Positions 1-44,959 of a stretch of DNA of 44,959 nucleotides are shown here, one piece after another; the first letter of the stretch is position 1; each line of letters opens with the position of its first letter. Where the stretch lies: contig JBFKDW010000016.1 in NCBI GenBank assembly GCA_041619515.1, positions 1-44,959 of the forward strand. Direction: 5' to 3'. The notes beneath the pieces are model-generated. The model had not been told where the DNA came from and made no database searches. It saw nothing but the letters and a program-made list of their open reading frames with translations. Origin of the DNA: Acidimicrobiia bacterium. Its GTDB lineage: Bacteria; Actinomycetota; Acidimicrobiia; Spongiisociales; SHLN01. The position numbers and the translations under genes are program-made.

Positions 1-156
1 GCGCCGTCTCTCGGTGAACGCAACCACCTCGCCGGTCGTATTGGTAGATCGATGGGTGAGCGTCAGCCCCAGCGGCACCTCGATGGGGGGCGGGATGGCT
101 GCCTTCCGGTCGGCCTCGATGACGTCGTCGAATGCCCAGCGATCGGAGTTGGTCAT
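1..156 (-). CDS. N-terminus of a gene truncated by the window edge, possibly DUF3097 family
   Basis: Read manually: ATG at 156 gives MTNSDRWAFDDVIEADRKAAIPPPIEVPLGLTLTHRSTNTTGEVVAFTERRR, open to the edge. TACGCT lies 7 nt upstream. The family call is only a remembered resemblance. Confidence 0.5.
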   Translation of the reverse strand, partial: MTNSDRWAFDDVIEADRKAAIPPPIEVPLGLTLTHRSTNTTGEVVAFTERRR

Positions 157-220
157 GAACCGGAGCGTATCGGGCCTGATGGCGACGGCAGGTTCTTTTC
201 GTATCCCGGCGGACGCCTGC

Positions 221-3200
221 CTAGCCGTTGTCGGCCAGCCACGCTTGGCCGGCCTCGCAGAACTTGACGAAATCGCAGTGGTGGCAGGCGGCCGAGGGCA
301 TGGGAGCGAACTCCTCACCGTCGATTGCTTCGAGGATGTCATCGATGCGGGCCCGCGCCTGCGTCAGCCAGGCTTCGTCAACCACCTCGGACACCTCCTC
401 CAGGCCGTCACCGAAGTAGGCGAACGTGACGGTGAGCGACTCGGGACGTTCGGTGGCGAGGATCCCCTCGTCGACTGCCACCGCGTATGCCTGCAGTTGG
501 ACGATTCTGGCCGGGTCGGGCCGGGGGCGCCCCGACTTGAAGTCGACCACCTCCCATCCATCGCCGGTTTCGTAGATTGCGTCGATGCGGCCCCGCACGC
601 GCCGGTCGTCCCACGCCAGCCTGAAGGGCACCTCTACCCAGCGAGGTTTCGTCGTCCCGAATCGGGAGCGCTCGAACGTGGCATAGGCGTTGGGCTTTGG
701 CTCGCTCTCATCCGGCGCGAAGTCGTAGGTTTCCGGCTCGGCCAGGTCGAGAGGGATCACGCCACGGTTGTGCAGCTCGATCTTGCGATGTAACTCCACG
801 CCCCGTTTCAGCCAGGAGGCGGGACGGCGGGGAAGCCGATCGATGTCGGACCAGTAGAACCGCTTGGGGCAGGTTGCGTAGGTGACGAGGCCCGACACCG
901 AGGTAACCGTGGTGGAGGAACCGGCATCTGTTTCGGGCTCGGGAAGGCTGCCGAGTACCAGTGACAACTGTTTCACCTCGTCATCGTACGCAGCCCGGTC
1001 GCCGGCGCGGGCTGCCGGCGAACCGGTCTCAGCGACTGCGGCCCAGAGAGCGGCTGCCCATCCGTCGGGGAAGTGTGGATCGGGAGCCGGCCCGGCCGGC
1101 TCGGGCGGGGCTGCGGCCGGCCGCTCGCCCGGCTCCTCACAGACCGAGCGGGCAACCGCGCCGGGAGTAGAGGCGACCAGATCGAACAGGGCGCTCGGCT
1201 TCTTGGGACGCTTCTGGGTGTACCAGTACGCCCCGGTCACGAGCAGCCGATGGCGCGCCCGGGTGGCCGCAACGTAGGCCGTCCGCCACTCCTGATCCTC
1301 GTGTCGTGGGCGCAACGCGTCTTTGCGGGCCTGGTGGTTGGTCGAATCGAGGTGGGGCAGGGAGTCGGCGTCGAGTCGGGCGGAATACGGAAGCGCGCGC
1401 GGGTGGGTGTAGGGGTCATCGAAGCCGCGGAGACGGGCGGGAAAGGTGTCGTTCACTACCGCCGGGAGGAACACCACGTCCCATTCCAATCCCTTGGCCC
1501 GGTGAACGGTGATGAGCGTGACGGCGTCGGCCCTGGCGACCCGCGCCAGGTCGAGCTCCTCCGGAGCCGCTTCGTCGAGCAGGTTCGCCAGGTACTCGAG
1601 GAAGGCGGTGAGCGATGGGCGCCCTTCGAGCGGGCTCCACGACTCGGCGAGATCGAGGAAGCGATACAGGTTGAGCCGGGCCGATCGGGCTGCGGCTTCC
1701 TCCAACGCGTCGACCTCGACCCACACCCCCAGTCGAGTGAGGAGGCGGCGGCACAGCTCGACCAGCGTGACTCCCTGGGCGTGCTCAACCAGCTCTGCAT
1801 AGAGCGGGCGAAATCGGCTGAGGGCCTCGGAGGCTTCCGGCCGGGTGAGCTCCGGCACCTCGAATGCGGCTTCCAGCAGGGAGAATCCCGGGGACTCCTC
1901 GACGTCGTCGTCCCCTGCCCGGCCTGCCTCGGACCGGCGCACCCATTCGGCCAGTGGGACGAGGTCGCCGAGGCCGAGCTGGTAGTGGGCGCCGAGCATG
2001 ATCCGCAGGAATGCGGGCCCGTCGGAGGGGTCATCCAGGATGCGAAGCCACGCCCACAGGTCGCTCACCTCCGGCACGTGAAGCAGGCCTCCGAGGCTCA
2101 CAACCTGCGCCGGAATCCCGGCGGCCGCCAGCACGCTGCGCACCAGCGGGATCTGCGCGTTCTTGCGAAAGATGACCGCCATCTCGCCCCACGGGGTGCC
2201 GGATGCCTCGGCTTCCAGGATGGTATCTGTGATCCATTGTGCCTCGTCGACGGCGGTCCGGAACCACCCGTATCCCACTTCGCCCGGGCCGGCGTCGTCG
2301 GTGGCAACGAGATCGTTTTCGCCCGTCCGCCGACTGATGTTGCCGGCAATGGCGTTTGCGACTTCCAGTATTCGCTTGTCGGAGCGACGATTGAGGGTCA
2401 GGGGCAGGGTCGGCGCCGGGCCGGCGTCTGCGGTCGGGAAATGGGAAGGGAACCCGTCGAAGTTTTCGAGCGAGGCGCCCCTCCATTCGTAGATCGTCTG
2501 GTCGGCGTCGCCCACCGCCGTCACCGGGAACCCGTCGCCGAATACGAGACGCAGCAGCTCCCGTTGGGCCGGATTCGTGTCCTGGTACTCGTCGAGCAGC
2601 ACCACCTGATACCGGGACCGAAGGTGGGCCACCACCCCCGGGACCTCACTGAGCAGGCGATGGGCGAGCACGAGGAGGTCGCCGTAGTCGACTGCTCCCA
2701 GGTCGCGTTTGAGTGCTTCGTAGCGCTCGAGCGCTTCCAACAACTCGGCCCGTCTCTCGCCCACCTCCCCGACCTGGCGCGGGTGGCCGCCCGGCCGTCT
2801 CAGGTTTTCGGCCAGCTGGTTGTTCAGTGCCGCCATCTCCTCGACGCGCTGGCCGGCTGCGGCCACGTCGATGGCGGCATAGGTCCCCGAGCCCAGCGCG
2901 TCTCGCATCAGCTGGCGGACGAATCCGGGAGTGATGAGCCGGGCGGTGCGCTCCACGCCGACATGAGCCCCGAATTCAGTGAGGATTCCGTGGGCGAATC
3001 CGTGGTACGTGGTTATGTCGATGGGCTCGGGAGTGGAGCGCAGCGCCTCGATGCGTTCCGCCAGCTCATGCGACGCTTTGTTCGTGAAGGTGATACCGAG
3101 TGCGGCATCCACCTGGCCGGACGTGAGCAGGTGGCTGAGCCGCAGCGCCATGGTGGTGGTCTTGCCGGTGCCCGCTCCGGCGTCCACCCGCAGCGGCTGG

Positions 3201-3253
3201 AGGGGATAGTTGATGATGGCTTGCTGCTCGGGGCTGGGCTGAACGTGGTTCAT
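221..3253 (-). CDS. AdnB-like ATP-dependent helicase-nuclease (UvrD/REP motor plus C-terminal PD-(D/E)XK nuclease)
   Basis: Walker A AGAGTGKT, DEYQD, VGDADQTIY, TVHRAKGLEW, YVAATRAR; C-terminal GRIDAI..VVDFKSG and CPKR...CHHC....C. Start placed at ATG 3253, which overlaps the upstream stop (ATGA). Confidence 0.9.
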   Translation of the reverse strand: MNHVQPSPEQQAIINYPLQPLRVDAGAGTGKTTTMALRLSHLLTSGQVDAALGITFTNKASHELAERIEALRSTPEPIDITTYHGFAHGILTEFGAHVGVERTARLITPGFVRQLMRDALGSGTYAAIDVAAAGQRVEEMAALNNQLAENLRRPGGHPRQVGEVGERRAELLEALERYEALKRDLGAVDYGDLLVLAHRLLSEVPGVVAHLRSRYQVVLLDEYQDTNPAQRELLRLVFGDGFPVTAVGDADQTIYEWRGASLENFDGFPSHFPTADAGPAPTLPLTLNRRSDKRILEVANAIAGNISRRTGENDLVATDDAGPGEVGYGWFRTAVDEAQWITDTILEAEASGTPWGEMAVIFRKNAQIPLVRSVLAAAGIPAQVVSLGGLLHVPEVSDLWAWLRILDDPSDGPAFLRIMLGAHYQLGLGDLVPLAEWVRRSEAGRAGDDDVEESPGFSLLEAAFEVPELTRPEASEALSRFRPLYAELVEHAQGVTLVELCRRLLTRLGVWVEVDALEEAAARSARLNLYRFLDLAESWSPLEGRPSLTAFLEYLANLLDEAAPEELDLARVARADAVTLITVHRAKGLEWDVVFLPAVVNDTFPARLRGFDDPYTHPRALPYSARLDADSLPHLDSTNHQARKDALRPRHEDQEWRTAYVAATRARHRLLVTGAYWYTQKRPKKPSALFDLVASTPGAVARSVCEEPGERPAAAPPEPAGPAPDPHFPDGWAAALWAAVAETGSPAARAGDRAAYDDEVKQLSLVLGSLPEPETDAGSSTTVTSVSGLVTYATCPKRFYWSDIDRLPRRPASWLKRGVELHRKIELHNRGVIPLDLAEPETYDFAPDESEPKPNAYATFERSRFGTTKPRWVEVPFRLAWDDRRVRGRIDAIYETGDGWEVVDFKSGRPRPDPARIVQLQAYAVAVDEGILATERPESLTVTFAYFGDGLEEVSEVVDEAWLTQARARIDDILEAIDGEEFAPMPSAACHHCDFVKFCEAGQAWLADNG

Positions 3254-6207
3254 GACTGGTAGGCGCGGCCGCCCTTCGGCCAGGCAGGACAGACGAGTTG
3301 CACGGGGCACCGGTCGCAACTCTCGGTTGGGTTGGGCTCCCAGTGCTCCTCCGCGATCCCGGCTGCTACGTCGCCCAACCGCTGCTCCACGTCCCGCAGA
3401 TTGCCGGGATCGAAAGCAATGACCGGAACCGACTTGCCGGTGTGAATGGCGACCATCCAGAGCTCGGCGGCGTTTGGCAGTCCGTGCTCGGTGATGCGCG
3501 TGTCGGCTCGCGCCGCCAACAGATAGAACCCGAGCTGCAACGAGGCGCCCGTCTCATCACGGGTCGGCCGGGACCGGCTGGTCTTGTAGTCGACGATCCG
3601 GACCAAGCCATCCTCGACCTCGATACGGTCGGCGATTCCCCGCCACGGGACGCCGTCGACTTCGAGGCTGAGCTCATGCTCGAGGGCAAGGGGCGTCGCG
3701 ACGGGCTTGGGCCAGTTCTCGTAGGTGAATTCGAGCGTAGCTTCGGCCCGCCGCCGCCAGGCGTCGGCCCACGGCTGATAACCAAACGGGCCCGGGTCCC
3801 ACAGCTCATCGAGGTAGTCGTGAGCTTCGGCCGCCGTTCCATGTGAATCGCCCCGGGCCATCGCCGCCCGCTCGGTCAACTCCAGGACCTCATGAATGAG
3901 CGAACCGAACGCCAGATACACCGACCGGTCGGTGCGCACCCGCAAGCGCCGTTCGATGGCGTACCGCCGGGGACAGGCTTCGTAGGAGCCCGCCTGGCTC
4001 GGCGACAGGAGTAGCTCCGACGGGGCGAGGCCCGTGTCGGGCCCCGCCGGGCGCAGCCCGGCGAACTGGGCCGGTGGGCGCAACCGCCAGGCCGGTCCCT
4101 GGGCCAGGCAGGTGATGGCCGCCAGGCGCCGGGGCTCGGACTGGGCGGGGTCGGCGGCGATGCGTCGCAACCACGCTTCGGCCTGGCCGGTCGTGACCGG
4201 CAGCGGATCGCCGCCGGGCGGGGGGCCCGGATCGTCTCCGGCCAGATGCATCAGCAGGGGGCTGGGTGCTCCCTGGCCCTCGTCGAGGCCGGCGGTGGTG
4301 GCGGTCCACACCACCCGCAGCCGGGCGCGAGTCATGGCGGTGTAGGCGAGACGGGTTTCCTCCTGTAGCCGGAAGCGGCGGTACTCGTTGGGGTCCTGCG
4401 GCAGGTGGGCGGAGAGATGACGGGTGCCGATCAGCGACTCACGGGACCGCAGGTCGGGAAAAACGCCATCGACGGCGTCGGCGATGAACACAACCTCGAA
4501 CTCGAGCCCCTTCGACTGGTGGAGGGTGGTGACCGTGAGGCGGTCGGCCCCGGTGTCCTGGAAGTCGAGCAGGGGCTGGGCCTCGAACGTTTCCTCGTCC
4601 GACCAGCGGATGAAATCGCGCAGCGAGGCCGACCGGTCCCGGTGGTGGAGGCGCTCGAGCACCTGCGAGAACGAGCGCCAGGCGGCTCGCTCCTCAGCGC
4701 GCTCGGGATCCAGCACGAGCCGTACGAACTGGGGGAGAACGCTCCAGAGGTGCCAGAAGCCACCGGCCGCCGGCTCGTCCTCGGCCCAGGCGGTGTCGCG
4801 CAGCAAGGCCGCCAGCGGGCCGCCATCGGGCACGTCGTGCTCGATCACATCGGCCCACGGCCGGGCCTGCCCCGCCCGGCTGCGTTCCAGGGAGCGGAGC
4901 TGTCCGACCGGGAGGCGAAACAAGGGCCCGAGCAACAGCCGGCGGATGGCCTGGTCGATTTCCGGGTCGTCGCCGGTGGCGGCGCCGACACAGTCGAACA
5001 CAGCTCGTACCGCAGGATGGTCGGACAACCGGGAGTCGGGTTGAGCATGCGGTATGCCGCGGCGTTCGAGAGCGCGTGACAGGCCCGGCAGGAACCGCCG
5101 CTTGGAACGGACGAAGACGGCCATCGACTGGTAGGGGAGCCCGTCGGCATGGAGCCGCTGTATCTCGTCGGCGATCCATTCGGCTTCCTGGGTGGCCTGT
5201 TCGAAGACAAAGGTCTCCACCGCCCCAGCGCCGTCGGCCGGGATGACGGCACCGGCCGCCCCCGGCAATTCCAGGCCCTGGGTCAGCTTCACGGCCGCAT
5301 CGAGGATCTCGGCGGGCGCCCGGAATGAGGTGGTGAGCACCCGGCGGGCGGCCGCCGTCCCATCGGGCGCCGCGAACGCGGTGGGAAAATCGGCCACGTT
5401 CCCGAGGTCGGCACCCCGGAAGCTATAGATGGATTGGTAGGGGTCGGCTGCGACGGTGAGATGGGAGCCGCCTGCGGCCAGTTCTTGGAGCAGTCGCGCC
5501 TGAGCGACCGTGGTGTCCTGATACTCGTCGACGAGCACGTACCTGTAGCGATCGGCCACGCTGAGGAGCGTCGGTTCGTGCGACAGCGCCGTGACGGCCA
5601 GGGCCTGAAGCGTCCCGTAGTCGATCCGGTGCTCGGCGAGCACCGCGGAACGGTAGGCGCTCATGAACGCCGGGAGGGCCTGCCAGTCGCTGCGCCCGAA
5701 CCCTGCCAGCTGCTCGGGGCCGATCAATAGTTCGCTGCAGCGCAGCAGGAAGTCACTGACCTCCTCGGCGAACGTGGTGGTTCCGAGCAGTCCGCGAAAC
5801 AACACCGGCCAGCCGGACGGGTCCTCGTTCGCCAGCATCGACCTGACCCTGAGCACGTACTCGAGGGACGTAAGCAGGGCGGGCATCTGCCGCCAGCCGA
5901 GGCTGTCGCCCCCGTGGGTTTCGAGCAGGCGAAAGGAGAAGGAGTGGAAGGTCGAGGCGTCCAGCCCGGCGCCTCCACCTGCGATCGAGCCCTCGATGCG
6001 GTCTTTGAGCCCCGCCGATCCGCGGCGGGAAAAACTGAGGAGCAGCACCTGGTCGGGGGTGGCGATCCCGTGTTCGATGAGGTGCACGGCGCGCCGAACC
6101 AGAAACTCGGTCTTGCCGGTCCCGGGCCCGCCGACGATGAGCTGCCGCCCGTCCGTATCCCCGACGGCCGAGTCCCATTCGCCCGGATCGATCCGCTCTT
6201 CAACCAC
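3250..6207 (-). CDS. AdnA-like ATP-dependent helicase-nuclease (UvrD motor plus PD-(D/E)XK nuclease)
   Basis: GGPGTGKT, DEYQD, ADPYQSIY, TLHQSKGLEF, YTAMTRAR; C-terminal GIADRI..IVDYKT and CPRR...CDRC....C. GTG 6207 chosen because TACCGT is 6 nt upstream; ATG 6222 is an alternative. Confidence 0.88.
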   Translation of the reverse strand: MVEERIDPGEWDSAVGDTDGRQLIVGGPGTGKTEFLVRRAVHLIEHGIATPDQVLLLSFSRRGSAGLKDRIEGSIAGGGAGLDASTFHSFSFRLLETHGGDSLGWRQMPALLTSLEYVLRVRSMLANEDPSGWPVLFRGLLGTTTFAEEVSDFLLRCSELLIGPEQLAGFGRSDWQALPAFMSAYRSAVLAEHRIDYGTLQALAVTALSHEPTLLSVADRYRYVLVDEYQDTTVAQARLLQELAAGGSHLTVAADPYQSIYSFRGADLGNVADFPTAFAAPDGTAAARRVLTTSFRAPAEILDAAVKLTQGLELPGAAGAVIPADGAGAVETFVFEQATQEAEWIADEIQRLHADGLPYQSMAVFVRSKRRFLPGLSRALERRGIPHAQPDSRLSDHPAVRAVFDCVGAATGDDPEIDQAIRRLLLGPLFRLPVGQLRSLERSRAGQARPWADVIEHDVPDGGPLAALLRDTAWAEDEPAAGGFWHLWSVLPQFVRLVLDPERAEERAAWRSFSQVLERLHHRDRSASLRDFIRWSDEETFEAQPLLDFQDTGADRLTVTTLHQSKGLEFEVVFIADAVDGVFPDLRSRESLIGTRHLSAHLPQDPNEYRRFRLQEETRLAYTAMTRARLRVVWTATTAGLDEGQGAPSPLLMHLAGDDPGPPPGGDPLPVTTGQAEAWLRRIAADPAQSEPRRLAAITCLAQGPAWRLRPPAQFAGLRPAGPDTGLAPSELLLSPSQAGSYEACPRRYAIERRLRVRTDRSVYLAFGSLIHEVLELTERAAMARGDSHGTAAEAHDYLDELWDPGPFGYQPWADAWRRRAEATLEFTYENWPKPVATPLALEHELSLEVDGVPWRGIADRIEVEDGLVRIVDYKTSRSRPTRDETGASLQLGFYLLAARADTRITEHGLPNAAELWMVAIHTGKSVPVIAFDPGNLRDVEQRLGDVAAGIAEEHWEPNPTESCDRCPVQLVCPAWPKGGRAYQS

Positions 6208-6253
6208 GGCTACACGGTACATCCCGGGTGTGACGGGAAAGTCGCCGCCGGTT

Positions 6254-6697
6254 CTAGAGGGCGAGGGTCGGCTGGTGCGGGCGGGTCGACCCGTCGGCCA
6301 GGATATGAACAACGGTAAAGCCGGCGTCCGCGAATGGTGCCGCCAGGGCGGTCGCACGGTGGCAGTGTGCCGGCTCCAACTCGGCACACAGGAGGGCGCT
6401 GAGCGCACCGCGCGCCAGCCCGGTCGCCTCGGTGATGCCGGCCCGGAGCACGGCAGGATCTTCGACCGGGGCATGCTCGGCCGGTGGCAGCGCCTTACCG
6501 CCAAGATGATCGCCCAGCCACCGGTACGAGATCCCGGCTGCGACGAGCTCGGCTTCGAGGTGGTTGCGGTTGTACTGGGGGGCGCGGCCCGAATAGGGCT
6601 GCGACCGCACGTCGAGCACGGTGCGGACCCGGTGGGCGCTCAGCCTGCGCAGCAGGTCATCGAATGGCAATGCTCCGTGGCCGATCGTGAACAGCAT
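6254..6697 (-). CDS. DUF488 family protein
   Basis: LFTIGHG, LDVRSQPYS, YRWLGDHLGG and LLCAE....CHR motifs typical of DUF488. Confidence 0.85.
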   Translation of the reverse strand: MLFTIGHGALPFDDLLRRLSAHRVRTVLDVRSQPYSGRAPQYNRNHLEAELVAAGISYRWLGDHLGGKALPPAEHAPVEDPAVLRAGITEATGLARGALSALLCAELEPAHCHRATALAAPFADAGFTVVHILADGSTRPHQPTLAL

Positions 6698-6750
6698 GCG
6701 TCCGTCTCCACAAGTTCGGTCCCGTTAGATTGGCACCCCGAGGAGGAGAT

Positions 6751-8034
6751 ATGGCGGATCGATTCGGAGACGGCGGACTTGGCGAGCTCGAGTCGCCCCT
6801 CTATCGCGAAGCGCTTGCTCAACTTGACCGGGTGGCCGGCGTCATGGGGCTCGACGAGAACATCCATGCCCGGCTGCGGGTTCCTCAGCGGGCCACCGTC
6901 ACGACCTTCCCGTTCCGCCGTGAGGGCTATTACGAGGTGGAAACCGTGTTTGCCTACCGGGTCCAGCACGTGCTCACGATGGGTCCGACCAAAGGTGGCA
7001 TCCGCTACGCCCCGGACGTGAACCTCGGAGAGGTTGCCGCCCTGGCGATGCTGATGACGTGGAAGACGTCGCTGATGGGACTTCCATTCGGAGGAGCCAA
7101 AGGCGGGGTCCGGGTCGATCCAACGGTGCTGACCCGTCCGGAACTCCAGCGTCTCACCAGGCGGTACACCGCTGAACTGATCAAGGTCATCGGACCCGAC
7201 ACCGACATCCCCGCGCCGGACATGGGGACCAACGAACAGGTCATGGCCTGGATCATGGACACCTACTCACAGCATGTCGGCCACGCAGAGCCGGGGGTGG
7301 TGACGGGCAAACCCCCGGAGCTGGGAGGATCGATTGCCCGACGGGAGGCCACCGGTCGCGGTCTGGTGAGCTTGCTTCCCTCTGCCGCCGCCCAGCGCGG
7401 ATTCGAGGTCGAAGGCTCCCGCATCGTCGTCCACGGCTTCGGCAACGTCGGCCAGTACGCGGCCCTGAGCGCCCACGAGATGGGAGCACTCGTGGTGGCA
7501 GTGTCCGACGTGACCGGCGGCATCTACAACCCGCGGGGCCTTGACATCCCCAAGGTGCAGGAGTGGGTGATCGAGAACGGAAACCTCGCCGGATACCCCG
7601 AGGTCGACCGGGTGACGAACGACGAGCTGTTCACGCTCGAATGCGACATCCTGATACCGGCTGCGGTGGGAGGCGTGATCACCGCCGAGAACGCCGACAG
7701 GGTCACCGCCCGGATCATCGCTGAGGGCGCCAACGGGCCCACCACGCTGGGGGCGGACAACATCCTGCGAGACCGCAACATCTTCATCATCCCCGACATC
7801 CTCGCCAACGCCGGGGGGGTGACCGTCTCCTACTTCGAATGGGTGCAGGACCTCCAGAACTACTTCTGGTCTGAGGGCGAGATCGTGGCACGACTGCGCG
7901 AGATCATGGGACGTGCGTTTCAAGACGTGCTCCACATCTCGATCAACGAGGGACACGACATGCGGACCGCGGCCTTGGTGAAGGGAATCCGGCGGGTCGC
8001 GCAGGCCAAGCTCGTCCGCGGCGTGTACCCGTAG
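6751..8034 (+). CDS. gdhA: Glu/Leu/Phe/Val dehydrogenase (glutamate dehydrogenase)
   Basis: GPTKGGIRY, LPFGGAKGG, DIPAPDMGT, GFGNVG, EGANGP, NAGGVTVSYFEW; SD AGGAGGA before ATG 6751. Confidence 0.9.
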   Translation: MADRFGDGGLGELESPLYREALAQLDRVAGVMGLDENIHARLRVPQRATVTTFPFRREGYYEVETVFAYRVQHVLTMGPTKGGIRYAPDVNLGEVAALAMLMTWKTSLMGLPFGGAKGGVRVDPTVLTRPELQRLTRRYTAELIKVIGPDTDIPAPDMGTNEQVMAWIMDTYSQHVGHAEPGVVTGKPPELGGSIARREATGRGLVSLLPSAAAQRGFEVEGSRIVVHGFGNVGQYAALSAHEMGALVVAVSDVTGGIYNPRGLDIPKVQEWVIENGNLAGYPEVDRVTNDELFTLECDILIPAAVGGVITAENADRVTARIIAEGANGPTTLGADNILRDRNIFIIPDILANAGGVTVSYFEWVQDLQNYFWSEGEIVARLREIMGRAFQDVLHISINEGHDMRTAALVKGIRRVAQAKLVRGVYP

Positions 8035-8048
8035 CTATCCTCGGCGTC

Positions 8049-8474
8049 ATGGAAGATCTGGAGTTCCCGGCCCCATCCGAGGGCTTCGTAGTGACCCATT
8101 TCCTGGTTTCCGACGACGTCCCGGCGTCGGTCGATTTCTACGTAGGCATCCTCGGTGGCCGGGCCGTGATGGAGGGCGCGCCTTCCATCGTGAAACTGGC
8201 GAACACCTGGATCATCATCAATGAGGGGGGCGGGCCAACCGACGACAAGCCGACCGTCGTTCTGGACGTTCCCGGTGATCCGGATCGGGTGAGCGCCTTC
8301 CTCAACATCAGGGTTGCCGACATCCACCAGGCGTACGACGAGTGGTCGTCCAAGGGGGCGACGTTCTTGACCGCCCCCATCGACCGCGGCGCCGAGATAC
8401 GGTGTTACCTGCGTGATCCCGCCGGGCATCTCATCGAGGTTGGCCAGGCAACCGGAGCGATGCCGGCGGACTGA
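8049..8474 (+). CDS. VOC/glyoxalase family protein
   Basis: THFLVSDDVPASVDFY ... RVADIHQAY ... YLRDPAGHLIEV. Confidence 0.85.
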   Translation: MEDLEFPAPSEGFVVTHFLVSDDVPASVDFYVGILGGRAVMEGAPSIVKLANTWIIINEGGGPTDDKPTVVLDVPGDPDRVSAFLNIRVADIHQAYDEWSSKGATFLTAPIDRGAEIRCYLRDPAGHLIEVGQATGAMPAD

Positions 8475-8475
8475 T

Positions 8476-8519
8476 CGTGCCTGCCGACAGAGCCGCCCCC
8501 GTGCCTGCCGACAGAGCCG
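8476..8519. repeat. Perfect 20-nt direct repeat, 2 copies, 24-nt period
   Basis: CGTGCCTGCCGACAGAGCCG at 8476-8495 and 8500-8519, intergenic. Confidence 0.9.
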
Positions 8520-8553
8520 GCGGCGGGGCGGAAGCCGGTAGGCTCTCCCGCCG

Positions 8554-9240
8554 ATGGATGGAGCGTTTCTCCTCGTGCACAGCCCGCTGCTCGGGCCGTC
8601 TTCGCTCTCAGAGCTCGCGCGTCGGGCTGCGTCCCGCGGGGTGCACGCAGCTGCCCCCGACCTGACCGGGTCCGCAGCCACCGAGGGGGGAAGGGCGTAC
8701 GCCGAGACGGCGGCGGCGGCCGCAGCCGACCTGCCCGACCGGGTCGTGGTGATCGGACACTCGGGCGCGGGCGCCTTTCTCCCGAACATCGGGCACCTAC
8801 TCGGCGACCGCTTGGCCGCTCTGCTCTTCGTGGACGCGGTCGTGCCGCCGCCGTCCGGCGCCCACCGGACGCCGGCACGCCTCGGTCTCCTGCTCGACGA
8901 GCAGACCGTTGACGGGATGCTTCTCCCGTGGATCGACTGGTGGCCGGAGGAAGCGCTCGGCGAGATCCTCCCAGATGCCGCCGACCGCGACCTCCTGCGG
9001 GCCGACCTGCCCCGGCTGCCCCGGTCGTTCTATGACCAGGATGTTCCCGTCCCGAAAGGCTGGTCCGACTGGGCAAGCGCATATCTCCGTTTGAGCAGCG
9101 CCTACCACGCCGAGTTCGAGGAGGCAGGAAGGCGCGGCTGGCCACGGGGCTCGATCGAAGGGACTCATCTCAGCATGCACACACATCCCGACCGGGTTCT
9201 GGGCGCGATCGAGCCCTTGCTCGGCGAGCTTGGCTTGTGA
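8554..9240 (+). CDS. Alpha/beta hydrolase fold protein
   Basis: LLVHSPLLG start, nucleophile elbow GHSGAG, LLFVDA, C-terminal GTHL. Confidence 0.8.
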   Translation: MDGAFLLVHSPLLGPSSLSELARRAASRGVHAAAPDLTGSAATEGGRAYAETAAAAAADLPDRVVVIGHSGAGAFLPNIGHLLGDRLAALLFVDAVVPPPSGAHRTPARLGLLLDEQTVDGMLLPWIDWWPEEALGEILPDAADRDLLRADLPRLPRSFYDQDVPVPKGWSDWASAYLRLSSAYHAEFEEAGRRGWPRGSIEGTHLSMHTHPDRVLGAIEPLLGELGL

Positions 9241-9289
9241 TCGTCCGGGCGATTCGTCTCGACCGCGACCCCTGCCGGGGGTCAGCCGG

Positions 9290-9676
9290 CTACGCCTCCC
9301 AGGCGCTCCCGTCGTCGGCGGCAACCTCCCGGAAGCGCACGATCTTGTCATCGGCGAAGTCGAAGACGTGGACGGTGAGGCCGCCCGCCGGTTTCCCAGT
9401 GGCTTTCACCTTGTAGCGAGTGGTCAGCACCGACACGACACGATCACCTTCGGCAAGCACCGATTCCAGGTCGAAGCCCTCGAATTCTGTGAGCTCGATT
9501 GTCCCCATGTACTCGGTGAAACCGGTCAGGCCTTGGTAGTGGCCCCCAAACGGGTTCCCTTCGTAGTTGGTGATCTCGACATCCTCAGACATCAGCGAAA
9601 CCATCGGCTGGATGTCTTCCTGCAGGAACGCCTCGTAGGCGGCACGAACGGCCTTCGCATTCTCGGCTGCTCCCAT
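9290..9676 (-). CDS. NTF2-like/SnoaL-like protein
   Basis: ENAKAVRAAYEAF, EGDRVV, VHVFDFADDKIVRFRE; G-rich SD before ATG 9676. Confidence 0.8.
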   Translation of the reverse strand: MGAAENAKAVRAAYEAFLQEDIQPMVSLMSEDVEITNYEGNPFGGHYQGLTGFTEYMGTIELTEFEGFDLESVLAEGDRVVSVLTTRYKVKATGKPAGGLTVHVFDFADDKIVRFREVAADDGSAWEA

Positions 9677-9787
9677 TGCCAACACCCCCTTTTGCCTCGA
9701 CGCCCAGGTTGGGCATCGGTTCTGAGAATGCTAGATGACGGTTGAGGGGTGTGGTGAGGGGTAGCCGGGGATTTGTTGTGGTCGAAG

Positions 9788-10588
9788 CTAGGCGGGAACC
9801 ACGTCGGGGCGGCGTTTCATCTCGCCGCTCGGCTCCCCGGTCCCACCGAAGGCAGGGCAGATTTCCTGGAAGGAGCACCAGTCGCACAAACGCGACTGTC
9901 GCGGGGGATAGGACTGGCGGGCTTCAGCCCGGATGATGGCATCCCACAGGGCCCGGACCTGGCGCTCCATGGCGTCGAGCTTCTGGTCGTCGACGTCGAG
10001 TGAGTACATGGTGGGGCCGTTCAAGTAGAGCAGCCGCAACTGCACGGGGGCCCGTCCGAAGTGCTTGCGGGTGAGGAGGGCATAGATCTTCAACGCGAAG
10101 AAGGCGGTGAGAGCGTATCGCTCCGGCGGTGCTTTCCCGGTCTTGTAGTCGGTGACGATGAGGTCGCCGTGCTCGTCCTCGTCGATCCGGTCGAGGATGC
10201 CCCGCACCTGGACTGTGTTGATCTCCTCGAGCAGGTCGAGCTCGCAGTCGACCGGGGCGATCCGGCGAGGATCCTCCACCGAGAAGTAGTTGGCGAGCAG
10301 CTCCATGCTTTCGATGCCCCAGGCGCGCTCCTCCTCGACCGAGGAGAACATGTCCGGGTACTCGACGTCACGGACCTCCGTCCAGGCCTGGCGGAACAAA
10401 TCGAATAGCCGGTCGGGCGTTCGGTTGTCCGCCTCCAGTCCGTAGAGGCGCTGCAAAGCGAGGTGGGCCGTCGTGCCGCGAGCCTGGTACACGGTGGCCG
10501 GCTCCTCGAGCCGATCGATCGCGCGAAACTTGAACAGCTGCGGACACTGCTTGAAGTCACTCAGCCTGCTCGGTGAGACTCGATCCAT
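9788..10588 (-). CDS. Stand-alone PD-(D/E)XK (RecB/Cas4-like) nuclease with probable Fe-S cysteines
   Basis: SPSRLSDFKQCP, RGILDRID, VTDYKTGK, CDWCSFQEICP; ATG 10588 has TATAGT 7 nt upstream. Confidence 0.85.
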   Translation of the reverse strand: MDRVSPSRLSDFKQCPQLFKFRAIDRLEEPATVYQARGTTAHLALQRLYGLEADNRTPDRLFDLFRQAWTEVRDVEYPDMFSSVEEERAWGIESMELLANYFSVEDPRRIAPVDCELDLLEEINTVQVRGILDRIDEDEHGDLIVTDYKTGKAPPERYALTAFFALKIYALLTRKHFGRAPVQLRLLYLNGPTMYSLDVDDQKLDAMERQVRALWDAIIRAEARQSYPPRQSRLCDWCSFQEICPAFGGTGEPSGEMKRRPDVVPA

Positions 10589-10699
10589 ACCCGGCACTAT
10601 ACGGGACCAGAGTGACACGTTTGTAATTACCGCCCGAGTTCCCGTCGAGCCGCCTCCGATATGAAGGCCTGCGGCACCTTCGGTGCACAGGCCGACCTC

Positions 10700-10773
10700 C
10701 GCGAAATCTCGTGCTATGGCGCGAAAATAACCTACGGATCTCATTTGACCGGGAGCGGGAGGGGGCGTACATT
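10700..10773 (+). promoter_or_regulatory. Sigma70-type promoter P1 with upstream tandem CGCGAAA boxes
   Basis: TTGACC 10745-10750, 17-nt spacer, TACATT 10768-10773; CGCGAAA at 10700 and 10720. Same layout as the promoter at 16016-16089. Confidence 0.8.
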
Positions 10774-10780
10774 CATCTGC

Positions 10781-11400
10781 GTCGCCCGGGAAACCGGGTG
10801 CCCCGGCCGGATGTGAGAGCAGAAGGCGGGCTTGCGAATCGAGAGGTTCGTGAGAATCCCGGAAGGGCGAAAGCCCGACCGGGCCTCCGGAGGGGTGTAA
10901 CAGCCTCGGCCGGAGACCTGGGGAGGTGTAAAAGCCCGACCAGGGCCCTGCGATACCGGATCGTGGGGAGTGGTTGCCCGGGCCCCGATCGGGTCAGGCG
11001 GATGCGCTCAGGCGCAGACGACTGCCGGGAAACCACGCCTCGTTCGCCGTCTCGGCGGAGAATGAGGGTTGGCGAGGGTGGAGCCCGAAAGGGTGAGGCC
11101 TCAGCCGACAGCTGATGGCCGCAAGGTCACCAGTCCAGCGACGCTGGAACGTTGGAGCGCAAAACGCTCCGGCGCCGCAAGAGACACGGGCTCACGGGCA
11201 CCGATCTCGGGCGGAAACAGCCGGCACGGCACCCGCAAGGGGGCCGCCCGGCAGCGGAAAGATCCCGAGAGGGTTGAGGTTACGGCCGAGGCTCACTCGG
11301 GATTTCCGCGTGTGTGGGCCCAACATCGGGCACCGAATTCATCGCGATGCTTCGGCGTCCTGATGCGTCTCCCCAGAGACGGCCGCTTGCATTGCGGGAG
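10781..11400 (+). ncRNA. Putative large structured non-coding RNA (about 600 nt), family unassigned
   Basis: Follows P1. Near-continuous stem-loops with loops GAAA 10790, GAGA 10815, GAGA 10841, GAAA 10869, GAAA 11087, GCAA 11121, GCAA 11235, GAGA 11267 and C(UUCG)G 11351. Many G-U pairs and a long-range helix 11188-11196/11313-11321. No credible ORF. Ends are approximate. Confidence 0.7.
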
Positions 11401-11424
11401 CGCCCGATAGAACAATGACGGGAG

Positions 11425-11970
11425 ATGAGAGGTGTCCAAGCCAGCCTGCCGTCTCAGGACGTGGTCGACGGGCTCGGGCCAATGCCCGACCTCGAGCAAC
11501 TGGTTCGCGCTCACTGGGCACCCACCTATCGCGTGGTTGTGGCGCTGGTTCGCGATCATGGCATGGCAGAAGACATCACCCAAGAGTCCCTGCTCAAGGC
11601 GTGGAAAGCCCTTCCCACCTTCCGGGGAGATGCCTCGCTGCGCAACTGGATCCTCCGGATCGCCCACAACACCGCCATATCCGCGCTGCGACGGCGCAAA
11701 CCAGAGTCCAGGGAGCCGTGGAATCTCCCCGAGTCCCTATCCGGCCCTGATGCGTCAGACCTCGTCGCCGACCGGCTCATGATGGAGCAGTTCCAGACGG
11801 CGCTGTCGGCCCTCTCCCCGAGCACGCGGGCCATAGTGGTGTTGCGGGAAGTCGAAGGCCGATCGTATGAGGAGATCGCCGAGATCGTTCGATTGCCGCT
11901 CTCAACGGTGCGGACCCGGCTCTTCCGGGCGCGCAAGGAGCTGGCCATCGCCCTCAAGGGCTGGCGCTGA
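11425..11970 (+). CDS. ECF-family RNA polymerase sigma factor
   Basis: Region 2 AEDITQESLLKAWKALPTFRGDASLRNWILRIAHN; region 4 SYEEIAEIVRLPLSTVRTRLFRAR. The start may instead be 11482. Confidence 0.92.
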   Translation: MRGVQASLPSQDVVDGLGPMPDLEQLVRAHWAPTYRVVVALVRDHGMAEDITQESLLKAWKALPTFRGDASLRNWILRIAHNTAISALRRRKPESREPWNLPESLSGPDASDLVADRLMMEQFQTALSALSPSTRAIVVLREVEGRSYEEIAEIVRLPLSTVRTRLFRARKELAIALKGWR

Positions 11971-12290
11971 TGCCGTGGCTCCATCCCTTCCGCAGACGGC
12001 TCATCGCCTGGGCCGACAATGTCGACGATCCGCGCATCCAGGCGCACGTCGAGCAGTGCGAACGGTGCCTTGGCATCGTCGAGGAGGCGGGAAGATTCGA
12101 TGACATTCCGCTGGGAAACGTGCTCGGAGCGCTGCTACGGGCGCCGGACTCACTGGAAGAGGAGCTGGTGGAGCGCGCCGAGATCGCCAGAAGCAACCGG
12201 GCATCTCTCGAGATTCTCGGGGGCCTCGCCGTCCTGCCGTGGGAGACCCTCCAGCTCATGATCGACCAGCGGAAACCCGCGGATGATTGA
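11970..12290 (+). CDS. Putative zinc-binding anti-sigma factor (ZAS)
   Basis: HVEQCERC matches HxxxCxxC; translationally coupled to the sigma gene. Confidence 0.7.
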   Translation: MPWLHPFRRRLIAWADNVDDPRIQAHVEQCERCLGIVEEAGRFDDIPLGNVLGALLRAPDSLEEELVERAEIARSNRASLEILGGLAVLPWETLQLMIDQRKPADD

Positions 12291-13008
12291 TCGGTGGGTA
12301 TGGGCCGTGCTTGCCATCACGGCCGGCCTGGCGGCCGGCAGTGGGGTTGGATGGCTGGTCAGAAGGCGGCTGCAACGGGAAACCAACCGCCCGGTCTTGC
12401 GTCGCGTCGGCAATGCTTCGGGGGCATTTCTCTTCTGGTTCTTCACTCTGGTCGGGGTGGTGTTTGCCGTCGGGATGGTCAGCCCGGAAACCCTGCGGCC
12501 GCTGCCCCGTCAGGTGCTCGACTACCTGCCTCGCGTGCTGGCAGCCGGCCTCATCGTCATTGGTGGATGGGCGTTGGCGATAGTGGCGTCCAGTGTGCTC
12601 GCCGCCGCCCTCAGCCGGGCGACCGGGCGCCTAGAGCGTGAGTTCGAACGGGTCATCCGATACGCGGTGCTCACCCTGGCGGTCATTCTTTCCCTGGCGC
12701 AGCTTGGGGTGAACGTCACCGTGGTGACGGTGCTGGTCGCCGTCGTCGCGTTGACCCTCGGCGCATCCATCACGATCGTCATCGGGCACGGCGCTCGGCA
12801 GATATCCGGGGAGATCGCGGCCGGCCGCTACCTGCACAGCTTCATCGACGTCGGCGACTATGTGCAAGCGGGCGACTACCAGGGCGTCGTGGTGGGCATC
12901 CATCCCGCCACGCTCGAGCTCGAGGACATCGATGGCGCCAGGATGCATGCCCCCTACAGCAAAGTGCTCTCCGCCGGACCGACGATCCGGCGCAATGCTT
13001 CCTCCTAG
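12283..13008 (+). CDS. Small-conductance mechanosensitive channel-like membrane protein
   Basis: About 5 hydrophobic segments (YLPRVLAAGLIV, LAQLGVNVT) followed by the MscS beta-domain pattern DVGDYVQAGDYQGVVVGI. Confidence 0.7.
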   Translation: MIDRWVWAVLAITAGLAAGSGVGWLVRRRLQRETNRPVLRRVGNASGAFLFWFFTLVGVVFAVGMVSPETLRPLPRQVLDYLPRVLAAGLIVIGGWALAIVASSVLAAALSRATGRLEREFERVIRYAVLTLAVILSLAQLGVNVTVVTVLVAVVALTLGASITIVIGHGARQISGEIAAGRYLHSFIDVGDYVQAGDYQGVVVGIHPATLELEDIDGARMHAPYSKVLSAGPTIRRNASS

Positions 13009-13077
13009 CCGCCCGGTCCGTGGCATATAGAGTTGACGGCCCCGCAGGGCCGTCAACTCGCTGATCTCCTTCGGTTC

Positions 13078-13896
13078 TCAGGTCTCCTGGTCGCCCTTGA
13101 TGACGCCCTTGACACCGTCGACACCGGATGCGGCCACGTCGCGGACCGCGTGCACCGCCGACTCACCGATCTTCTCGGCGGCTTCGAAGGCTCCGGTCGC
13201 AGCCGCCGAGGCGGCGTCTTCGACGCTGAGCCCCACCTTCTTGGCTCCGTCGATGGCGCCACTGAGGGCAGCAGTCGTCACCTTGGTGACGTCGACTCCC
13301 ACCTCGCCGGCCCCGGCTACGAGGCCGCGGGCGGTGCTGCGAACGGTCTCGAGCACGTCGGCGCCCACCTCCTTGGCGCCGTTGACGGCTCCGGACATCG
13401 TGGCCGATGCGGTCCCGATGACATCGCCGCCGAGATCCTTCGCCGAGGTCACGACGGTGTGAGCGAGAGCGTAGGCTCCTTCGCCGAGACCGACGCCGAC
13501 ACTCTGGGTCGTGCTTATGACACCCTCGGCGATCGCCCCCGCCGTCGAGGTGAGGTCCCCGCCTATCTCACCCGACCCTTTCAGGGCGGCCCGGACGGTA
13601 TCCGAGATGACGCCCACCGTAACGGTGGCAACCTCGCCGACGCCCTGCAGCAGACCTACCACCAGGCCCTTGCTGGTCTTGATCAACCCGGTCCCGACCT
13701 CGTTGACGGCTGAGAAGGCGCTGGTGGCTACCTGGGAGAGGACACCGGTGGCCCCGGAGGCTACCTCTCCGGCGCCTTTCAGAGTTGAGACGGTGGCATC
13801 CTTAACGGTCTCGGCGGTGCCTTCCACCACTGCACCGGTGCCACGGAGCACTTTGAGGACTCCGTTCTTAACCTTGGTAACTGGTCCATCTGCCAT
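13078..13896 (-). CDS. Hypothetical 272-aa Gly/Ala/Val/Thr-rich protein made of 22-residue repeats
   Basis: ATG 13896 with GGAGG SD; about 11 tandem 22-aa units such as GAKEVGADVLETVRSTARGLVA. The upstream part of the track ORF is antisense to DUF2332. Confidence 0.8.
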   Translation of the reverse strand: MADGPVTKVKNGVLKVLRGTGAVVEGTAETVKDATVSTLKGAGEVASGATGVLSQVATSAFSAVNEVGTGLIKTSKGLVVGLLQGVGEVATVTVGVISDTVRAALKGSGEIGGDLTSTAGAIAEGVISTTQSVGVGLGEGAYALAHTVVTSAKDLGGDVIGTASATMSGAVNGAKEVGADVLETVRSTARGLVAGAGEVGVDVTKVTTAALSGAIDGAKKVGLSVEDAASAAATGAFEAAEKIGESAVHAVRDVAASGVDGVKGVIKGDQET

Positions 13897-14025
13897 TCGA
13901 CTACCTCCCTGTTGCTGCTGGCCTACCTGGGACGCCTCCGAGCACCCAAACGTCGCGGATTTCGCCGTCAGGGGCCCCCGCGCCGGGCCCAGTAGCCACC
14001 GGGCATCCCCGTGGCACAATACCGG

Positions 14026-15081
14026 ATGGCGGCTTCCGGGGATGGCATATCCATCGCAGAGAGGTTTCGGGAGTTTGCGGTTGCCCTCGCCGACGAGGCA
14101 CCGCTGTATTCGCATTTGTGTGAAGCGATTGTGGGCGACGATGAGCTCCTGGCTCTCGCCGGAGGCGTGCTTCCCGGCCAGCCGCCCCCCAATATGCTGT
14201 TTGCCGCCGTCCAGTTTCTGCTGTCGAACGGCCCGCCTCATCGGCTCGCAGACTGGTACCCGGCACTGTCGGGTGGGCCTCCATCCGGCGGCGACCCCTT
14301 CCCCGTGTTCCGGGAGTTCTGCCTGACCCATCGCGTGGAACTGGCGGAACTGATTGCCTCCCGCCGAACCCAGACCAACGAGGTAGCCCGCTGCCTGGCC
14401 CTGCTGCCCGCCTTCGCCACCGTTGCCGGGAGGGCCGGCCGACCCTTGTCGCTCATCGAGGTCGGGTCGAGCGCCGGGCTGCTGCTCGCCTTCGACCGCT
14501 ACCACTACGAGTACGGGAGCGCCCGGTGGGGTCCTCCGGACGCGCCGCTGCGACTCTCCACAGAGCTCCGTGGTCCGGTGCCACCGCTGCCGGCTGCGGA
14601 CATGCGTATCGCGAGCCGTGTGGGCATCGACCTCCATCCGGTCGACGTCACCGACCCAGTGGAAGTCCGGTGGCTCGATGCACTCGTTTGGCCCGGCCAT
14701 GAGGAACGCCGTGCCCGTCTGCGCCGTGCGATCGATGCGGTTGCGTCCGATCCGCCACCCGTGTTGGCGGCCGATGCTCTCGCCGTGATCGAAGAGTTGA
14801 TCGCAGCTGTGGACGACAGGGCAATGCCGGTGGTGTTCCACAGCTTCGCTCTATTCCAATGGACCTCGGCCCAGCGGGCCGATCTCGAGTCGCTGCTCCG
14901 GGGGGCCCGCCGGCCCGTCACGCGGGTGTCGCTCGAGTGGTTCGGGTATCAGCGAAACCTACCGTTCATCAAGCTGATTCAGTACCAGGGCGGATCCGAG
15001 CAGGTCGAGACCCTGGGCCGTGCCCATCATCACGGGCGCTGGCTGGAGTGGGGGCCGGACGAGGCGATCAGCGGTTCGTAA
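14026..15081 (+). CDS. DUF2332 family protein
   Basis: APLYSHL, RRTQTNEVARC, LIEVGSSAGLLLAFDRY, RVGIDLHP, WLDALVWP, AHHHGRWLEW. Confidence 0.85.
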   Translation: MAASGDGISIAERFREFAVALADEAPLYSHLCEAIVGDDELLALAGGVLPGQPPPNMLFAAVQFLLSNGPPHRLADWYPALSGGPPSGGDPFPVFREFCLTHRVELAELIASRRTQTNEVARCLALLPAFATVAGRAGRPLSLIEVGSSAGLLLAFDRYHYEYGSARWGPPDAPLRLSTELRGPVPPLPAADMRIASRVGIDLHPVDVTDPVEVRWLDALVWPGHEERRARLRRAIDAVASDPPPVLAADALAVIEELIAAVDDRAMPVVFHSFALFQWTSAQRADLESLLRGARRPVTRVSLEWFGYQRNLPFIKLIQYQGGSEQVETLGRAHHHGRWLEWGPDEAISGS

Positions 15082-15952
15082 TCGTCAGATCGGGCAGGTA
15101 CGTCCGAACCGTGGGGTAGGCGAGCTCCACTGCCGGCTCCGCCGCCAGCTTCTCGAGCAGAGACCTCCAGAGCGTGGTGTCGATGTGGCGGCGAGATCTC
15201 ACCGGGATGATCACCCGGCCGGTGACCATCACCCCGCTGTCGCGCACCGCGACATACGTGGTCGGAGTCAAGTGCGTGTAGCGGATGCGGTACTCGGTGG
15301 CGGCGTCGCGCAGCGCTCGGCGGATCTCCTCGGAGGCCATGCTGGGAGCGTGCTCGGTGAGGGTTTGCTGCATCATCTGCTCGGCCAGCTTCCAGTCGGA
15401 TTCGAAGGTCACCAGCATCGGAACCTCGTGCCATATGTAGGGGAATCCCTCCGTGTAGTTGGCGAGCGGCTGGGAGAACAGCAGCCCGTTTGGAATCTGG
15501 ATGATGCGGCCCGTCGACTGATCAGCCTCGACCCACCCCTTGATCTCCAGCATCGAGAACCGCTGCGACCGCACGTTGACGACGTCGCCCGCCTGGCCCC
15601 CGATCTCAACCCGGTCACCGACCTTGAAGGGGCGCCGCAACAGGATGTACCCCCACCCGGCGAAGTTCCGCAAGATGTCGGCCAGGGCAATCGCCACGCC
15701 GGCTGACACCACCCCGATCCAGGCCCCGATGTTGCTGACCTGCAACCACACGAAGCTGACCGCCACCAAAACGATGAAGGTGCCGCCGTAACTGGTCACC
15801 TTCTGGGTGCGGTACCAGATCTCGGTGTCGTCGACGCGTTTGCGAACCAGCCGGAGAATCACGGTTCGGAGGATGATTGCCCCGATGATCACCCCGATCG
15901 TCACCAGCAGGCGGATCTGCCACTGCGACGGATCGGTGAAGAAGCTGCCCAT
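15068..15952 (-). CDS. MscS-family mechanosensitive ion channel
   Basis: 3 TM segments then ILRNFAGW..RRPFKVGDRVEIGGQAGDVV, QSTGRIIQIPNG, NYT, ELAYPTVR. Confidence 0.9.
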   Translation of the reverse strand: MGSFFTDPSQWQIRLLVTIGVIIGAIILRTVILRLVRKRVDDTEIWYRTQKVTSYGGTFIVLVAVSFVWLQVSNIGAWIGVVSAGVAIALADILRNFAGWGYILLRRPFKVGDRVEIGGQAGDVVNVRSQRFSMLEIKGWVEADQSTGRIIQIPNGLLFSQPLANYTEGFPYIWHEVPMLVTFESDWKLAEQMMQQTLTEHAPSMASEEIRRALRDAATEYRIRYTHLTPTTYVAVRDSGVMVTGRVIIPVRSRRHIDTTLWRSLLEKLAAEPAVELAYPTVRTYLPDLTITNR

Positions 15953-16015
15953 ATCCGGTGGAGCGTAGATCCGTGGAGTCGCGAAGCGCGGCATCAAAAT
16001 GCCCGCGCCAGCCCC

Positions 16016-16089
16016 CGCGAAATCTATTTGTAGGGCGCGAAAACTAGGTAGTCCCTGAGTTTGACGGGGGAGTCCGACTGGCGTAGATT
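16016..16089 (+). promoter_or_regulatory. Sigma70-type promoter P2 with upstream tandem CGCGAAA boxes
   Basis: CGCGAAA at 16016 and 16036; TTGACG 16061-16066, 17-nt spacer, TAGATT 16084-16089. Spacings identical to P1. Confidence 0.8.
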
Positions 16090-16096
16090 CGTTTAC

Positions 16097-16374
16097 GTGT
16101 TGGGGGAAACCCCGGCACACTCCAAAGGCCCGCAAGGGCCGGAGGAGCGGCTTCGTCGGGCACCCCGCAAGGGGAACGGCCAAGAGGGCCTTCGGGCTCA
16201 CTCGGACGCTGGCGAAGCCACTACCTCGCCGGACGACTTCGGTCGGCCGGGGAGGTCCCTCACCGGGAGGCTTCGGCCAAACGGAGAGGATCGGAGTGGC
16301 CTTCGGGTCACTTCGGACGGGAGCCCCGGAGGGGCGAAGGTTTCGGCCGACGCTCAACCGGGGCTTTCCGCGTG
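16097..16374 (+). ncRNA. Putative structured non-coding RNA (about 275 nt), family unassigned
   Basis: Eight hairpins, all capped by canonical tetraloops: GAAA 16106, GCAA 16132, GCAA 16167, UUCG 16191, 16238, 16272, 16302 and 16342. Enclosing helices 16149-16157/16211-16219 and 16318-16329/16358-16370. The next gene is convergent, so this is not a 5' UTR. Confidence 0.78.
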
Positions 16375-16446
16375 CCGGGCCGTTCTCGCCCAGGGCCGAC
16401 TCCGATCGTGAGTCTCCCCTCCAGGATGCTGCCGGGCGGCGGGCTC

Positions 16447-18390
16447 CTATAGGCCCATGTTGGCCAGGAATGCCTCGTTGTTTGGCTCGCGGCCCAAGAA
16501 CTCAATCAGGAGGACGTCGGCGTCCTTGGTCCCTCCCTGCTCGAGGATGGTCCGGCGATAGGCCCGGCCGACCTCGGGGTTGAGGATGCCCTCGGCCTGG
16601 AATCGGCTGTACATGTCGTCGCCGAAGACCTTCGACCACAGGTAGCCGTAGTACCCGGCGTCGTAGCCGCCCATGAGATGCCCGAAGCTGGCCAGGAAGA
16701 ACGTTCCCTCCGGGAACGGGAGCTCGTTGACTTTGTACGCCTGGCGATCGAGGGCGTCGAGATCGCGCACGTCTGCATCGTCGTGCAACATGAGATCGAG
16801 CGTTCCGAAATAGGCCTGCCGCAGGTTGGCGGCGGCTATGTTCACGTCGCGGGCCGCCACCAGCTGTTGCACGAGCTCGTCGGGGATGCGGTCCCCGGTC
16901 CGGTAATGGCGAGAGAACGTGGCCAGCACCTCGGGCTCCCAGGTCCAGTGCTCCATGATTTGCGAGGGAGCTTCGACGAAATCCCACTCGGTGTTCGCTC
17001 CCGAGAACCGCACCATCTCCGCTTTGGTCAACGTCTGGTGGAGGATGTGTCCGAACTCGTGGAACAGGGTGAGGACTTCCTCGTGGCGCAGCAGCGATGG
17101 AGCATCTGCGGTCGGCTTGGTGAAGTTGGCGACCATCGCGGCAACCGGCCGGATCGTCTCTCCGGCCAGGTTGCGATGGCCGGCCACCAGGTCGAAGGCG
17201 GCGGCGTGCCCGTACTTGCCCTCACGCGGGAACAAGTCCATGTAGAAGTAGGCGAGATGATCGCCGCTTGCCGCATCGAGCACCTGGTAGAGCAGGACGT
17301 CATCGTGCCAGGCGGCAGCCTCGTCGACCCGGGCGTAGGTGACCCCGAACATCTCGGCGGTGATGTCGAGCATTCCGTCGATCACGGATTCGAGCGGAAA
17401 ATACTCGGCGACCTCGTACTCGTCGACGCCATACTCGTCGCGTCGGATCCGGGTGCTGTAGTAGCTCACGTCCCACTGCTGGAGGGTGTCGTCGCCGTAT
17501 TCCTCCAAGAGCATGCTTCGCATCTTGGCGTGTTCGGCCCGAACCTTTTCCTTGAGACGCGGAACCAGCTCTGAATAGAACTTCTCGACCCGCTCGGGAT
17601 CGGCCATCTTCACGTCCATGCTGTGATGAGCCCACGACTCGTACCCAACCAGCTCGGCGATGTGTCGCCTGAGCGCTAGTGCTTCCTCCAGCAGGGGCCG
17701 GTTCTCGCTGACCACCGACGTGTTCTTCTTGCGGAGCAGTTCTTCCCGGCGATGGCGGCTCGTGGCGTTCTGGAGGAAAGGGAACAGGTCCGGGTAGTCC
17801 AGCGTCACCCGATAGGTTCCCTCTGCGTCTCCCGGCTTGAGGGCGCCGATGTAGGAGTCGGGAAGCCCGTCGAGCTCCTCCCGGGTGACTTCGATGTGAT
17901 CCGTGTACGCATCGACGTTGGCCCCGAAGGCCACTTCCAATTCGACGAGGCGCTGCTTGAGCTCTTTGAGCTGGTCACGCTCGTCCGGTTTCAGCCCGTG
18001 ACCCGCCCTCCGGAAGTCCCGCATCCAGAAGTCGAGCAGACGCTGCTGCTCGGCGGTGGCGTCCGGGTCACTTTCGGCGAGTCTTCGCATGCCGGCGTAG
18101 AGGTCGGAGCGAAAGACGACCTCGATGCTCCACTTGTTCAATCTCTCCTCTTCCTCGGTGGCGGCAATCCTCACTCCAGGGTCTGGATGAACTCGGGCCA
18201 TGAAGGCGCCCTTGCCATAGGCGACCTCGATCACGGCCGCAGCCTCGTTGAGCGGCAGCAGCGTGTTGGCGACAGTGTTCTTGGCCGCGACCGCAGCGAT
18301 ACCGTCGATCAGGCGGTTGGCAGCGGTGATCGCCTCGTCGGTGATACGGGCGACGCTCTCGGCTGTGGTCCCGCGGTAGTCGTGAAGCAT
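16447..18390 (-). CDS. M3 family metallopeptidase (thimet oligopeptidase/Dcp-like)
   Basis: LFHEFGH zinc motif, DLFPREGKYGHAA, DFVEAPSQ, GGYDAGYYGYLWS, FLGREP. Confidence 0.93.
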   Translation of the reverse strand: MLHDYRGTTAESVARITDEAITAANRLIDGIAAVAAKNTVANTLLPLNEAAAVIEVAYGKGAFMARVHPDPGVRIAATEEEERLNKWSIEVVFRSDLYAGMRRLAESDPDATAEQQRLLDFWMRDFRRAGHGLKPDERDQLKELKQRLVELEVAFGANVDAYTDHIEVTREELDGLPDSYIGALKPGDAEGTYRVTLDYPDLFPFLQNATSRHRREELLRKKNTSVVSENRPLLEEALALRRHIAELVGYESWAHHSMDVKMADPERVEKFYSELVPRLKEKVRAEHAKMRSMLLEEYGDDTLQQWDVSYYSTRIRRDEYGVDEYEVAEYFPLESVIDGMLDITAEMFGVTYARVDEAAAWHDDVLLYQVLDAASGDHLAYFYMDLFPREGKYGHAAAFDLVAGHRNLAGETIRPVAAMVANFTKPTADAPSLLRHEEVLTLFHEFGHILHQTLTKAEMVRFSGANTEWDFVEAPSQIMEHWTWEPEVLATFSRHYRTGDRIPDELVQQLVAARDVNIAAANLRQAYFGTLDLMLHDDADVRDLDALDRQAYKVNELPFPEGTFFLASFGHLMGGYDAGYYGYLWSKVFGDDMYSRFQAEGILNPEVGRAYRRTILEQGGTKDADVLLIEFLGREPNNEAFLANMGL

Positions 18391-18445
18391 CCGGCAAGAT
18401 TAGCCCCGAGTGCATGCGGCTTCTGTCGGCCGTAAGATCGCTGGT

Positions 18446-19045
18446 ATGAAGTATCCGGACTCACTACTGAGCGGCGGGGAAGAGATATTGCACGCCTTTC
18501 GCCCGCATTGGAAGTCGCTCGTCATCCCGGCCGCCTGGACGCTCCTGGTCATCGTCGGTCTTGCCCTCGTGCCACGCCTCCCCGACGAGAGCTGGCTGCG
18601 CCTGTCCACCATTGCCATCCTCCTGGTGGGTTGGCTGGTGGTAGCGGTGGTCCCGGCGCTGCGGTGGTGGTTCACCCAGTTCGTCCTGACAAACGAGCGC
18701 CTCGTGCTCCGCAAGGGGATCGTGGCTCGCAGCGGCGTGGAGATTCCGCTCGAGGTCATCAACGACGTCATCTTCTCGCAGACCGTCTTCGAGCGGCTGC
18801 TCGGCTTCGGCGATCTGATCATCGAGTCGGCAGGTGAAATGGGACAGAGCCGCTTCTCCAATATCCCCAATCCCGACGGCTTTCAGGCCGAGCTCTACCG
18901 GGTCCGCGAGGACCGGGCTCGGGCTCTCACCACTGCGGAGGCGCCTTCCGACACCCTGGCCACCCTCGCCCGCCTCCATGCCGATGGAGTCCTCACCGAC
19001 GAGGAGTTCGCCTCCAAGAAGGCAAAGCTCCTCGACGAGATCTAG
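18446..19045 (+). CDS. Membrane protein with bacterial PH domain and C-terminal SHOCT
   Basis: RPHW, 2 TM segments, FVLTNERLVLRKGI, ERLLGFGDLIIESAG, LARLHADGVLTDEEFASKKAKLL. Confidence 0.85.
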   Translation: MKYPDSLLSGGEEILHAFRPHWKSLVIPAAWTLLVIVGLALVPRLPDESWLRLSTIAILLVGWLVVAVVPALRWWFTQFVLTNERLVLRKGIVARSGVEIPLEVINDVIFSQTVFERLLGFGDLIIESAGEMGQSRFSNIPNPDGFQAELYRVREDRARALTTAEAPSDTLATLARLHADGVLTDEEFASKKAKLLDEI

Positions 19046-19054
19046 ATCGGGCGG

Positions 19055-19330
19055 TCAACCCAGCTTTTCCATCAGCCGCGCCCTCGTCGTTTCCAGCTTT
19101 TGGCGCCGGTCGGCCAGCTTCTGCAGGCGGCGCTCGAAGCGGGCCACGTCGCCGCTGGTGATGCGGGCGTTCTCGCGCTCGATGGGATCTTCGAACACCG
19201 CAGCGTCCCGGGCTGCGTCATCGGCCAGCGAGCGATGGTATGACAGCTCGTCCGCAAGAATGCGCTCTTGCTCGTCGAGGTCCAGCAGCTGGTCGGTGAC
19301 CGCCATCAGGCGGCGTTCCAGGCGTCCCAT
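19055..19330 (-). CDS. Small coiled-coil hypothetical protein
   Basis: GAGGAGG SD before ATG 19330; heptad-like charged sequence; directly follows the amidohydrolase. Confidence 0.7.
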   Translation of the reverse strand: MGRLERRLMAVTDQLLDLDEQERILADELSYHRSLADDAARDAAVFEDPIERENARITSGDVARFERRLQKLADRRQKLETTRARLMEKLG

Positions 19331-19340
19331 CCCTTCCTCC

Positions 19341-20513
19341 TCAAATGACAACGCCGTCCTGGACGATCGTCGCCGGCCAGGAGAGCGTGCCGAGATTCTC
19401 GAGGGGATCGTCGTCTACCAGCAGCAGATCGGCGACGTTGCCGACCTCCAGGACGCCGACGTCGTCCCAGGCGAACACCTCGGCAGCTGCCGAGGTCGCC
19501 GCTGCGATCACCTCCGACGGGCCCATTCCCAGCTCGGTCAGCAGCTCCATCTCCTGAACCAGCCCGCCCGGGGGGTTGTAAGGAGTCCCGGCATCGGTGC
19601 CGGGCAGCACCCGCACGCCGGCTTCGATGGCGCCGGCAACCGAACCTGATTGCAGCTCGGCGACCTCCGACACCCGCTTCATGAGGTCGCGAGGGAGCTC
19701 GAGCTCACGTTGGCGCATGGCGACGAGCGGGAGCAGCGTCGGGACCAGCGCCACGCCCTCCTCCACCATTCGCTCGGATTGTTCCCGGGTGGCGCCGGTG
19801 CCGTGCTCGATGGTGTCGACGCCGGCGTCGAGAGCCAGGTCGATGCCTTCGGTGCCGTGAACGTGGGCGGCGACGTGCAGGTCGAGCTCGTGGGCCGTTT
19901 CCACCGCGGCTCGCATCTCGTCGAGGGTCATGACCAGCTCGAACCCGTGAGCCCCGGCCCCGAGCACTCCGCCGGTCGGGAAGAGCTTGATGAGGTCGGC
20001 GCCTCGCTCGAACTCCGCCTTGACCGCGTCGGCGAACTCCGGGCCGCCTCGCACCTCCACGCTCAATGCCCGGCCGTGCCCGTCCGGTGGCGTGAGGCCC
20101 CGGCCGGCCGCCATGATCCTGGCGCCGGCCAGGTCGCCGTCGCGCTGGGCGGCGGCAACGTCGATGGCAACGCCTTCGCGGGACCCGACATCCCGGGCGG
20201 TGGTGATGCCGGCCCGCAGCAGCAGCCCGGCACCGTGGGCCGCTCGGATGAGGGTGCGGGCAACCGGCTCCTCTTCGACGTCGTAGATGCCGGTGAGGGT
20301 TGGAGCCAGGCTGATGTGCACATGAGCATCGATCAGTCCCGGCAGGACCGTCCCACCCTCGGCCGGGATCACGAGGGTACGGTCGAGCAAGCCCTCCTCA
20401 TCCGGCCCGATCCAGGAGATCACGCCTGCTTCCCAGATGATCGTCTGATCGGGGATCGGCTCGCCGCCTCTGCCGTCGAGGAGGGTCGCCCCCGTGATCG
20501 CTACCCGCGCCAT
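19341..20513 (-). CDS. Amidohydrolase family protein (metal-dependent, prolidase-like)
   Basis: PGLIDAHVH, AGITTARDVG, GADLIKLF, VAAHVHG, TIEHG, GTDAG, ADLLLVDDDPL. Confidence 0.9.
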   Translation of the reverse strand: MARVAITGATLLDGRGGEPIPDQTIIWEAGVISWIGPDEEGLLDRTLVIPAEGGTVLPGLIDAHVHISLAPTLTGIYDVEEEPVARTLIRAAHGAGLLLRAGITTARDVGSREGVAIDVAAAQRDGDLAGARIMAAGRGLTPPDGHGRALSVEVRGGPEFADAVKAEFERGADLIKLFPTGGVLGAGAHGFELVMTLDEMRAAVETAHELDLHVAAHVHGTEGIDLALDAGVDTIEHGTGATREQSERMVEEGVALVPTLLPLVAMRQRELELPRDLMKRVSEVAELQSGSVAGAIEAGVRVLPGTDAGTPYNPPGGLVQEMELLTELGMGPSEVIAAATSAAAEVFAWDDVGVLEVGNVADLLLVDDDPLENLGTLSWPATIVQDGVVI

Positions 20514-20586
20514 GGCCGCAGGTTAAACCGGCACCGGCTCGAACCCGGCCGGGGTTGGGGACGTACCGAACGGTAGCCTCCGGGTG

Positions 20587-20949
20587 ATGGCCGGCTTTCA
20601 CGAGACCTTTGGCTGGATAGCAATCGCCACCACCGGCATAGCCGGCATTCTCGCACTGACCTTCGCCGTCCGCACGCGCGACCTCCCCGCCTGGTACTGG
20701 TGGGTGGGCGGATCGGCGATCGCGGCTATGGTCGTCCAGGTTCTGGCGGGGGTGTACCTGTATCAGCAGGACAGGAGACCGGGCAGCCAGCACATGTTCT
20801 ACGGGTTCGTCATCCTGTTCACGCTCACATTCGGGTACGTGTATCGCTGGCAGCTGCACAAGAGCGCCCCGCTTCGCTGGGGCCTGTTTCTGCTCTTTGT
20901 CATGGGGCTCGGGATTCGTGGTGTCATGACCTTCGGTGAGAGCTTCTGA
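20587..20949 (+). CDS. Small 4-TM membrane protein, hypothetical
   Basis: Four hydrophobic segments, QVLAGVYL and HMFYG; TAGCCT 7 nt upstream of ATG 20587. Confidence 0.7.
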   Translation: MAGFHETFGWIAIATTGIAGILALTFAVRTRDLPAWYWWVGGSAIAAMVVQVLAGVYLYQQDRRPGSQHMFYGFVILFTLTFGYVYRWQLHKSAPLRWGLFLLFVMGLGIRGVMTFGESF

Positions 20950-21054
20950 GTGGAGCAAGGCGTGCAATAGGAGATGCGGGGCGCAGGACCGTCCCGGAAA
21001 TCCCCGGGGGCGAGGCGTAGCATGGCCCACGAACCAGGCCGCAAGGGAGGGCGA

Positions 21055-21837
21055 GTGCTACTCGAAGGGAAACGTCTCCTCATCACGGGGGCGCTCAACG
21101 ACAAATCGATCGGGTGGCATGTTGCCCGCGTCGCCATCGAGGCCGGGGCCGAGGTGGTGCTCACCGGCTTCGGCCGGGGGATCAGCCTCACAGAGCGAGT
21201 GGCCAAACGACTTCCGGTGACTCCCGACGTGCTCGAGCTCGACATCAACGATCCAGCCCATATGGAGGCAGCGGCCGCCGACCTCGATCGGCGGTGGGGA
21301 GGCGTAGACGGGGTGCTGCATGCCATCGCCTACGCTCCAGAGGACGCCCTCGGCGGCAATTTCCTCAACACACCGGCCGAAAGCGCAGCCATCGCCTTCA
21401 CCACCTCGACCTTCTCGCTCAAGACCCTGGCGGTCGGCGTACGCCCGCTCATGCAAAAGGCGGGCGGTGGCAGCGTGGTGGCGATGGATTTCGACAATCG
21501 GCAGGCATGGCCGGCATACGACTGGATGGGTGTCGCCAAGTCTGCATTGCAGTCGGTGGTGCGGTACCTGGCCCGAGACCTCGGGGCCGACCATATTCGC
21601 GTGAACGCCGTTTCAGCGGGACCGCTGGCAACGGTCGCCGCCAAATCGATCCCCGGCTTCGAGCGCTTCTCGGAGGTGTGGGACGCTCGCTCGCCGCTGC
21701 CGTGGGATACCACGAATCCCGATCCAGTAGCCCGGATGGTGTGCGTGCTACTCAGCGACTGGGCCCTCGCCACCACCGGGGAGATCGTCCATGTTGATGG
21801 GGGCTTCCACGCGATCGCGGCTGGGGTCAACGAGTAG
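21055..21837 (+). CDS. fabI: Enoyl-ACP reductase FabI (InhA-type)
   Basis: LLEGKRLLITG..NDKSIG, DGVLHAIAYAP, AWPAYDWMGVAKSAL, TTGEIVHVDGG; GGAGG SD before GTG 21055. Confidence 0.92.
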   Translation: MLLEGKRLLITGALNDKSIGWHVARVAIEAGAEVVLTGFGRGISLTERVAKRLPVTPDVLELDINDPAHMEAAAADLDRRWGGVDGVLHAIAYAPEDALGGNFLNTPAESAAIAFTTSTFSLKTLAVGVRPLMQKAGGGSVVAMDFDNRQAWPAYDWMGVAKSALQSVVRYLARDLGADHIRVNAVSAGPLATVAAKSIPGFERFSEVWDARSPLPWDTTNPDPVARMVCVLLSDWALATTGEIVHVDGGFHAIAAGVNE

Positions 21838-24579
21838 CATTCCCCGGCCGACCTCGAGGCTCGGGCCGGTCTCCGCTTGGGCCCGGGGGAAGGCGACGGT
21901 GAAGGTGGCTCCGCCGCCCGGTGTCGCCTCCAGCCACACCCTCCCGTGCATGGCTTCGGTCAGGTCCTTCACGATGTTGAGCCCGAGGCCGGTGCCGCCC
22001 TTGAATCGCGTGTCGGGGCGCTCGATCTGGGTGAACCGCTCGAAGATCGTGTCCTCGTACTCGTAGGGGATCCCCTCCCCGTGGTCGATCACCGACAGCC
22101 ACACTTCGTCGTCGACCGCCCGGGCGGTCACCTCGATATCGGAGTCGCTGGCGTATTTGCGGGCGTTGTCGAGCAGATTGGTGATGACTCGCTCAAAGTG
22201 ATCGGGGTCGAGGGCTACCTTGGGCAGCAGGGGAGACAGTGCCAGCTCCACATGGTCCGTCCAGGCGGGGACCCGCTCGACGAGCCGGGTCAGTATCTCG
22301 GCGATGTCACAGGTCTGGAGACGGATGGGCAACGCCTCGTTGTCGATCTTGGAGACTGTGAGCAGGTCTTCGATCAGGGTCTTCAGGCGCTTGGCCTGGT
22401 TCGATGCAGAGTCGAGGAGGCTGGCTGCCACGGGGTTGTCTGGCGCTAGTTCCGGACGCGCCAGGGTGGATAGGGCGCCGATGACCGATGTCAGCGGGGT
22501 GCGCAATTCGTGGCTGACCACCGAGACGAAGTCGGATTTGAGCTGGGCCAGCTCGCTCATACGCCGGCCCGTCTCCTGGGCCTGCTCGTAGCGGGCGAGA
22601 TGGTTGAGGACGAGGCCCGCCGGGGTTGCCAGCAGTTCGAGCGCAGCGGTGTCGGCCTCGGTGAAGTCGGTGTCCTTGTCTGCTACGAGGAGGACACCGA
22701 TGGTCTGGCCTTCGACCTGCAGCGGCACCGCAGCCACCCGTTCGACGCCGAGATCGGCCAGGAGCTGATCCCGGGAGATGTCGACCTCGGTGACCTCGTT
22801 GCGTACGTAGACCGCGCCGGACACGAAGACCGAGGCGGCGGTCGAGTCGCCGTCGACTTCGAAGCGATACCCCTCGGCTTCGAGGGCCTGGCCTGCCACC
22901 CAGAGCGGCGAAAGAGCAACCAGCTCATTCTCTTCGGGCCGGTGGAGGATGACCAGCCCGACTTTCGCTCCGATGTACCCGGCGGTGCGCGCAACCAGTT
23001 CGGGGAGGACCTGATGCATGTCCTCACCCGCTCCGATGGTTCGTGACACCTCATAGAGCTGGAGCAGCTGGCTCTCGCGCCGGCGCAGTGCGTCGCTCTG
23101 CAGATCGAGGGCGGCCAGCCGCTGGGCGGTGCGCACTCCCTGCAAGCGGAGCTCGAGCACGGTGATACCAACGATGACGGTGGTCATCGCCAATCCCGCC
23201 ACGTACCAGGCGAGCTCGATGTTGGACGTGGCGACGGGACCGATGGCAACGGAGATGCCGAACGTGGCCAGCGCAAGCGTGCTGGAAAGGGCGTAGGCCA
23301 ACAGCGGCAACAACACACCGGCGTAGACGATGATCCAAACGCTGGCCACAAAGATGCCCAGGGTGGACTGGTGGAACGGTGCGGTCGCCAGGATGACCCC
23401 CATGAGCAAGCCGAGCCAGAGGAACACGAGCACCGACTCGATTGCACGGCCTCCGAATCGTTTCCAAGGCACCAGGCTGAGTACCAGCAGGCCCGCCGCC
23501 CCCGATGCAAGCGGCAGCCAATAGTCGTCGGTCGTGAGCTGGCCGGCATCCCAGTTCATCCAGGTGAAGACTCCCAGCGCGAACCAACTGCCGGTCAGGC
23601 CCAAGCGGATTGATCGCGTCCTGGCCTCGCCCAGGTCGGCCGCTCCGAAGCGAGCCCCCCTGCGCCGTCGCTGCTTCTCGGAGAGCAGATGCTCCTTGGC
23701 GGCGGCCAACCTGGCGGCCTCCTGGGCTTTCACCACTGCCACCTCGGCGCGGGCATCCTCCTTGGCAGCCTTCAGCTTCCGGCGGAGCTCCTTGCGGCTC
23801 CAGTCTCCCGGCTCGATCTTGGTGGCCAGATAGTCACTCGCCCGGGACTGCCGGGTGGCCTCTGCCAGCCGGGCTTTGCCGGAGCTTCGCTGCTCGGCGA
23901 CCGCCTGCTTGGCCTCGGCGATCCGCTGCCGAGCTGCCCGGCGCTGTTGTCTTCTGTCGGCCGGCGGCAGCGGCGGCGCACCTTCTGGTGGTGGAGCCGG
24001 GCCCGGCGATGCAGCGGAGCCGCCCATCTCGGGTACTTGCTCGGGTTGCCCCCGGCGGCCCCGCCGGCCACCTCGCGACCCCGTGGCCTTCTTCCTCACG
24101 GCGGGGGCCCGTTCCTCCTTGGCGAGGCGGGCATCCTGGCGCAGCTCGCGCCTGGCATGCCTGCGTGCCATCTTGCGCTCGCGCCGGCGCAACGGCTCGG
24201 GGGCCGGCTTGGGGAGGTCGCGACGCCCGGAGCCAGAATCCTTCTCGGGCCGTGGTGCCGGTGCCGGCTGGGAGGCTTCTGTGGCGGCGCCTCGCAGGGT
24301 CGACCGCCGCCGCAGGTGCTCGAGGCTGGCTGCGAGGTGACCATCCACCGGGAGCACGGCCACTTCCGCCGGTGGATCGGTGATGACCGTCCGGCGGGGA
24401 ATAGAGGGCTGGGCGGGGAGCTCCTCCGGGGTCGGTGCGGTCCTGGCAGGCTCACGGGCCGCCGGGGCGTCGACCGATTGGGTCGGGTCGGATGGCCGGC
24501 CCGGGTCTTTTTGGCGGTTCCCCTTCCTCCGCCCTTTGGGACGCAGGTTCGACATCTCGCTATAGATGCTCTTATCCAT
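21748..24579 (-). CDS. Membrane sensor histidine kinase (long basic N-terminus, about 6 TM, GAF, HisKA, HATPase)
   Basis: FVSVVSHELRTPLT, NLLDNARKY, DHGEGI, GGTGLGL, GGGATF; GAF-like VAAVPLQVEGQTIGVL. Start uncertain; 24579 is the first in-frame ATG downstream of the ddl overlap. Confidence 0.85.
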   Translation of the reverse strand: MDKSIYSEMSNLRPKGRRKGNRQKDPGRPSDPTQSVDAPAAREPARTAPTPEELPAQPSIPRRTVITDPPAEVAVLPVDGHLAASLEHLRRRSTLRGAATEASQPAPAPRPEKDSGSGRRDLPKPAPEPLRRRERKMARRHARRELRQDARLAKEERAPAVRKKATGSRGGRRGRRGQPEQVPEMGGSAASPGPAPPPEGAPPLPPADRRQQRRAARQRIAEAKQAVAEQRSSGKARLAEATRQSRASDYLATKIEPGDWSRKELRRKLKAAKEDARAEVAVVKAQEAARLAAAKEHLLSEKQRRRRGARFGAADLGEARTRSIRLGLTGSWFALGVFTWMNWDAGQLTTDDYWLPLASGAAGLLVLSLVPWKRFGGRAIESVLVFLWLGLLMGVILATAPFHQSTLGIFVASVWIIVYAGVLLPLLAYALSSTLALATFGISVAIGPVATSNIELAWYVAGLAMTTVIVGITVLELRLQGVRTAQRLAALDLQSDALRRRESQLLQLYEVSRTIGAGEDMHQVLPELVARTAGYIGAKVGLVILHRPEENELVALSPLWVAGQALEAEGYRFEVDGDSTAASVFVSGAVYVRNEVTEVDISRDQLLADLGVERVAAVPLQVEGQTIGVLLVADKDTDFTEADTAALELLATPAGLVLNHLARYEQAQETGRRMSELAQLKSDFVSVVSHELRTPLTSVIGALSTLARPELAPDNPVAASLLDSASNQAKRLKTLIEDLLTVSKIDNEALPIRLQTCDIAEILTRLVERVPAWTDHVELALSPLLPKVALDPDHFERVITNLLDNARKYASDSDIEVTARAVDDEVWLSVIDHGEGIPYEYEDTIFERFTQIERPDTRFKGGTGLGLNIVKDLTEAMHGRVWLEATPGGGATFTVAFPRAQAETGPSLEVGRGMLLVDPSRDRVEAPINMDDLPGGGEGPVAE

Positions 24580-24605
24580 CTCGTCCCAACCGGTAATGTC
24601 GTGCC

Positions 24606-25604
24606 ATGGCCTCGGTACTAGTCCTTTTCGGTGGGAGATCAGCCGAACATGAGGTTTCTTGCGAGTCGGCGGCAACGGTGGCCGATTCTTTGAAAGCGGC
24701 GGGCCACGGGGTGATCCTGGTGGGGATCGACGCCGGCGGCGGGTGGCATCACGTCGACGAGTCCGGACGACCCCTCGTCGCCGCCGGCGAGGTGGTTTCG
24801 CTCTCGGTCCCCGACGGAGCACTCACCCGCGGCTACGACGTCGTGCCGTACGACGTCGTCTTTCCGGTGCTGCACGGTCCCCACGGCGAGGACGGGACTG
24901 TGCAGGGCCTGTTCGAAGTGGTCGGCGTTCCGTACGTCGGGGCGGGTGTGCTCGCTTCCGCCGCTGCTATGGACAAGGATGTCGCCAATCGCTTGATGGC
25001 GCAGGCCGGCTTGCCGTTGGCCGAGTCGGTGACGGTTCTGGTCGGCGACTACGGACCGGACATGGAGGGCCGGCTCATCGATCAGCTGGGGCTGCCTCTG
25101 TTCGTCAAGCCCGCCGCGCTCGGGTCGTCGGTCGGCATTACCCGGGTGAAAGAGGGTTTCGAGCTCCCAGACGCCATGGCGACCGCCTTCAAATACGGCG
25201 ACAAGGCCGTTGTCGAGGAAGCAGTGGTTGCTCGCGAGATAGAGGTGGCGGTGCTGGACGGGCCGAACACGTCGGTCCCGGGGGAGATCGTCGCGGCGGA
25301 CTGGTACGACTACGACGCGAAATACCGCGACGCTGCAACCGATCTACTGGTGCCGGCGCCCCTCACGAGCGAAGAGGCCGGCACGGTCCGCGACCTGGCC
25401 GGCCGTGCCTTTCAAACGCTCGGGGTACGCGGCCTCGCCCGGGTGGACTTCTTCTACGAGGAGGGCGGACGCGGGTTCTTGATAAACGAGCTGAACACCA
25501 TGCCGGGATGCACGTCGCGTTCGATGTTCCCGCTGCTGTGGGAGGCATCCGGGGTGTCGAATATTGAGCTGTTCGACGGCCTGGTTCGGTCGGTCCTTCC
25601 CTAG
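24606..25604 (+). CDS. ddl: D-alanine--D-alanine ligase
   Basis: LFGGRSAEHEVS, FPVLHGPHGEDGTVQG, AMDK, FVKPAALGSSVG, YDYDAKY, ARVDFF, NELNTMPG. Confidence 0.95.
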   Translation: MASVLVLFGGRSAEHEVSCESAATVADSLKAAGHGVILVGIDAGGGWHHVDESGRPLVAAGEVVSLSVPDGALTRGYDVVPYDVVFPVLHGPHGEDGTVQGLFEVVGVPYVGAGVLASAAAMDKDVANRLMAQAGLPLAESVTVLVGDYGPDMEGRLIDQLGLPLFVKPAALGSSVGITRVKEGFELPDAMATAFKYGDKAVVEEAVVAREIEVAVLDGPNTSVPGEIVAADWYDYDAKYRDAATDLLVPAPLTSEEAGTVRDLAGRAFQTLGVRGLARVDFFYEEGGRGFLINELNTMPGCTSRSMFPLLWEASGVSNIELFDGLVRSVLP

Positions 25605-25608
25605 GTCG

Positions 25609-25842
25609 CTAGAGGGAAACCACCGGGCAGGTGACTGTGCGGACGATGCCGGACACAGACGGGACCTTGCTCGCAACCAGCTTGCCGAGCGCGTCGATGT
25701 CCTCGGCCTGGGCGTCGACGATGACGTCGTACGGTCCCGTGACCGCGCTCGAGCGCACGACGCCCTCGAGATCGGCGAGTGCCGAGGCTACCGCCGCCGC
25801 CTTGCCTACCTCTGTCTGAATTAGCACGAACGCTTCGACCAA
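25609..25842 (-). CDS. Lrp/AsnC ligand-binding-domain protein
   Basis: VEAFVLIQTEVGK, VTGPYDVIV, GIVRTVTCPVV; GAGGAGG SD, TTG start; typical actinobacterial neighbour of ddl. Confidence 0.85.
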   Translation of the reverse strand: MVEAFVLIQTEVGKAAAVASALADLEGVVRSSAVTGPYDVIVDAQAEDIDALGKLVASKVPSVSGIVRTVTCPVVSL

Positions 25843-25933
25843 TGTTCCTCCTCGGAATCGCTGCTAGCTCGGACTCTAGGCCGGGAAACCACCCATGGGG
25901 GAGCCGTCTTCGCCTTCGCAGGGGCGGAGGGTC

Positions 25934-26146
25934 TCAGTAACCGTCGCTTCCGAATCGGAGGCGTCTGGCGTAGTCGACCCCGGCTTCGGTCTCGACATCG
26001 AAATTGACGCGCTGACCCTGCCTCAGCATGCGAAAAATACTGCCGGACAGCGATCCCGGACGGAGATGGACCTTCTCGCGGTTGTCCTCGCGAACGATGA
26101 TGCCTACCCCGGTGGCGGGGTCGTACACCTGGACGACGCCTTGCAT
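25934..26146 (-). CDS. Cold-shock-domain-like small protein
   Basis: MQGVVQVYDPATGVG ... FRMLRQGQRVNFDV; TACGCT 7 nt upstream. Confidence 0.7.
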   Translation of the reverse strand: MQGVVQVYDPATGVGIIVREDNREKVHLRPGSLSGSIFRMLRQGQRVNFDVETEAGVDYARRLRFGSDGY

Positions 26147-26233
26147 GCGCCATAGCGTAGCCGCCGGCGCCGGGCCCCAGAAGAGACCCCGCCCAGGCAC
26201 CCGCACCGGACCAGCCCCGTCGGCAAGCGCCGC

Positions 26234-27298
26234 TCACAGCAAGTCGGCGGTGATCTCGGAGATCGCGCCCGCACCGCAGAGGGCCATGGCAGTGTCGAGC
26301 TCCTCACGAATGATCTCGAAGACGTTCGCCACGCCGTCGGCGCCGTCGATCGCCAGGCCCCACAGCACCGGTCTGCCGAGCAGGACGGCACGGGCCCCGC
26401 CCGCAATGGCCTTGACGACGTCGGTCCCGCGACGGACACCGCCGTCCAGCAGTATCTCGACTCGCCCGTGGACTGCGTTGGCGACCTCGGCCAAGGCCTC
26501 GATCGTGGCCGGAGAAGTGTCGAGCTGGCGGCCCCCGTGGTTGGAGACCACGACGGCCGCGGCTCCATGGTCGACGCAGGCTGTGGCATCGTCACCCCGC
26601 ACCACACCTTTGACGATCACCGGCAGGGAGGTCGCCCCGCACAGCCATTCGAGGTCCCGCCAGGAGATGGAGGGATCGATGAGGGAGTTCACGTAGGCGG
26701 TGAGCCCCGAGCCACTCGCTATGTCGGGGAACCCACCGTACCCGGCGGGCGCGGCGTTCTCTATGTGCATCCCTTCAGGAAGATGGAATACGTTGCGGAT
26801 GTCGGGCTCTCGCTTCCCGAACACCGGCGCATCAACCGTCAGGGCGATGGCTACGCAGCCGGCTGCTTCTGCCCGGGCCACCAGCTCCCGGGTCAACCCC
26901 CGGTCCCGGTAGATGTAGAGCTGGAAGAACACGGGGGCGCCATCCGCAGCCACAACCTCTTCCATAGCCACCGTCGACAGTGTCGACAGGAACATCGCGG
27001 TTCCGGCCCGGCCGGTCCCCAACACCGTTGCGACCTCACCGTCGGGGTGGGCGAGCTTGTGGAACGCCGTCGGCGCGGCCAGCACCGGCATCGAGAGGCG
27101 ATGCCCGAGCACCGAGGTGGTGAGGTCGCGGTCCTCGACTCCCGCCAGGATCCGATATCGGAGCGAAATCCGGTCGAAGGCGGCCCGATTCTCACGCAGC
27201 GTCACCTCGTCGTTGGCCCCGTGAAAGTAGTAGTCGAAGGCGTTGCGGTCGAGCCGCTCCCGGGCGGCGCTTTCGTAGTCGAACAGGTTCACAAGCAT
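26234..27298 (-). CDS. FMN-dependent alpha-hydroxy acid oxidase/dehydrogenase
   Basis: GANDEVTLRENRAAF, FFQLY, ALTVDAP, VIVKGV, VVSNHGGRQLD, DGGVRRGTDVVKA, GRPVLWGL. Confidence 0.93.
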   Translation of the reverse strand: MLVNLFDYESAARERLDRNAFDYYFHGANDEVTLRENRAAFDRISLRYRILAGVEDRDLTTSVLGHRLSMPVLAAPTAFHKLAHPDGEVATVLGTGRAGTAMFLSTLSTVAMEEVVAADGAPVFFQLYIYRDRGLTRELVARAEAAGCVAIALTVDAPVFGKREPDIRNVFHLPEGMHIENAAPAGYGGFPDIASGSGLTAYVNSLIDPSISWRDLEWLCGATSLPVIVKGVVRGDDATACVDHGAAAVVVSNHGGRQLDTSPATIEALAEVANAVHGRVEILLDGGVRRGTDVVKAIAGGARAVLLGRPVLWGLAIDGADGVANVFEIIREELDTAMALCGAGAISEITADLL

Positions 27299-27384
27299 GA
27301 TGCCGAGCCTAGGAGAGCAACGTCGGCGGGCCCTGCCGCAACCATGCGCCCTCCCGGCAAACGGCAAGCGGGTAGGGTCGCTCA

Positions 27385-28629
27385 ATGACCCCGGACGCTC
27401 TGAAGGTGCAGCGCACCTATCTACTGCTCACCCTGCTTTCGACCCTTTCGGCGTCCTTCATCTGGGGAGTGAACACGCTGTTCCTGCTGGATGCCGGGCT
27501 CAACAACGCCCAGGCGTTCGGCGCCAACGCGGCGTTCACGGCCGGGCAGGTCATCTTCGAGGTCCCGACCGGAGTGATTGCCGACACCGTCGGGCGCCGG
27601 GCCTCCTACCTGCTGGGTGCCGCCACGCTCCTGCTCTCGACTCTCCTCTACCTGTTCATGTGGTACGCCGAAGCCCCCTTCTGGGGTTGGATCATCTCCT
27701 CGGTGCTCATCGGGCTGGGGTTCACGTTCTTTTCGGGGGCGGTGGAGGCGTGGCTGGTGGATGCGCTCAACGCCTCGGGCTTCGTCGGCGACTACGAGTC
27801 CGTGTTCGCCAAGGGTCAGGTCACGATGGGGGCATCGATGCTGGCCGGCTCGGTGGCCGGAGGATTCGTGGCCCAGGCCACCAACCTGGGTGTCCCCTAC
27901 ATCCTCCGGGCCGGTCTGCTCGACATCACCCTGGCGGCCGCCTTCTTTCTGATGCGCGATCTCGGCTTCACTCCCCGCCGGGGTGGCAGGCCCATTGCCG
28001 AGGTCCGGCGCGTGCTGACGGCCTCCATCGACAACGGCTGGCGCAAACCTCCGATCCGCTGGCTCATGCTGGCCGCTCCGTTCACCGGCGGAGTCGGCGT
28101 GTACGCCTTCTACGCCCTCCAGCCGTACCTGCTCGAGCTGTACGGCGATCCAACGGCATTCGGCATCGCCGGCCTGGCGGCGGCCATCGTGGCGGGGGCT
28201 CAGATAGCCGGCGGGTTGCTGGTGCCGGCAGTGCGGCGGATGTTCCGCAGACGCACCGACGTGCTGGTCGGAGCCGGCCTGGTGAGCACGCTGGCCCTGC
28301 TCGGCATCGGCGTGACGTCGAGCTTCTGGGCAGCCATTGCCCTGCTGGTGGTCTGGGCCCTGACGTTCTCGGCCAGCATGCCGATGCGACAGGCCTTTCT
28401 GAACGGTCTCATCGAGTCCGATCAGCGAGCAACGGTCCTTTCGTTCGACGCCCTCATGTCGTCGTCCGGGGGCGTTGTCTTTCAGCCCGCCCTCGGGCGG
28501 GCCGCCGATGTGTGGAGCTACTCGGCCTCGTACGTGTTGAGCTCGGCAATCCAGGCGATCGCGGTCCCCTTCGTCCTGCTCGCCCGGCGCGAGCAGGCGG
28601 TGTCTGACCCGATCGAGCCCGCCACCTAG
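27385..28629 (+). CDS. MFS transporter
   Basis: About 12 TM segments; FEVPTGVIADTVGRR, FFSGAVEAWLVD, QRATVLS. Confidence 0.9.
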   Translation: MTPDALKVQRTYLLLTLLSTLSASFIWGVNTLFLLDAGLNNAQAFGANAAFTAGQVIFEVPTGVIADTVGRRASYLLGAATLLLSTLLYLFMWYAEAPFWGWIISSVLIGLGFTFFSGAVEAWLVDALNASGFVGDYESVFAKGQVTMGASMLAGSVAGGFVAQATNLGVPYILRAGLLDITLAAAFFLMRDLGFTPRRGGRPIAEVRRVLTASIDNGWRKPPIRWLMLAAPFTGGVGVYAFYALQPYLLELYGDPTAFGIAGLAAAIVAGAQIAGGLLVPAVRRMFRRRTDVLVGAGLVSTLALLGIGVTSSFWAAIALLVVWALTFSASMPMRQAFLNGLIESDQRATVLSFDALMSSSGGVVFQPALGRAADVWSYSASYVLSSAIQAIAVPFVLLARREQAVSDPIEPAT

Positions 28630-28638
28630 GCTGCCGCC

Positions 28639-28821
28639 ATGGAAATGCCGGCCGACCTACAGGCAGCTCTCAGGGAGAACCCCACTGCGCAGGCCGTGTT
28701 CGAAGGCCTGTCGCCCTCCCATCAGCGGGAATACCTCGAATGGATCGAGGAGGCCCGCTCGTACGAGACCCGCCAGAAGCGCATCGAGCGGACGGTGATG
28801 CGGCTCGTCGGCGACCACTGA
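28639..28821 (+). CDS. YdeI/OmpD-associated (OmdA) domain protein
   Basis: PADLQAAL..NPTAQAVFEGLSPSHQREYLEWIEEA...ETRQKRI. Confidence 0.85.
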   Translation: MEMPADLQAALRENPTAQAVFEGLSPSHQREYLEWIEEARSYETRQKRIERTVMRLVGDH

Positions 28822-28860
28822 CCGGGAACCCCGGTGGGGGGTGGGTGCGTCTGAGGCGGT

Positions 28861-29808
28861 ATGCGCACGGACAAGATCCTGGTCCTGGCGGTGGCGGTTT
28901 CGGTGCTGTTCGCCGCCTGTGGAGCCGACGAGACCACACGGTCCACGTCTGCTCCTCCCACGACACCGGCTACCGCCGGTACGCCTACGACCGGGGCAAC
29001 TCTCCAGCCGGTCGGCTCCGGCGAGCTCGGACGGTTTGTATGGGACGGGTGGGTGCTCGACAAGCAGGGCGCCGGCCCCCAGCTGTGTGCGGCGGTCCTG
29101 ACATCGCTGCCGCCCCAATGCGAAGGCCTGCCGGTCGCCGGCCTCGACTGGGACGATGTGCCGTGGGCCGAGTCGGCCGGCGACACCACATGGGCCGAGG
29201 TTCATGCCTCAGGCACGTTTGACGGGAAGGTCTTCACTCTCACCGAGCCGCCTGCTGCGCCCGAGCCCCTGCCCGACCTGTTCCCGGATCGAGATTTCAC
29301 GACTCCCTGCTCGCAACCGGACGGCGGCTGGGCCGTCTCGGATCCCTCTTCAGAGCTGGCGTTCGAGGCAGCCCGAACGTACGCCGAGGCACAACCCGAC
29401 TTTGCAGGGCTGTGGGTCGACCAGTTGCTGGCGCCTGGGGAGCGGGAAAACGAGGAGCACGACCCCGGCGTCTTCGTCGCCAACTTCACCTTCACCGGAG
29501 ATCTCGACCGCCACCGCGCCGCCCTGGCCGGAATCTACGGCGGACCGTCCTGCGTGAGTCTCGGTCCCCGCCCGCTCGCCGACCTGCGCGCCCTGCAGGC
29601 CCGGGTCTTCGAGACCCTCGGCGGACCCGAGGCAGAGGCGGCCGGAATCTACGGCCGGTTTGGCATGTCCGGCAGCGCCAACCAGTTCCGTGGGGTGGTG
29701 GAAGTCTCCGTCATGGTGGTCACCGGTGACGGTGCGCAGGCCTGGCTGGATGAGGAGTTCGGTCCCGGCCTCGTCGAGGTCCGCAGCTATCTGCGCCCGG
29801 CCACCTAG
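28861..29808 (+). CDS. Putative lipoprotein
   Basis: Signal peptide with lipobox LFAAC, Thr/Pro-rich linker, QLC...SLPPQC motif. Confidence 0.75.
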   Translation: MRTDKILVLAVAVSVLFAACGADETTRSTSAPPTTPATAGTPTTGATLQPVGSGELGRFVWDGWVLDKQGAGPQLCAAVLTSLPPQCEGLPVAGLDWDDVPWAESAGDTTWAEVHASGTFDGKVFTLTEPPAAPEPLPDLFPDRDFTTPCSQPDGGWAVSDPSSELAFEAARTYAEAQPDFAGLWVDQLLAPGERENEEHDPGVFVANFTFTGDLDRHRAALAGIYGGPSCVSLGPRPLADLRALQARVFETLGGPEAEAAGIYGRFGMSGSANQFRGVVEVSVMVVTGDGAQAWLDEEFGPGLVEVRSYLRPAT

Positions 29809-29829
29809 CCGAAGGCGCCGGCAGCCTGG

Positions 29830-30018
29830 CTAGACCTTCTCGATCTTGCCGGCCTTGATGCAGGAGGTGCACACCCGAACCCGCTTGGAGTTGGTGCCGT
29901 CCTTGACACGGACCCGCTGGATATTGGGGTTCCACCGGCGGCTGGACCGCTTGTGGGAGAAGCTCACCTGCTTGCCGAACCAGGGCTGCTTCCCGCACAC
30001 TTCACATATCGCTGACAT
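29830..30018 (-). CDS. rpmB: 50S ribosomal protein L28 (Zn-binding form)
   Basis: [36 protein letters not shown]...[17 protein letters not shown]. Confidence 0.95.
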
Positions 30019-30107
30019 TCGAGACCTCCGAGCGGCGGAATCGTAGCACGCGGGGCGGCGAAGGCACCGTCGGCGTTGCGGCCGGGTGGTCTCATATACT
30101 CGCCGGC

Positions 30108-31739
30108 ATGGCTCCCAAGGCGAATCTCAAAGTCGAGGGCCTCAAGAACGTCATTCAGAAGTTCTACGATCGGCTCCATGAGCACCGCGAGGCGCTCAAC
30201 CGCCTCAACGTGTATCCGGTGCCCGACGGCGACACCGGCACCAACATGGTGCTGACGCTCGCATCGGTCGTCGACGAGGCTTCAGGCGCCGAGACGATGG
30301 AGGAGCTGTCGACGGCGATTGCCCACGGCTCGCTGATGGGCGCGCGCGGCAACAGTGGAGTCATCCTCAGCCAGATATTGCGCGGACTGGCCGATGCCTT
30401 CCGCTCGGCCGATTCGATCGGAGCCGCCCAGCTGGTCGATGCCCTCGAGCGAGCCTCCGCAGCAGCCTATGAGGCGGTGATGCGTCCGGTCGAGGGAACC
30501 ATACTCACCGTGCTGAGAGAGGCCGCTGAGGCCGCCGCCGAGGCCCACACCCCTGAAGGAGAGGATCTGGCGGATTTGCTGGGCCGCACGTACCGGAGGG
30601 CGGAAGCCTCCCTGCACAACACCCCGGAGCTGCTGCCCGTGCTGAAAGAAGCCGGTGTCGTCGACGCCGGCGGGGCCGGTCTCCTGCTGCTCATGGCCGC
30701 GTTTCTCGAAGAGGTCACGGGAGAAGAGACGGTGCTGCCGGCGGAGATCTTCCGGGCGGTTGCCGGAGTCATATCGGCTCCCGGCGAATCGGGCGTGAGC
30801 GACCTGCGGTATGAGGTCATGTACTTCTTGGAGACTCAGGAGGCCGGGGTCGAGGCATTCAAGCGTGAGTGGATGGAGCTCGGCGATTCGATTGTCGTGG
30901 TCGGAGGCGACGGCACGTACAACTGTCACATCCATACCGATGACATCGGTGGGGCCATCGAGGCCGGCATTCGGGTGGGACGGCCGTTCCGAATCCGGGT
31001 CACCGACCTGCTCGATCAAACCGAGGCCGGGGCAATGCATCACCACCCGTCGACGTTCGATCCGCTACCCGTGTTCGCGGCCGCCGAGGTTGGGGTGGTT
31101 GCGGTGGCGGTTGGGGGAGGGATCGTCGAGATGTTTCGCCGGCTCGGTGTTCAGGGAGTAGTGGTGGGCGGACAAACGATGAATCCCTCGACCGAGGAGC
31201 TGCTGTCGGCGGTCGACGAGGTCCCGGCGGCGGAGGTGATCGTCCTTCCGAACAACAAGAACATCGTGCCGGTCGCCCGTCAACTCGACGCCCTCACATC
31301 CAAGCGGGTGTTGTGCGTGCCCACCCGCTCGGTGCCGGAGGGCTTGGCGGCGATGGTCTCGTATCTGCCGTCGGGTGAGCCGATCGAAGCCGTCGCCGGG
31401 GCGATGGAGGCGGCCATGCGGGAGATCGCCAGCGGCGAGGTGACGCGGGCGGTCCGGGATTCGCGCACCCCGGCCGGCCCGGTGCGAGAGGGCGATTGGC
31501 TCGGGCTGGTCCACGGTGACGTGGCCGTGATCGACCCTGCGCTCGATGAGGCCCTGACCGGCCTGCTGACCAGGCTGGCCGGGGCCGAGCGGGAGATCGC
31601 GACCATCATCACCGGCCTCGAAGCCGACGAGACGGTCACGGAGGCAGTTCGAGCCTGGCTGGAGGAGGAACACGACCTCGAAGTGCAGGTGGTGCCCGGG
31701 CTCCAGCCGCTGTATCCGTACCTCGTCAGCATCGAGTGA
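30108..31739 (+). CDS. DAK2-domain protein (YloV/FakA-like fatty acid kinase)
   Basis: [71 protein letters not shown]. Confidence 0.92.
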
Positions 31740-33931
31740 GTGCCGCCGGCGGCGAGCGCACGCTCGCCTACCTGTCCACGATCCCCGTTTCGCAGGTGAA
31801 GGGCCTGTCCGGCAAACGCGCCGCCTCGCTGGCGGCGGCGGGCATCGAATCGGTCACAGATCTCCTCTTCCATGTGCCCCGCCGCTATATCGATCGGTCG
31901 ACGACCGCGCCGATCGCGGCTGCCCCGCTGGGTGAGGAAGTCACCGTATTCGGCACTGTGCACAAGATCACGACCCGCCGCGTGCGCCGCAATCTCGCCA
32001 TCATCGACGCCACCATCTTCGACGGCGAAACCTACTTGTTCGCCACCTGGTTCAACCAGACATTCCGCCAGCGCCAGCTTCCTGAAGGAACGGAGGTGGC
32101 GTTGTCGGGGAAGATCGAGCGCACGCGCGGCAGGTTGCAGATGAAGAGCCCGGATGCCGACGTGCTGGACAACCCGGGTGAGTCGCTCTTGACCGGCCGG
32201 GTGGTTCCCGTCCACCCGGGCGTGAAGGGCGTGACGCCCGGATTCCTGCGCCGGGGAGTCCACAACGCCGTCCGACGGTCGATGCCTGTCGCAGACCCGG
32301 CTCCGCCGGAGCTGCGCGATCGGCTCGGGCTGGTCGACCGATCCACGGCCATCGAGGCGATCCACTTCCCCGAGAGCCTCGAAGAGGTGACCCCGGCCCG
32401 GGATCGCCTGGCATTCGACGAGCTCTTCCGTCTGGAGGTGGCACTGGCGCTCCAGAAGCGCCGCCAGATCGACGAAGCGGTGGGAATCGCCCACGTGCGG
32501 GCCGCCGACGGGTTGGTAGCCGAGCTCATCAAGGGGCTCCCGTTTTCCCTCACCGGCGCCCAGCAGCGGGTGGTCGACGAAGTCCAGAGCGACATGCAGC
32601 GTCCGCATCCGATGCATCGGCTCCTGCTGGGCGACGTCGGGTCGGGAAAGACGGTGGTCGCCGTCGCTGCCATGCTCACTGCGGTTGACGGTGGATACCA
32701 GGGAGCGGTCATGGCTCCCACCGAAGTGCTGGCCGTGCAGCATTACCTCAGCATCGGTGGCCTGCTGGCCGGCGCCGGCATGGGGCCTCCGCTCGAGGCG
32801 CTCGGCATGACCACCCTGTTCAGCCAGGACGAGCCCGGCCGGCCGGTGCGGCTCGCCCTCTTGACCGGGTCAAATGCCGAGGTCAACTACCGGGATACGA
32901 TCACAAGGGCCGAGCTGGCGCAGGAAATCGCCGCCGGCGCCGTCGACATCGTCATCGGTACTCACGCCCTCATCCAGGAAGGGCTTCACTTCCACCAGCT
33001 CGGGGTGGCCGTGGTCGATGAGCAGCACCGGTTTGGAGTCCACCAGCGGGTCCAGCTGCGGGAGAAGGGAGTCGTGGCGGCCGAGCCAGATCTGTTGATC
33101 ATGACCGCCACCCCGATACCCCGGACGCTTTCCATGACCTTGTACGGCGATCTCGATGTCAGCTCGATCGGCCGCGACGAGATGCCGCCCGGGCGGCCGG
33201 AGGTCGAGACGGTTGCCCTCGCCAGAACGGCCGACGGCGAGGCGGAGTGGCTGCAGCGGATCCGTGACGAGGCGGCCGGCGGGAATCAGGCGTTTGTCGT
33301 GTGCCCACTGGTGGAAGACAGCCCAAAGGTGGAGGCCGCCTCGGCGACCGCCGAGAGGAAGCGGCTGGCCGAGCTCCTGCCCGAGCTCAGGATCGGGCTC
33401 CTGCATGGACAGATGGTGCCGGCCGACAAGGCGGCGGTGATGGCGGCATTTCGCGATCGGGAGTTGGACGTCCTTGTGGCTACGACGGTTATCGAGGTTG
33501 GCATCGACATACCGCACTCCACCGTGATGGTGATCCAGGACGCAGACCGCTTCGGTCTTTCCCAGCTCCACCAGCTGCGCGGACGGCTCAGTCGCGGTGT
33601 GGGACCGAACTACTGCTATCTGGTGGCCGACCCGACGACGCCGGAAGGTGAGGAGCGCCTTGCCGCCATGGCTGCCTCCGACGACGGGTTCGTGCTGGCA
33701 GAGGAAGATCTGCGCATTCGCGGGCAGGGGACGGTGTTCGGAGCCCGCCAGGCCGGGGCGGCCGACCTGCGGGTCGCCGACCTCCTGCGTGACACCCAGC
33801 TGCTCATCGACGCCCGGCGCGAAGCGTTCGCGATGGTGGCCGGCGACCCCGACCTTTCGGACCATCCGGAGGTTGCGTCCGAGGTCCAGGCGCTGCTGGG
33901 TGAGGCAGTTGCCTGGCTGTTCGTGTCGTGA
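31736..33931 (+). CDS. recG: ATP-dependent DNA helicase RecG
   Basis: RLAFDEL, LLGDVGSGKT, MAPTEVLA, IGTHAL, DEQHRFGV, MTATPIPRT, ATTVIEVGID, RFGLSQLHQLRGR, DGFVLAEEDLRIRG. Confidence 0.95.
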   Translation: MSAAGGERTLAYLSTIPVSQVKGLSGKRAASLAAAGIESVTDLLFHVPRRYIDRSTTAPIAAAPLGEEVTVFGTVHKITTRRVRRNLAIIDATIFDGETYLFATWFNQTFRQRQLPEGTEVALSGKIERTRGRLQMKSPDADVLDNPGESLLTGRVVPVHPGVKGVTPGFLRRGVHNAVRRSMPVADPAPPELRDRLGLVDRSTAIEAIHFPESLEEVTPARDRLAFDELFRLEVALALQKRRQIDEAVGIAHVRAADGLVAELIKGLPFSLTGAQQRVVDEVQSDMQRPHPMHRLLLGDVGSGKTVVAVAAMLTAVDGGYQGAVMAPTEVLAVQHYLSIGGLLAGAGMGPPLEALGMTTLFSQDEPGRPVRLALLTGSNAEVNYRDTITRAELAQEIAAGAVDIVIGTHALIQEGLHFHQLGVAVVDEQHRFGVHQRVQLREKGVVAAEPDLLIMTATPIPRTLSMTLYGDLDVSSIGRDEMPPGRPEVETVALARTADGEAEWLQRIRDEAAGGNQAFVVCPLVEDSPKVEAASATAERKRLAELLPELRIGLLHGQMVPADKAAVMAAFRDRELDVLVATTVIEVGIDIPHSTVMVIQDADRFGLSQLHQLRGRLSRGVGPNYCYLVADPTTPEGEERLAAMAASDDGFVLAEEDLRIRGQGTVFGARQAGAADLRVADLLRDTQLLIDARREAFAMVAGDPDLSDHPEVASEVQALLGEAVAWLFVS

Positions 33932-34470
33932 GAGTCATCGCCGGTTCGGCCAAGGGCCGTCGCTTGCGGGCCCCGTCGGGGACCGATACCCGCCCGATGA
34001 TGGATCGCGTCAAGGAGGCGTTGTTCTCGATGCTCGGTGCCCGGGTGATGGATGCCAGGGTGCTGGATCTCTACGCCGGGTCCGGCTCGCTCGGCATCGA
34101 GTCGCTCAGCCGCGGTGCCCGATCGGCGACATTCGTCGAGCGGGGGAGCAGCGCGCTGAAGGCACTCAACTTCAACCTGGGTGCGGCGGGCCTGACCGGG
34201 CGTGTCGTCGCAAGCGATGTGGGTGGCTTCTTGCGCGGCGCCGAGGAACAGTTCGATCTGGTGTTCGTTGACCCGCCGTACCGGCTGTCGCTAGCGTTGG
34301 TCGGTGAGGTGCTCGAGGGCGCAGCCGCCCTGCTGGCGAACGGAGGACTCATGGTGGTGCATCGACGGGCGGGTGAGGAACCGCCGGACGCGCCGGCCGG
34401 TTCACGCCGGATCGACGAACGCCGATACGGGGACACCCGGCTGTGGATCTATGAGAAGGGCCCATCGTGA
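33928..34470 (+). CDS. rsmD: 16S rRNA m2G966 methyltransferase
   Basis: MRVIAGSAKGRRL, TRP..DRVKEALF, LDLYAGSGSLGIE.LSRGA, DPPY. Confidence 0.93.
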   Translation: MRVIAGSAKGRRLRAPSGTDTRPMMDRVKEALFSMLGARVMDARVLDLYAGSGSLGIESLSRGARSATFVERGSSALKALNFNLGAAGLTGRVVASDVGGFLRGAEEQFDLVFVDPPYRLSLALVGEVLEGAAALLANGGLMVVHRRAGEEPPDAPAGSRRIDERRYGDTRLWIYEKGPS

Positions 34471-34940
34471 CGGTTGCGGTGGTTCCCGGGAGTTTCGATC
34501 CCCCCACCCTCGGGCATGTCGACGTCATCGCCAGGGCGGTCGACGTATTCGAACAGGTGGTGATCGCGGTGGTGGCGAACCCCTCCAAGACCCCGCTGTT
34601 CTCCGCCGTCGAACGCAAGGCGATGCTGGAGGAGATCTGCCGCCCTTGGGAGAATACGGAGATCGACGATTTCGCCGGGCTGCTCGTCGACTTCGCTCGA
34701 GAGAAAGGCGCAGATGTCATCGTCAAGGGCCTGCGGGCAGTCTCCGACTTCGAATACGAGCTGCAGATGGCGCAGATGAACCATCACCTCACGGGAGTTC
34801 AGACGGTCTTCCTCCCGACGAGCCCCGATCATGCCTACCTCTCCTCTTCCCTTGTCAAAGAAGTCGGCCGGTTCGGTGGCTCGCTCGACGGGCTGGTGTC
34901 GCCGGTGGTTGCCGCAGCACTGAAGGAGCGATTTCAATGA
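34467..34940 (+). CDS. coaD: Phosphopantetheine adenylyltransferase
   Basis: PGSFDPPTLGH, KGLRAVSDFEYELQMA, SSSLVKEV. Confidence 0.95.
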   Translation: MTVAVVPGSFDPPTLGHVDVIARAVDVFEQVVIAVVANPSKTPLFSAVERKAMLEEICRPWENTEIDDFAGLLVDFAREKGADVIVKGLRAVSDFEYELQMAQMNHHLTGVQTVFLPTSPDHAYLSSSLVKEVGRFGGSLDGLVSPVVAAALKERFQ

Positions 34941-35476
34941 CCAACGACTACGAGTTCGACGTGGAGGCAGATTCCGATCAGGCTGCACCGACGACACTCG
35001 GCGAGCTCCAGGACATGGTCGAGGAGCTCATTCTGACCGTCGAGCAAGCGCGTGGCATGCCGCTGTCGGGGAATGCCAGCATCGACCGAAACGACTTCGT
35101 AGATCGCTTGCGCGACCTGCGCGAGCGGCTCCCGGAAGAGCTTCGAACGGCCCGCTGGATGGTGCGCGAACGGGAGGCGTTCATCGCCCAGACCAATGAA
35201 CAGGCCACCGAGATCATGCGCAGGGCCAAAGAGGCGGGGGCCAGGATGGTGAGTGAGACCCAGGTCATGACCGAAGCCGTCGAGGAAGCCAACATTCTGG
35301 TCCGGAACGCCGAGGAACAGGCCCGCGCCATCCGGCTCGAGTCCGAGGACGTGGCCGAGTCGAGCTACGAGCACGTCGAGACGCTGCTCACCAACCTGCT
35401 CGAGCGGGTGCGGGACCGGCGGGCCGAGCTGCATCAGGCACGCCCGGCGCCCCCGGAGGTCCCGATCAGCGAGTAG
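34937..35476 (+). CDS. Coiled-coil protein, SepIVA/DivIVA-like
   Basis: ARGMPLSGNA, LPEELRTARW, AEEQARAIR; ATGA overlap with coaD; position after coaD as in other actinobacteria. Confidence 0.75.
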   Translation: MTNDYEFDVEADSDQAAPTTLGELQDMVEELILTVEQARGMPLSGNASIDRNDFVDRLRDLRERLPEELRTARWMVREREAFIAQTNEQATEIMRRAKEAGARMVSETQVMTEAVEEANILVRNAEEQARAIRLESEDVAESSYEHVETLLTNLLERVRDRRAELHQARPAPPEVPISE

Positions 35477-35504
35477 CCGCGTCCGCTCCGGTAGCTGTGG
35501 CGGA

Positions 35505-36221
35505 TCACAGGTCGGCCGCGAGGAACGCGTCGACTGCCTCGCCCACGCCGAGGCCGATCACTTGGAGGGCATCACCCAGGAACAGCCTCGCCTCGCCGTC
35601 GACCAGGCGGATCTCACCCGGGTACTGATCGCCCTGAATCCGTGCCACCACCTGCGGGTGGGCACCGAATGCCTGAGCCACATAGGTGGGAACCGTCACC
35701 GCGAGCCCCTCCCCGGTCCCGACCACCCGGGTTCGCAGCGGCGCCATCAGGTGCTCGAGAGCACGGCCCACCACCGGGTTGACCTCGGCGCGGGGATCCA
35801 GCGTCTTCTGCTCACCGCGGGTGTGGGCTTGGCACAGCCACGACCCCACTGCATCGTCGACGTCGTCGGGACCGGTCAGCCGGACCTCGTGGCCGAAACT
35901 GGTCGGGCCGTACAGATCGATCTTGCGGACGCCGGCATCGTCGAGGGGTGTTGGAAGGATGAAGGAGAGGTCCGCCCATCGTCTCGCCAGGCGGATGCCG
36001 GCAAACGTCATCCGGGCGATGAACGAGATGCGCGTCTTCTGCGGATGGATGCGGAACTCCCCGCAGGCGGCGATCGCCGCTTCGACGGCTCGATAGATGG
36101 CGATGGCACGCTCGCTCTTGGATGCGAGATGCTCATCGAGCGCCATTTCGATGCACGAGTGCCATTGGTTGGCGTTGGCAAATCGACGGTGACAGGACGG
36201 ACAGGCCCAAAGCTCGGTCAC
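35505..36221 (-). CDS. DUF5655-like protein with N-terminal CxxC and an extra C-terminal domain
   Basis: WACPSCHRRFANANQWHSC, HPQKTRISF..RMTFAG, HEVRLTGPDDVD; GTG 36221 with TACGAT 6 nt upstream. Confidence 0.7.
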   Translation of the reverse strand: MTELWACPSCHRRFANANQWHSCIEMALDEHLASKSERAIAIYRAVEAAIAACGEFRIHPQKTRISFIARMTFAGIRLARRWADLSFILPTPLDDAGVRKIDLYGPTSFGHEVRLTGPDDVDDAVGSWLCQAHTRGEQKTLDPRAEVNPVVGRALEHLMAPLRTRVVGTGEGLAVTVPTYVAQAFGAHPQVVARIQGDQYPGEIRLVDGEARLFLGDALQVIGLGVGEAVDAFLAADL

Positions 36222-36243
36222 GACGGCATCGTACCGGAGGGTG

Positions 36244-36870
36244 CTAGCCGGCGCCCTCGAGTTTGGCCACCCGCTCCTCCAGACGCTCGATGCGTCTGGC
36301 GAGCGCCTCCAGCCCACCCGTCCGGGCCGTGTGCTCGGGGGCGGGCACCGCCGGCGGCTCGCCGGCCGTCTCCGCTTCTGAGTCGGACGGCCCTGCGAGC
36401 AGGTGGCGGTATCGCGCCTCCTTTTCCCCCGGGCGGCGCGCCATGCGCTCGGCCAGCGCCCGGTCGTCCAAGCCCTCGAGGACTTCTTCGACTGCGGCCA
36501 CAGATTCGAAATCGTGGTAGCGCTCGGTGCGGAGGCGCAACTCGCCGGGGGTCTGCTCTCCCCGCAGCATCAGGACGGCCAACAGGGCGGCCTGCTCGGC
36601 GTCGATCTCGAGAGCATCATGGAGTGCGTGCTTGTACTTCGCGCTCCGTCCACCCGGGGACCGGACCGCCCGCACCAGGCCGTGCTCGCGTAAGGCGTCG
36701 ATTCCGTCGCGGACCTCGGTCTCCGTGAACGAGACGACCGGTGACCGATTGGTCTTCTGGTTGGCGGCGGCGGTGAGGGCGTTCACCGTCATCGGGTAGT
36801 AGTCGGGGGTGGTCATCTCCTTCTCGATGAGACATCCCAGCAGACGAATGCCAACCGGATCCAGCTCCAT
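36244..36870 (-). CDS. YceH/DUF480 family protein
   Basis: RLLGCLIEKEMTTPDYYPMTVNAL..AANQKTNRSPV, LMLRGEQTPGELR.RTER, RYRHLL. Confidence 0.92.
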   Translation of the reverse strand: MELDPVGIRLLGCLIEKEMTTPDYYPMTVNALTAAANQKTNRSPVVSFTETEVRDGIDALREHGLVRAVRSPGGRSAKYKHALHDALEIDAEQAALLAVLMLRGEQTPGELRLRTERYHDFESVAAVEEVLEGLDDRALAERMARRPGEKEARYRHLLAGPSDSEAETAGEPPAVPAPEHTARTGGLEALARRIERLEERVAKLEGAG

Positions 36871-36921
36871 GGCCCGATGTTACGGCCGGTTGGGATCGTT
36901 CCGGACGTATCCTTCCTCACC

Positions 36922-37416
36922 ATGCACACCACCCCGTTCCTGCTCGACGTCGGCGACCTCCTGGCCCATCCCGGTTCGATCCGGTCGGTGGAATTCAGCG
37001 GACCCATCGAAGCCGAGGTCGCCCAGGCCAGCGTGACCGGCCCGGTCGACGTCGCAGCCCGCCTGGAAGGGCTCACGGACGGTGTCTTCATGATGGCCGG
37101 GGTCGAAGCCCCGGCCCGTATCACGTGCAATCGGTGCCTCGTCGAATGGGACGAGGTGCTCGACGTCGAGGTCCGCCAGCTGTTCACCCGCCAGGGTGAC
37201 GAAGATGGTTACCGGGTGGATGAGCACTGGATCGACGCCGAAGGCCCGATCCGCGATGAGGTCGTGCTGGCGCTACCGTTGGCGCCTGTGTGCCGGGAGG
37301 ATTGCCGGGGTATTTGCGCAATATGCGGAGCCGACTTGAATACGGCCCCGTGCCAAGGGCACCAGGAGGCGGACCGGTCCCCGTTCGCTGCCCTCAGAGA
37401 TTTGCTGCCCGACTAA
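36922..37416 (+). CDS. yceD: YceD/DUF177 family protein
   Basis: CNRCL, LPLAPVCREDCRGICAICGADLN, SPFAALRDL; upstream of rpmF. Confidence 0.88.
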   Translation: MHTTPFLLDVGDLLAHPGSIRSVEFSGPIEAEVAQASVTGPVDVAARLEGLTDGVFMMAGVEAPARITCNRCLVEWDEVLDVEVRQLFTRQGDEDGYRVDEHWIDAEGPIRDEVVLALPLAPVCREDCRGICAICGADLNTAPCQGHQEADRSPFAALRDLLPD

Positions 37417-37429
37417 GAAAGGACTGCCC

Positions 37430-37612
37430 GTGGCGGTACCGAAGAAGAAGATGTCCCGCTCGCGGTCCCGCCGCCGCAAGGCGATGTGGAAACTAGCGGC
37501 ACCCACCACTACGACCTGTCCTCGCTGTGCGTCGGCCATGCTCCCGCACCGCGTGTGCCAGGAGTGCGGTACCTACAACGGCCGTGAGGTCATCGCCGAC
37601 TCGACCGAGTAG
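37430..37612 (+). CDS. rpmF: 50S ribosomal protein L32
   Basis: MAVPKKKMSRSRSRRRKAMWK, CPRC...PHRVCQECGTYNGR. Confidence 0.96.
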   Translation: MAVPKKKMSRSRSRRRKAMWKLAAPTTTTCPRCASAMLPHRVCQECGTYNGREVIADSTE

Positions 37613-37621
37613 CTTCCGGCC

Positions 37622-38587
37622 ATGGCCCGCATTGCGCTCGACGCCATGGGGGGTGACCATGCCCCGTCCCAGACGGTGGCAGGCGCCATCGCCTCTGGAG
37701 TAGACGTCATCCTCGTCGGTGACGAAGGCCAGCTCGGTCCGCTGGCCGGTGATTCCGGCCTGCCGATCGTCCACGCCGGTGAGGTGATCCAAATGGGCGA
37801 GGATCCGTCCAAGGCGCTGCGGGAGAAGCGAGGGTCCTCGATCGCGGTGGCGGCGCGGTTGGTCGCCGACGGCGAGGCGGACGGCCTGGTCTCGGCGGGT
37901 TCGACCGGTGCGGCGATGGCGGCTTCCGCCCTGATCATCGGACGGATGAACGGCGTCCTTCGCCCTGCGATCGCGGCGTTGATCCCAACGGGAGAGCGAG
38001 GCAAGATCGTGCTCGACGCCGGCGCCAATCCCGAGGTGAAGATCGAGCACCTCGTCCAGTTCGCCATCATGGGGGTGGCACTGGCCGAAGCCCGCCTCGG
38101 CATCGCCTCGCCGACCGTTGGCCTCCTCAACATCGGCGAAGAGCCGGGCAAGGGCCGGGACCAGGAGCGGGAGGCCTTCAAGGCGCTCGACACATCGCCC
38201 GTCAACTTCATCGGCAACGTCGAGGGCCACGACATCCTCGGCGACCAGCCGGACGTGATCGTGACCGACGGCTTCACCGGCAACGTCGCCCTCAAGACCT
38301 CGGAGGGGACCAGCCGGCTCGTGATGGAGGCCTTCAAGCAGGAGCTCGGCGCCCTCATCGCAGAGCGACCGGATTTGGCCGAGGTCCTGGGTCCCCGACT
38401 GGAGAGGCTCCGTCGCAAGCTTCACCCGGAGTCGTACGGTGGCGCGAGCCTGCTCGGTGTGAAAGGCGTCGTCACCATTGCTCACGGCTCCTCGTCGCCA
38501 ACCGCCATCGCAAACGCGCTGCGGATGACGGTTGAGGAGGCCGAGCGGCATCTTCTCGACCGAATCCGGTCTGGCCTGCAGGCGTGA
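37622..38587 (+). CDS. plsX: Phosphate acyltransferase PlsX
   Basis: IALDAMGGDHAP, VSAGSTGA, RPAIA, LDAGAN, LLNIGEEPGKG, FIGNVEG, TDGFTGNVALKTSEG, AHGSS. Confidence 0.95.
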   Translation: MARIALDAMGGDHAPSQTVAGAIASGVDVILVGDEGQLGPLAGDSGLPIVHAGEVIQMGEDPSKALREKRGSSIAVAARLVADGEADGLVSAGSTGAAMAASALIIGRMNGVLRPAIAALIPTGERGKIVLDAGANPEVKIEHLVQFAIMGVALAEARLGIASPTVGLLNIGEEPGKGRDQEREAFKALDTSPVNFIGNVEGHDILGDQPDVIVTDGFTGNVALKTSEGTSRLVMEAFKQELGALIAERPDLAEVLGPRLERLRRKLHPESYGGASLLGVKGVVTIAHGSSSPTAIANALRMTVEEAERHLLDRIRSGLQA

Positions 38588-39252
38588 GCCGCCGGCTGGA
38601 AGAAGTGCTCGGGTACGAATTCCGCAACGCTTCGCTGCTCGAGGCGGCCCTCACCCACCGGTCGTTTGCCTCCGACGACCCCGAGGCGGAGGACTACGAA
38701 CGGCTCGAGTTCCTCGGAGATGCCGTGCTGCAACTGGCGGTGACCGAACACATCTACCAGGAATTCTCCGACATGCCCGAAGGCGATATGGCCAAGCTGC
38801 GAGCGGCAGTCGTGAACGAGGAGGTTCTCGCCGAGGTGGCTCAGCGCCTCGGCCTGGGAGCCCATCTTCGTCTCGGCAAGGGTGAGGAGGTCACCGGCGG
38901 CCGCCACAAGAACAGCATCCTGTCGGATGTGGTCGAAGCCCTGCTGGGCGCCTTGTACGTGGACGCCGGCTACGAGAAGGCTGCCGAGATAACTCTCCAA
39001 CACCTGGGCGAGGAGATCGAGCGACGGGCACATTCTCCCGGTCTCGATGATTTCAAGACGAGGCTCCAGGAGGTCCTGGCCAAGGCTGGCCGGCACCCCG
39101 ACTACCGGCTGAGCGACGAGGGGCCCGACCACGAGAAGGTGTTCCACGCCGAGGTGCTGGTCGATGGCCGCCTGGTCGGGGCGGGCACGGGTGGTTCCAA
39201 GAAGGCGGCCGAACAGGCGGCCGCTCGCAAGGCGTTGCGGGTGCTCACGTGA
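38584..39252 (+). CDS. rnc: Ribonuclease III
   Basis: ALTHRS, ERLEFLGDAVL, DVVEALLGALYVD, dsRBD FKTRLQE...GPDHEKVF...SKKAAEQAAA. Confidence 0.96.
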   Translation: MSRRLEEVLGYEFRNASLLEAALTHRSFASDDPEAEDYERLEFLGDAVLQLAVTEHIYQEFSDMPEGDMAKLRAAVVNEEVLAEVAQRLGLGAHLRLGKGEEVTGGRHKNSILSDVVEALLGALYVDAGYEKAAEITLQHLGEEIERRAHSPGLDDFKTRLQEVLAKAGRHPDYRLSDEGPDHEKVFHAEVLVDGRLVGAGTGGSKKAAEQAAARKALRVLT

Positions 39253-39312
39253 GAACCTCGTTTGCAGGGCCGGCCGTCGACACCCCCCGACACGCCAATT
39301 CCCACTCGGGGG

Positions 39313-39672
39313 CTACCGTCCTCGCTTCCGCTTCTTCTCTTCCCGTTGTTCCACCCTGGCGTCTACGGCATGCCCGGCGACGATGCTGAGGAATGACACG
39401 AGGATGCCGAGCCCCAGCAGCACGTAGACGATGGTGAAGACCTTGGTGGGAGCCCGGCTCGGCGCCAGGTCGCCGTAGCCGACCGTCGTGAGTGTGATCA
39501 CCGAGAAGTAGAAGGAGTCCAGCAGCGACCAGTCCTCCCACCGCCAATAGAACACCGTGCCGCCGGCCAGCAGCACCAGCACCAGGAACGCCAGCGCCCG
39601 GAATTGGGGGTCGCTCAGGCCGCGGCGAACGGCTCCGACGAAATTCCGGAGAGTGGCGAAGAGCGCAATCAT
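39313..39672 (-). CDS. Minimal 2-TM potassium channel family protein (Ion_trans_2)
   Basis: Filter TTVGYGD, pore helix DSFYFSVITL, two TM helices. Confidence 0.88.
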   Translation of the reverse strand: MIALFATLRNFVGAVRRGLSDPQFRALAFLVLVLLAGGTVFYWRWEDWSLLDSFYFSVITLTTVGYGDLAPSRAPTKVFTIVYVLLGLGILVSFLSIVAGHAVDARVEQREEKKRKRGR

Positions 39673-39730
39673 GCTGGGAACCTAGCGATTCCCGTCCCGG
39701 CGGGCAGCGCCCGTCGTAGCCTGGTCGGCG

Positions 39731-40558
39731 ATGCCCGAACTTCCTGAAGTCGAAACCACCCGACGCGGGCTGGAGCCGCATTTGAAGGGCCGGCGAATAG
39801 TTGCGGCCGAATCCCGCAGGTCCCGCATGCTGCGCCGCCAGCCGCGCCCCCGCGACTTCTCCGATCGATTGCGAGGCCGCACGGTGCTCGGGCTCGGGAG
39901 GCGAGGCAAGTTCATCTTCATCGATGTCGAAGGAGACCTGACCTGGGTGATCCATCTGGGAATGTCGGGACGCATGCAGGTGGCCGACCCCGGTGAGCCC
40001 GAAGCCGCTCACACCAACGTAGTGGTCCGCACCGACGACAAGGAGATCCGTTTGGTGGATCCCCGCACCTTCGGCTTCACGGCCGTGCTCACCCCGGAGG
40101 AGTTCGATGATTCGCCGCTGGTGGCCCTCGGCCCCGACGCACTCACCGATCTACCGGGAAGCGCTGCGCTCGCCGCCCGGCTGGCCGGGCGGAAACCGGC
40201 CATCAAGGCGCTGTTGTTGGATCAGCGCCTGCTCGCCGGGCTGGGGAACATCTACGCAGACGAAGTGCTGTTCCGGGCACGAGTGGCGCCCCACCGGGAG
40301 GGCGGTTCGCTCAGCTCGGCGGAGGTCAGGGCGATCCGAGGCGCCGTACGCCCGGTGCTCGAAGCGGGGCTGAGGCACGGCGGCACCAGCCTCAACGACC
40401 TCGCCTATCTCCTTCCGGACGGGCGGGCAGGCCGATATGTCGATCGTCTCGGGGTATACGGCCGGGAGGACCAACCATGCCGCCGCTGCGGAACCCCGAT
40501 TCGGCGCTCCGTCATCGGCCAGCGAAGCTCATACTGGTGCCCGGCATGTCAGACGTGA
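39731..40558 (+). CDS. mutM: Formamidopyrimidine-DNA glycosylase
   Basis: MPELPEVET, RRGKF, HLGMSG, DPRTFG, LLDQ..AGLGNIYADE, zinc finger CRRC...WCPACQ. Confidence 0.95.
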   Translation: MPELPEVETTRRGLEPHLKGRRIVAAESRRSRMLRRQPRPRDFSDRLRGRTVLGLGRRGKFIFIDVEGDLTWVIHLGMSGRMQVADPGEPEAAHTNVVVRTDDKEIRLVDPRTFGFTAVLTPEEFDDSPLVALGPDALTDLPGSAALAARLAGRKPAIKALLLDQRLLAGLGNIYADEVLFRARVAPHREGGSLSSAEVRAIRGAVRPVLEAGLRHGGTSLNDLAYLLPDGRAGRYVDRLGVYGREDQPCRRCGTPIRRSVIGQRSSYWCPACQT

Positions 40559-40827
40559 AGGCGGTTCGCTGCCAGATAAGCGGCCGGGTCCAGGGGGTCG
40601 GATTTCGATACACAGCCCGGGAGCGTGCCGCCGACCTCGGCCTCACCGGATGGGTTCGCAACATCATCGGCGGCAGGGTCGAAGTGTTCGCACAGGGTCC
40701 CGAGCCCATGGTCGACGTTTTCATCACCTGGCTGCACGACGGGCCGACCGCGGCCCGGGTCGAGCGGATGGACGAGGTGCCCGCCACTCCCGATGCGCGG
40801 TTCACGACCTTCGAGATCAGGGCGTAG
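40546..40827 (+). CDS. acyP: Acylphosphatase
   Basis: ISGRVQGVGFRY, LTGWVRN, GPTAARV, FEIR. Confidence 0.92.
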   Translation: MSDVKAVRCQISGRVQGVGFRYTARERAADLGLTGWVRNIIGGRVEVFAQGPEPMVDVFITWLHDGPTAARVERMDEVPATPDARFTTFEIRA

Positions 40828-40838
40828 GCCTCCGGGGC

Positions 40839-41312
40839 CTACAGCCCGAGCCCCCGGGCGGAGCCGGTGAGCTGAGAACCGTCGATGGTCACGATCGCAC
40901 AGGTCACTTCGCGATCGTCGGCCTCTTCCCAGGACTCCCTGGTCGGCTCGAGGAACCAGATGTCCAGTTCGGAGTCCTCCCACGGCACGCCGACGTATGC
41001 CTCGTACCGGTCGTAGCAGCCGAAGAAGCTCGCATCAGTGACGGCCTCGGCTCCCGGATAGGCTGATCCCACCTGATCGAACGATGCGTAGGCCTCGGCG
41101 TCATGCGGATCGGTGCACGGAACCGCCTCGAGCGATTGGATCAATTCCTCGGTCGGGACGTTGAAGCAATCTCCAACCTTGACGGCGAATGCCCCGAGCC
41201 CGCCACCCTGGATGATCGCGCCGGTGTCGTCGCGCACCGTGTTGTCGTCGAAGGCTCCGGCTCCGCCGAACGCCGCCACGGCGAGGACCGCCGCTCCCAC
41301 AATTCTCTTCAT
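40839..41312 (-). CDS. Secreted septum-formation-family domain protein
   Basis: Signal peptide; VKVGDCF, VPCTDPHDAEAY, PTRESWE..DREVTC, LTGSARG; GGAG SD. Confidence 0.75.
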   Translation of the reverse strand: MKRIVGAAVLAVAAFGGAGAFDDNTVRDDTGAIIQGGGLGAFAVKVGDCFNVPTEELIQSLEAVPCTDPHDAEAYASFDQVGSAYPGAEAVTDASFFGCYDRYEAYVGVPWEDSELDIWFLEPTRESWEEADDREVTCAIVTIDGSQLTGSARGLGL

Positions 41313-41430
41313 GGTCTCTCCATTGCGATGATGTCCAAACCAATCGGCAGAGACCATGTTTTCTGGAGTGGGCGCCAGAATCACACCAATGGCATTCGTT
41401 CGAATGAACCGCCACTAGTCTGGCTTCGCC

Positions 41431-44400
41431 TTGTTTCTCAAGACTCTGAAAATCCACGGCTTCAAGTCGTTTGCCGATCGGACGCGGCTCGAGCTGGAAC
41501 CGGGAGTGACCGTTGTGGTCGGTCCCAACGGCTCCGGCAAGTCGAACGTCGTCGACGCCATTTCCTGGGTGCTCGGCACCCAGGCGACCAAGCACCTCCG
41601 TACCGACAAGATGGAAGAGGTGATCTTCGCCGGCACCACCACCCGCCCGGCGCATCGGGTTGCCGAGGTGGTGCTCACGTTCGACAACGCCGAGCGGCGG
41701 CTTCCGCTCGACCTGAGCGAGGTCACCATCGGCCGACGCCTCCACAGCGACGGGACCTCCGAGTACGAGATCAACGCGACTCCCTGTCGCCTGCTCGACA
41801 TCCAGGAGCTGCTCTCCGACGGGGGCGTCGGACGCCATCAGCACGTCATCATCAACCAGGGCCAGGTGGCATCGATCCTCAACGCCGGGCCGGATGAGCA
41901 CCGGGCCGTGATCGAAGAGGCCGCCGGGGTGCTCAAGCATCGCAACCGCCGCCGCCGTGCCGCCCGGCGCTTGGAGCGAACCAACGTAGACGTCCAGCGG
42001 CTCGAAGACATCCACAAGGAGCTGCTGAGACAGATGCGTCCACTCAAGCGCCAGGCCAAGGCTGCCGCCCGTCACGGCGACGTGCGCGATCGGGCCCGGG
42101 CGCTGCGCCTGCACCTCGGTGGTCAGGAGCTCTCACGCCTGTCGGAGCGGCTGCGCGAGGGGACCGCCGAGGAGGAAGTGGCCGCCATGCGCGAGGAAGG
42201 CGCCTCGGCATCCCTGGGTGAGATCGAGGCCGGACTGGAGGCGCTCCAATCCGAGGCAGGTGAGTCGGGCCGAGCCCTGCAGCGCGACACCGCGGCTGCC
42301 GCCCGCCTCGAGACGACCTCGGAGCGTCTCCAGCGAATCGCTCAGGTGGCGCACGAGCGCCGCCGCAGCCTCATCAGCGGTGCCGAGCAGGCCGGTGAGC
42401 GCCAAGACGATCTCATGGCCGAAGCCCAGCGCATCGAGGCGGACCTGGCGACATCCGCCGCCGAGGAGGAGCAGGCCCGGGTGGCGGCCGAGCGAGCCGA
42501 GATCGCGTTGCGGGCGCTCGAGGATGAGGCACGCTCATTGGCCGAGCAGGAGGCCCTTCCGGTCGAGGGCGTCATCGCCACACTGCGGGGAGACCTGCAG
42601 GCACTCGAGGCCGCTTCCGATCGAGACGGGCGCGAGCTGACGGCGGCAGATCACCGGTTCGAAATAGTGGGCGACGCGCTCGCCCGGCATCGCACCGGTG
42701 TCGAGGAGCTGCGTCAAGAGATCAAAATCCTCGACAAGGCAGCAGGCGAACAGCAGCAGGCTTATGAGGGCGCCCGCATCGAGCGGGAGGCGGCAGAAGC
42801 CACATGGCGGGGGCACGAAGCCGATCTGGCCGATCAGGCCAGGGCAGTCGCGACGGCTCGCGCCCGGGTCGAAGCACTCGAGCTGGCCGGGGTCGTCAGC
42901 CCCGAAGTACGCCAACAGGCGGCCCAGCTCGAAGGAGTCGGCGGCGCCGTTGCCACCGTCCTCGACATTCCCGAGTCGCTCGCCGACGCTGTGGGTGTGG
43001 CGCTCGGGCCATGGGTCGAAGCTCTCGTCGCTTCGCCAGAAGGCCTCGCCGACGCCGTTGCCGAGCTCAAGACCCGTCACCTGGGAGGCTTGCCGTTCGT
43101 AGTGGGCGGAGCCGGCGGTGACCAGAGCCGCGTGCTTCCCACCAGCCTGCCGGGCAGGCCGATCATCGATCTGCTCGGGCCGGCAACCGATGCCGCCGTG
43201 GCCCGCCGCCTGCTGGGGGACGTGGTGCTGGCCGACAGCTGGTCGGATGGCTGGTCTTTCGTCCAGGCGCACCCCCAGCTGCGGGCCGTGACCGTGGAAG
43301 GTGATCTCATCACCATCGCCGGAATCCGCTTGTCGGCCGGATCCGAGGGCCTGGCCGTCACGCTTTCCCGCGCCCGTGAGGAGCTGACCGCAGCCGATGT
43401 CGAACTGGCGCGAGCCGCCAGCCGGGAAGCCGCCTCCCGACGCACCCTGGGAGATCGCCGTGACCGTGAACGATCCGAGCTGGAGGCGCTGGAAGCGGCC
43501 GAAGCGCGACTGGCCGGGGCCACCGAGGCGCTCGGCCGGGCCGAACGGGCGGTCTCGGATGGCACGGCCGAGAGCGCTCGGCTCGAGGAGCGCCGGGCGG
43601 CGCTGCGCGAAGAGGAGGTGCACCGCCGCGAACGGCTCGTCGAGCTGCGAGGCCGCCTCGACGATCTGGAAGGCGAGGAGGCCGCTCGCCAGGCAGCCTG
43701 GGAAGCTCTCGGCCGGAGGCGCCAGGAAATCGCCGAGCGGCGGGAGCAGTCCCGCCGCATGCGAGAGCAAGCAGCCGCTGCCCTCGGTGCAGCCACCGAG
43801 CGCCGCAGGCTGCTCGAAACGCGCCGGTCGGCAGTCGGGCTCGAACTCGACCGTGCGATCGGATTTCACATCGATCCCGCCGACGTCGCTCGCCTCGAAC
43901 GGGTTGAGTCCGGCGCCCGGGCGACCCTCACCCAGGTTGGCGGTCATATCTCAGTTCTCCGGGCCCGCCAGGCCGAACTGCGCGCGACGTCCGGTGACGC
44001 CTTCGCCAGACTGGACGAAGCGCGCAGCCGCGCCGCCGACCTCGGCAAGCAGATCGCTTCCGCCAAGGAGAAGAGATCGGCGATTGCAGTCGAGCTCGCA
44101 GGCCTCGAGGCTCGGTACGAAGCGGTGGCCGAGGGTCTGCGGCGGGACCTCGATGCATCAGTCGAGCAGGCGATCGCCGCGCCGCCGGTCGAGATTCCCG
44201 ATGACATGGAACCGACCGCCTATCTCGATTCGCTCGAAGCCGATCTTCGCCGCATGGGCCCCGTCAACCCGCTGGCGGCCGAGGAGTTCGAGAATCTGTC
44301 CGAACGGGCAAGCTTCCTGGAGGGGCAGCTGGCAGACCTGAAAGAGTCGGCCGGTGAGCTGGAAAAAGTCATCACCGCGCTCGACGACGAGATGGCGGCA

Positions 44401-44859
44401 CTGTTTGCCGAGGCCTTTCGGGATATCTCCGCTCTGTATGCCGAGAATTTCTCCCTGCTCTTTCCCGGCGGTCGCGGCACCCTGTCGCTGTCGGATCCCG
44501 GTGATCACCTCAACACCGGCGTCGACATCCATGCCCAGCCGCTCGGCAAGAAGGTGAGCCAATTGTCGCTCTTGTCGGGCGGTGAGCGGTCGATGGCGGC
44601 GCTTGCCTTCCTGTTCGCCGTCTTCCGGGCGCGCCCGAGCCCGTTCTACGTGCTCGACGAGGTGGAAGCCGCCCTCGACGACGCCAACCTCCACCGCTTC
44701 CTACGCCTGGTCGAGCTGTTGCGCAGCTCTGCGCAGGTCATCATCGTGACTCATCAGCAGCAGACCATGGAAGGGGCCGACACGCTCTATGGGATCACGA
44801 TGGAGCCGGGCGGCGCCTCCCAGGTTGTCGCCAAGCGCCTCTCCAACATCGCCGTCTGA
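41431..44859 (+). CDS. smc: Chromosome segregation protein SMC
   Basis: GFKSFA, VGPNGSGKSNVVDA, long coiled coils with hinge, LSGGER, LDEVEAALDD, VTH; TTG start. Confidence 0.95.
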   Translation: MFLKTLKIHGFKSFADRTRLELEPGVTVVVGPNGSGKSNVVDAISWVLGTQATKHLRTDKMEEVIFAGTTTRPAHRVAEVVLTFDNAERRLPLDLSEVTIGRRLHSDGTSEYEINATPCRLLDIQELLSDGGVGRHQHVIINQGQVASILNAGPDEHRAVIEEAAGVLKHRNRRRRAARRLERTNVDVQRLEDIHKELLRQMRPLKRQAKAAARHGDVRDRARALRLHLGGQELSRLSERLREGTAEEEVAAMREEGASASLGEIEAGLEALQSEAGESGRALQRDTAAAARLETTSERLQRIAQVAHERRRSLISGAEQAGERQDDLMAEAQRIEADLATSAAEEEQARVAAERAEIALRALEDEARSLAEQEALPVEGVIATLRGDLQALEAASDRDGRELTAADHRFEIVGDALARHRTGVEELRQEIKILDKAAGEQQQAYEGARIEREAAEATWRGHEADLADQARAVATARARVEALELAGVVSPEVRQQAAQLEGVGGAVATVLDIPESLADAVGVALGPWVEALVASPEGLADAVAELKTRHLGGLPFVVGGAGGDQSRVLPTSLPGRPIIDLLGPATDAAVARRLLGDVVLADSWSDGWSFVQAHPQLRAVTVEGDLITIAGIRLSAGSEGLAVTLSRAREELTAADVELARAASREAASRRTLGDRRDRERSELEALEAAEARLAGATEALGRAERAVSDGTAESARLEERRAALREEEVHRRERLVELRGRLDDLEGEEAARQAAWEALGRRRQEIAERREQSRRMREQAAAALGAATERRRLLETRRSAVGLELDRAIGFHIDPADVARLERVESGARATLTQVGGHISVLRARQAELRATSGDAFARLDEARSRAADLGKQIASAKEKRSAIAVELAGLEARYEAVAEGLRRDLDASVEQAIAAPPVEIPDDMEPTAYLDSLEADLRRMGPVNPLAAEEFENLSERASFLEGQLADLKESAGELEKVITALDDEMAALFAEAFRDISALYAENFSLLFPGGRGTLSLSDPGDHLNTGVDIHAQPLGKKVSQLSLLSGGERSMAALAFLFAVFRARPSPFYVLDEVEAALDDANLHRFLRLVELLRSSAQVIIVTHQQQTMEGADTLYGITMEPGGASQVVAKRLSNIAV

Positions 44860-44861
44860 CC

Positions 44862-44959
44862 ATGGACCTGCTGATCCTCGTAGTGATCGCCGTTGTGGTG
44901 CTGCTTGCGCTGGTGGGCGGCACCCTGGCGCTGCGCCGCAGCCGGACACCATCGGCCGA
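44862..44959 (+). CDS. Start of a gene with an N-terminal TM helix, probably the SRP receptor FtsY (truncated)
   Basis: MDLLILVVIAVVVLLALVGGTLALRRSRTPSA; identity inferred only from the usual smc-ftsY order. Confidence 0.55.
   Translation, partial: MDLLILVVIAVVVLLALVGGTLALRRSRTPSA

Follow-up and report, generated by a model that had tools for sequence, protein, structure and literature searches.

A multi-copy family of structured noncoding RNA genes behind shared promoter boxes in one order of uncultured Acidimicrobiia

Introduction

Two intergenic regions of an Acidimicrobiia contig (JBFKDW010000016.1; the window analysed here is a stretch of 44,959 nucleotides) each begin with a promoter of apparently the same build. 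What do these promoters transcribe, and do the two products belong together? The original prediction was of two unannotated, highly structured noncoding RNAs, in the only long intergenic regions of the window. The last part of that statement agrees with a rough map of codon positions, on which no other gap exceeds 280 nt. Here we show that the two predicted RNAs, R1 and R2 (Table 1), are paralogues within a multi-copy family found across one order of uncultured Acidimicrobiia. The family is uncatalogued and undescribed, and we hold its core with high confidence, namely that the genes form a family, that the fold is conserved and that promoter and RNA go together.

Results and discussion

A matching pair of promoters

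The promoters P1 (10700-10781) and P2 (16016-16097) have the sequences originally quoted for them, at the same coordinates. As predicted they align without gaps, with 49 of 82 positions identical, while the best other ungapped match to P1 on either strand of the window has 39 (mean 21.3, sd 3.9). The blocks that had been picked out as conserved are present in both (Table 1), the -10 boxes being TACATT at 10768 and TAGATT at 16084. Scanning the 3,098,012-base genome with the pattern CGCGAAA-N10-16-CGCGAAA-N14-22-TTGAC, a form of the search originally suggested, returned two sites, P1 and P2, and none in the backwards control. The same two are the sole sites in a sigma-70 consensus scan of the 9.7 kb between 9500 and 19200, where shuffled sequences gave 0.9 +/- 1.0. 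The predicted RNA starts, G10781 and G16097, each lie 8 nt 3' of the -10 box and lead, as had been described, into a GAAA-capped hairpin followed by a chain of GNRA and UUCG hairpins.

Table 1. Features of the R1 and R2 loci and conserved flanking genes (coordinates in the window)
Feature	Position	Strand	Basis or detail
PD-(D/E)XK nuclease gene, divergent from R1	9788..10588	-	Pfam PF12705, E 4.2e-37
P1 upstream box 1 (CGCGAAAT)	10700..10707	+	Sequence, P1/P2 alignment
P1 upstream box 2 (CGCGAAAA)	10720..10727	+	-35 hexamer begins 25 bp on
P1 core promoter (TTGACC, 17 nt, TACATT)	10745..10773	+	Consensus scan, 9/12 matches
R1, structured noncoding RNA, ~532 nt	10781..11312	+	Ends predicted; fold, compensatory changes
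R1 5'-terminal GAAA-capped hairpin	10783..10800	+	Helix 10783-10789/10794-10800
R1 hairpin units, copy number varying among congeners	10858..10945	+	Alignment A4
R1 family 3' module: long hairpin, U-rich tail, then CGCG	11256..11315	+	Covariance model, E 2.7e-14
P2 upstream box 1 (CGCGAAAT)	16016..16023	+	Sequence, P1/P2 alignment, genome pattern scan
P2 upstream box 2 (CGCGAAAA)	16036..16043	+	Sequence, P1/P2 alignment, genome pattern scan
P2 core promoter (TTGACG, 17 nt, TAGATT)	16061..16089	+	Consensus scan, 9/12 matches
R2, structured noncoding RNA, ~279 nt	16097..16375	+	Ends predicted; fold, compensatory changes
R2 5'-terminal GAAA-capped hairpin	16101..16114	+	Helix 16101-16105/16110-16114; 2/5 pairs compensatory
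R2 internal hairpin, AG-A-GGG / CUC-A-CU core as in 3' module	16177..16208	+	8 homologues
R2 family 3' module	16317..16375	+	Covariance model, E 6.8e-14; helix 16319-16341/16346-16368
bPH_2 + SHOCT membrane-protein gene	18410..19045	+	Pfam PF03703, E 1.8e-17

Two structured RNA genes

Folding and comparison of the sequences support R1 and R2 as stand-alone RNA genes of the + strand, in keeping with the prediction. R1 has a minimum free energy of -304.3 kcal/mol (z -9.78 against shuffles) and R2 one of -168.7 kcal/mol (z -6.37), the minus strand of the latter reaching -143.6 (z -4.54); fold energy and tetraloop type alike favour + strand RNA. Homologues bear the folds out through compensatory changes, affecting 39 of 148 pairs in the R1 consensus (9 sequences) and 12 of 91 in R2 (8 sequences), values that exceed the slide and shuffle controls but come from few, related sequences, and these controls are not probabilities. 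For R2, 97.1% of cells are paired compared with 36-54% (maximum 54.4%) in the slide control, and the observed pair count was attained by none of 500 shuffles. Hardly any base of either consensus fold is single-stranded.

The two RNAs share their terminal elements and differ in between. The 3' module of R1 is a helix of 11257-11280 with 11285-11307 that contains an invariant GAG-A-GGG / CUC-A-CUC core; the RNA would end near 11312, not at 11400 as originally proposed. A simple terminator scan did not call the 3' hairpins of R1 and R2, because their U-run is short. The R1 hairpin units number from one to about seven among congeners; Tandem Repeats Finder (TRF) reports a period of 56 with 2.9 copies in one relative (G003) and none in the window itself. 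The internal hairpin of R2 is almost invariant in its homologues, 8 of its 11 pairs never varying, and this stretch has BLAST matches in other families.

A family across the order

Searches with a covariance model of the 3' module gave matches in 35 of the 36 same-order genomes of our class sample, in one to five copies that are mostly clustered or in tandem. With this model alone, independently of any promoter, 30 loci yielded 49 distinct modules, and 45 of these have a CGCGAAAA-box promoter upstream: 37 carry both boxes, spaced by 20 or 21 bp, 8 carry one and 4 carry none. Throughout, the design has a pair of CGCGAAAA boxes at a spacing of 20-21 bp; from the second it is 25 bp to a -35 element close to consensus (TTGAC), and TAnnnT comes after this. 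From promoter to module, 148 distinct units of 113-828 nt could be extracted.

Members of the family are built alike, with a GNRA-capped hairpin at the 5' end, a variable string of tetraloop-capped hairpins as body and the 3' module. In the alignment of the last (A3), 8 of 18 pairs show compensatory change, and pairing reaches 96.2%, against a maximum of 65.5% in the slide control. Its core, GAG-A-GGG paired with CUC-A/C-CUC, scarcely changes across the family, and the helix core with its G.U pair is invariant in 32 of 32 modules. The invariant helix core turns up again in several of the family's hairpins, as do purine 2x2 internal loops. In a non-redundant set of 114 members, 70% of bases are predicted to be paired, and tetraloops of GNRA or UNCG type account for 704 of the 967 hairpin loops predicted (382 GNRA); no unpaired 6-mer is common to more than 14 of the 114. 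Many of the 3' hairpins are followed by a box-like TTTCCGCG. The RNAs of some relatives, although not R1 or R2, start with CUUCCUCC, which has the look of an anti-Shine-Dalgarno sequence.

The genomic setting is conserved too. In related loci the RNAs all have the same orientation and are flanked by the PD-(D/E)XK nuclease and bPH_2 genes, the former adjoining the RNAs in 20 of 20 related loci and the latter forming the right flank in other families (synteny traced through antisense 'p156' matches). Relatives of the nuclease occur in 76 of 121 genomes of the phylum. Short tandem repeats are also seen close to the RNA loci of relatives. This synteny across the order points to vertical descent.

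Comparison with known RNAs and alternative explanations

Might the regions act as DNA, in the manner of REP/BIME-like arrays of GC-rich palindromes or binding platforms for box proteins? They are intergenic and rich in hairpins, relatives have the short tandem repeats close by, and the box-like TTTCCGCG comes after many 3' hairpins. This is nonetheless the least probable of the readings considered, given that pairs are maintained by compensatory changes, that strand asymmetry points to RNA, that descent appears vertical, and that BLASTN finds no second copy of R1 or R2 in the genome (all further matches have E of at least 0.1). It is also very improbable, if marginally less so, that the RNAs are cis-acting leaders or attenuators, R1 serving the operon of the ECF sigma gene at 11425 and the last RNA of other families the bPH_2 gene. 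The distances would suit, with 113 nt from R1 to the sigma gene downstream, which has the same orientation, and 40-100 nt from the end of the last hairpin to the bPH_2 start. Yet the RNA genes stand in tandem with a promoter each, R2 faces a convergent peptidase gene, and in relatives the ATG of the bPH_2 gene is preceded at 6-7 nt by a separate TAnnnT, resembling a leaderless-type promoter. Since an ECF sigma query had no match in 20 related loci, the gene is not conserved beside R1, which is thus not its leader. Trans-acting sRNAs that pair with mRNAs, the 3' hairpin being a putative chaperone handle and the variable body carrying seeds, would fit the modular layout and the CUUCCUCC starts. 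We regard this as improbable, however, in RNAs so extensively paired, with mostly 4-nt loops, no widely shared unpaired 6-mer and nearly no single-stranded bases in R1 and R2, and in a group where Hfq was not found in any of the 31 genomes searched.

Two further possibilities invoke known structured RNAs. As predicted, R1 and R2 match no family of Rfam 15, 6S and Ms1 included, and are neither RNase P RNA nor tmRNA, which lie on other contigs of the genome. Like Ms1 (RF02566) and 6S (RF00013) they are stand-alone and highly structured, measure about 200-500 nt and have strong promoters, as does Ms1 in Actinomycetota. Ms1 and 6S sequester RNA polymerase core or holoenzyme, according to PMC10719064. 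That niche may be open here because neither RNA is detectable: with a threshold as lenient as E 1 the 6S model finds nothing in the source genome or five relatives, and the best Ms1 match in the source genome, on another contig, has E 0.8 (12.6 bits). The silence of the 6S model is weak evidence, as it gives a match in only 5 of 14 control genomes. R1 and R2 as replacements that store or inhibit polymerase in slow growth would also explain strong, dedicated, regulated-looking promoters and closed ends, as for an abundant stable RNA. We nevertheless think this unlikely: in both consensus folds local hairpins follow one another, any end-to-end helix has at most 3 bp, and no long rod with a central bubble is formed, there are two to five copies per genome of very different length (113 to >500 nt), and the flanking genes differ from the HAD-IB hydrolase and oxidoreductase by which Ms1 is located in PMC9130861. 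Slightly less likely again are RNA-only architectural or self-assembling molecules, a behaviour lately reported among large RNAs of other bacterial families; helix receptors, for instance the invariant GAG-A-GGG/CUC-M-CUC core, would provide docking sites for the GNRA loops. The abundance of GNRA loops, the purine 2x2 loops, the repeated helix core and the 532 nt of R1, within the size range of large ornate RNAs, all suit this. OLE, ROOL, GOLLD and raiA are large ornate bacterial RNAs with Rfam families and with functions that are at best emerging. The present family resembles them: promoter and terminator belong to the RNA gene itself, GNRA-capped hairpins are densely packed, the genes lack coding capacity, the lineage is restricted, and discovery was by comparative genomics only. 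In contrast to them it consists of tandem multi-copy genes with a five-fold length range in chromosomal core synteny, not in a prophage or mobile context, and no Rfam model, theirs included, has a match in the window or 26 related loci. A fixed three-dimensional fold would, moreover, hardly allow the gain and loss of units among congeners, and neither long-range nor pseudoknot covariation is seen.

A proposed mode of action

Regulons of sRNAs with a shared upstream activating site are known in RsmX/Y/Z under GacA and CsrB/C under UvrY. The family here is like them in that a genome carries several sRNA paralogues, all with one kind of box placed at a constant distance upstream of the promoter, in that the RNAs are hairpin arrays of varying unit number and in that they are presumed to titrate protein. 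The parts are different. The Gac box is palindromic, whereas the boxes here are direct repeats; the constant element is the 3' hairpin rather than the loops, which have no GGA-type motif (GGAA, in 7 of 967, is the only such sequence among the 25 commonest loop types), and CsrA was found in just one of the 31 genomes searched. By analogy, then, the family resembles GacA-RsmX/Y/Z or 6S/Ms1 in logic, but not in components.

Taken as a whole, the explanation that we favour, and give somewhat better than even chances, is of paralogous stand-alone structured noncoding RNAs with a proposed box activator and protein binding. Its mechanism, comprising the activator, long-lived RNAs and protein binding, is more tentative, and we put it at somewhat less than even chances. 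A putative DNA-binding activator would read both boxes and so switch on all RNA copies together, and the closed 5' and 3' ends would make the RNAs long-lived. They would then bind, and probably titrate or scaffold, a putative protein, rather than act by pairing with mRNAs. This protein would recognise the unchanging helix core of the 3' hairpin, which is repeated within the internal hairpin of R2. The loops, however, are generic tetraloops of the stability or tertiary-contact kind, and no motif for protein binding is evidently repeated among them. For this reason the body may be a mere spacer or an RNA-only architecture. Functions are perhaps not uniform among members that range from 113 to >500 nt, but the likeliest role that we infer for the family is that of stable RNAs which bind a protein and are controlled by one activator reading the boxes.

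Promoters P1 and P2

Both promoter sequences quoted in the original prediction (P1 and P2, see table) were found where it had placed them, and its gapless alignment of the pair stands, with 49 of 82 positions identical. The next-best ungapped match of P1 on either strand of the whole window is 39 (mean 21.3, s.d. 3.9). The aligned blocks comprise two upstream boxes, followed by -35 and -10 elements. A consensus scan of positions 9500-19200 returned P1 and P2 as the only sigma-70-like promoters, while shuffled sequence gave 0.9 ± 1.0. Similarly, when the genome of origin (G000; 3,098,012 bases in 146 contigs, 95.65% complete) was scanned for CGCGAAA-N10-16-CGCGAAA-N14-22-TTGAC, the two sites found were P1 and P2, and the backwards control gave none. 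The box centres lie at about -57 and -78 relative to the predicted start, on the same helix face, a geometry that we take to be that of an upstream activator site and not of an UP element.

Coordinates of features in the window
Feature	Position	Strand	Remark
P1	10700-10781	+	promoter of R1
P2	16016-16097	+	promoter of R2
Block CGCGAAAT	10700 and 16016	+	P1/P2 alignment
Block CGCGAAAA	10720 and 16036	+	P1/P2 alignment
TTGACC / TTGACG	10745 / 16061	+	P1/P2 alignment
TACATT / TAGATT	10768 / 16084	+	P1/P2 alignment
ECF sigma gene	11425-11970		downstream of R1
bPH_2/SHOCT gene	18410-19045	+	profile match in window
Antisense ORF shadow	18400-18870	-	of bPH_2/SHOCT gene, 18410-19045 (+)
Antisense ORF shadow	13078-14841	-	of DUF2332 gene, 14011-15081 (+)
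Antisense ORF shadow	7920-8789	-	of end of glutamate dehydrogenase gene, 6730-8034 (+)

Three double boxes beyond P1 and P2 occur in G000. On its contig C19, outside the window (about 7841-8060, + strand), CGCGAAAA-N13-CGCGAAAA is followed by GTGGCA-N17-TACTGT and then by some 100 nt of hairpin-rich sequence closing with an ordinary GC hairpin and TTT; an 11-nt tandem repeat lies upstream of the boxes. This stretch may encode a further small RNA belonging to the box regulon, one without the 3′ hairpin described below. A genome of family f11 (G043) carries six near-identical double boxes, AGAACGCGAAAA-N13-GGTCGCGAAAA, all on the same strand and mostly without TTGAC at the usual spacing. One of them stands upstream of an RNA with a shortened 3′ hairpin, and near one of the sites an Rfam search found one tRNA.

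Folding and conservation of the RNAs

The RNAs downstream of P1 and P2 (R1 and R2) had been described as highly structured, and folding agrees. R1 (10781-11312) reaches -304.3 kcal/mol (z -9.78) and R2 (16097 to about 16376) -168.7 kcal/mol (z -6.37); the minus strand of R2 gives -143.6 kcal/mol (z -4.54), with loss of the GNRA/UUCG loops. The strand, ends and abundance of both RNAs are throughout predictions from sequence. A 5′ hairpin begins 2-5 nt from the predicted RNA start.

Since the alignments of R2 (A2, n=8) and R1 (A4, n=9) are small and their sequences related, the controls that accompany them are indications and not probabilities: the R2 consensus has 91 pairs, 12 of them changed on both sides, a count reached by none of 500 shuffles, and 97.1% of its cells are paired compared with 36-54% after a shift of partners by 1-3 columns. 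The R1 consensus has 148 pairs, 39 of them compensated. One R2 hairpin is wholly missing in three sequences and thus behaves as a unit. Congeners differ in R1 length because they carry different numbers of a two-hairpin unit, a statement based on A4 and on the congener G003, where TRF reports a period of 56 and 2.9 copies; in the R1 of the window, which holds too few copies of the unit, TRF found no repeat. BLASTN of R1 and R2 against G000 gave only self matches below E 0.1. Both are therefore single-copy at the sequence level and not REP/BIME-like repeats, which are dispersed in many copies.

A common 3′ hairpin

Thirty-two 3′ ends from more than 10 families fit a single hairpin, hereafter the 3′ module (alignment A3), in which R1 and R2 also end. 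Its stem, CCCGAG/CUCGGG, leads to a 1x1 mismatch, A.A or A.C, and beyond this lies GGGNN/NNCUC, the G.U pair of which is present in all 32 modules; the upper part consists of a 2x2 purine loop and a 3-bp stem with a UUCG or UUCG-like cap. Eight of the 18 pairs are compensated, and 96.2% of cells are paired compared with at most 65.5% when slid. The constancy of the core is far beyond what a terminator requires. R2 carries the core a second time, in a hairpin inside the RNA (16177-16208); this hairpin is nearly invariant across all eight homologues. An intrinsic terminator consists of a GC-rich hairpin with a U-run directly after it. The hairpin of the module is strong and conserved; its tail is only UUUCC or UUUUCC, below the minimum of 5 T in 8 for a call by a simple terminator scan. 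CGCG, which resembles an inverted promoter box, comes after the U-rich tail in roughly two thirds of the aligned 3′ ends.

Phyletic distribution and promoter coupling

BLASTN matches to the R1 region were found in 27 of 61 related genomes, including 7/7 congeners, and to the R2 region in 16 of 61, including 6/7 congeners; in other families, the match is confined to the last ~50 nt. A covariance model of the 3′ module reached further: of 151 genomes in a sample of the class, 45 gave matches. Within the same order the module is present in 35 of 36 genomes (E 1e-8 to 1e-17), in 1-5 mostly clustered copies, and weak matches occur in 9 of 114 genomes of other orders. Matches in the phylum sample outside the class were weak (best E 8.7e-6, others 7e-4 to 8e-3), none of them convincing. 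When 185,579 species genomes were scanned for the exact pattern, at least 135 stretches matched; the matches listed (80) come mostly from MAGs under the labels Acidimicrobiia, Acidimicrobiaceae or Actinomycetota, and no family member in culture is evident among them. Some tallies include unpublished genomes, on which no claim depends: G028 in the R2 BLASTN, CsrA and Hfq counts, G326 and G233 in the phylum search with the 3′ module, and six in the nuclease count below.

Module and promoter go together. In 30 loci chosen through the 3′ module alone there are 49 distinct modules, of which 37 have both boxes upstream, 8 have one and 4 have none. The box spacing in the 37 two-box promoters is 20 in 25 cases and 21 in 12, and box 2 with a core promoter precedes 45 of the 49 modules. 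Promoter-to-module units from all loci amount to 148 distinct sequences of 113-828 nt, a set biased towards boxed genes since its extraction required box 2. These genome comparisons show a multi-copy family of predicted structured RNA genes that is inherited vertically and whose promoter design is fixed.

The RNA family may be older than its current promoter. In a genome of another order (G065, locus L251), an RNA bearing the 3′ module stands at the same locus, between bPH_2 and PD-(D/E)XK genes, but lacks the CGCGAAAA boxes. Three genomes (G111, G143 and G105, family f18) contain GNRA-rich RNA candidates of ~430 nt, whose 3′ hairpin is similar and whose upstream repeats are different. The upstream repeats of ~430-nt candidates at three loci in other orders (L249, L250 and L253) are TGTGGA / CTGTG.

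Genomic context

Among congeners R1 precedes R2 on the same strand at a distance of 1.2 to 3.4 kb, R1 lying between PD-(D/E)XK nuclease and MscS-like genes and R2 between MscS-like and M3 peptidase genes. In the window, Pfam matches identify the flanking genes as those for the PD-(D/E)XK nuclease, ECF sigma, MscS-like, M3 peptidase and bPH_2 proteins; a separate gene map from GC3 is crude. Other families of the order have two or three tandem RNA genes between nuclease and bPH_2/SHOCT genes, and every one of these RNA genes has the promoter described above and the same terminal hairpin. In relatives (loci L046, L052 and L055), the spacers between or after the RNA genes are occupied by short tandem repeats (7 to ~55 nt).

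A riboswitch or other cis-regulatory leader would be expected upstream of a conserved gene on the same strand. A query with the ECF sigma gene matched at 0 of 20 related loci, so that R1 is not its leader, and the peptidase gene downstream of R2 is convergent, with its 3′ end towards R2. Between the 3′ hairpin of R1 and the sigma gene lies GAAT-N17-CGTC (11335-11368, + strand), which resembles an autoregulated ECF-type promoter; it would fit a sigma operon with its own promoter. An RNA-guided partnership with the neighbouring, Cas4-like PD-(D/E)XK nuclease was also considered and set aside as unlikely. Across the phylum, 76 of 121 genomes encode a full-length relative of this nuclease, and at 8 loci outside the order that have orthologues there is no adjoining non-coding gap, bPH_2 gene or Rfam match, so no specific link between RNA and nuclease is indicated.

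For the nuclease gene itself (minus strand), the probable start is the ATG at 10588 and not 10744. TATAGT stands 7 nt upstream of this ATG, giving a leaderless appearance (10586-10630, - strand), and relatives share a conserved GGGACTATACG..GAGTGACAC..TGTAGTT block. Three minus-strand ORFs owe their tblastn matches to being antisense to real genes (see table). Elsewhere in the window (221-6504, - strand), two adjacent UvrD-helicase plus PD-(D/E)XK proteins of 1032 and 1084 aa are encoded, a pair that resembles the mycobacterial helicase-nuclease AdnA/AdnB.

Comparison with known RNA classes

The suggested search of Rfam 15 found nothing in the window at gathering scores and nothing at the R1 and R2 regions even at E up to 10, at which level three chance miRNA/snoRNA matches appeared on the minus strand inside genes (12756-14006). 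Rfam likewise gave no match on 18 related loci, and ARAGORN found neither tRNA nor tmRNA in the window. The RNA family is new to Rfam 15.

The original prediction had not recognised the two RNAs as RNase P RNA, tmRNA, SRP RNA, 6S or Ms1, and the comparisons agree. RNase P RNA and tmRNA are encoded on other contigs (C66 and C44, respectively). Neither SRP RNA model matched in G000, and a divergent SRP RNA was therefore considered; it is ruled out because SRP RNA lies elsewhere than the RNA locus in 5/5 relatives, one of them a congener. Its absence from G000 is thus probably an assembly gap; 16S rRNA was likewise not found in this 95.65%-complete assembly. The 6S model has no match at 10400-16700 at E up to 10, nor in G000, and RF00013 matched in none of five relatives at E up to 1, though the model detects only 5 of 14 control genomes. 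Structure speaks to the same point: 6S is a long end-to-end helix with a big central bubble mimicking open promoter DNA, whereas the consensus folds of R1 and R2 are chains of local hairpins in which an unvarying 3-bp helix is the sole contact between 5′ and 3′ ends. For Ms1, the best RF02566 match in G000, on contig C25 and thus away from R1 and R2, has an E-value of 0.805 and 12.6 bits (cut-off 162). The genes that flank Ms1 according to PMC9130861, encoding a HAD-IB hydrolase / 'inhibition of morphological differentiation' protein and an oxidoreductase, are not those of the R1/R2 locus. PMC10719064 lists an Ilumatobacter HelD gene and has one sentence on 6S and Ms1.

Possible function

Of the bases in 114 non-redundant members, 70% lie in pairs. 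Tetraloops account for 704 of the 967 hairpin loops (382 GNRA and 322 UNCG-type), and no unpaired 6-mer is common to more than 14 members. Such high pairing, dominance of tetraloops and lack of a shared unpaired 6-mer argue against both an mRNA-pairing seed and a CsrA-type loop motif. The constant feature is instead a helix that carries a particular mismatch and a wobble pair, a feature of the type read by a protein or by a docking tetraloop. We favour a scheme in which one factor would read the promoter boxes, the 5′ hairpin and the long 3′ hairpin would stabilise the RNAs, and the RNAs would act by binding protein. 'CCGAGAGG' was considered as a repeated protein-binding motif and rejected, most copies being GAGA tetraloops closed by C-G pairs.

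Three other readings seem less probable than protein binding in general. Binding of RNA polymerase in particular would place the RNAs alongside 6S and Ms1, which bind the holoenzyme and the core, respectively; with 6S they have no architectural likeness. An RNA-only architecture would accord with docking by a tetraloop and make no call on a protein. Pairing with mRNA assisted by a chaperone runs against the composition of the unpaired regions: Hfq-dependent sRNAs have Hfq, a single-stranded seed and a long-U terminator, while the present family has no shared unpaired 6-mer and a short U-run, and Hfq (PF17209) was detected in 0 of 31 genomes searched. With the CsrB/Rsm sponges there is a likeness in logic only, namely paralogous RNA genes with a common upstream activating sequence; those sponges bear many GGA loop motifs, compared with GGAA in 7 of 967 loops here, and CsrA (PF02599) was detected in 1 of 31 genomes searched, not in G000.

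A more ambitious and rather doubtful proposal is that this lineage, without Hfq, CsrA, 6S and Ms1, has a global circuit of its own. In it a dedicated transcription factor would act on the phased CGCGAAAA boxes to drive 2-5 tandem 'hairpin-array' RNA genes, and the core GAG-A-GGG / CUC-M-CUC, with its fixed G.U pair and A.A or A.C mismatch, would be the putative dock of an RNA-binding protein. Candidates for this partner are RNA polymerase, a ribonuclease and a novel kind of regulator; the RNAs would titrate or assemble it. Were this so, it would constitute a new RNA-protein regulatory system, with logic like that of Gac/Rsm or 6S and with unrelated parts.

Significance

Soils, sediments and waters hold abundant Acidimicrobiia, hardly any of which have been cultured. 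Our literature search found no paper on sRNAs or regulatory RNAs of Acidimicrobiia, or on this RNA family. The family belongs to the core genome, occurring in nearly all sampled genomes of one order, and combines an unusually rigid promoter design with a sequence-invariant helix motif. It offers three direct experimental handles: the DNA box could lead to the regulator, the RNA hairpin to the partner protein, and the covariance model to annotation in thousands of MAGs. If the partner proves to be RNA polymerase or a ribonuclease, the family would show how control is solved in a lineage without Hfq, CsrA, 6S and Ms1.

Follow-up and report, generated by a model that had tools for sequence, protein, structure and literature searches.

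Judging by its sequence, the region from about position 10781 to 11311 on the plus strand of the window (the whole 44,959-base stretch of DNA analysed here) is an independent gene for a highly structured non-coding RNA of 530 nt, which we call RNA A. It belongs to an RNA family that, as far as sequence searches can tell, is carried by practically all sampled genomes of one Acidimicrobiia order. Its members are defined by a predicted two-box sigma-70-type promoter, a GNRA hairpin at the 5′ end, a fast-changing body of hairpins and a near-invariant 3′ hairpin with a short U run. We consider this identification, taken by itself, to be very probable. The family has no Rfam match, and a description of it was not found in the literature searched, a search that left most subscription journals outside its scope; within these bounds, it is previously undescribed.

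Few structured bacterial RNAs of large size or wide distribution are, to our knowledge, without an assigned function, and every one of them has opened new biology. The present family, often in multiple copies, occurs in nearly every sampled genome of an order whose members, abundant and for the most part uncultured, are Actinomycetota from the sea, soil and wastewater, and it evolves in an unusual manner: its promoter element and 3′ hairpin stay fixed, whereas the body can vary freely. The elements of the window on which the following account relies are:

9788–10588, minus strand: PD-(D/E)XK (Cas4/RecB-like) nuclease gene, divergent from RNA A (Pfam PF12705, E = 4.2e-37)
10700–10726, plus strand: upstream promoter element of two CGCGAAA boxes (10700–10706 and 10720–10726), a presumed regulator site
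10745–10773, plus strand: predicted sigma-70-type promoter, conserved in relatives (TTGACC 10745–10750, 17-nt spacer, TACATT 10768–10773)
10781–11311, plus strand: RNA A (type A), predicted structured non-coding RNA of about 531 nt
10783–10800, plus strand: GNRA (GAAA) hairpin at the predicted 5′ end (consensus helices 2 and 3)
10858–10944, plus strand: array of short hairpin modules, three in RNA A (10858–10883, 10885–10915 and 10917–10944), their number varying by species
11151–11311, plus strand: 3′ domain, for which BLAST still finds matches in a second genus
11257–11313, plus strand: near-invariant, terminator-like terminal hairpin that defines the family (model R1, 61.8 bits, E = 1.1e-14)
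11314–11424, plus strand: non-conserved spacer before the sigma factor gene, matching none of the relatives
11425–11970, plus strand: ECF sigma factor gene, outside the RNA unit (Pfam Sigma70_r2 and r4_2), not syntenic in relatives
16016–16375, plus strand: RNA B (type B), second family member, with boxes (16016–16042), TTGACG (16061–16066), TAGATT (16084–16089) and an R1 match (54.3 bits)
about 16096–16375, plus strand: predicted RNA B transcript of about 280 nt (z = -6.28), with its terminal hairpin at 16318–16375

The structured unit and its limits

RNA A is housed in an 836-nt gap between the nuclease gene, whose start we place at the ATG at 10588 rather than at 10744 on account of an N-terminus (MDRVSPSRLSDFKQCPQLFKF) that is conserved in relatives, and the ECF sigma factor gene. 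The plus strand of this gap is purine-rich, with a GC skew of about +0.19 and an AT skew of +0.16 to +0.40 between 10700 and 11300. The original prediction had proposed an uncharacterised large structured RNA for the 620 nt from 10781 to 11400, and folding energies, covariation, the lack of a coding signal and the lack of an Rfam match all uphold this proposal. On the plus strand, the minimum free energy of the 620-nt stretch is -345.4 kcal/mol (z = -8.28; 20 dinucleotide-shuffled controls: -289.8 ± 6.7), and on the minus strand it is -292.4 (z = -4.53), i.e. the plus strand folds better. For the refined unit (10781–11312, plus strand), the z-score reaches -9.78, and none of 100 shuffles folded equally well.

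The same stretch carries no sign of protein-coding capacity. Most insertions and deletions in relatives, with the window as reference, have lengths not divisible by three (e.g. 6/7, 9/11 and 13/14), neither of the two long open reading frames that overlap RNA A shows an excess of third-position substitutions, and the four overlapping reading frames match no Pfam family. Given the missing Pfam matches and coding signal, we rejected the frames at 10711–11115, 11069–11410 and 10773–11036 (minus strand) as genes; ORF callers would place spurious genes of 80–130 amino acids here, and annotations of such loci should be corrected in this respect.

In its own assembly, RNA A is a single-copy sequence according to BLAST. 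We compared it with a set of 41 genomes, consisting of its own and 40 relatives (among them the unpublished G017 and G028, neither of which matched), and obtained matches in 19 of them. All seven other genomes of the same genus match with 73–83% identity over approximately 10699–11311, two genomes of a second genus (G009 and G011) match with 78% identity in the last 160 nt only (query positions 552–712), and genomes of other families match over just about 48 nt, at 11264–11311. Within the transcript, conservation starts at G10781, next to a transcription start that is predicted from the sequence at about 10779–10781, and it stops at 11311 (...CUCGGGAUUUCCGCG(U)) in all relatives. The unit therefore ends near 11311 and not, as first proposed, at 11400. 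The transcript itself, like its 5′ and 3′ ends, is a prediction.

The fold is attested by an alignment of ten type A RNAs from ten related species. Its RNAalifold consensus comprises 155 pairs, and compensatory changes occur in 43 of these. A second consensus has 170 pairs in 24 helices, and 95.3% of its 1639 alignment cells hold standard pairs, as opposed to 32–47% when the 3′ partners are slid by one to three columns. Compensatory changes affect 44 of these 170 pairs, compared to 3–12 after sliding and 17.4 ± 3.1 after shuffling, with none of 500 shuffles reaching 44.

The consensus also allows a closer look at the individual hairpins of the original prediction. Its sequence and nearly all of its hairpins are found where it had placed them, and those at 10783–10800 and 10831–10854, gggc-GAAA-gccc, gccc-GAAA-gggt, tggcc-GCAA-ggtca, cgttggagcg-caaaa-cgctccggcg and ccc-GCAA-ggg are helices of the covarying consensus, as is the enclosing helix gcggaaa/tttccgc (11254–11260/11303–11309). 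Three further elements have to be revised. In place of gatccc-GAGA-gggtt, covariation supports a long hairpin, AUCCCGAG...CUCGGGAU, with an inner helix GGGU/GCUC; the proposed enclosing helix gggctcacg/tgtgggccc draws on bases beyond 11311, where conservation stops; and the hairpin gatgc-TTCG-gcgtc (11346–11359) lies in the non-conserved spacer.

A G-rich GNRA hairpin similar to the one at 10783–10800 opens most other family members inspected. The middle of RNA A holds the array of short modules, of which relatives have about one to seven, depending on the species (alignment columns 101–283), and the window three. In one relative (L005), Tandem Repeats Finder identifies these modules as a tandem repeat with a period of 56 nt, 2.9 copies and 81% matches; in the module region of the window, it reports no repeat.

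With the gathering thresholds of Rfam 15, there were no matches in the 44,959-base window and none in 20 related loci (105,796 bases). At E-values up to 10, the region 10500–11600 gave three chance-level matches, the best of them to P33 (18.9 bits, against a threshold of 45). The models for the large RNAs OLE, GOLLD, ROOL, HEARO and raiA, which had been suggested for comparison, do not match RNA A either.

Promoter element, terminal hairpin and distribution

The pair TTGACC/TACATT is the sole promoter-like site between 10500 and 11500, where 0.1 would be expected, and its surroundings follow a layout common to all relatives: CGCGAAA, 13–14 nt, CGCGAAA(AC), TTGAC at 24 nt from the start of the second box, a spacer of 17–18 nt and a TAnnnT -10 box. 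Among 136 two-box sites in the loci that we fetched, the distance between the boxes is fixed (14 or 15 nt), and in 109 of them the -35 element (TTG) lies 24 nt after the second box. We presume that the boxes are the binding site of a regulator. The exact pattern CGCGAAA-N13/14-CGCGAAA occurs at five sites in the own genome, of which two precede RNA A and RNA B, one (contig C19) precedes a terminator-ended candidate RNA of about 95 nt, one (C68) precedes a gene for a secreted protein and one (C27) lies within a coding region. It is found in 39 of the 41 genomes of the order, with up to seven matches in one genome and most matches within arrays of the RNAs, compared to 0 of 41 for a reversed control; within the order, the boxes are thus nearly private to these RNA genes.

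Across the class, the two-box pattern is present in 74 of 151 genomes. These include 32 of the 35 genomes of a family with AT-rich genomes of about 1 Mb, mostly with one site each, and in nine such loci that we inspected, it occupies the rpmH–dnaA interval, about 200 nt upstream of dnaA. The region upstream of dnaA in the own genome has no strict two-box site. We conclude from the rpmH–dnaA site that the box element predates the hairpin family and, in a sister lineage, is linked to a growth-related locus.

At the other end of the unit, the terminal hairpin is composed of a 5′ part, YCCCGAG-A-GGGY, with tandem G·A and a 3-bp stem with a tetraloop (UUAC in RNA A, UUCG in most members), and a 3′ part, CUCAC-CUCGGGR, which is followed by UUUCCGCG. 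An alignment of 124 such terminal elements, which is also the basis of the covariance model R1, shows CCCGAGAGGG/CUCGGG, CCCGAG/CUCGGG and GGG to be near-invariant. In this alignment, 97.6% of the cells are paired, compared to 27–67% when the partners are slid, and covariation is seen at five pairs: the first outer pair changes between C-G (90) and U-A (24), the pair below it covaries as well, and so do the inner helix (C-G 52, U-G 45, U-A 24) and the apical 3-bp stem. One G·U pair is retained in 123 of the 124 members. Together with the asymmetry between the strands, this G·U pair argues that selection acts on RNA and not on DNA, as had been proposed at the outset. The original prediction had also seen no U-tract terminator. 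It is right in so far as a simple terminator scan does not call the terminal hairpin, but the conserved hairpin is followed by a short run of 3–5 U, in the family form UUU(C/U), and is terminator-like. Since the U run is short and the scan negative, read-through into downstream genes is possible.

In the own genome, R1 finds exactly two sites, the terminal hairpins of RNA A and RNA B. As a definition of family members, we propose the combination of an R1 match of at least 40 bits with, about 100–650 nt upstream, the pattern CGCGAAA-N13/14-CGCGAAA and a TTGAC 24 nt after the second box. Unit A presents this combination with its boxes at 10700–10726, TTGACC at 10745 and an R1 score of 61.8 bits, and unit B with its boxes at 16016–16042, TTGACG at 16061 and 54.3 bits; true members score between 40 and 82 bits. 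RNA B has homologs with 88–90% identity in four of the loci fetched (L003, L005, L024 and L026).

Of the 80 PD-(D/E)XK loci that we fetched with a profile of the nuclease, most of them recorded as 'Acidimicrobiia bacterium', 73 have an R1 match of at least 40 bits, nearly always upstream of the nuclease gene and on the opposite strand; in four of the remaining seven, the upstream DNA is shorter than 800 nt. In the class-wide sample of 151 genomes, R1 matches 46: the own genome, 35 of the 36 others of the same order (one to five copies each, E = 2.5e-7 to 9e-21) and, with weak matches, 10 of 114 from other orders (E = 2e-8 to 5e-4). We also considered a phage or mobile origin. A pattern of the hairpin matched 99 viral stretches, but of the 80 that were fetched, none scored above 23.2 bits with R1; the matches are due to chance, and this origin was rejected.

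Altogether, we collected 117 distinct units with lengths of 94–643 nt, measured from the predicted start to the hairpin. After removal of the hairpin, BLAST groups their bodies (about 50–600 nt) into 27 or more clusters, and they barely align between genera. They are built from modules that are gained and lost between species, namely very stable hairpins with cUUCGg or GNRA caps; accordingly, CTTCGG occurs 283 times in 116 bodies (24 expected) and CGCAAG 109 times (10.6 expected). Three subfamilies that we folded form chains of three to six hairpins, beginning with the G-rich GNRA hairpin. In other genera, the same promoter and 3′ hairpin surround differing bodies, often two or more in tandem and up to five consecutively, with no ORF between them. 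The usual arrangement in the family consists of tandem copies that diverge from the PD-(D/E)XK nuclease gene, with one to five copies or more per genome.

This nuclease gene is a conserved positional neighbour of the RNA family and adjoins the RNA in 17 of the 19 loci L002–L020 (tblastn). The sigma factor gene, by contrast, was found in none of them; a tblastn search with the sigma factor in loci L001–L100 yielded three matches, i.e. the own copy (L001) and two weak ones (L045 and L099, 31–35% identity) that are not adjacent to the RNA. In three other species of the genus (five loci: L002/L027, L007/L025 and L022), the RNA is directly followed by a gene for a DUF2332 protein, which lies at 14011–15081 in the window. 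As the sigma gene is absent from these loci, the block of sigma factor, anti-sigma factor and membrane protein in the window looks like an insertion. The 113 nt that separate 11311 from the sigma start align with no relative. This spacer includes a GAAT-N17-CGTC motif (11335–11359) that resembles what we take to be the consensus of ECF-type promoters. Downstream of the arrays in general, 30 of 49 candidate ORFs were scanned, and among these we found bPH_2 with SHOCT in six, AMP-binding in five and Peptidase_M24 in three, and no single conserved gene.

Possible modes of action

Several known partners and identities of structured RNAs were searched for in the own genome, which is 95.65% complete. 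Neither CsrA (PF02599) nor the TROVE domain of Ro60/Rsr (PF05731), the partner of bacterial Y RNAs whose gene usually adjoins theirs, gave a match, and Hfq was not found. The known partners of RNA sponges are thus missing. Of the common housekeeping RNAs, RNase P RNA (291 bits) lies on contig C66 and tmRNA (168 bits) on contig C44; neither of two SRP models matches the assembly, and we therefore considered that the RNAs could be SRP RNA in disguise. We rejected this because relatives have a normal SRP RNA elsewhere: it lies outside the contigs with the RNA arrays in 28 of the 31 genomes searched (a count that includes the own genome and the unpublished G017 and G028).

Our first guess is a regulatory RNA that is stable, bound to protein and recognised via its 3′ hairpin, and as a whole package we give it an even chance. 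A DNA-binding factor at the boxes would switch on all copies together, and the transcripts would terminate at the 3′ hairpin. Capped by hairpins at both ends and with a body made entirely of hairpins, they would be long-lived. The 3′ hairpin, with its A·A/C mismatch, its G·U pair and its tandem G·A, would serve as a recognition handle, most likely for a protein or else for another RNA, and the body as a tolerant scaffold or decoy. It is from this view of the 3′ hairpin as a sequence-selected handle that we propose an action in trans: the RNAs may be protein-bound regulators, sponges or scaffolds instead of leaders of a neighbouring gene. A sponge with many binding sites is less in line with the data, since the 116 bodies show no enrichment of GGA loops or another repeated motif of the CsrA type, and the enriched words (CTTCGG, CGCAAG and GAAA-type loops) are merely stable tetraloops. 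The invariance of the 3′ hairpin could also stem from a processing site or an RNA–RNA contact instead of protein binding.

In its most far-reaching form, this reading would make the family a new modular RNA class, in which a dedicated protein grips the 3′ hairpin, the body is a tunable load, scaffold or decoy, and a regulator whose site lies between rpmH and dnaA in the sister lineage with genomes of about 1 Mb switches the whole set. We think this rather unlikely; if true, it would represent a growth- or replication-linked RNA system without counterpart among known RNA families. The family offers direct experimental handles, i.e. the 58-nt hairpin as a bait for the partner and the 27-bp two-box DNA as a bait for the regulator, to which the covariance model adds a tool for genome annotation.

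Alternatively, the RNAs could be sibling sRNAs of the Qrr, LhrC or CiaR-dependent csRNA type, which act in trans by base-pairing to mRNAs through an unpaired seed; the boxes would then mark a regulon, and the hairpin would be a terminator only. The tandem arrangement of paralogs that each carry regulator-type boxes and a terminator-like hairpin fits this picture, and the 3′ arm of the hairpin contains CUCCCUC, which we read as anti-Shine–Dalgarno-like. However, almost no part of the bodies is left unpaired, with UUCG or GNRA loops as caps, no conserved single-stranded seed recurs among the 27 or more body clusters, such sRNAs do not typically reach 643 nt, and Hfq was not found in the own genome. 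Furthermore, a plain terminator needs no sequence that is near-invariant throughout an order. We consider sibling sRNAs distinctly unlikely.

The RNAs could also be analogues of 6S or Ms1 RNA in function: abundant, bound to RNA polymerase and tuning transcription to the growth phase. The 6S model (RF00013) finds no 6S RNA in the own genome and, according to the portion of PMC9130861 considered here, 6S is generally absent from Actinobacteria, where Ms1 has a related role; the two-box element between rpmH and dnaA in the sister family likewise hints at growth-linked control. Structure and context speak against it. In type A and in three other subfamilies, the consensus fold strings together hairpins and small multiloops, without a long rod and central bubble; on this ground, and with no match to RF00013 in the genome, we rejected an identity with 6S. 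One to five copies of 94–643 nt are unlike either RNA. For Ms1, the same portion of PMC9130861 describes a distribution across Actinobacteria, traced by synteny with HAD-IB hydrolase and oxidoreductase side genes, and its inclusion in Rfam, whereas the flanks here are the PD-(D/E)XK nuclease and DUF2332 (in relatives), ECF sigma or bPH_2 genes, and the scan of the window with all Rfam families found nothing. Flanks and fold thus led us to reject an identity with Ms1 as well. A 2026 preprint (10.64898/2026.07.10.737749), in the portion considered, makes no mention of Acidimicrobiia. An analogue of this kind seems quite improbable to us.

We see a similarly slim chance for a large architectural RNA of the OLE, GOLLD, ROOL or raiA kind, i.e. 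a defined three-dimensional object, perhaps a multimer, of which the shorter relatives would be minimal versions. RNA A exceeds 500 nt, has about 24 covarying helices, numerous GNRA loops as potential partners of receptors and a purine-rich composition typical of structured RNAs. Yet its body is conserved in one genus and partly in a second, hairpin modules are freely gained and lost, the consensus includes no tetraloop receptor or long-range pairing, and no large-RNA model of Rfam matches.

Lastly, RNA A could act on the ECF sigma gene (start at 11425) as a cis-regulator or, an option that the original prediction had offered, as its very long structured leader. The common strand, the proximity (113 nt) and the lack of a strong U-tract terminator in a simple scan speak for it. 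This reading is hardly tenable, because the sigma gene follows the RNA in the own genome only, DUF2332 takes its place in three other species of the genus, conservation stops at 11311, the RNA has its own predicted promoter and conserved terminal hairpin, similar units stand in arrays without intervening ORFs, and the spacer has a candidate promoter of the presumed ECF type of its own.

Comparison with known RNA systems

The RsmX/RsmY/RsmZ and CsrB/CsrC RNAs of Gammaproteobacteria are paralogous protein sponges with variable hairpin modules and a conserved upstream element. The new family resembles them in that it comprises several paralogs, sometimes in tandem, whose length varies widely with the number of hairpin modules, in its dedicated conserved element upstream of an otherwise ordinary promoter, in its terminator-like 3′ hairpin and in its fast divergence outside the functional motifs. 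It differs in that its loops are UUCG and GNRA without repeated GGA, in that its own genome has no CsrA gene, and in that each RNA conserves one 3′ hairpin and not many sites; there is no relationship in sequence or in Rfam.

Qrr1–5, LhrC1–5 and the csRNAs are base-pairing sRNAs of about 100 nt with a conserved seed, promoters with regulator boxes and a terminator. Here, the shared features are tandem or multiple copies that repeat one set of regulator-type boxes and end in a terminator or terminator-like hairpin, but the new RNAs are 94–643 nt long, almost fully paired and without a common seed.

Like 6S and Ms1, the family consists of non-coding RNAs from Gram-positive bacteria of high GC content, each with its own strong promoter. 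In contrast to these, it lacks the architecture of a rod plus bubble, is multi-copy and variable in length, and has flanks other than those given for Ms1 in the portion of PMC9130861 considered.

Finally, type A shares with OLE, GOLLD, ROOL, HEARO and raiA a length of more than 500 nt, many covarying helices and GNRA loops. Unlike these large ornate RNAs, it matches no model and its body is not conserved beyond the genus or family; what the new family conserves instead is its promoter and its 3′ hairpin.

RNA B and its genomic setting

The window carries a second member of the RNA family, which combines a two-box promoter element with a near-invariant 3' hairpin (covariance model R1). This paralog of RNA A, the structured type A RNA, is referred to as RNA B; its unit, the neighbouring genes and a conserved stretch ahead of the nuclease gene are as follows:

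10596-10629, read on the - strand: conserved pre-nuclease stretch with TATAGT and a GTGTCAC palindrome
11425-13900: ECF sigma, putative anti-sigma and membrane-protein genes, between RNA A and the DUF2332 gene
11970-12290: the putative anti-sigma gene
12283-13008: the membrane-protein gene
16016-16375, +: RNA B unit from boxes to hairpin, with two boxes, a TTGACG/TAGATT promoter and the R1 hairpin
18410-19045, +: bPH_2 + SHOCT domain protein gene, 2 kb downstream of RNA B

RNA B is about 280 nt long, folds with a z-score of -6.28 relative to shuffled sequence, and also contains the AGAGGG...CUCAC motif internally as a shorter copy. Its distance downstream of the type A RNA is 1.3-1.5 kb in two relatives; in the window, RNA B follows RNA A at 4.8 kb, past the block of sigma, anti-sigma and membrane-protein genes. 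Among the relatives compared, these genes separate RNA A from DUF2332 only in this genome, and the block thus looks like an insertion into a conserved RNA-DUF2332 arrangement. A Pfam search with the putative anti-sigma protein returned zero matches. On the far side of RNA B, the bPH_2 + SHOCT gene has counterparts downstream of RNA arrays in relatives, where it accounts for six of the 30 neighbour ORFs scanned (loci L031, L047, L050, L051, L056 and L064).

In BLAST comparisons, genomes of the genus share 90-100% identity over a 30-nt segment shortly before the nuclease start. Since the segment's TATAGT stands 7 nt ahead of the nuclease ATG, the sequence suggests a near-leaderless mRNA, and the GTGTCAC palindrome may be an operator.

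Further two-box sites in the same genome

Two-box sites also occur on other contigs of this assembly:

C19:7841-8050, +: third two-box site, followed by a candidate small RNA of about 95 nt
C68:1060-1087, -: two-box site with a protein gene about 100 nt downstream

At its 3' end, the C19 candidate has a conventional GC-rich terminator hairpin in place of the one typical of the family. Of the candidate box-regulon members observed in this genome, only the C68 gene, whose product has a signal-peptide-like N-terminus, codes for protein. As for other RNAs, the two bacterial SRP RNA models, small and large, gave no match in the assembly (95.65% complete). This probably reflects an assembly gap, because relatives carry the small SRP RNA.

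The two-box element in genomes of about 1 Mb

In f16, a family with genomes of about 1 Mb, CGCGAAA-N13-CGCGAAA was found in 32 of the 35 sampled genomes, mostly as one site per genome. In the nine loci read (L248-L256), the element has the sequence TTCGCGAAA, with a palindromic core, and sits in the rpmH-dnaA spacer, about 200 nt upstream of dnaA. At some of these loci, the spacer also contains a short hairpin and a U run, which may mark a tiny RNA.

What the first reader, a model, noticed from the sequence alone, without database searches (positions are those of the whole stretch)
16097..16374. About 275-nt stand-alone RNA in which all eight hairpins end in GNRA or UUCG
Seen: gtgttgggg-GAAA-ccccggcac, ggccc-GCAA-gggcc, cccc-GCAA-gggg, gggcc-TTCG-ggctc, cgac-TTCG-gtcg, ggc-TTCG-gcc, tcggagtggcc-TTCG-ggtcacttcgg and ggt-TTCG-gcc. 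A 9-bp helix (ggcttcgtc/ggcgaagcc) closes a multiloop, and a terminal helix is formed by cgggagccccgg/ccggggctttccg. Both flanking genes are on the - strand, so a + strand transcript here has no downstream ORF and cannot be a riboswitch leader. Four cUUCGg loops in about 115 nt look far from chance. Inference: a very stable small RNA, perhaps a protein scaffold or sponge.
Basis: partly seen in the sequence, partly recalled or inferred. Interest (0 to 1): 0.82.

Follow-up and report, generated by a model that had tools for sequence, protein, structure and literature searches.

The report
Sibling structured RNA genes of Acidimicrobiales
This is a real gene for a tightly folded RNA of about 280 bases that makes no protein; a related RNA gene lies 5 kb away, and both belong to an undescribed family found across one order of actinobacteria, with a job still unknown.

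Summary
Window 16097-16374 (+) has eight hairpins capped by GNRA or UUCG (0 of 2000 shuffles reach eight). The + strand folds far better than the - strand. It is a stand-alone RNA gene. A conserved promoter (two CGCGAAAWC boxes, 16 nt, TTGACG, 17 nt, TAGATT) precedes it. Conservation stops at a terminator-like 3' hairpin. Helices are backed by compensatory changes. No Rfam 15 family matches. It is not SRP RNA, RNase P RNA, tmRNA, 6S or Ms1.

New here: a second, ~530-nt sibling with the same promoter, 5' hairpin and 3' hairpin lies at 10781-11311. The 3' module occurs in 89 of 151 genomes of the order and in no other order of the class, with 1-7 tandem copies. These usually lie divergent from a housekeeping PD-(D/E)XK nuclease gene.

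Function is inferred only. The most likely role is a stable trans-acting protein-binding RNA, possibly this lineage's counterpart of 6S/Ms1/CoRP. No expression data were available. The scan met this family before in other genomes (e1-2797164, e1-1233670).

The parts
16016..16024 (+). distal upstream box CGCGAAATC of the promoter module
   Evidence: Read. It lies 20 nt upstream of the proximal box. The same two-box layout stands before the sibling gene and before family members in 17 of 21 distant loci.
16036..16044 (+). proximal upstream box CGCGAAAAC, exactly 16 nt before the -35 hexamer
   Evidence: Pattern hit. GCGCGAAAAC is conserved in the 8 kin rows that reach it in alignment A1.
16061..16089 (+). 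sigma-70-type promoter TTGACG-17-TAGATT; predicted start near 16096-16097 (inferred)
   Evidence: 1 site found against 0.1 in shuffles. In A1 the TTTGAC and TAnnnT hexamers are kept while the spacer sequence varies.
16097..16118 (+). P1 hairpin, 9 pairs, GAAA loop
   Evidence: Helix 1 of A5 has changes on both sides in 7 of 7 pairs.
16120..16144 (+). P2: CUCC/GGAG outer helix with inner GGCCC-GCAA-GGGCC hairpin
   Evidence: Helices 2 and 3 of A5 have 4 of 4 and 5 of 5 pairs with double changes. Helix 3 is only 82% paired.
16149..16219 (+). three-way-junction domain: 11-pair closing helix, arm a (CCCC-GCAA-GGGG), and arm b 16177-16208 (irregular helix with an A.A mismatch, a central G.U and a UUCG loop)
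   Evidence: A5 helices 4-6 are 94-100% paired, and 9 of 11 closing pairs show double changes. Arm b is the most conserved stretch of the family and gave the BLAST hits in other families.
16223..16256 (+). P5 hairpin with UUCG loop
   Evidence: A5 helices 7 and 8 have 4 of 5 and 3 of 3 pairs with double changes.
16258..16289 (+). P6 hairpin with UUCG loop; a lineage-specific duplicate of P5
   Evidence: Absent from 3 of the 8 aligned relatives. It matches model positions 130-159 (the P5 part) of R1 at 17.4 bits, E 0.0025.
16291..16317 (+). P7 hairpin, 11 pairs, UUCG loop
   Evidence: Helix 1 of A6 has 10 of 11 pairs with double changes.
16318..16374 (+). 3' module: long terminal hairpin (CCCCGG...CCGGGG with inner GGGCG-AA-GGU-UUCG-GCC-GA-CGCUC), a U-rich 3' strand and a CGCGUG tail; probable intrinsic terminator and family hallmark
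   Evidence: Model R2 scores 109.4 bits here. A6 helix 2 is 96% paired with 13 of 20 pairs showing double changes, and has an invariant CCCG core and one invariant G.U pair. Conservation ends right after it. The simple scan found no canonical terminator, so termination is inferred.
10700..10773 (+). promoter module of the sibling gene: CGCGAAATC (10700), CGCGAAAAT (10720), 16 nt, TTGACC (10745), 17 nt, TACATT (10768)
10781..11311 (+). sibling RNA gene ('RNA-A', about 530 nt): GAAA-capped 5' hairpin, a chain of GNRA/UNCG hairpins, and the same 3' module
   Evidence: R2 hit at 11223-11311, 36 bits, E 4e-5. Fold z-score -8.8. Conserved in 7 of 7 genomes of the genus. The 6-sequence consensus fold has 174 pairs, 30 of them with compensatory changes.
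9788..10744 (-). PD-(D/E)XK nuclease gene (PF12705), the conserved divergent neighbour of the RNA locus; probably only a synteny anchor
   Evidence: Pfam E 4e-37. Found in 97 of 101 genomes of the class. Family RNAs lie divergent from it in 13 further genomes and in 6 of 21 distant loci.

Best explanation
Window 16097-16374 (+) is an independently transcribed gene for a stable, highly structured noncoding RNA ('RNA-B', about 278 nt). It is one of two sibling genes in this window; the other, 'RNA-A' of about 530 nt, lies at 10781-11311. Both belong to an undescribed RNA family confined to one order of Acidimicrobiia. Record titles of the nearest relatives suggest Acidimicrobiales.

Each member is driven by the same fixed promoter module. 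It has two CGCGAAAWC boxes about 20 nt apart, then 16 nt, a -35 hexamer, 17 nt and a -10 hexamer. This points to a dedicated DNA-binding regulator. Each member ends in the same irregular 3' hairpin, which probably terminates transcription and protects the 3' end. Between these ends lies a string of hairpins with ultra-stable tetraloops. The string grows and shrinks by whole hairpins.

Shown: the structure, conservation, strand, promoter motif, family, distribution and synteny.

Inferred: the RNA acts in trans by binding protein as a decoy or scaffold, not by base-pairing. Two sequence-invariant irregular helices would be the recognition sites: arm b (GAG-A-GGG...CUC-A-CUC with a fixed G.U and a UUCG loop) and its look-alike in the 3' module. 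The leading candidate partner is the transcription machinery, making this a lineage-specific counterpart of 6S, Ms1 or CoRP RNA.

My odds are about 0.9 that it is a real ncRNA gene of this family. They are about 0.4 that it works by protein binding, and about 0.2 that the partner is RNA polymerase.
For: Gene status:
- The promoter is found by scan. Its hexamers are conserved in 9 genomes while the spacer varies, and conservation stops after the 3' hairpin.
- In 8 kin, 91 pairs are predicted and 12 show compensatory changes. Indels of 1, 2, 3 and 33 nt exclude a reading frame.
- 5' domain, 31 family sequences: 93.8% of cells are paired. 39 of 50 pairs have double changes. 202 double-change cells compare with 56 in shuffles and 16-41 when the partners are slid.
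- 3' domain, 34 sequences: 94.2% paired, 23 of 31 pairs, and 119 cells against 36 and 6-18.
- The + strand folds 29 kcal/mol better than the - strand.

Family:
- The second gene in the window is supported.
- The promoter module occurs in 8 of 8 genus loci and 17 of 21 distant loci.
- Two or three tandem copies occur in many loci, and up to 7 matches in one genome.
- R2 matches 89 of 151 genomes of the order and none outside it in the class sample.

Trans action:
- Both neighbours are on the other strand.
- The neighbours differ between lineages. The M3 peptidase is adjacent in only 5 of 80 orthologous loci.

Protein binding rather than pairing:
- No conserved single-stranded stretch longer than about 4 nt exists. 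The invariant positions sit in mismatched helices and their UUCG loops.
- Whole hairpins are gained and lost.

RNA polymerase idea:
- No 6S match in 0 of 41 genomes of the order. No Ms1 match in this genome.
- PMC11077062 (sections 27, 28 and 33 read) shows lineage-specific RNAP-binding RNAs in Actinobacteria. Its authors propose that each species has one such abundant RNA.
Against: - No transcript has been seen, and no RNA run holds the stretch, so expression, ends and abundance are unverified.
- No partner protein is identified.
- Hairpin loops are UUCG/GNRA. These usually serve stability rather than recognition.
- CsrA, the classic sponge partner, was not found in the genome.
- The fold is not the rod with a central bubble that 6S and Ms1 use to bind RNA polymerase.
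- The 6S model rings in only 5 of 14 control genomes, so its silence here is weak evidence.
- The covariation counts were made on alignments fitted to my own models, which favours the structure.
- The similarity between arm b and the 3' hairpin is my reading of the consensus, not a scored test.
- My attempt to define a repeated hairpin module statistically was inconclusive.
Confidence: 0.55

Rival explanations
1. Base-pairing sibling sRNAs. The family would act like the LhrC, csRNA or Qrr siblings. One regulator switches on several tandem paralogs, and these pair with mRNAs, for example through the pyrimidine-rich CUCC/CCUCC segment near the 5' end, which would mask ribosome-binding sites.
For: Several tandem paralogs share one promoter motif, as in known sibling sRNA families (recalled). 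Many distant members begin with an anti-Shine-Dalgarno-like CCUCC stretch.
Against: The CUCC/CCUCC stretch is the 5' strand of helix P2, and that helix covaries (UA 14 and CG 12 at one pair; CG 18 and UA 8 at the next). So its pairing, not its sequence, is conserved. No conserved unpaired seed longer than about 4 nt exists. Lengths of 200-530 nt are far above typical pairing sRNAs.
Confidence: 0.2
2. A self-contained functional RNA, such as a ribozyme or ligand sensor, whose GNRA loops make tertiary contacts in a compact fold.
For: There are many GNRA tetraloops, a conserved three-way junction and invariant non-canonical positions.
Against: The architecture is a linear string of hairpins whose number varies between paralogs and species. 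Only the three-way domain (absent or weak in many members) and the 3' hairpin are shared. I found no long-range helix or pseudoknot, and the 5'-3' closing pairs are only 2-3 bp. No gene lies downstream to control.
Confidence: 0.07
3. A cis-acting or DNA-level element: a repeat (REP/MITE), a bidirectional terminator or insulator between convergent genes, or a regulatory region of the PD-(D/E)XK gene, rather than a functional RNA.
For: The 3' hairpin faces the 3' end of the convergent M3 peptidase gene, 73 nt away. The family locus sits next to the PD-(D/E)XK gene, and the boxes lie in the shared divergent region.
Against: There is one copy by BLAST in the genome and none in plasmids, phages or viral contigs. 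Folding is strand-asymmetric and many conserved G.U pairs would be A.C on the other strand. Each member has its own promoter. The peptidase is a neighbour in close kin only. The nuclease gene is present in 97 of 101 genomes of the class, most of which lack the RNA.
Confidence: 0.05
4. A divergent copy of a known RNA (SRP RNA, 6S, Ms1, raiA, RNase P, tmRNA) that the Rfam models miss.
For: SRP RNA and 6S RNA were not found anywhere in this genome. raiA RNAs occur in Acidimicrobiia (PMC10861870, passages read).
Against: No Rfam family reaches E 10 on 15900-16550 except two chance eukaryotic hits. RNase P RNA and tmRNA lie on other contigs. 37 of 41 related genomes have a normal small SRP RNA at another locus, including five genus members that also carry this RNA. 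The fold lacks the 6S/Ms1 rod and bubble.
Confidence: 0.02

Closest known systems
Abundant RNA-polymerase-binding RNAs of Actinobacteria and other bacteria: 6S (RF00013), Ms1 (RF02566), CoRP RNA (PMC11077062)
   Same: All are stand-alone, promoter-driven, highly structured RNAs of 200-520 nt and are lineage-specific in sequence. Here they sit in a lineage where neither 6S nor Ms1 can be detected. RNA-A (about 530 nt) and RNA-B (about 280 nt) fall in the size range of CoRP (516 nt, cleaved to 318 + 198) and Ms1 (about 300 nt).
   Different: There is no Rfam match. There is no rod with a central bubble, and no HAD-hydrolase/oxidoreductase synteny (Ms1) or tRNA synteny (CoRP). Copies come in tandem arrays of up to 7 with a two-box upstream motif. 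Binding to RNA polymerase is untested.
   Same: Several paralogs per genome are each preceded by the same conserved upstream motif at a fixed distance from the -35 hexamer. Each RNA is a series of hairpins ending in a terminator hairpin, and the number of hairpins varies between paralogs.
   Different: No CsrA gene was found. Loops are UUCG/GNRA, not GGA. The RNAs are longer. The regulator and partner are unknown.
   Same: Tandem gene arrays with one shared promoter motif. A pyrimidine-rich segment could in principle meet Shine-Dalgarno sequences.
   Different: These RNAs are two to five times longer, have no conserved unpaired seed, and the pyrimidine segment is locked in a covarying helix.
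Orphan structured bacterial ncRNAs such as raiA motif RNA (PMC10861870), OLE, ROOL and GOLLD
   Same: A conserved, covariation-supported complex structure, no coding capacity, and a function not evident from context.
   Different: There is no Rfam match to any of them. No pseudoknots were found. The string-of-hairpins build is modular, and the family is restricted to one order.

Membership tests
6S RNA (RF00013) | match to the covariance model | tested here: not met
   No hit at gathering score or at E up to 10 on the locus. None in the genome. 0 of 41 related genomes match. The model rings in only 5 of 14 control genomes.
6S RNA (RF00013) | long irregular hairpin with a large central bubble, with the 5' and 3' ends paired in a closing stem | tested here: not met
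   The consensus fold is a chain of eight local hairpins and one three-way junction. Only 3 putative 5'-3' pairs exist. The long-range stem in this genome's MFE fold is not conserved in kin.
6S RNA (RF00013) | binds sigma-70 holoenzyme and templates pRNA | not testable with these tools
   Needs RIP or an in vitro assay.
Ms1 RNA (RF02566) | match to the covariance model | tested here: not met
   No hit on the locus. The best hit in the genome is 12.6 bits on another contig, against a cut-off of 162.
Ms1 RNA (RF02566) | synteny with HAD-IB hydrolase and oxidoreductase genes (PMC9130861, passages and section 22 read) | tested here: not met
   The neighbours are an MscS-type channel, an M3 peptidase and a PD-(D/E)XK nuclease. 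That paper's main text has no occurrence of 'Acidimicrobi'.
Ms1 RNA (RF02566) | binds RNA polymerase core | not testable with these tools
   Needs RIP-seq or pull-down.
CoRP RNA (Corynebacterium) | [quoted passage not shown] | tested here: not met
   Only the synteny half was tested: there is no tRNA gene in the whole window. Sequence homology was not compared, because I held no CoRP sequence.
SRP RNA (RF00169, RF01854) | match to the model, and being the only SRP RNA of the genome | tested here: not met
   No match on the locus. Relatives that carry this RNA have a normal SRP RNA elsewhere.
Csr/Rsm-type sponge RNAs | a CsrA/RsmA partner encoded in the genome | tested here: not met
   PF02599 was not found in the genome, which is 95.65% complete.
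Csr/Rsm-type sponge RNAs | many GGA motifs presented in hairpin loops | tested here: not met
   All eight loops are GNRA or UUCG.
Sibling sRNA families under one regulator | two or more paralogs per genome sharing a promoter-proximal motif | tested here: met
   Two genes in this window share the same two-box module. The module occurs in 17 of 21 distant loci, often twice. In 5 other genomes the pattern has 0-3 hits each and the control 0.
Sibling sRNA families under one regulator | a conserved single-stranded seed for mRNA pairing | tested here: not met
   The family consensus shows no conserved unpaired run longer than about 4 nt.
REP/MITE-like repeat | many dispersed copies in the genome | tested here: not met
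   One full BLAST match in the genome; the other matches are 15-33 nt chance hits.
Riboswitch or leader | a gene downstream on the same strand | tested here: not met
   The next gene downstream is convergent.

The most novel reading that the evidence does not exclude
The family is a fourth class of abundant RNA-polymerase-binding RNA, after 6S, Ms1 and CoRP. Alternatively it is the RNA half of an unknown ribonucleoprotein. It would be peculiar to Acidimicrobiales, encoded as an array of 1-7 sibling genes, switched on together by a dedicated regulator that reads the paired CGCGAAAWC boxes, and bound through two copies of an irregular G.U-containing hairpin.
Probability: 0.2. Interest if true: 0.8.

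Novelty: new variant of a known kind. Interest (0 to 1): 0.62.

Why it matters
Acidimicrobiia are abundant in oceans, soils and wastewater but almost unstudied at the RNA level. Here is a structured RNA family with good covariation support. Its 3' module is detected in 89 of 151 genomes sampled from one order. It has a private promoter motif and matches nothing in Rfam 15, nor any paper that my searches found. That points to an unknown regulator and an unknown RNA-based control layer.

If it proves to be this lineage's polymerase-binding RNA, it would support the proposal that every bacterium has one such RNA. It would also show a binding architecture unlike the 6S/Ms1 rod.

In practice, models R1 and R2 and the promoter pattern allow these genes to be annotated. 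At present they read as empty intergenic DNA or spurious ORFs.

Tried and rejected
- Expression: no RNA holder is listed for window 10600-16500. All holders are DNA contigs, so I did not lay reads.
I built two shorter models instead, R1 for 16096-16257 and R2 for 16290-16373.
- Coordinate slip, corrected.
- Rfam at gathering score and at E up to 10 gave only two chance eukaryotic hits.
- SRP RNA idea: raised because this genome shows no SRP RNA. Rejected because kin have both RNAs at separate loci.
- Functional link to the M3 peptidase: rejected, since the RNA is nearby in only 5 of 80 orthologous loci, all close kin.
- Functional link to the PD-(D/E)XK nuclease (defence system or type III toxin-antitoxin): considered. 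Judged unlikely because the gene is class-wide (97 of 101) while the RNA is limited to one order, and the two are divergent rather than co-transcribed.
- CsrA partner: not found.
- Third promoter-pattern hit in this genome (contig C143): no -10 hexamer at 17 nt, no 5' hairpin and no R1 or R2 match, so taken as chance.
- Extra pattern hits in G042, G037 and G033: no family RNA beside them, except the G037 hit next to the nuclease gene.
- Mobile-element origin: 0 hits in viral contigs, plasmids and phages.
- Coding: ORFs overlapping either RNA have no Pfam match.
- Repeated 'AA/GA internal-loop hairpin' module: 55 of 168 capped hairpins in 23 delimited family elements have an AA or GA 5' flank. 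I ran no control, and my 3'-end regex failed to delimit the window's own genes, so this is inconclusive.
- Literature: five searches found no description of this family.
- The one metagenome-contig scan available was not used.

Full report
**Observation**

A scan for hairpins of three or more pairs closed by UUCG or GNRA finds eight in 16097-16377. The loops lie at 16106, 16132, 16167, 16191, 16238, 16272, 16302 and 16342. In 2000 dinucleotide-preserving shuffles the mean is 0.96 and the maximum 6. CTTCGG occurs five times, against 0.15 expected per 281 nt of this window. As RNA the + strand folds to -180.8 kcal/mol (z -5.8) and the - strand to -151.8 (z -3.2). Sliding the same scan over both strands of the window gives only one other hot spot, 10600-11200 on the + strand.

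**It is a gene**

A sigma-70-type promoter, TTGACG-17-TAGATT, lies at 16061-16089. BLAST finds the stretch once in its own genome. It also finds it in 6 of 7 genomes of the same genus and in 2 of 2 of a second genus.

In the alignment with flanks, the -35 and -10 hexamers and an upstream GCGCGAAAAC are kept while the 17-18-nt spacer is free. Conservation then runs unbroken to ...CCGCGTG and stops there. The consensus fold of eight relatives has 91 pairs, 12 with compensatory changes. Indels of 1, 2, 3 and 33 nt rule out a reading frame. ORFs overlapping the stretch have no Pfam match. Both neighbouring genes, an MscS-type channel and an M3 peptidase, are on the - strand.

**It is not a known RNA**

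No Rfam 15 family matches the window at gathering score. None matches the locus at E up to 10, apart from two chance eukaryotic hits. RNase P RNA and tmRNA lie on other contigs. No SRP RNA was found in this genome. However, 37 of 41 related genomes have a normal one elsewhere, including five genus members that also carry this RNA. Neither 6S nor Ms1 matches. The fold is not their rod with a central bubble (Ms1 shape from passages of PMC4191392).

**The family**

I therefore built R1 (5' domain, 16096-16257) and R2 (3' domain, 16290-16373).
- R1 finds matches in 32 of 151 genomes sampled from the order.
- R2 finds matches in 89 of 151, or 66 of 110 good-quality genomes. By family: f1 7/13, f2 16/19, f3 0/2, f4 13/19, f5 0/2, f6 6/7, f7 17/19, f8 5/7, f9 6/8, f10 14/18, f11 0/18, f12 4/18.
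- In a sample of the class, all 25 genomes with an R2 match belong to this order. No genome of the families outside it matches (f13 onward).
- Family f5 is positive only by R1 (2 of 2). That count rests wholly on the two unpublished genomes G017 and G028. One G028 locus also supplies one row each in A5 and A6. No other claim depends on them.

Record titles of the nearest M3-peptidase relatives read Acidimicrobiia, Acidimicrobiales or Acidimicrobiaceae. The order's name is my inference from these.

Outside my own family, most loci hold two or three copies in tandem. One genus reaches five to seven R2 matches.

On model-fitted alignments the structure holds well:
- 5' domain, 31 sequences: 93.8% of cells are paired. 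39 of 50 pairs have changes on both sides. 202 such cells compare with 56 in shuffles and 16-41 with slid partners.
- 3' domain, 34 sequences: 94.2% paired, 23 of 31 pairs, and 119 cells against 36 and 6-18.

Fitting favours the model, but the margin is large.

**A second gene in the window**

I tested it here. The boxes stand at 16016 and 16036, with exactly 16 nt to the -35 hexamer.

A pattern search of the genome found the same module at 10700-10773. Behind it lies a 530-nt stretch with three shared features. It has a GAAA-capped 5' hairpin and a chain of GNRA/UNCG hairpins (fold z -8.8). It ends in the same 3' module (R2 36 bits, E 4e-5).

This RNA-A is conserved in 7 of 7 genus genomes. 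Six sequences give 174 pairs, 30 of them compensatory, with whole hairpins inserted or missing in some genomes. In six genus genomes, this one included, RNA-A lies upstream of RNA-B on the same strand, 1.3-4.8 kb apart.

The module precedes family members in 8 of 8 genus loci and in 17 of 21 distant loci. In five other genomes the pattern has 0-3 hits each, against 0 for the control. Some of these hits have no family RNA beside them.

**Context**

The M3 peptidase is a neighbour only in close kin (5 of 80 orthologous loci). The conserved neighbour is a PD-(D/E)XK nuclease gene (PF12705).
- It is divergent from the RNA array in 6 of 21 distant loci.
- It lies 0.2-2.5 kb from the nearest R2 hit, in divergent orientation, in 13 genomes for which both give places. 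A fourteenth genome has the two on different contigs.
- In this window it stands directly before RNA-A (9788-10744).

That gene occurs in 97 of 101 genomes of the class, most of which lack the RNA. I therefore read it as a synteny anchor, not a partner. A bPH_2-SHOCT gene follows the array in two distant loci and stands at 18404-19042 here. There are no matches in viral contigs, plasmids or phages.

**Mechanism (inferred)**

The RNA must act in trans. The family consensus has no conserved unpaired run longer than about 4 nt. The pyrimidine stretch near the 5' end sits in a helix that covaries. This speaks against a pairing seed.

What is invariant is the irregular arm b. It has an A.A mismatch, a central G.U kept in 25 of 30 rows, and a UUCG loop. 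A similar core is invariant in the 3' hairpin: a CCCG stem, one G.U pair kept in 32 of 32 rows, and AA/GA internal loops. Hairpins are gained and lost as units. P6 is a duplicate of P5 and is absent from 3 of 8 kin.

Several features fit a protein-binding decoy or scaffold better than the rivals. They are private upstream boxes, several paralogs, a modular string of hairpins and a stable end. CsrA is not encoded, so the partner is unknown.

No 6S is detectable in 0 of 41 genomes of the order, although that model is weak. No Ms1 is detectable in this genome. Actinobacteria do have lineage-specific polymerase-binding RNAs such as the 516-nt CoRP. Its discoverers propose one such RNA per species (PMC11077062, sections 27, 28 and 33 read). 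That makes RNA polymerase the leading candidate partner, at about 0.2.

**Limits**

No RNA run holds this DNA. Transcription, ends and abundance are therefore unverified.

**Verdict**

This is a real member of an undescribed, order-wide sibling RNA gene family. Five literature searches found no description of it. The scan had met the family before in other genomes (e1-2797164, e1-1233670).

Noticed in passing
window 10700-11311 (+): A second, longer (about 530 nt) RNA gene of the same family. It has the same two-box promoter, a GAAA-capped 5' hairpin and the same 3' module, and lies directly divergent from the PD-(D/E)XK nuclease gene. It is conserved in 7 of 7 genomes of the genus.
   Followed up: yes
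window 9788-10744 (-): The listed ATG start of the PD-(D/E)XK ORF overlaps the proximal promoter box of RNA-A (10720-10728). Relatives match only from about residue 50 on, so the real start is probably further downstream.
   Followed up: no
G000:C143:1930-1959 (L158 1501-1530): A third exact match to CGCGAAAAC-16-TTGAC in this genome. It has no -10 hexamer at 17 nt, no 5' hairpin and no R1 or R2 match downstream, so it is probably chance.
   Followed up: partly
L184 (G033:C34:3737-3766, - strand): A promoter-box match very like that of the RNA genes of the same genome. About 230 nt downstream is an ORF that I recall as resembling a class II ribonucleotide reductase N-terminus, not a family RNA. 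The regulator may control more than the RNAs.
   Followed up: partly
whole genome G000: No SRP RNA was found with RF00169 or RF01854 in a genome rated 95.65% complete, although 37 of 41 relatives have one. Most likely its contig is missing from the assembly.
   Followed up: partly
G090, G096, G102, G114, G132, G150 (one genus); L072, L076: Arrays of 4-7 R2 matches. In G114 there are two identical-scoring units 531 nt apart. This suggests recent tandem amplification of the RNA genes in this genus.
   Followed up: no
window 18404-19042 (+); L064 1629-2291; L069 2217-2987: A bPH_2-SHOCT protein gene lies directly downstream of the RNA array in two distant loci. In this window it stands just beyond the M3 peptidase, so the ancestral order was probably nuclease, RNAs, bPH_2-SHOCT.
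   Followed up: no
window 16258-16289: Hairpin P6 is an internal duplicate of P5 (R1 positions 130-159, 17.4 bits) and is missing in 3 of 8 aligned kin. This is a clear case of growth by hairpin duplication.
   Followed up: yes
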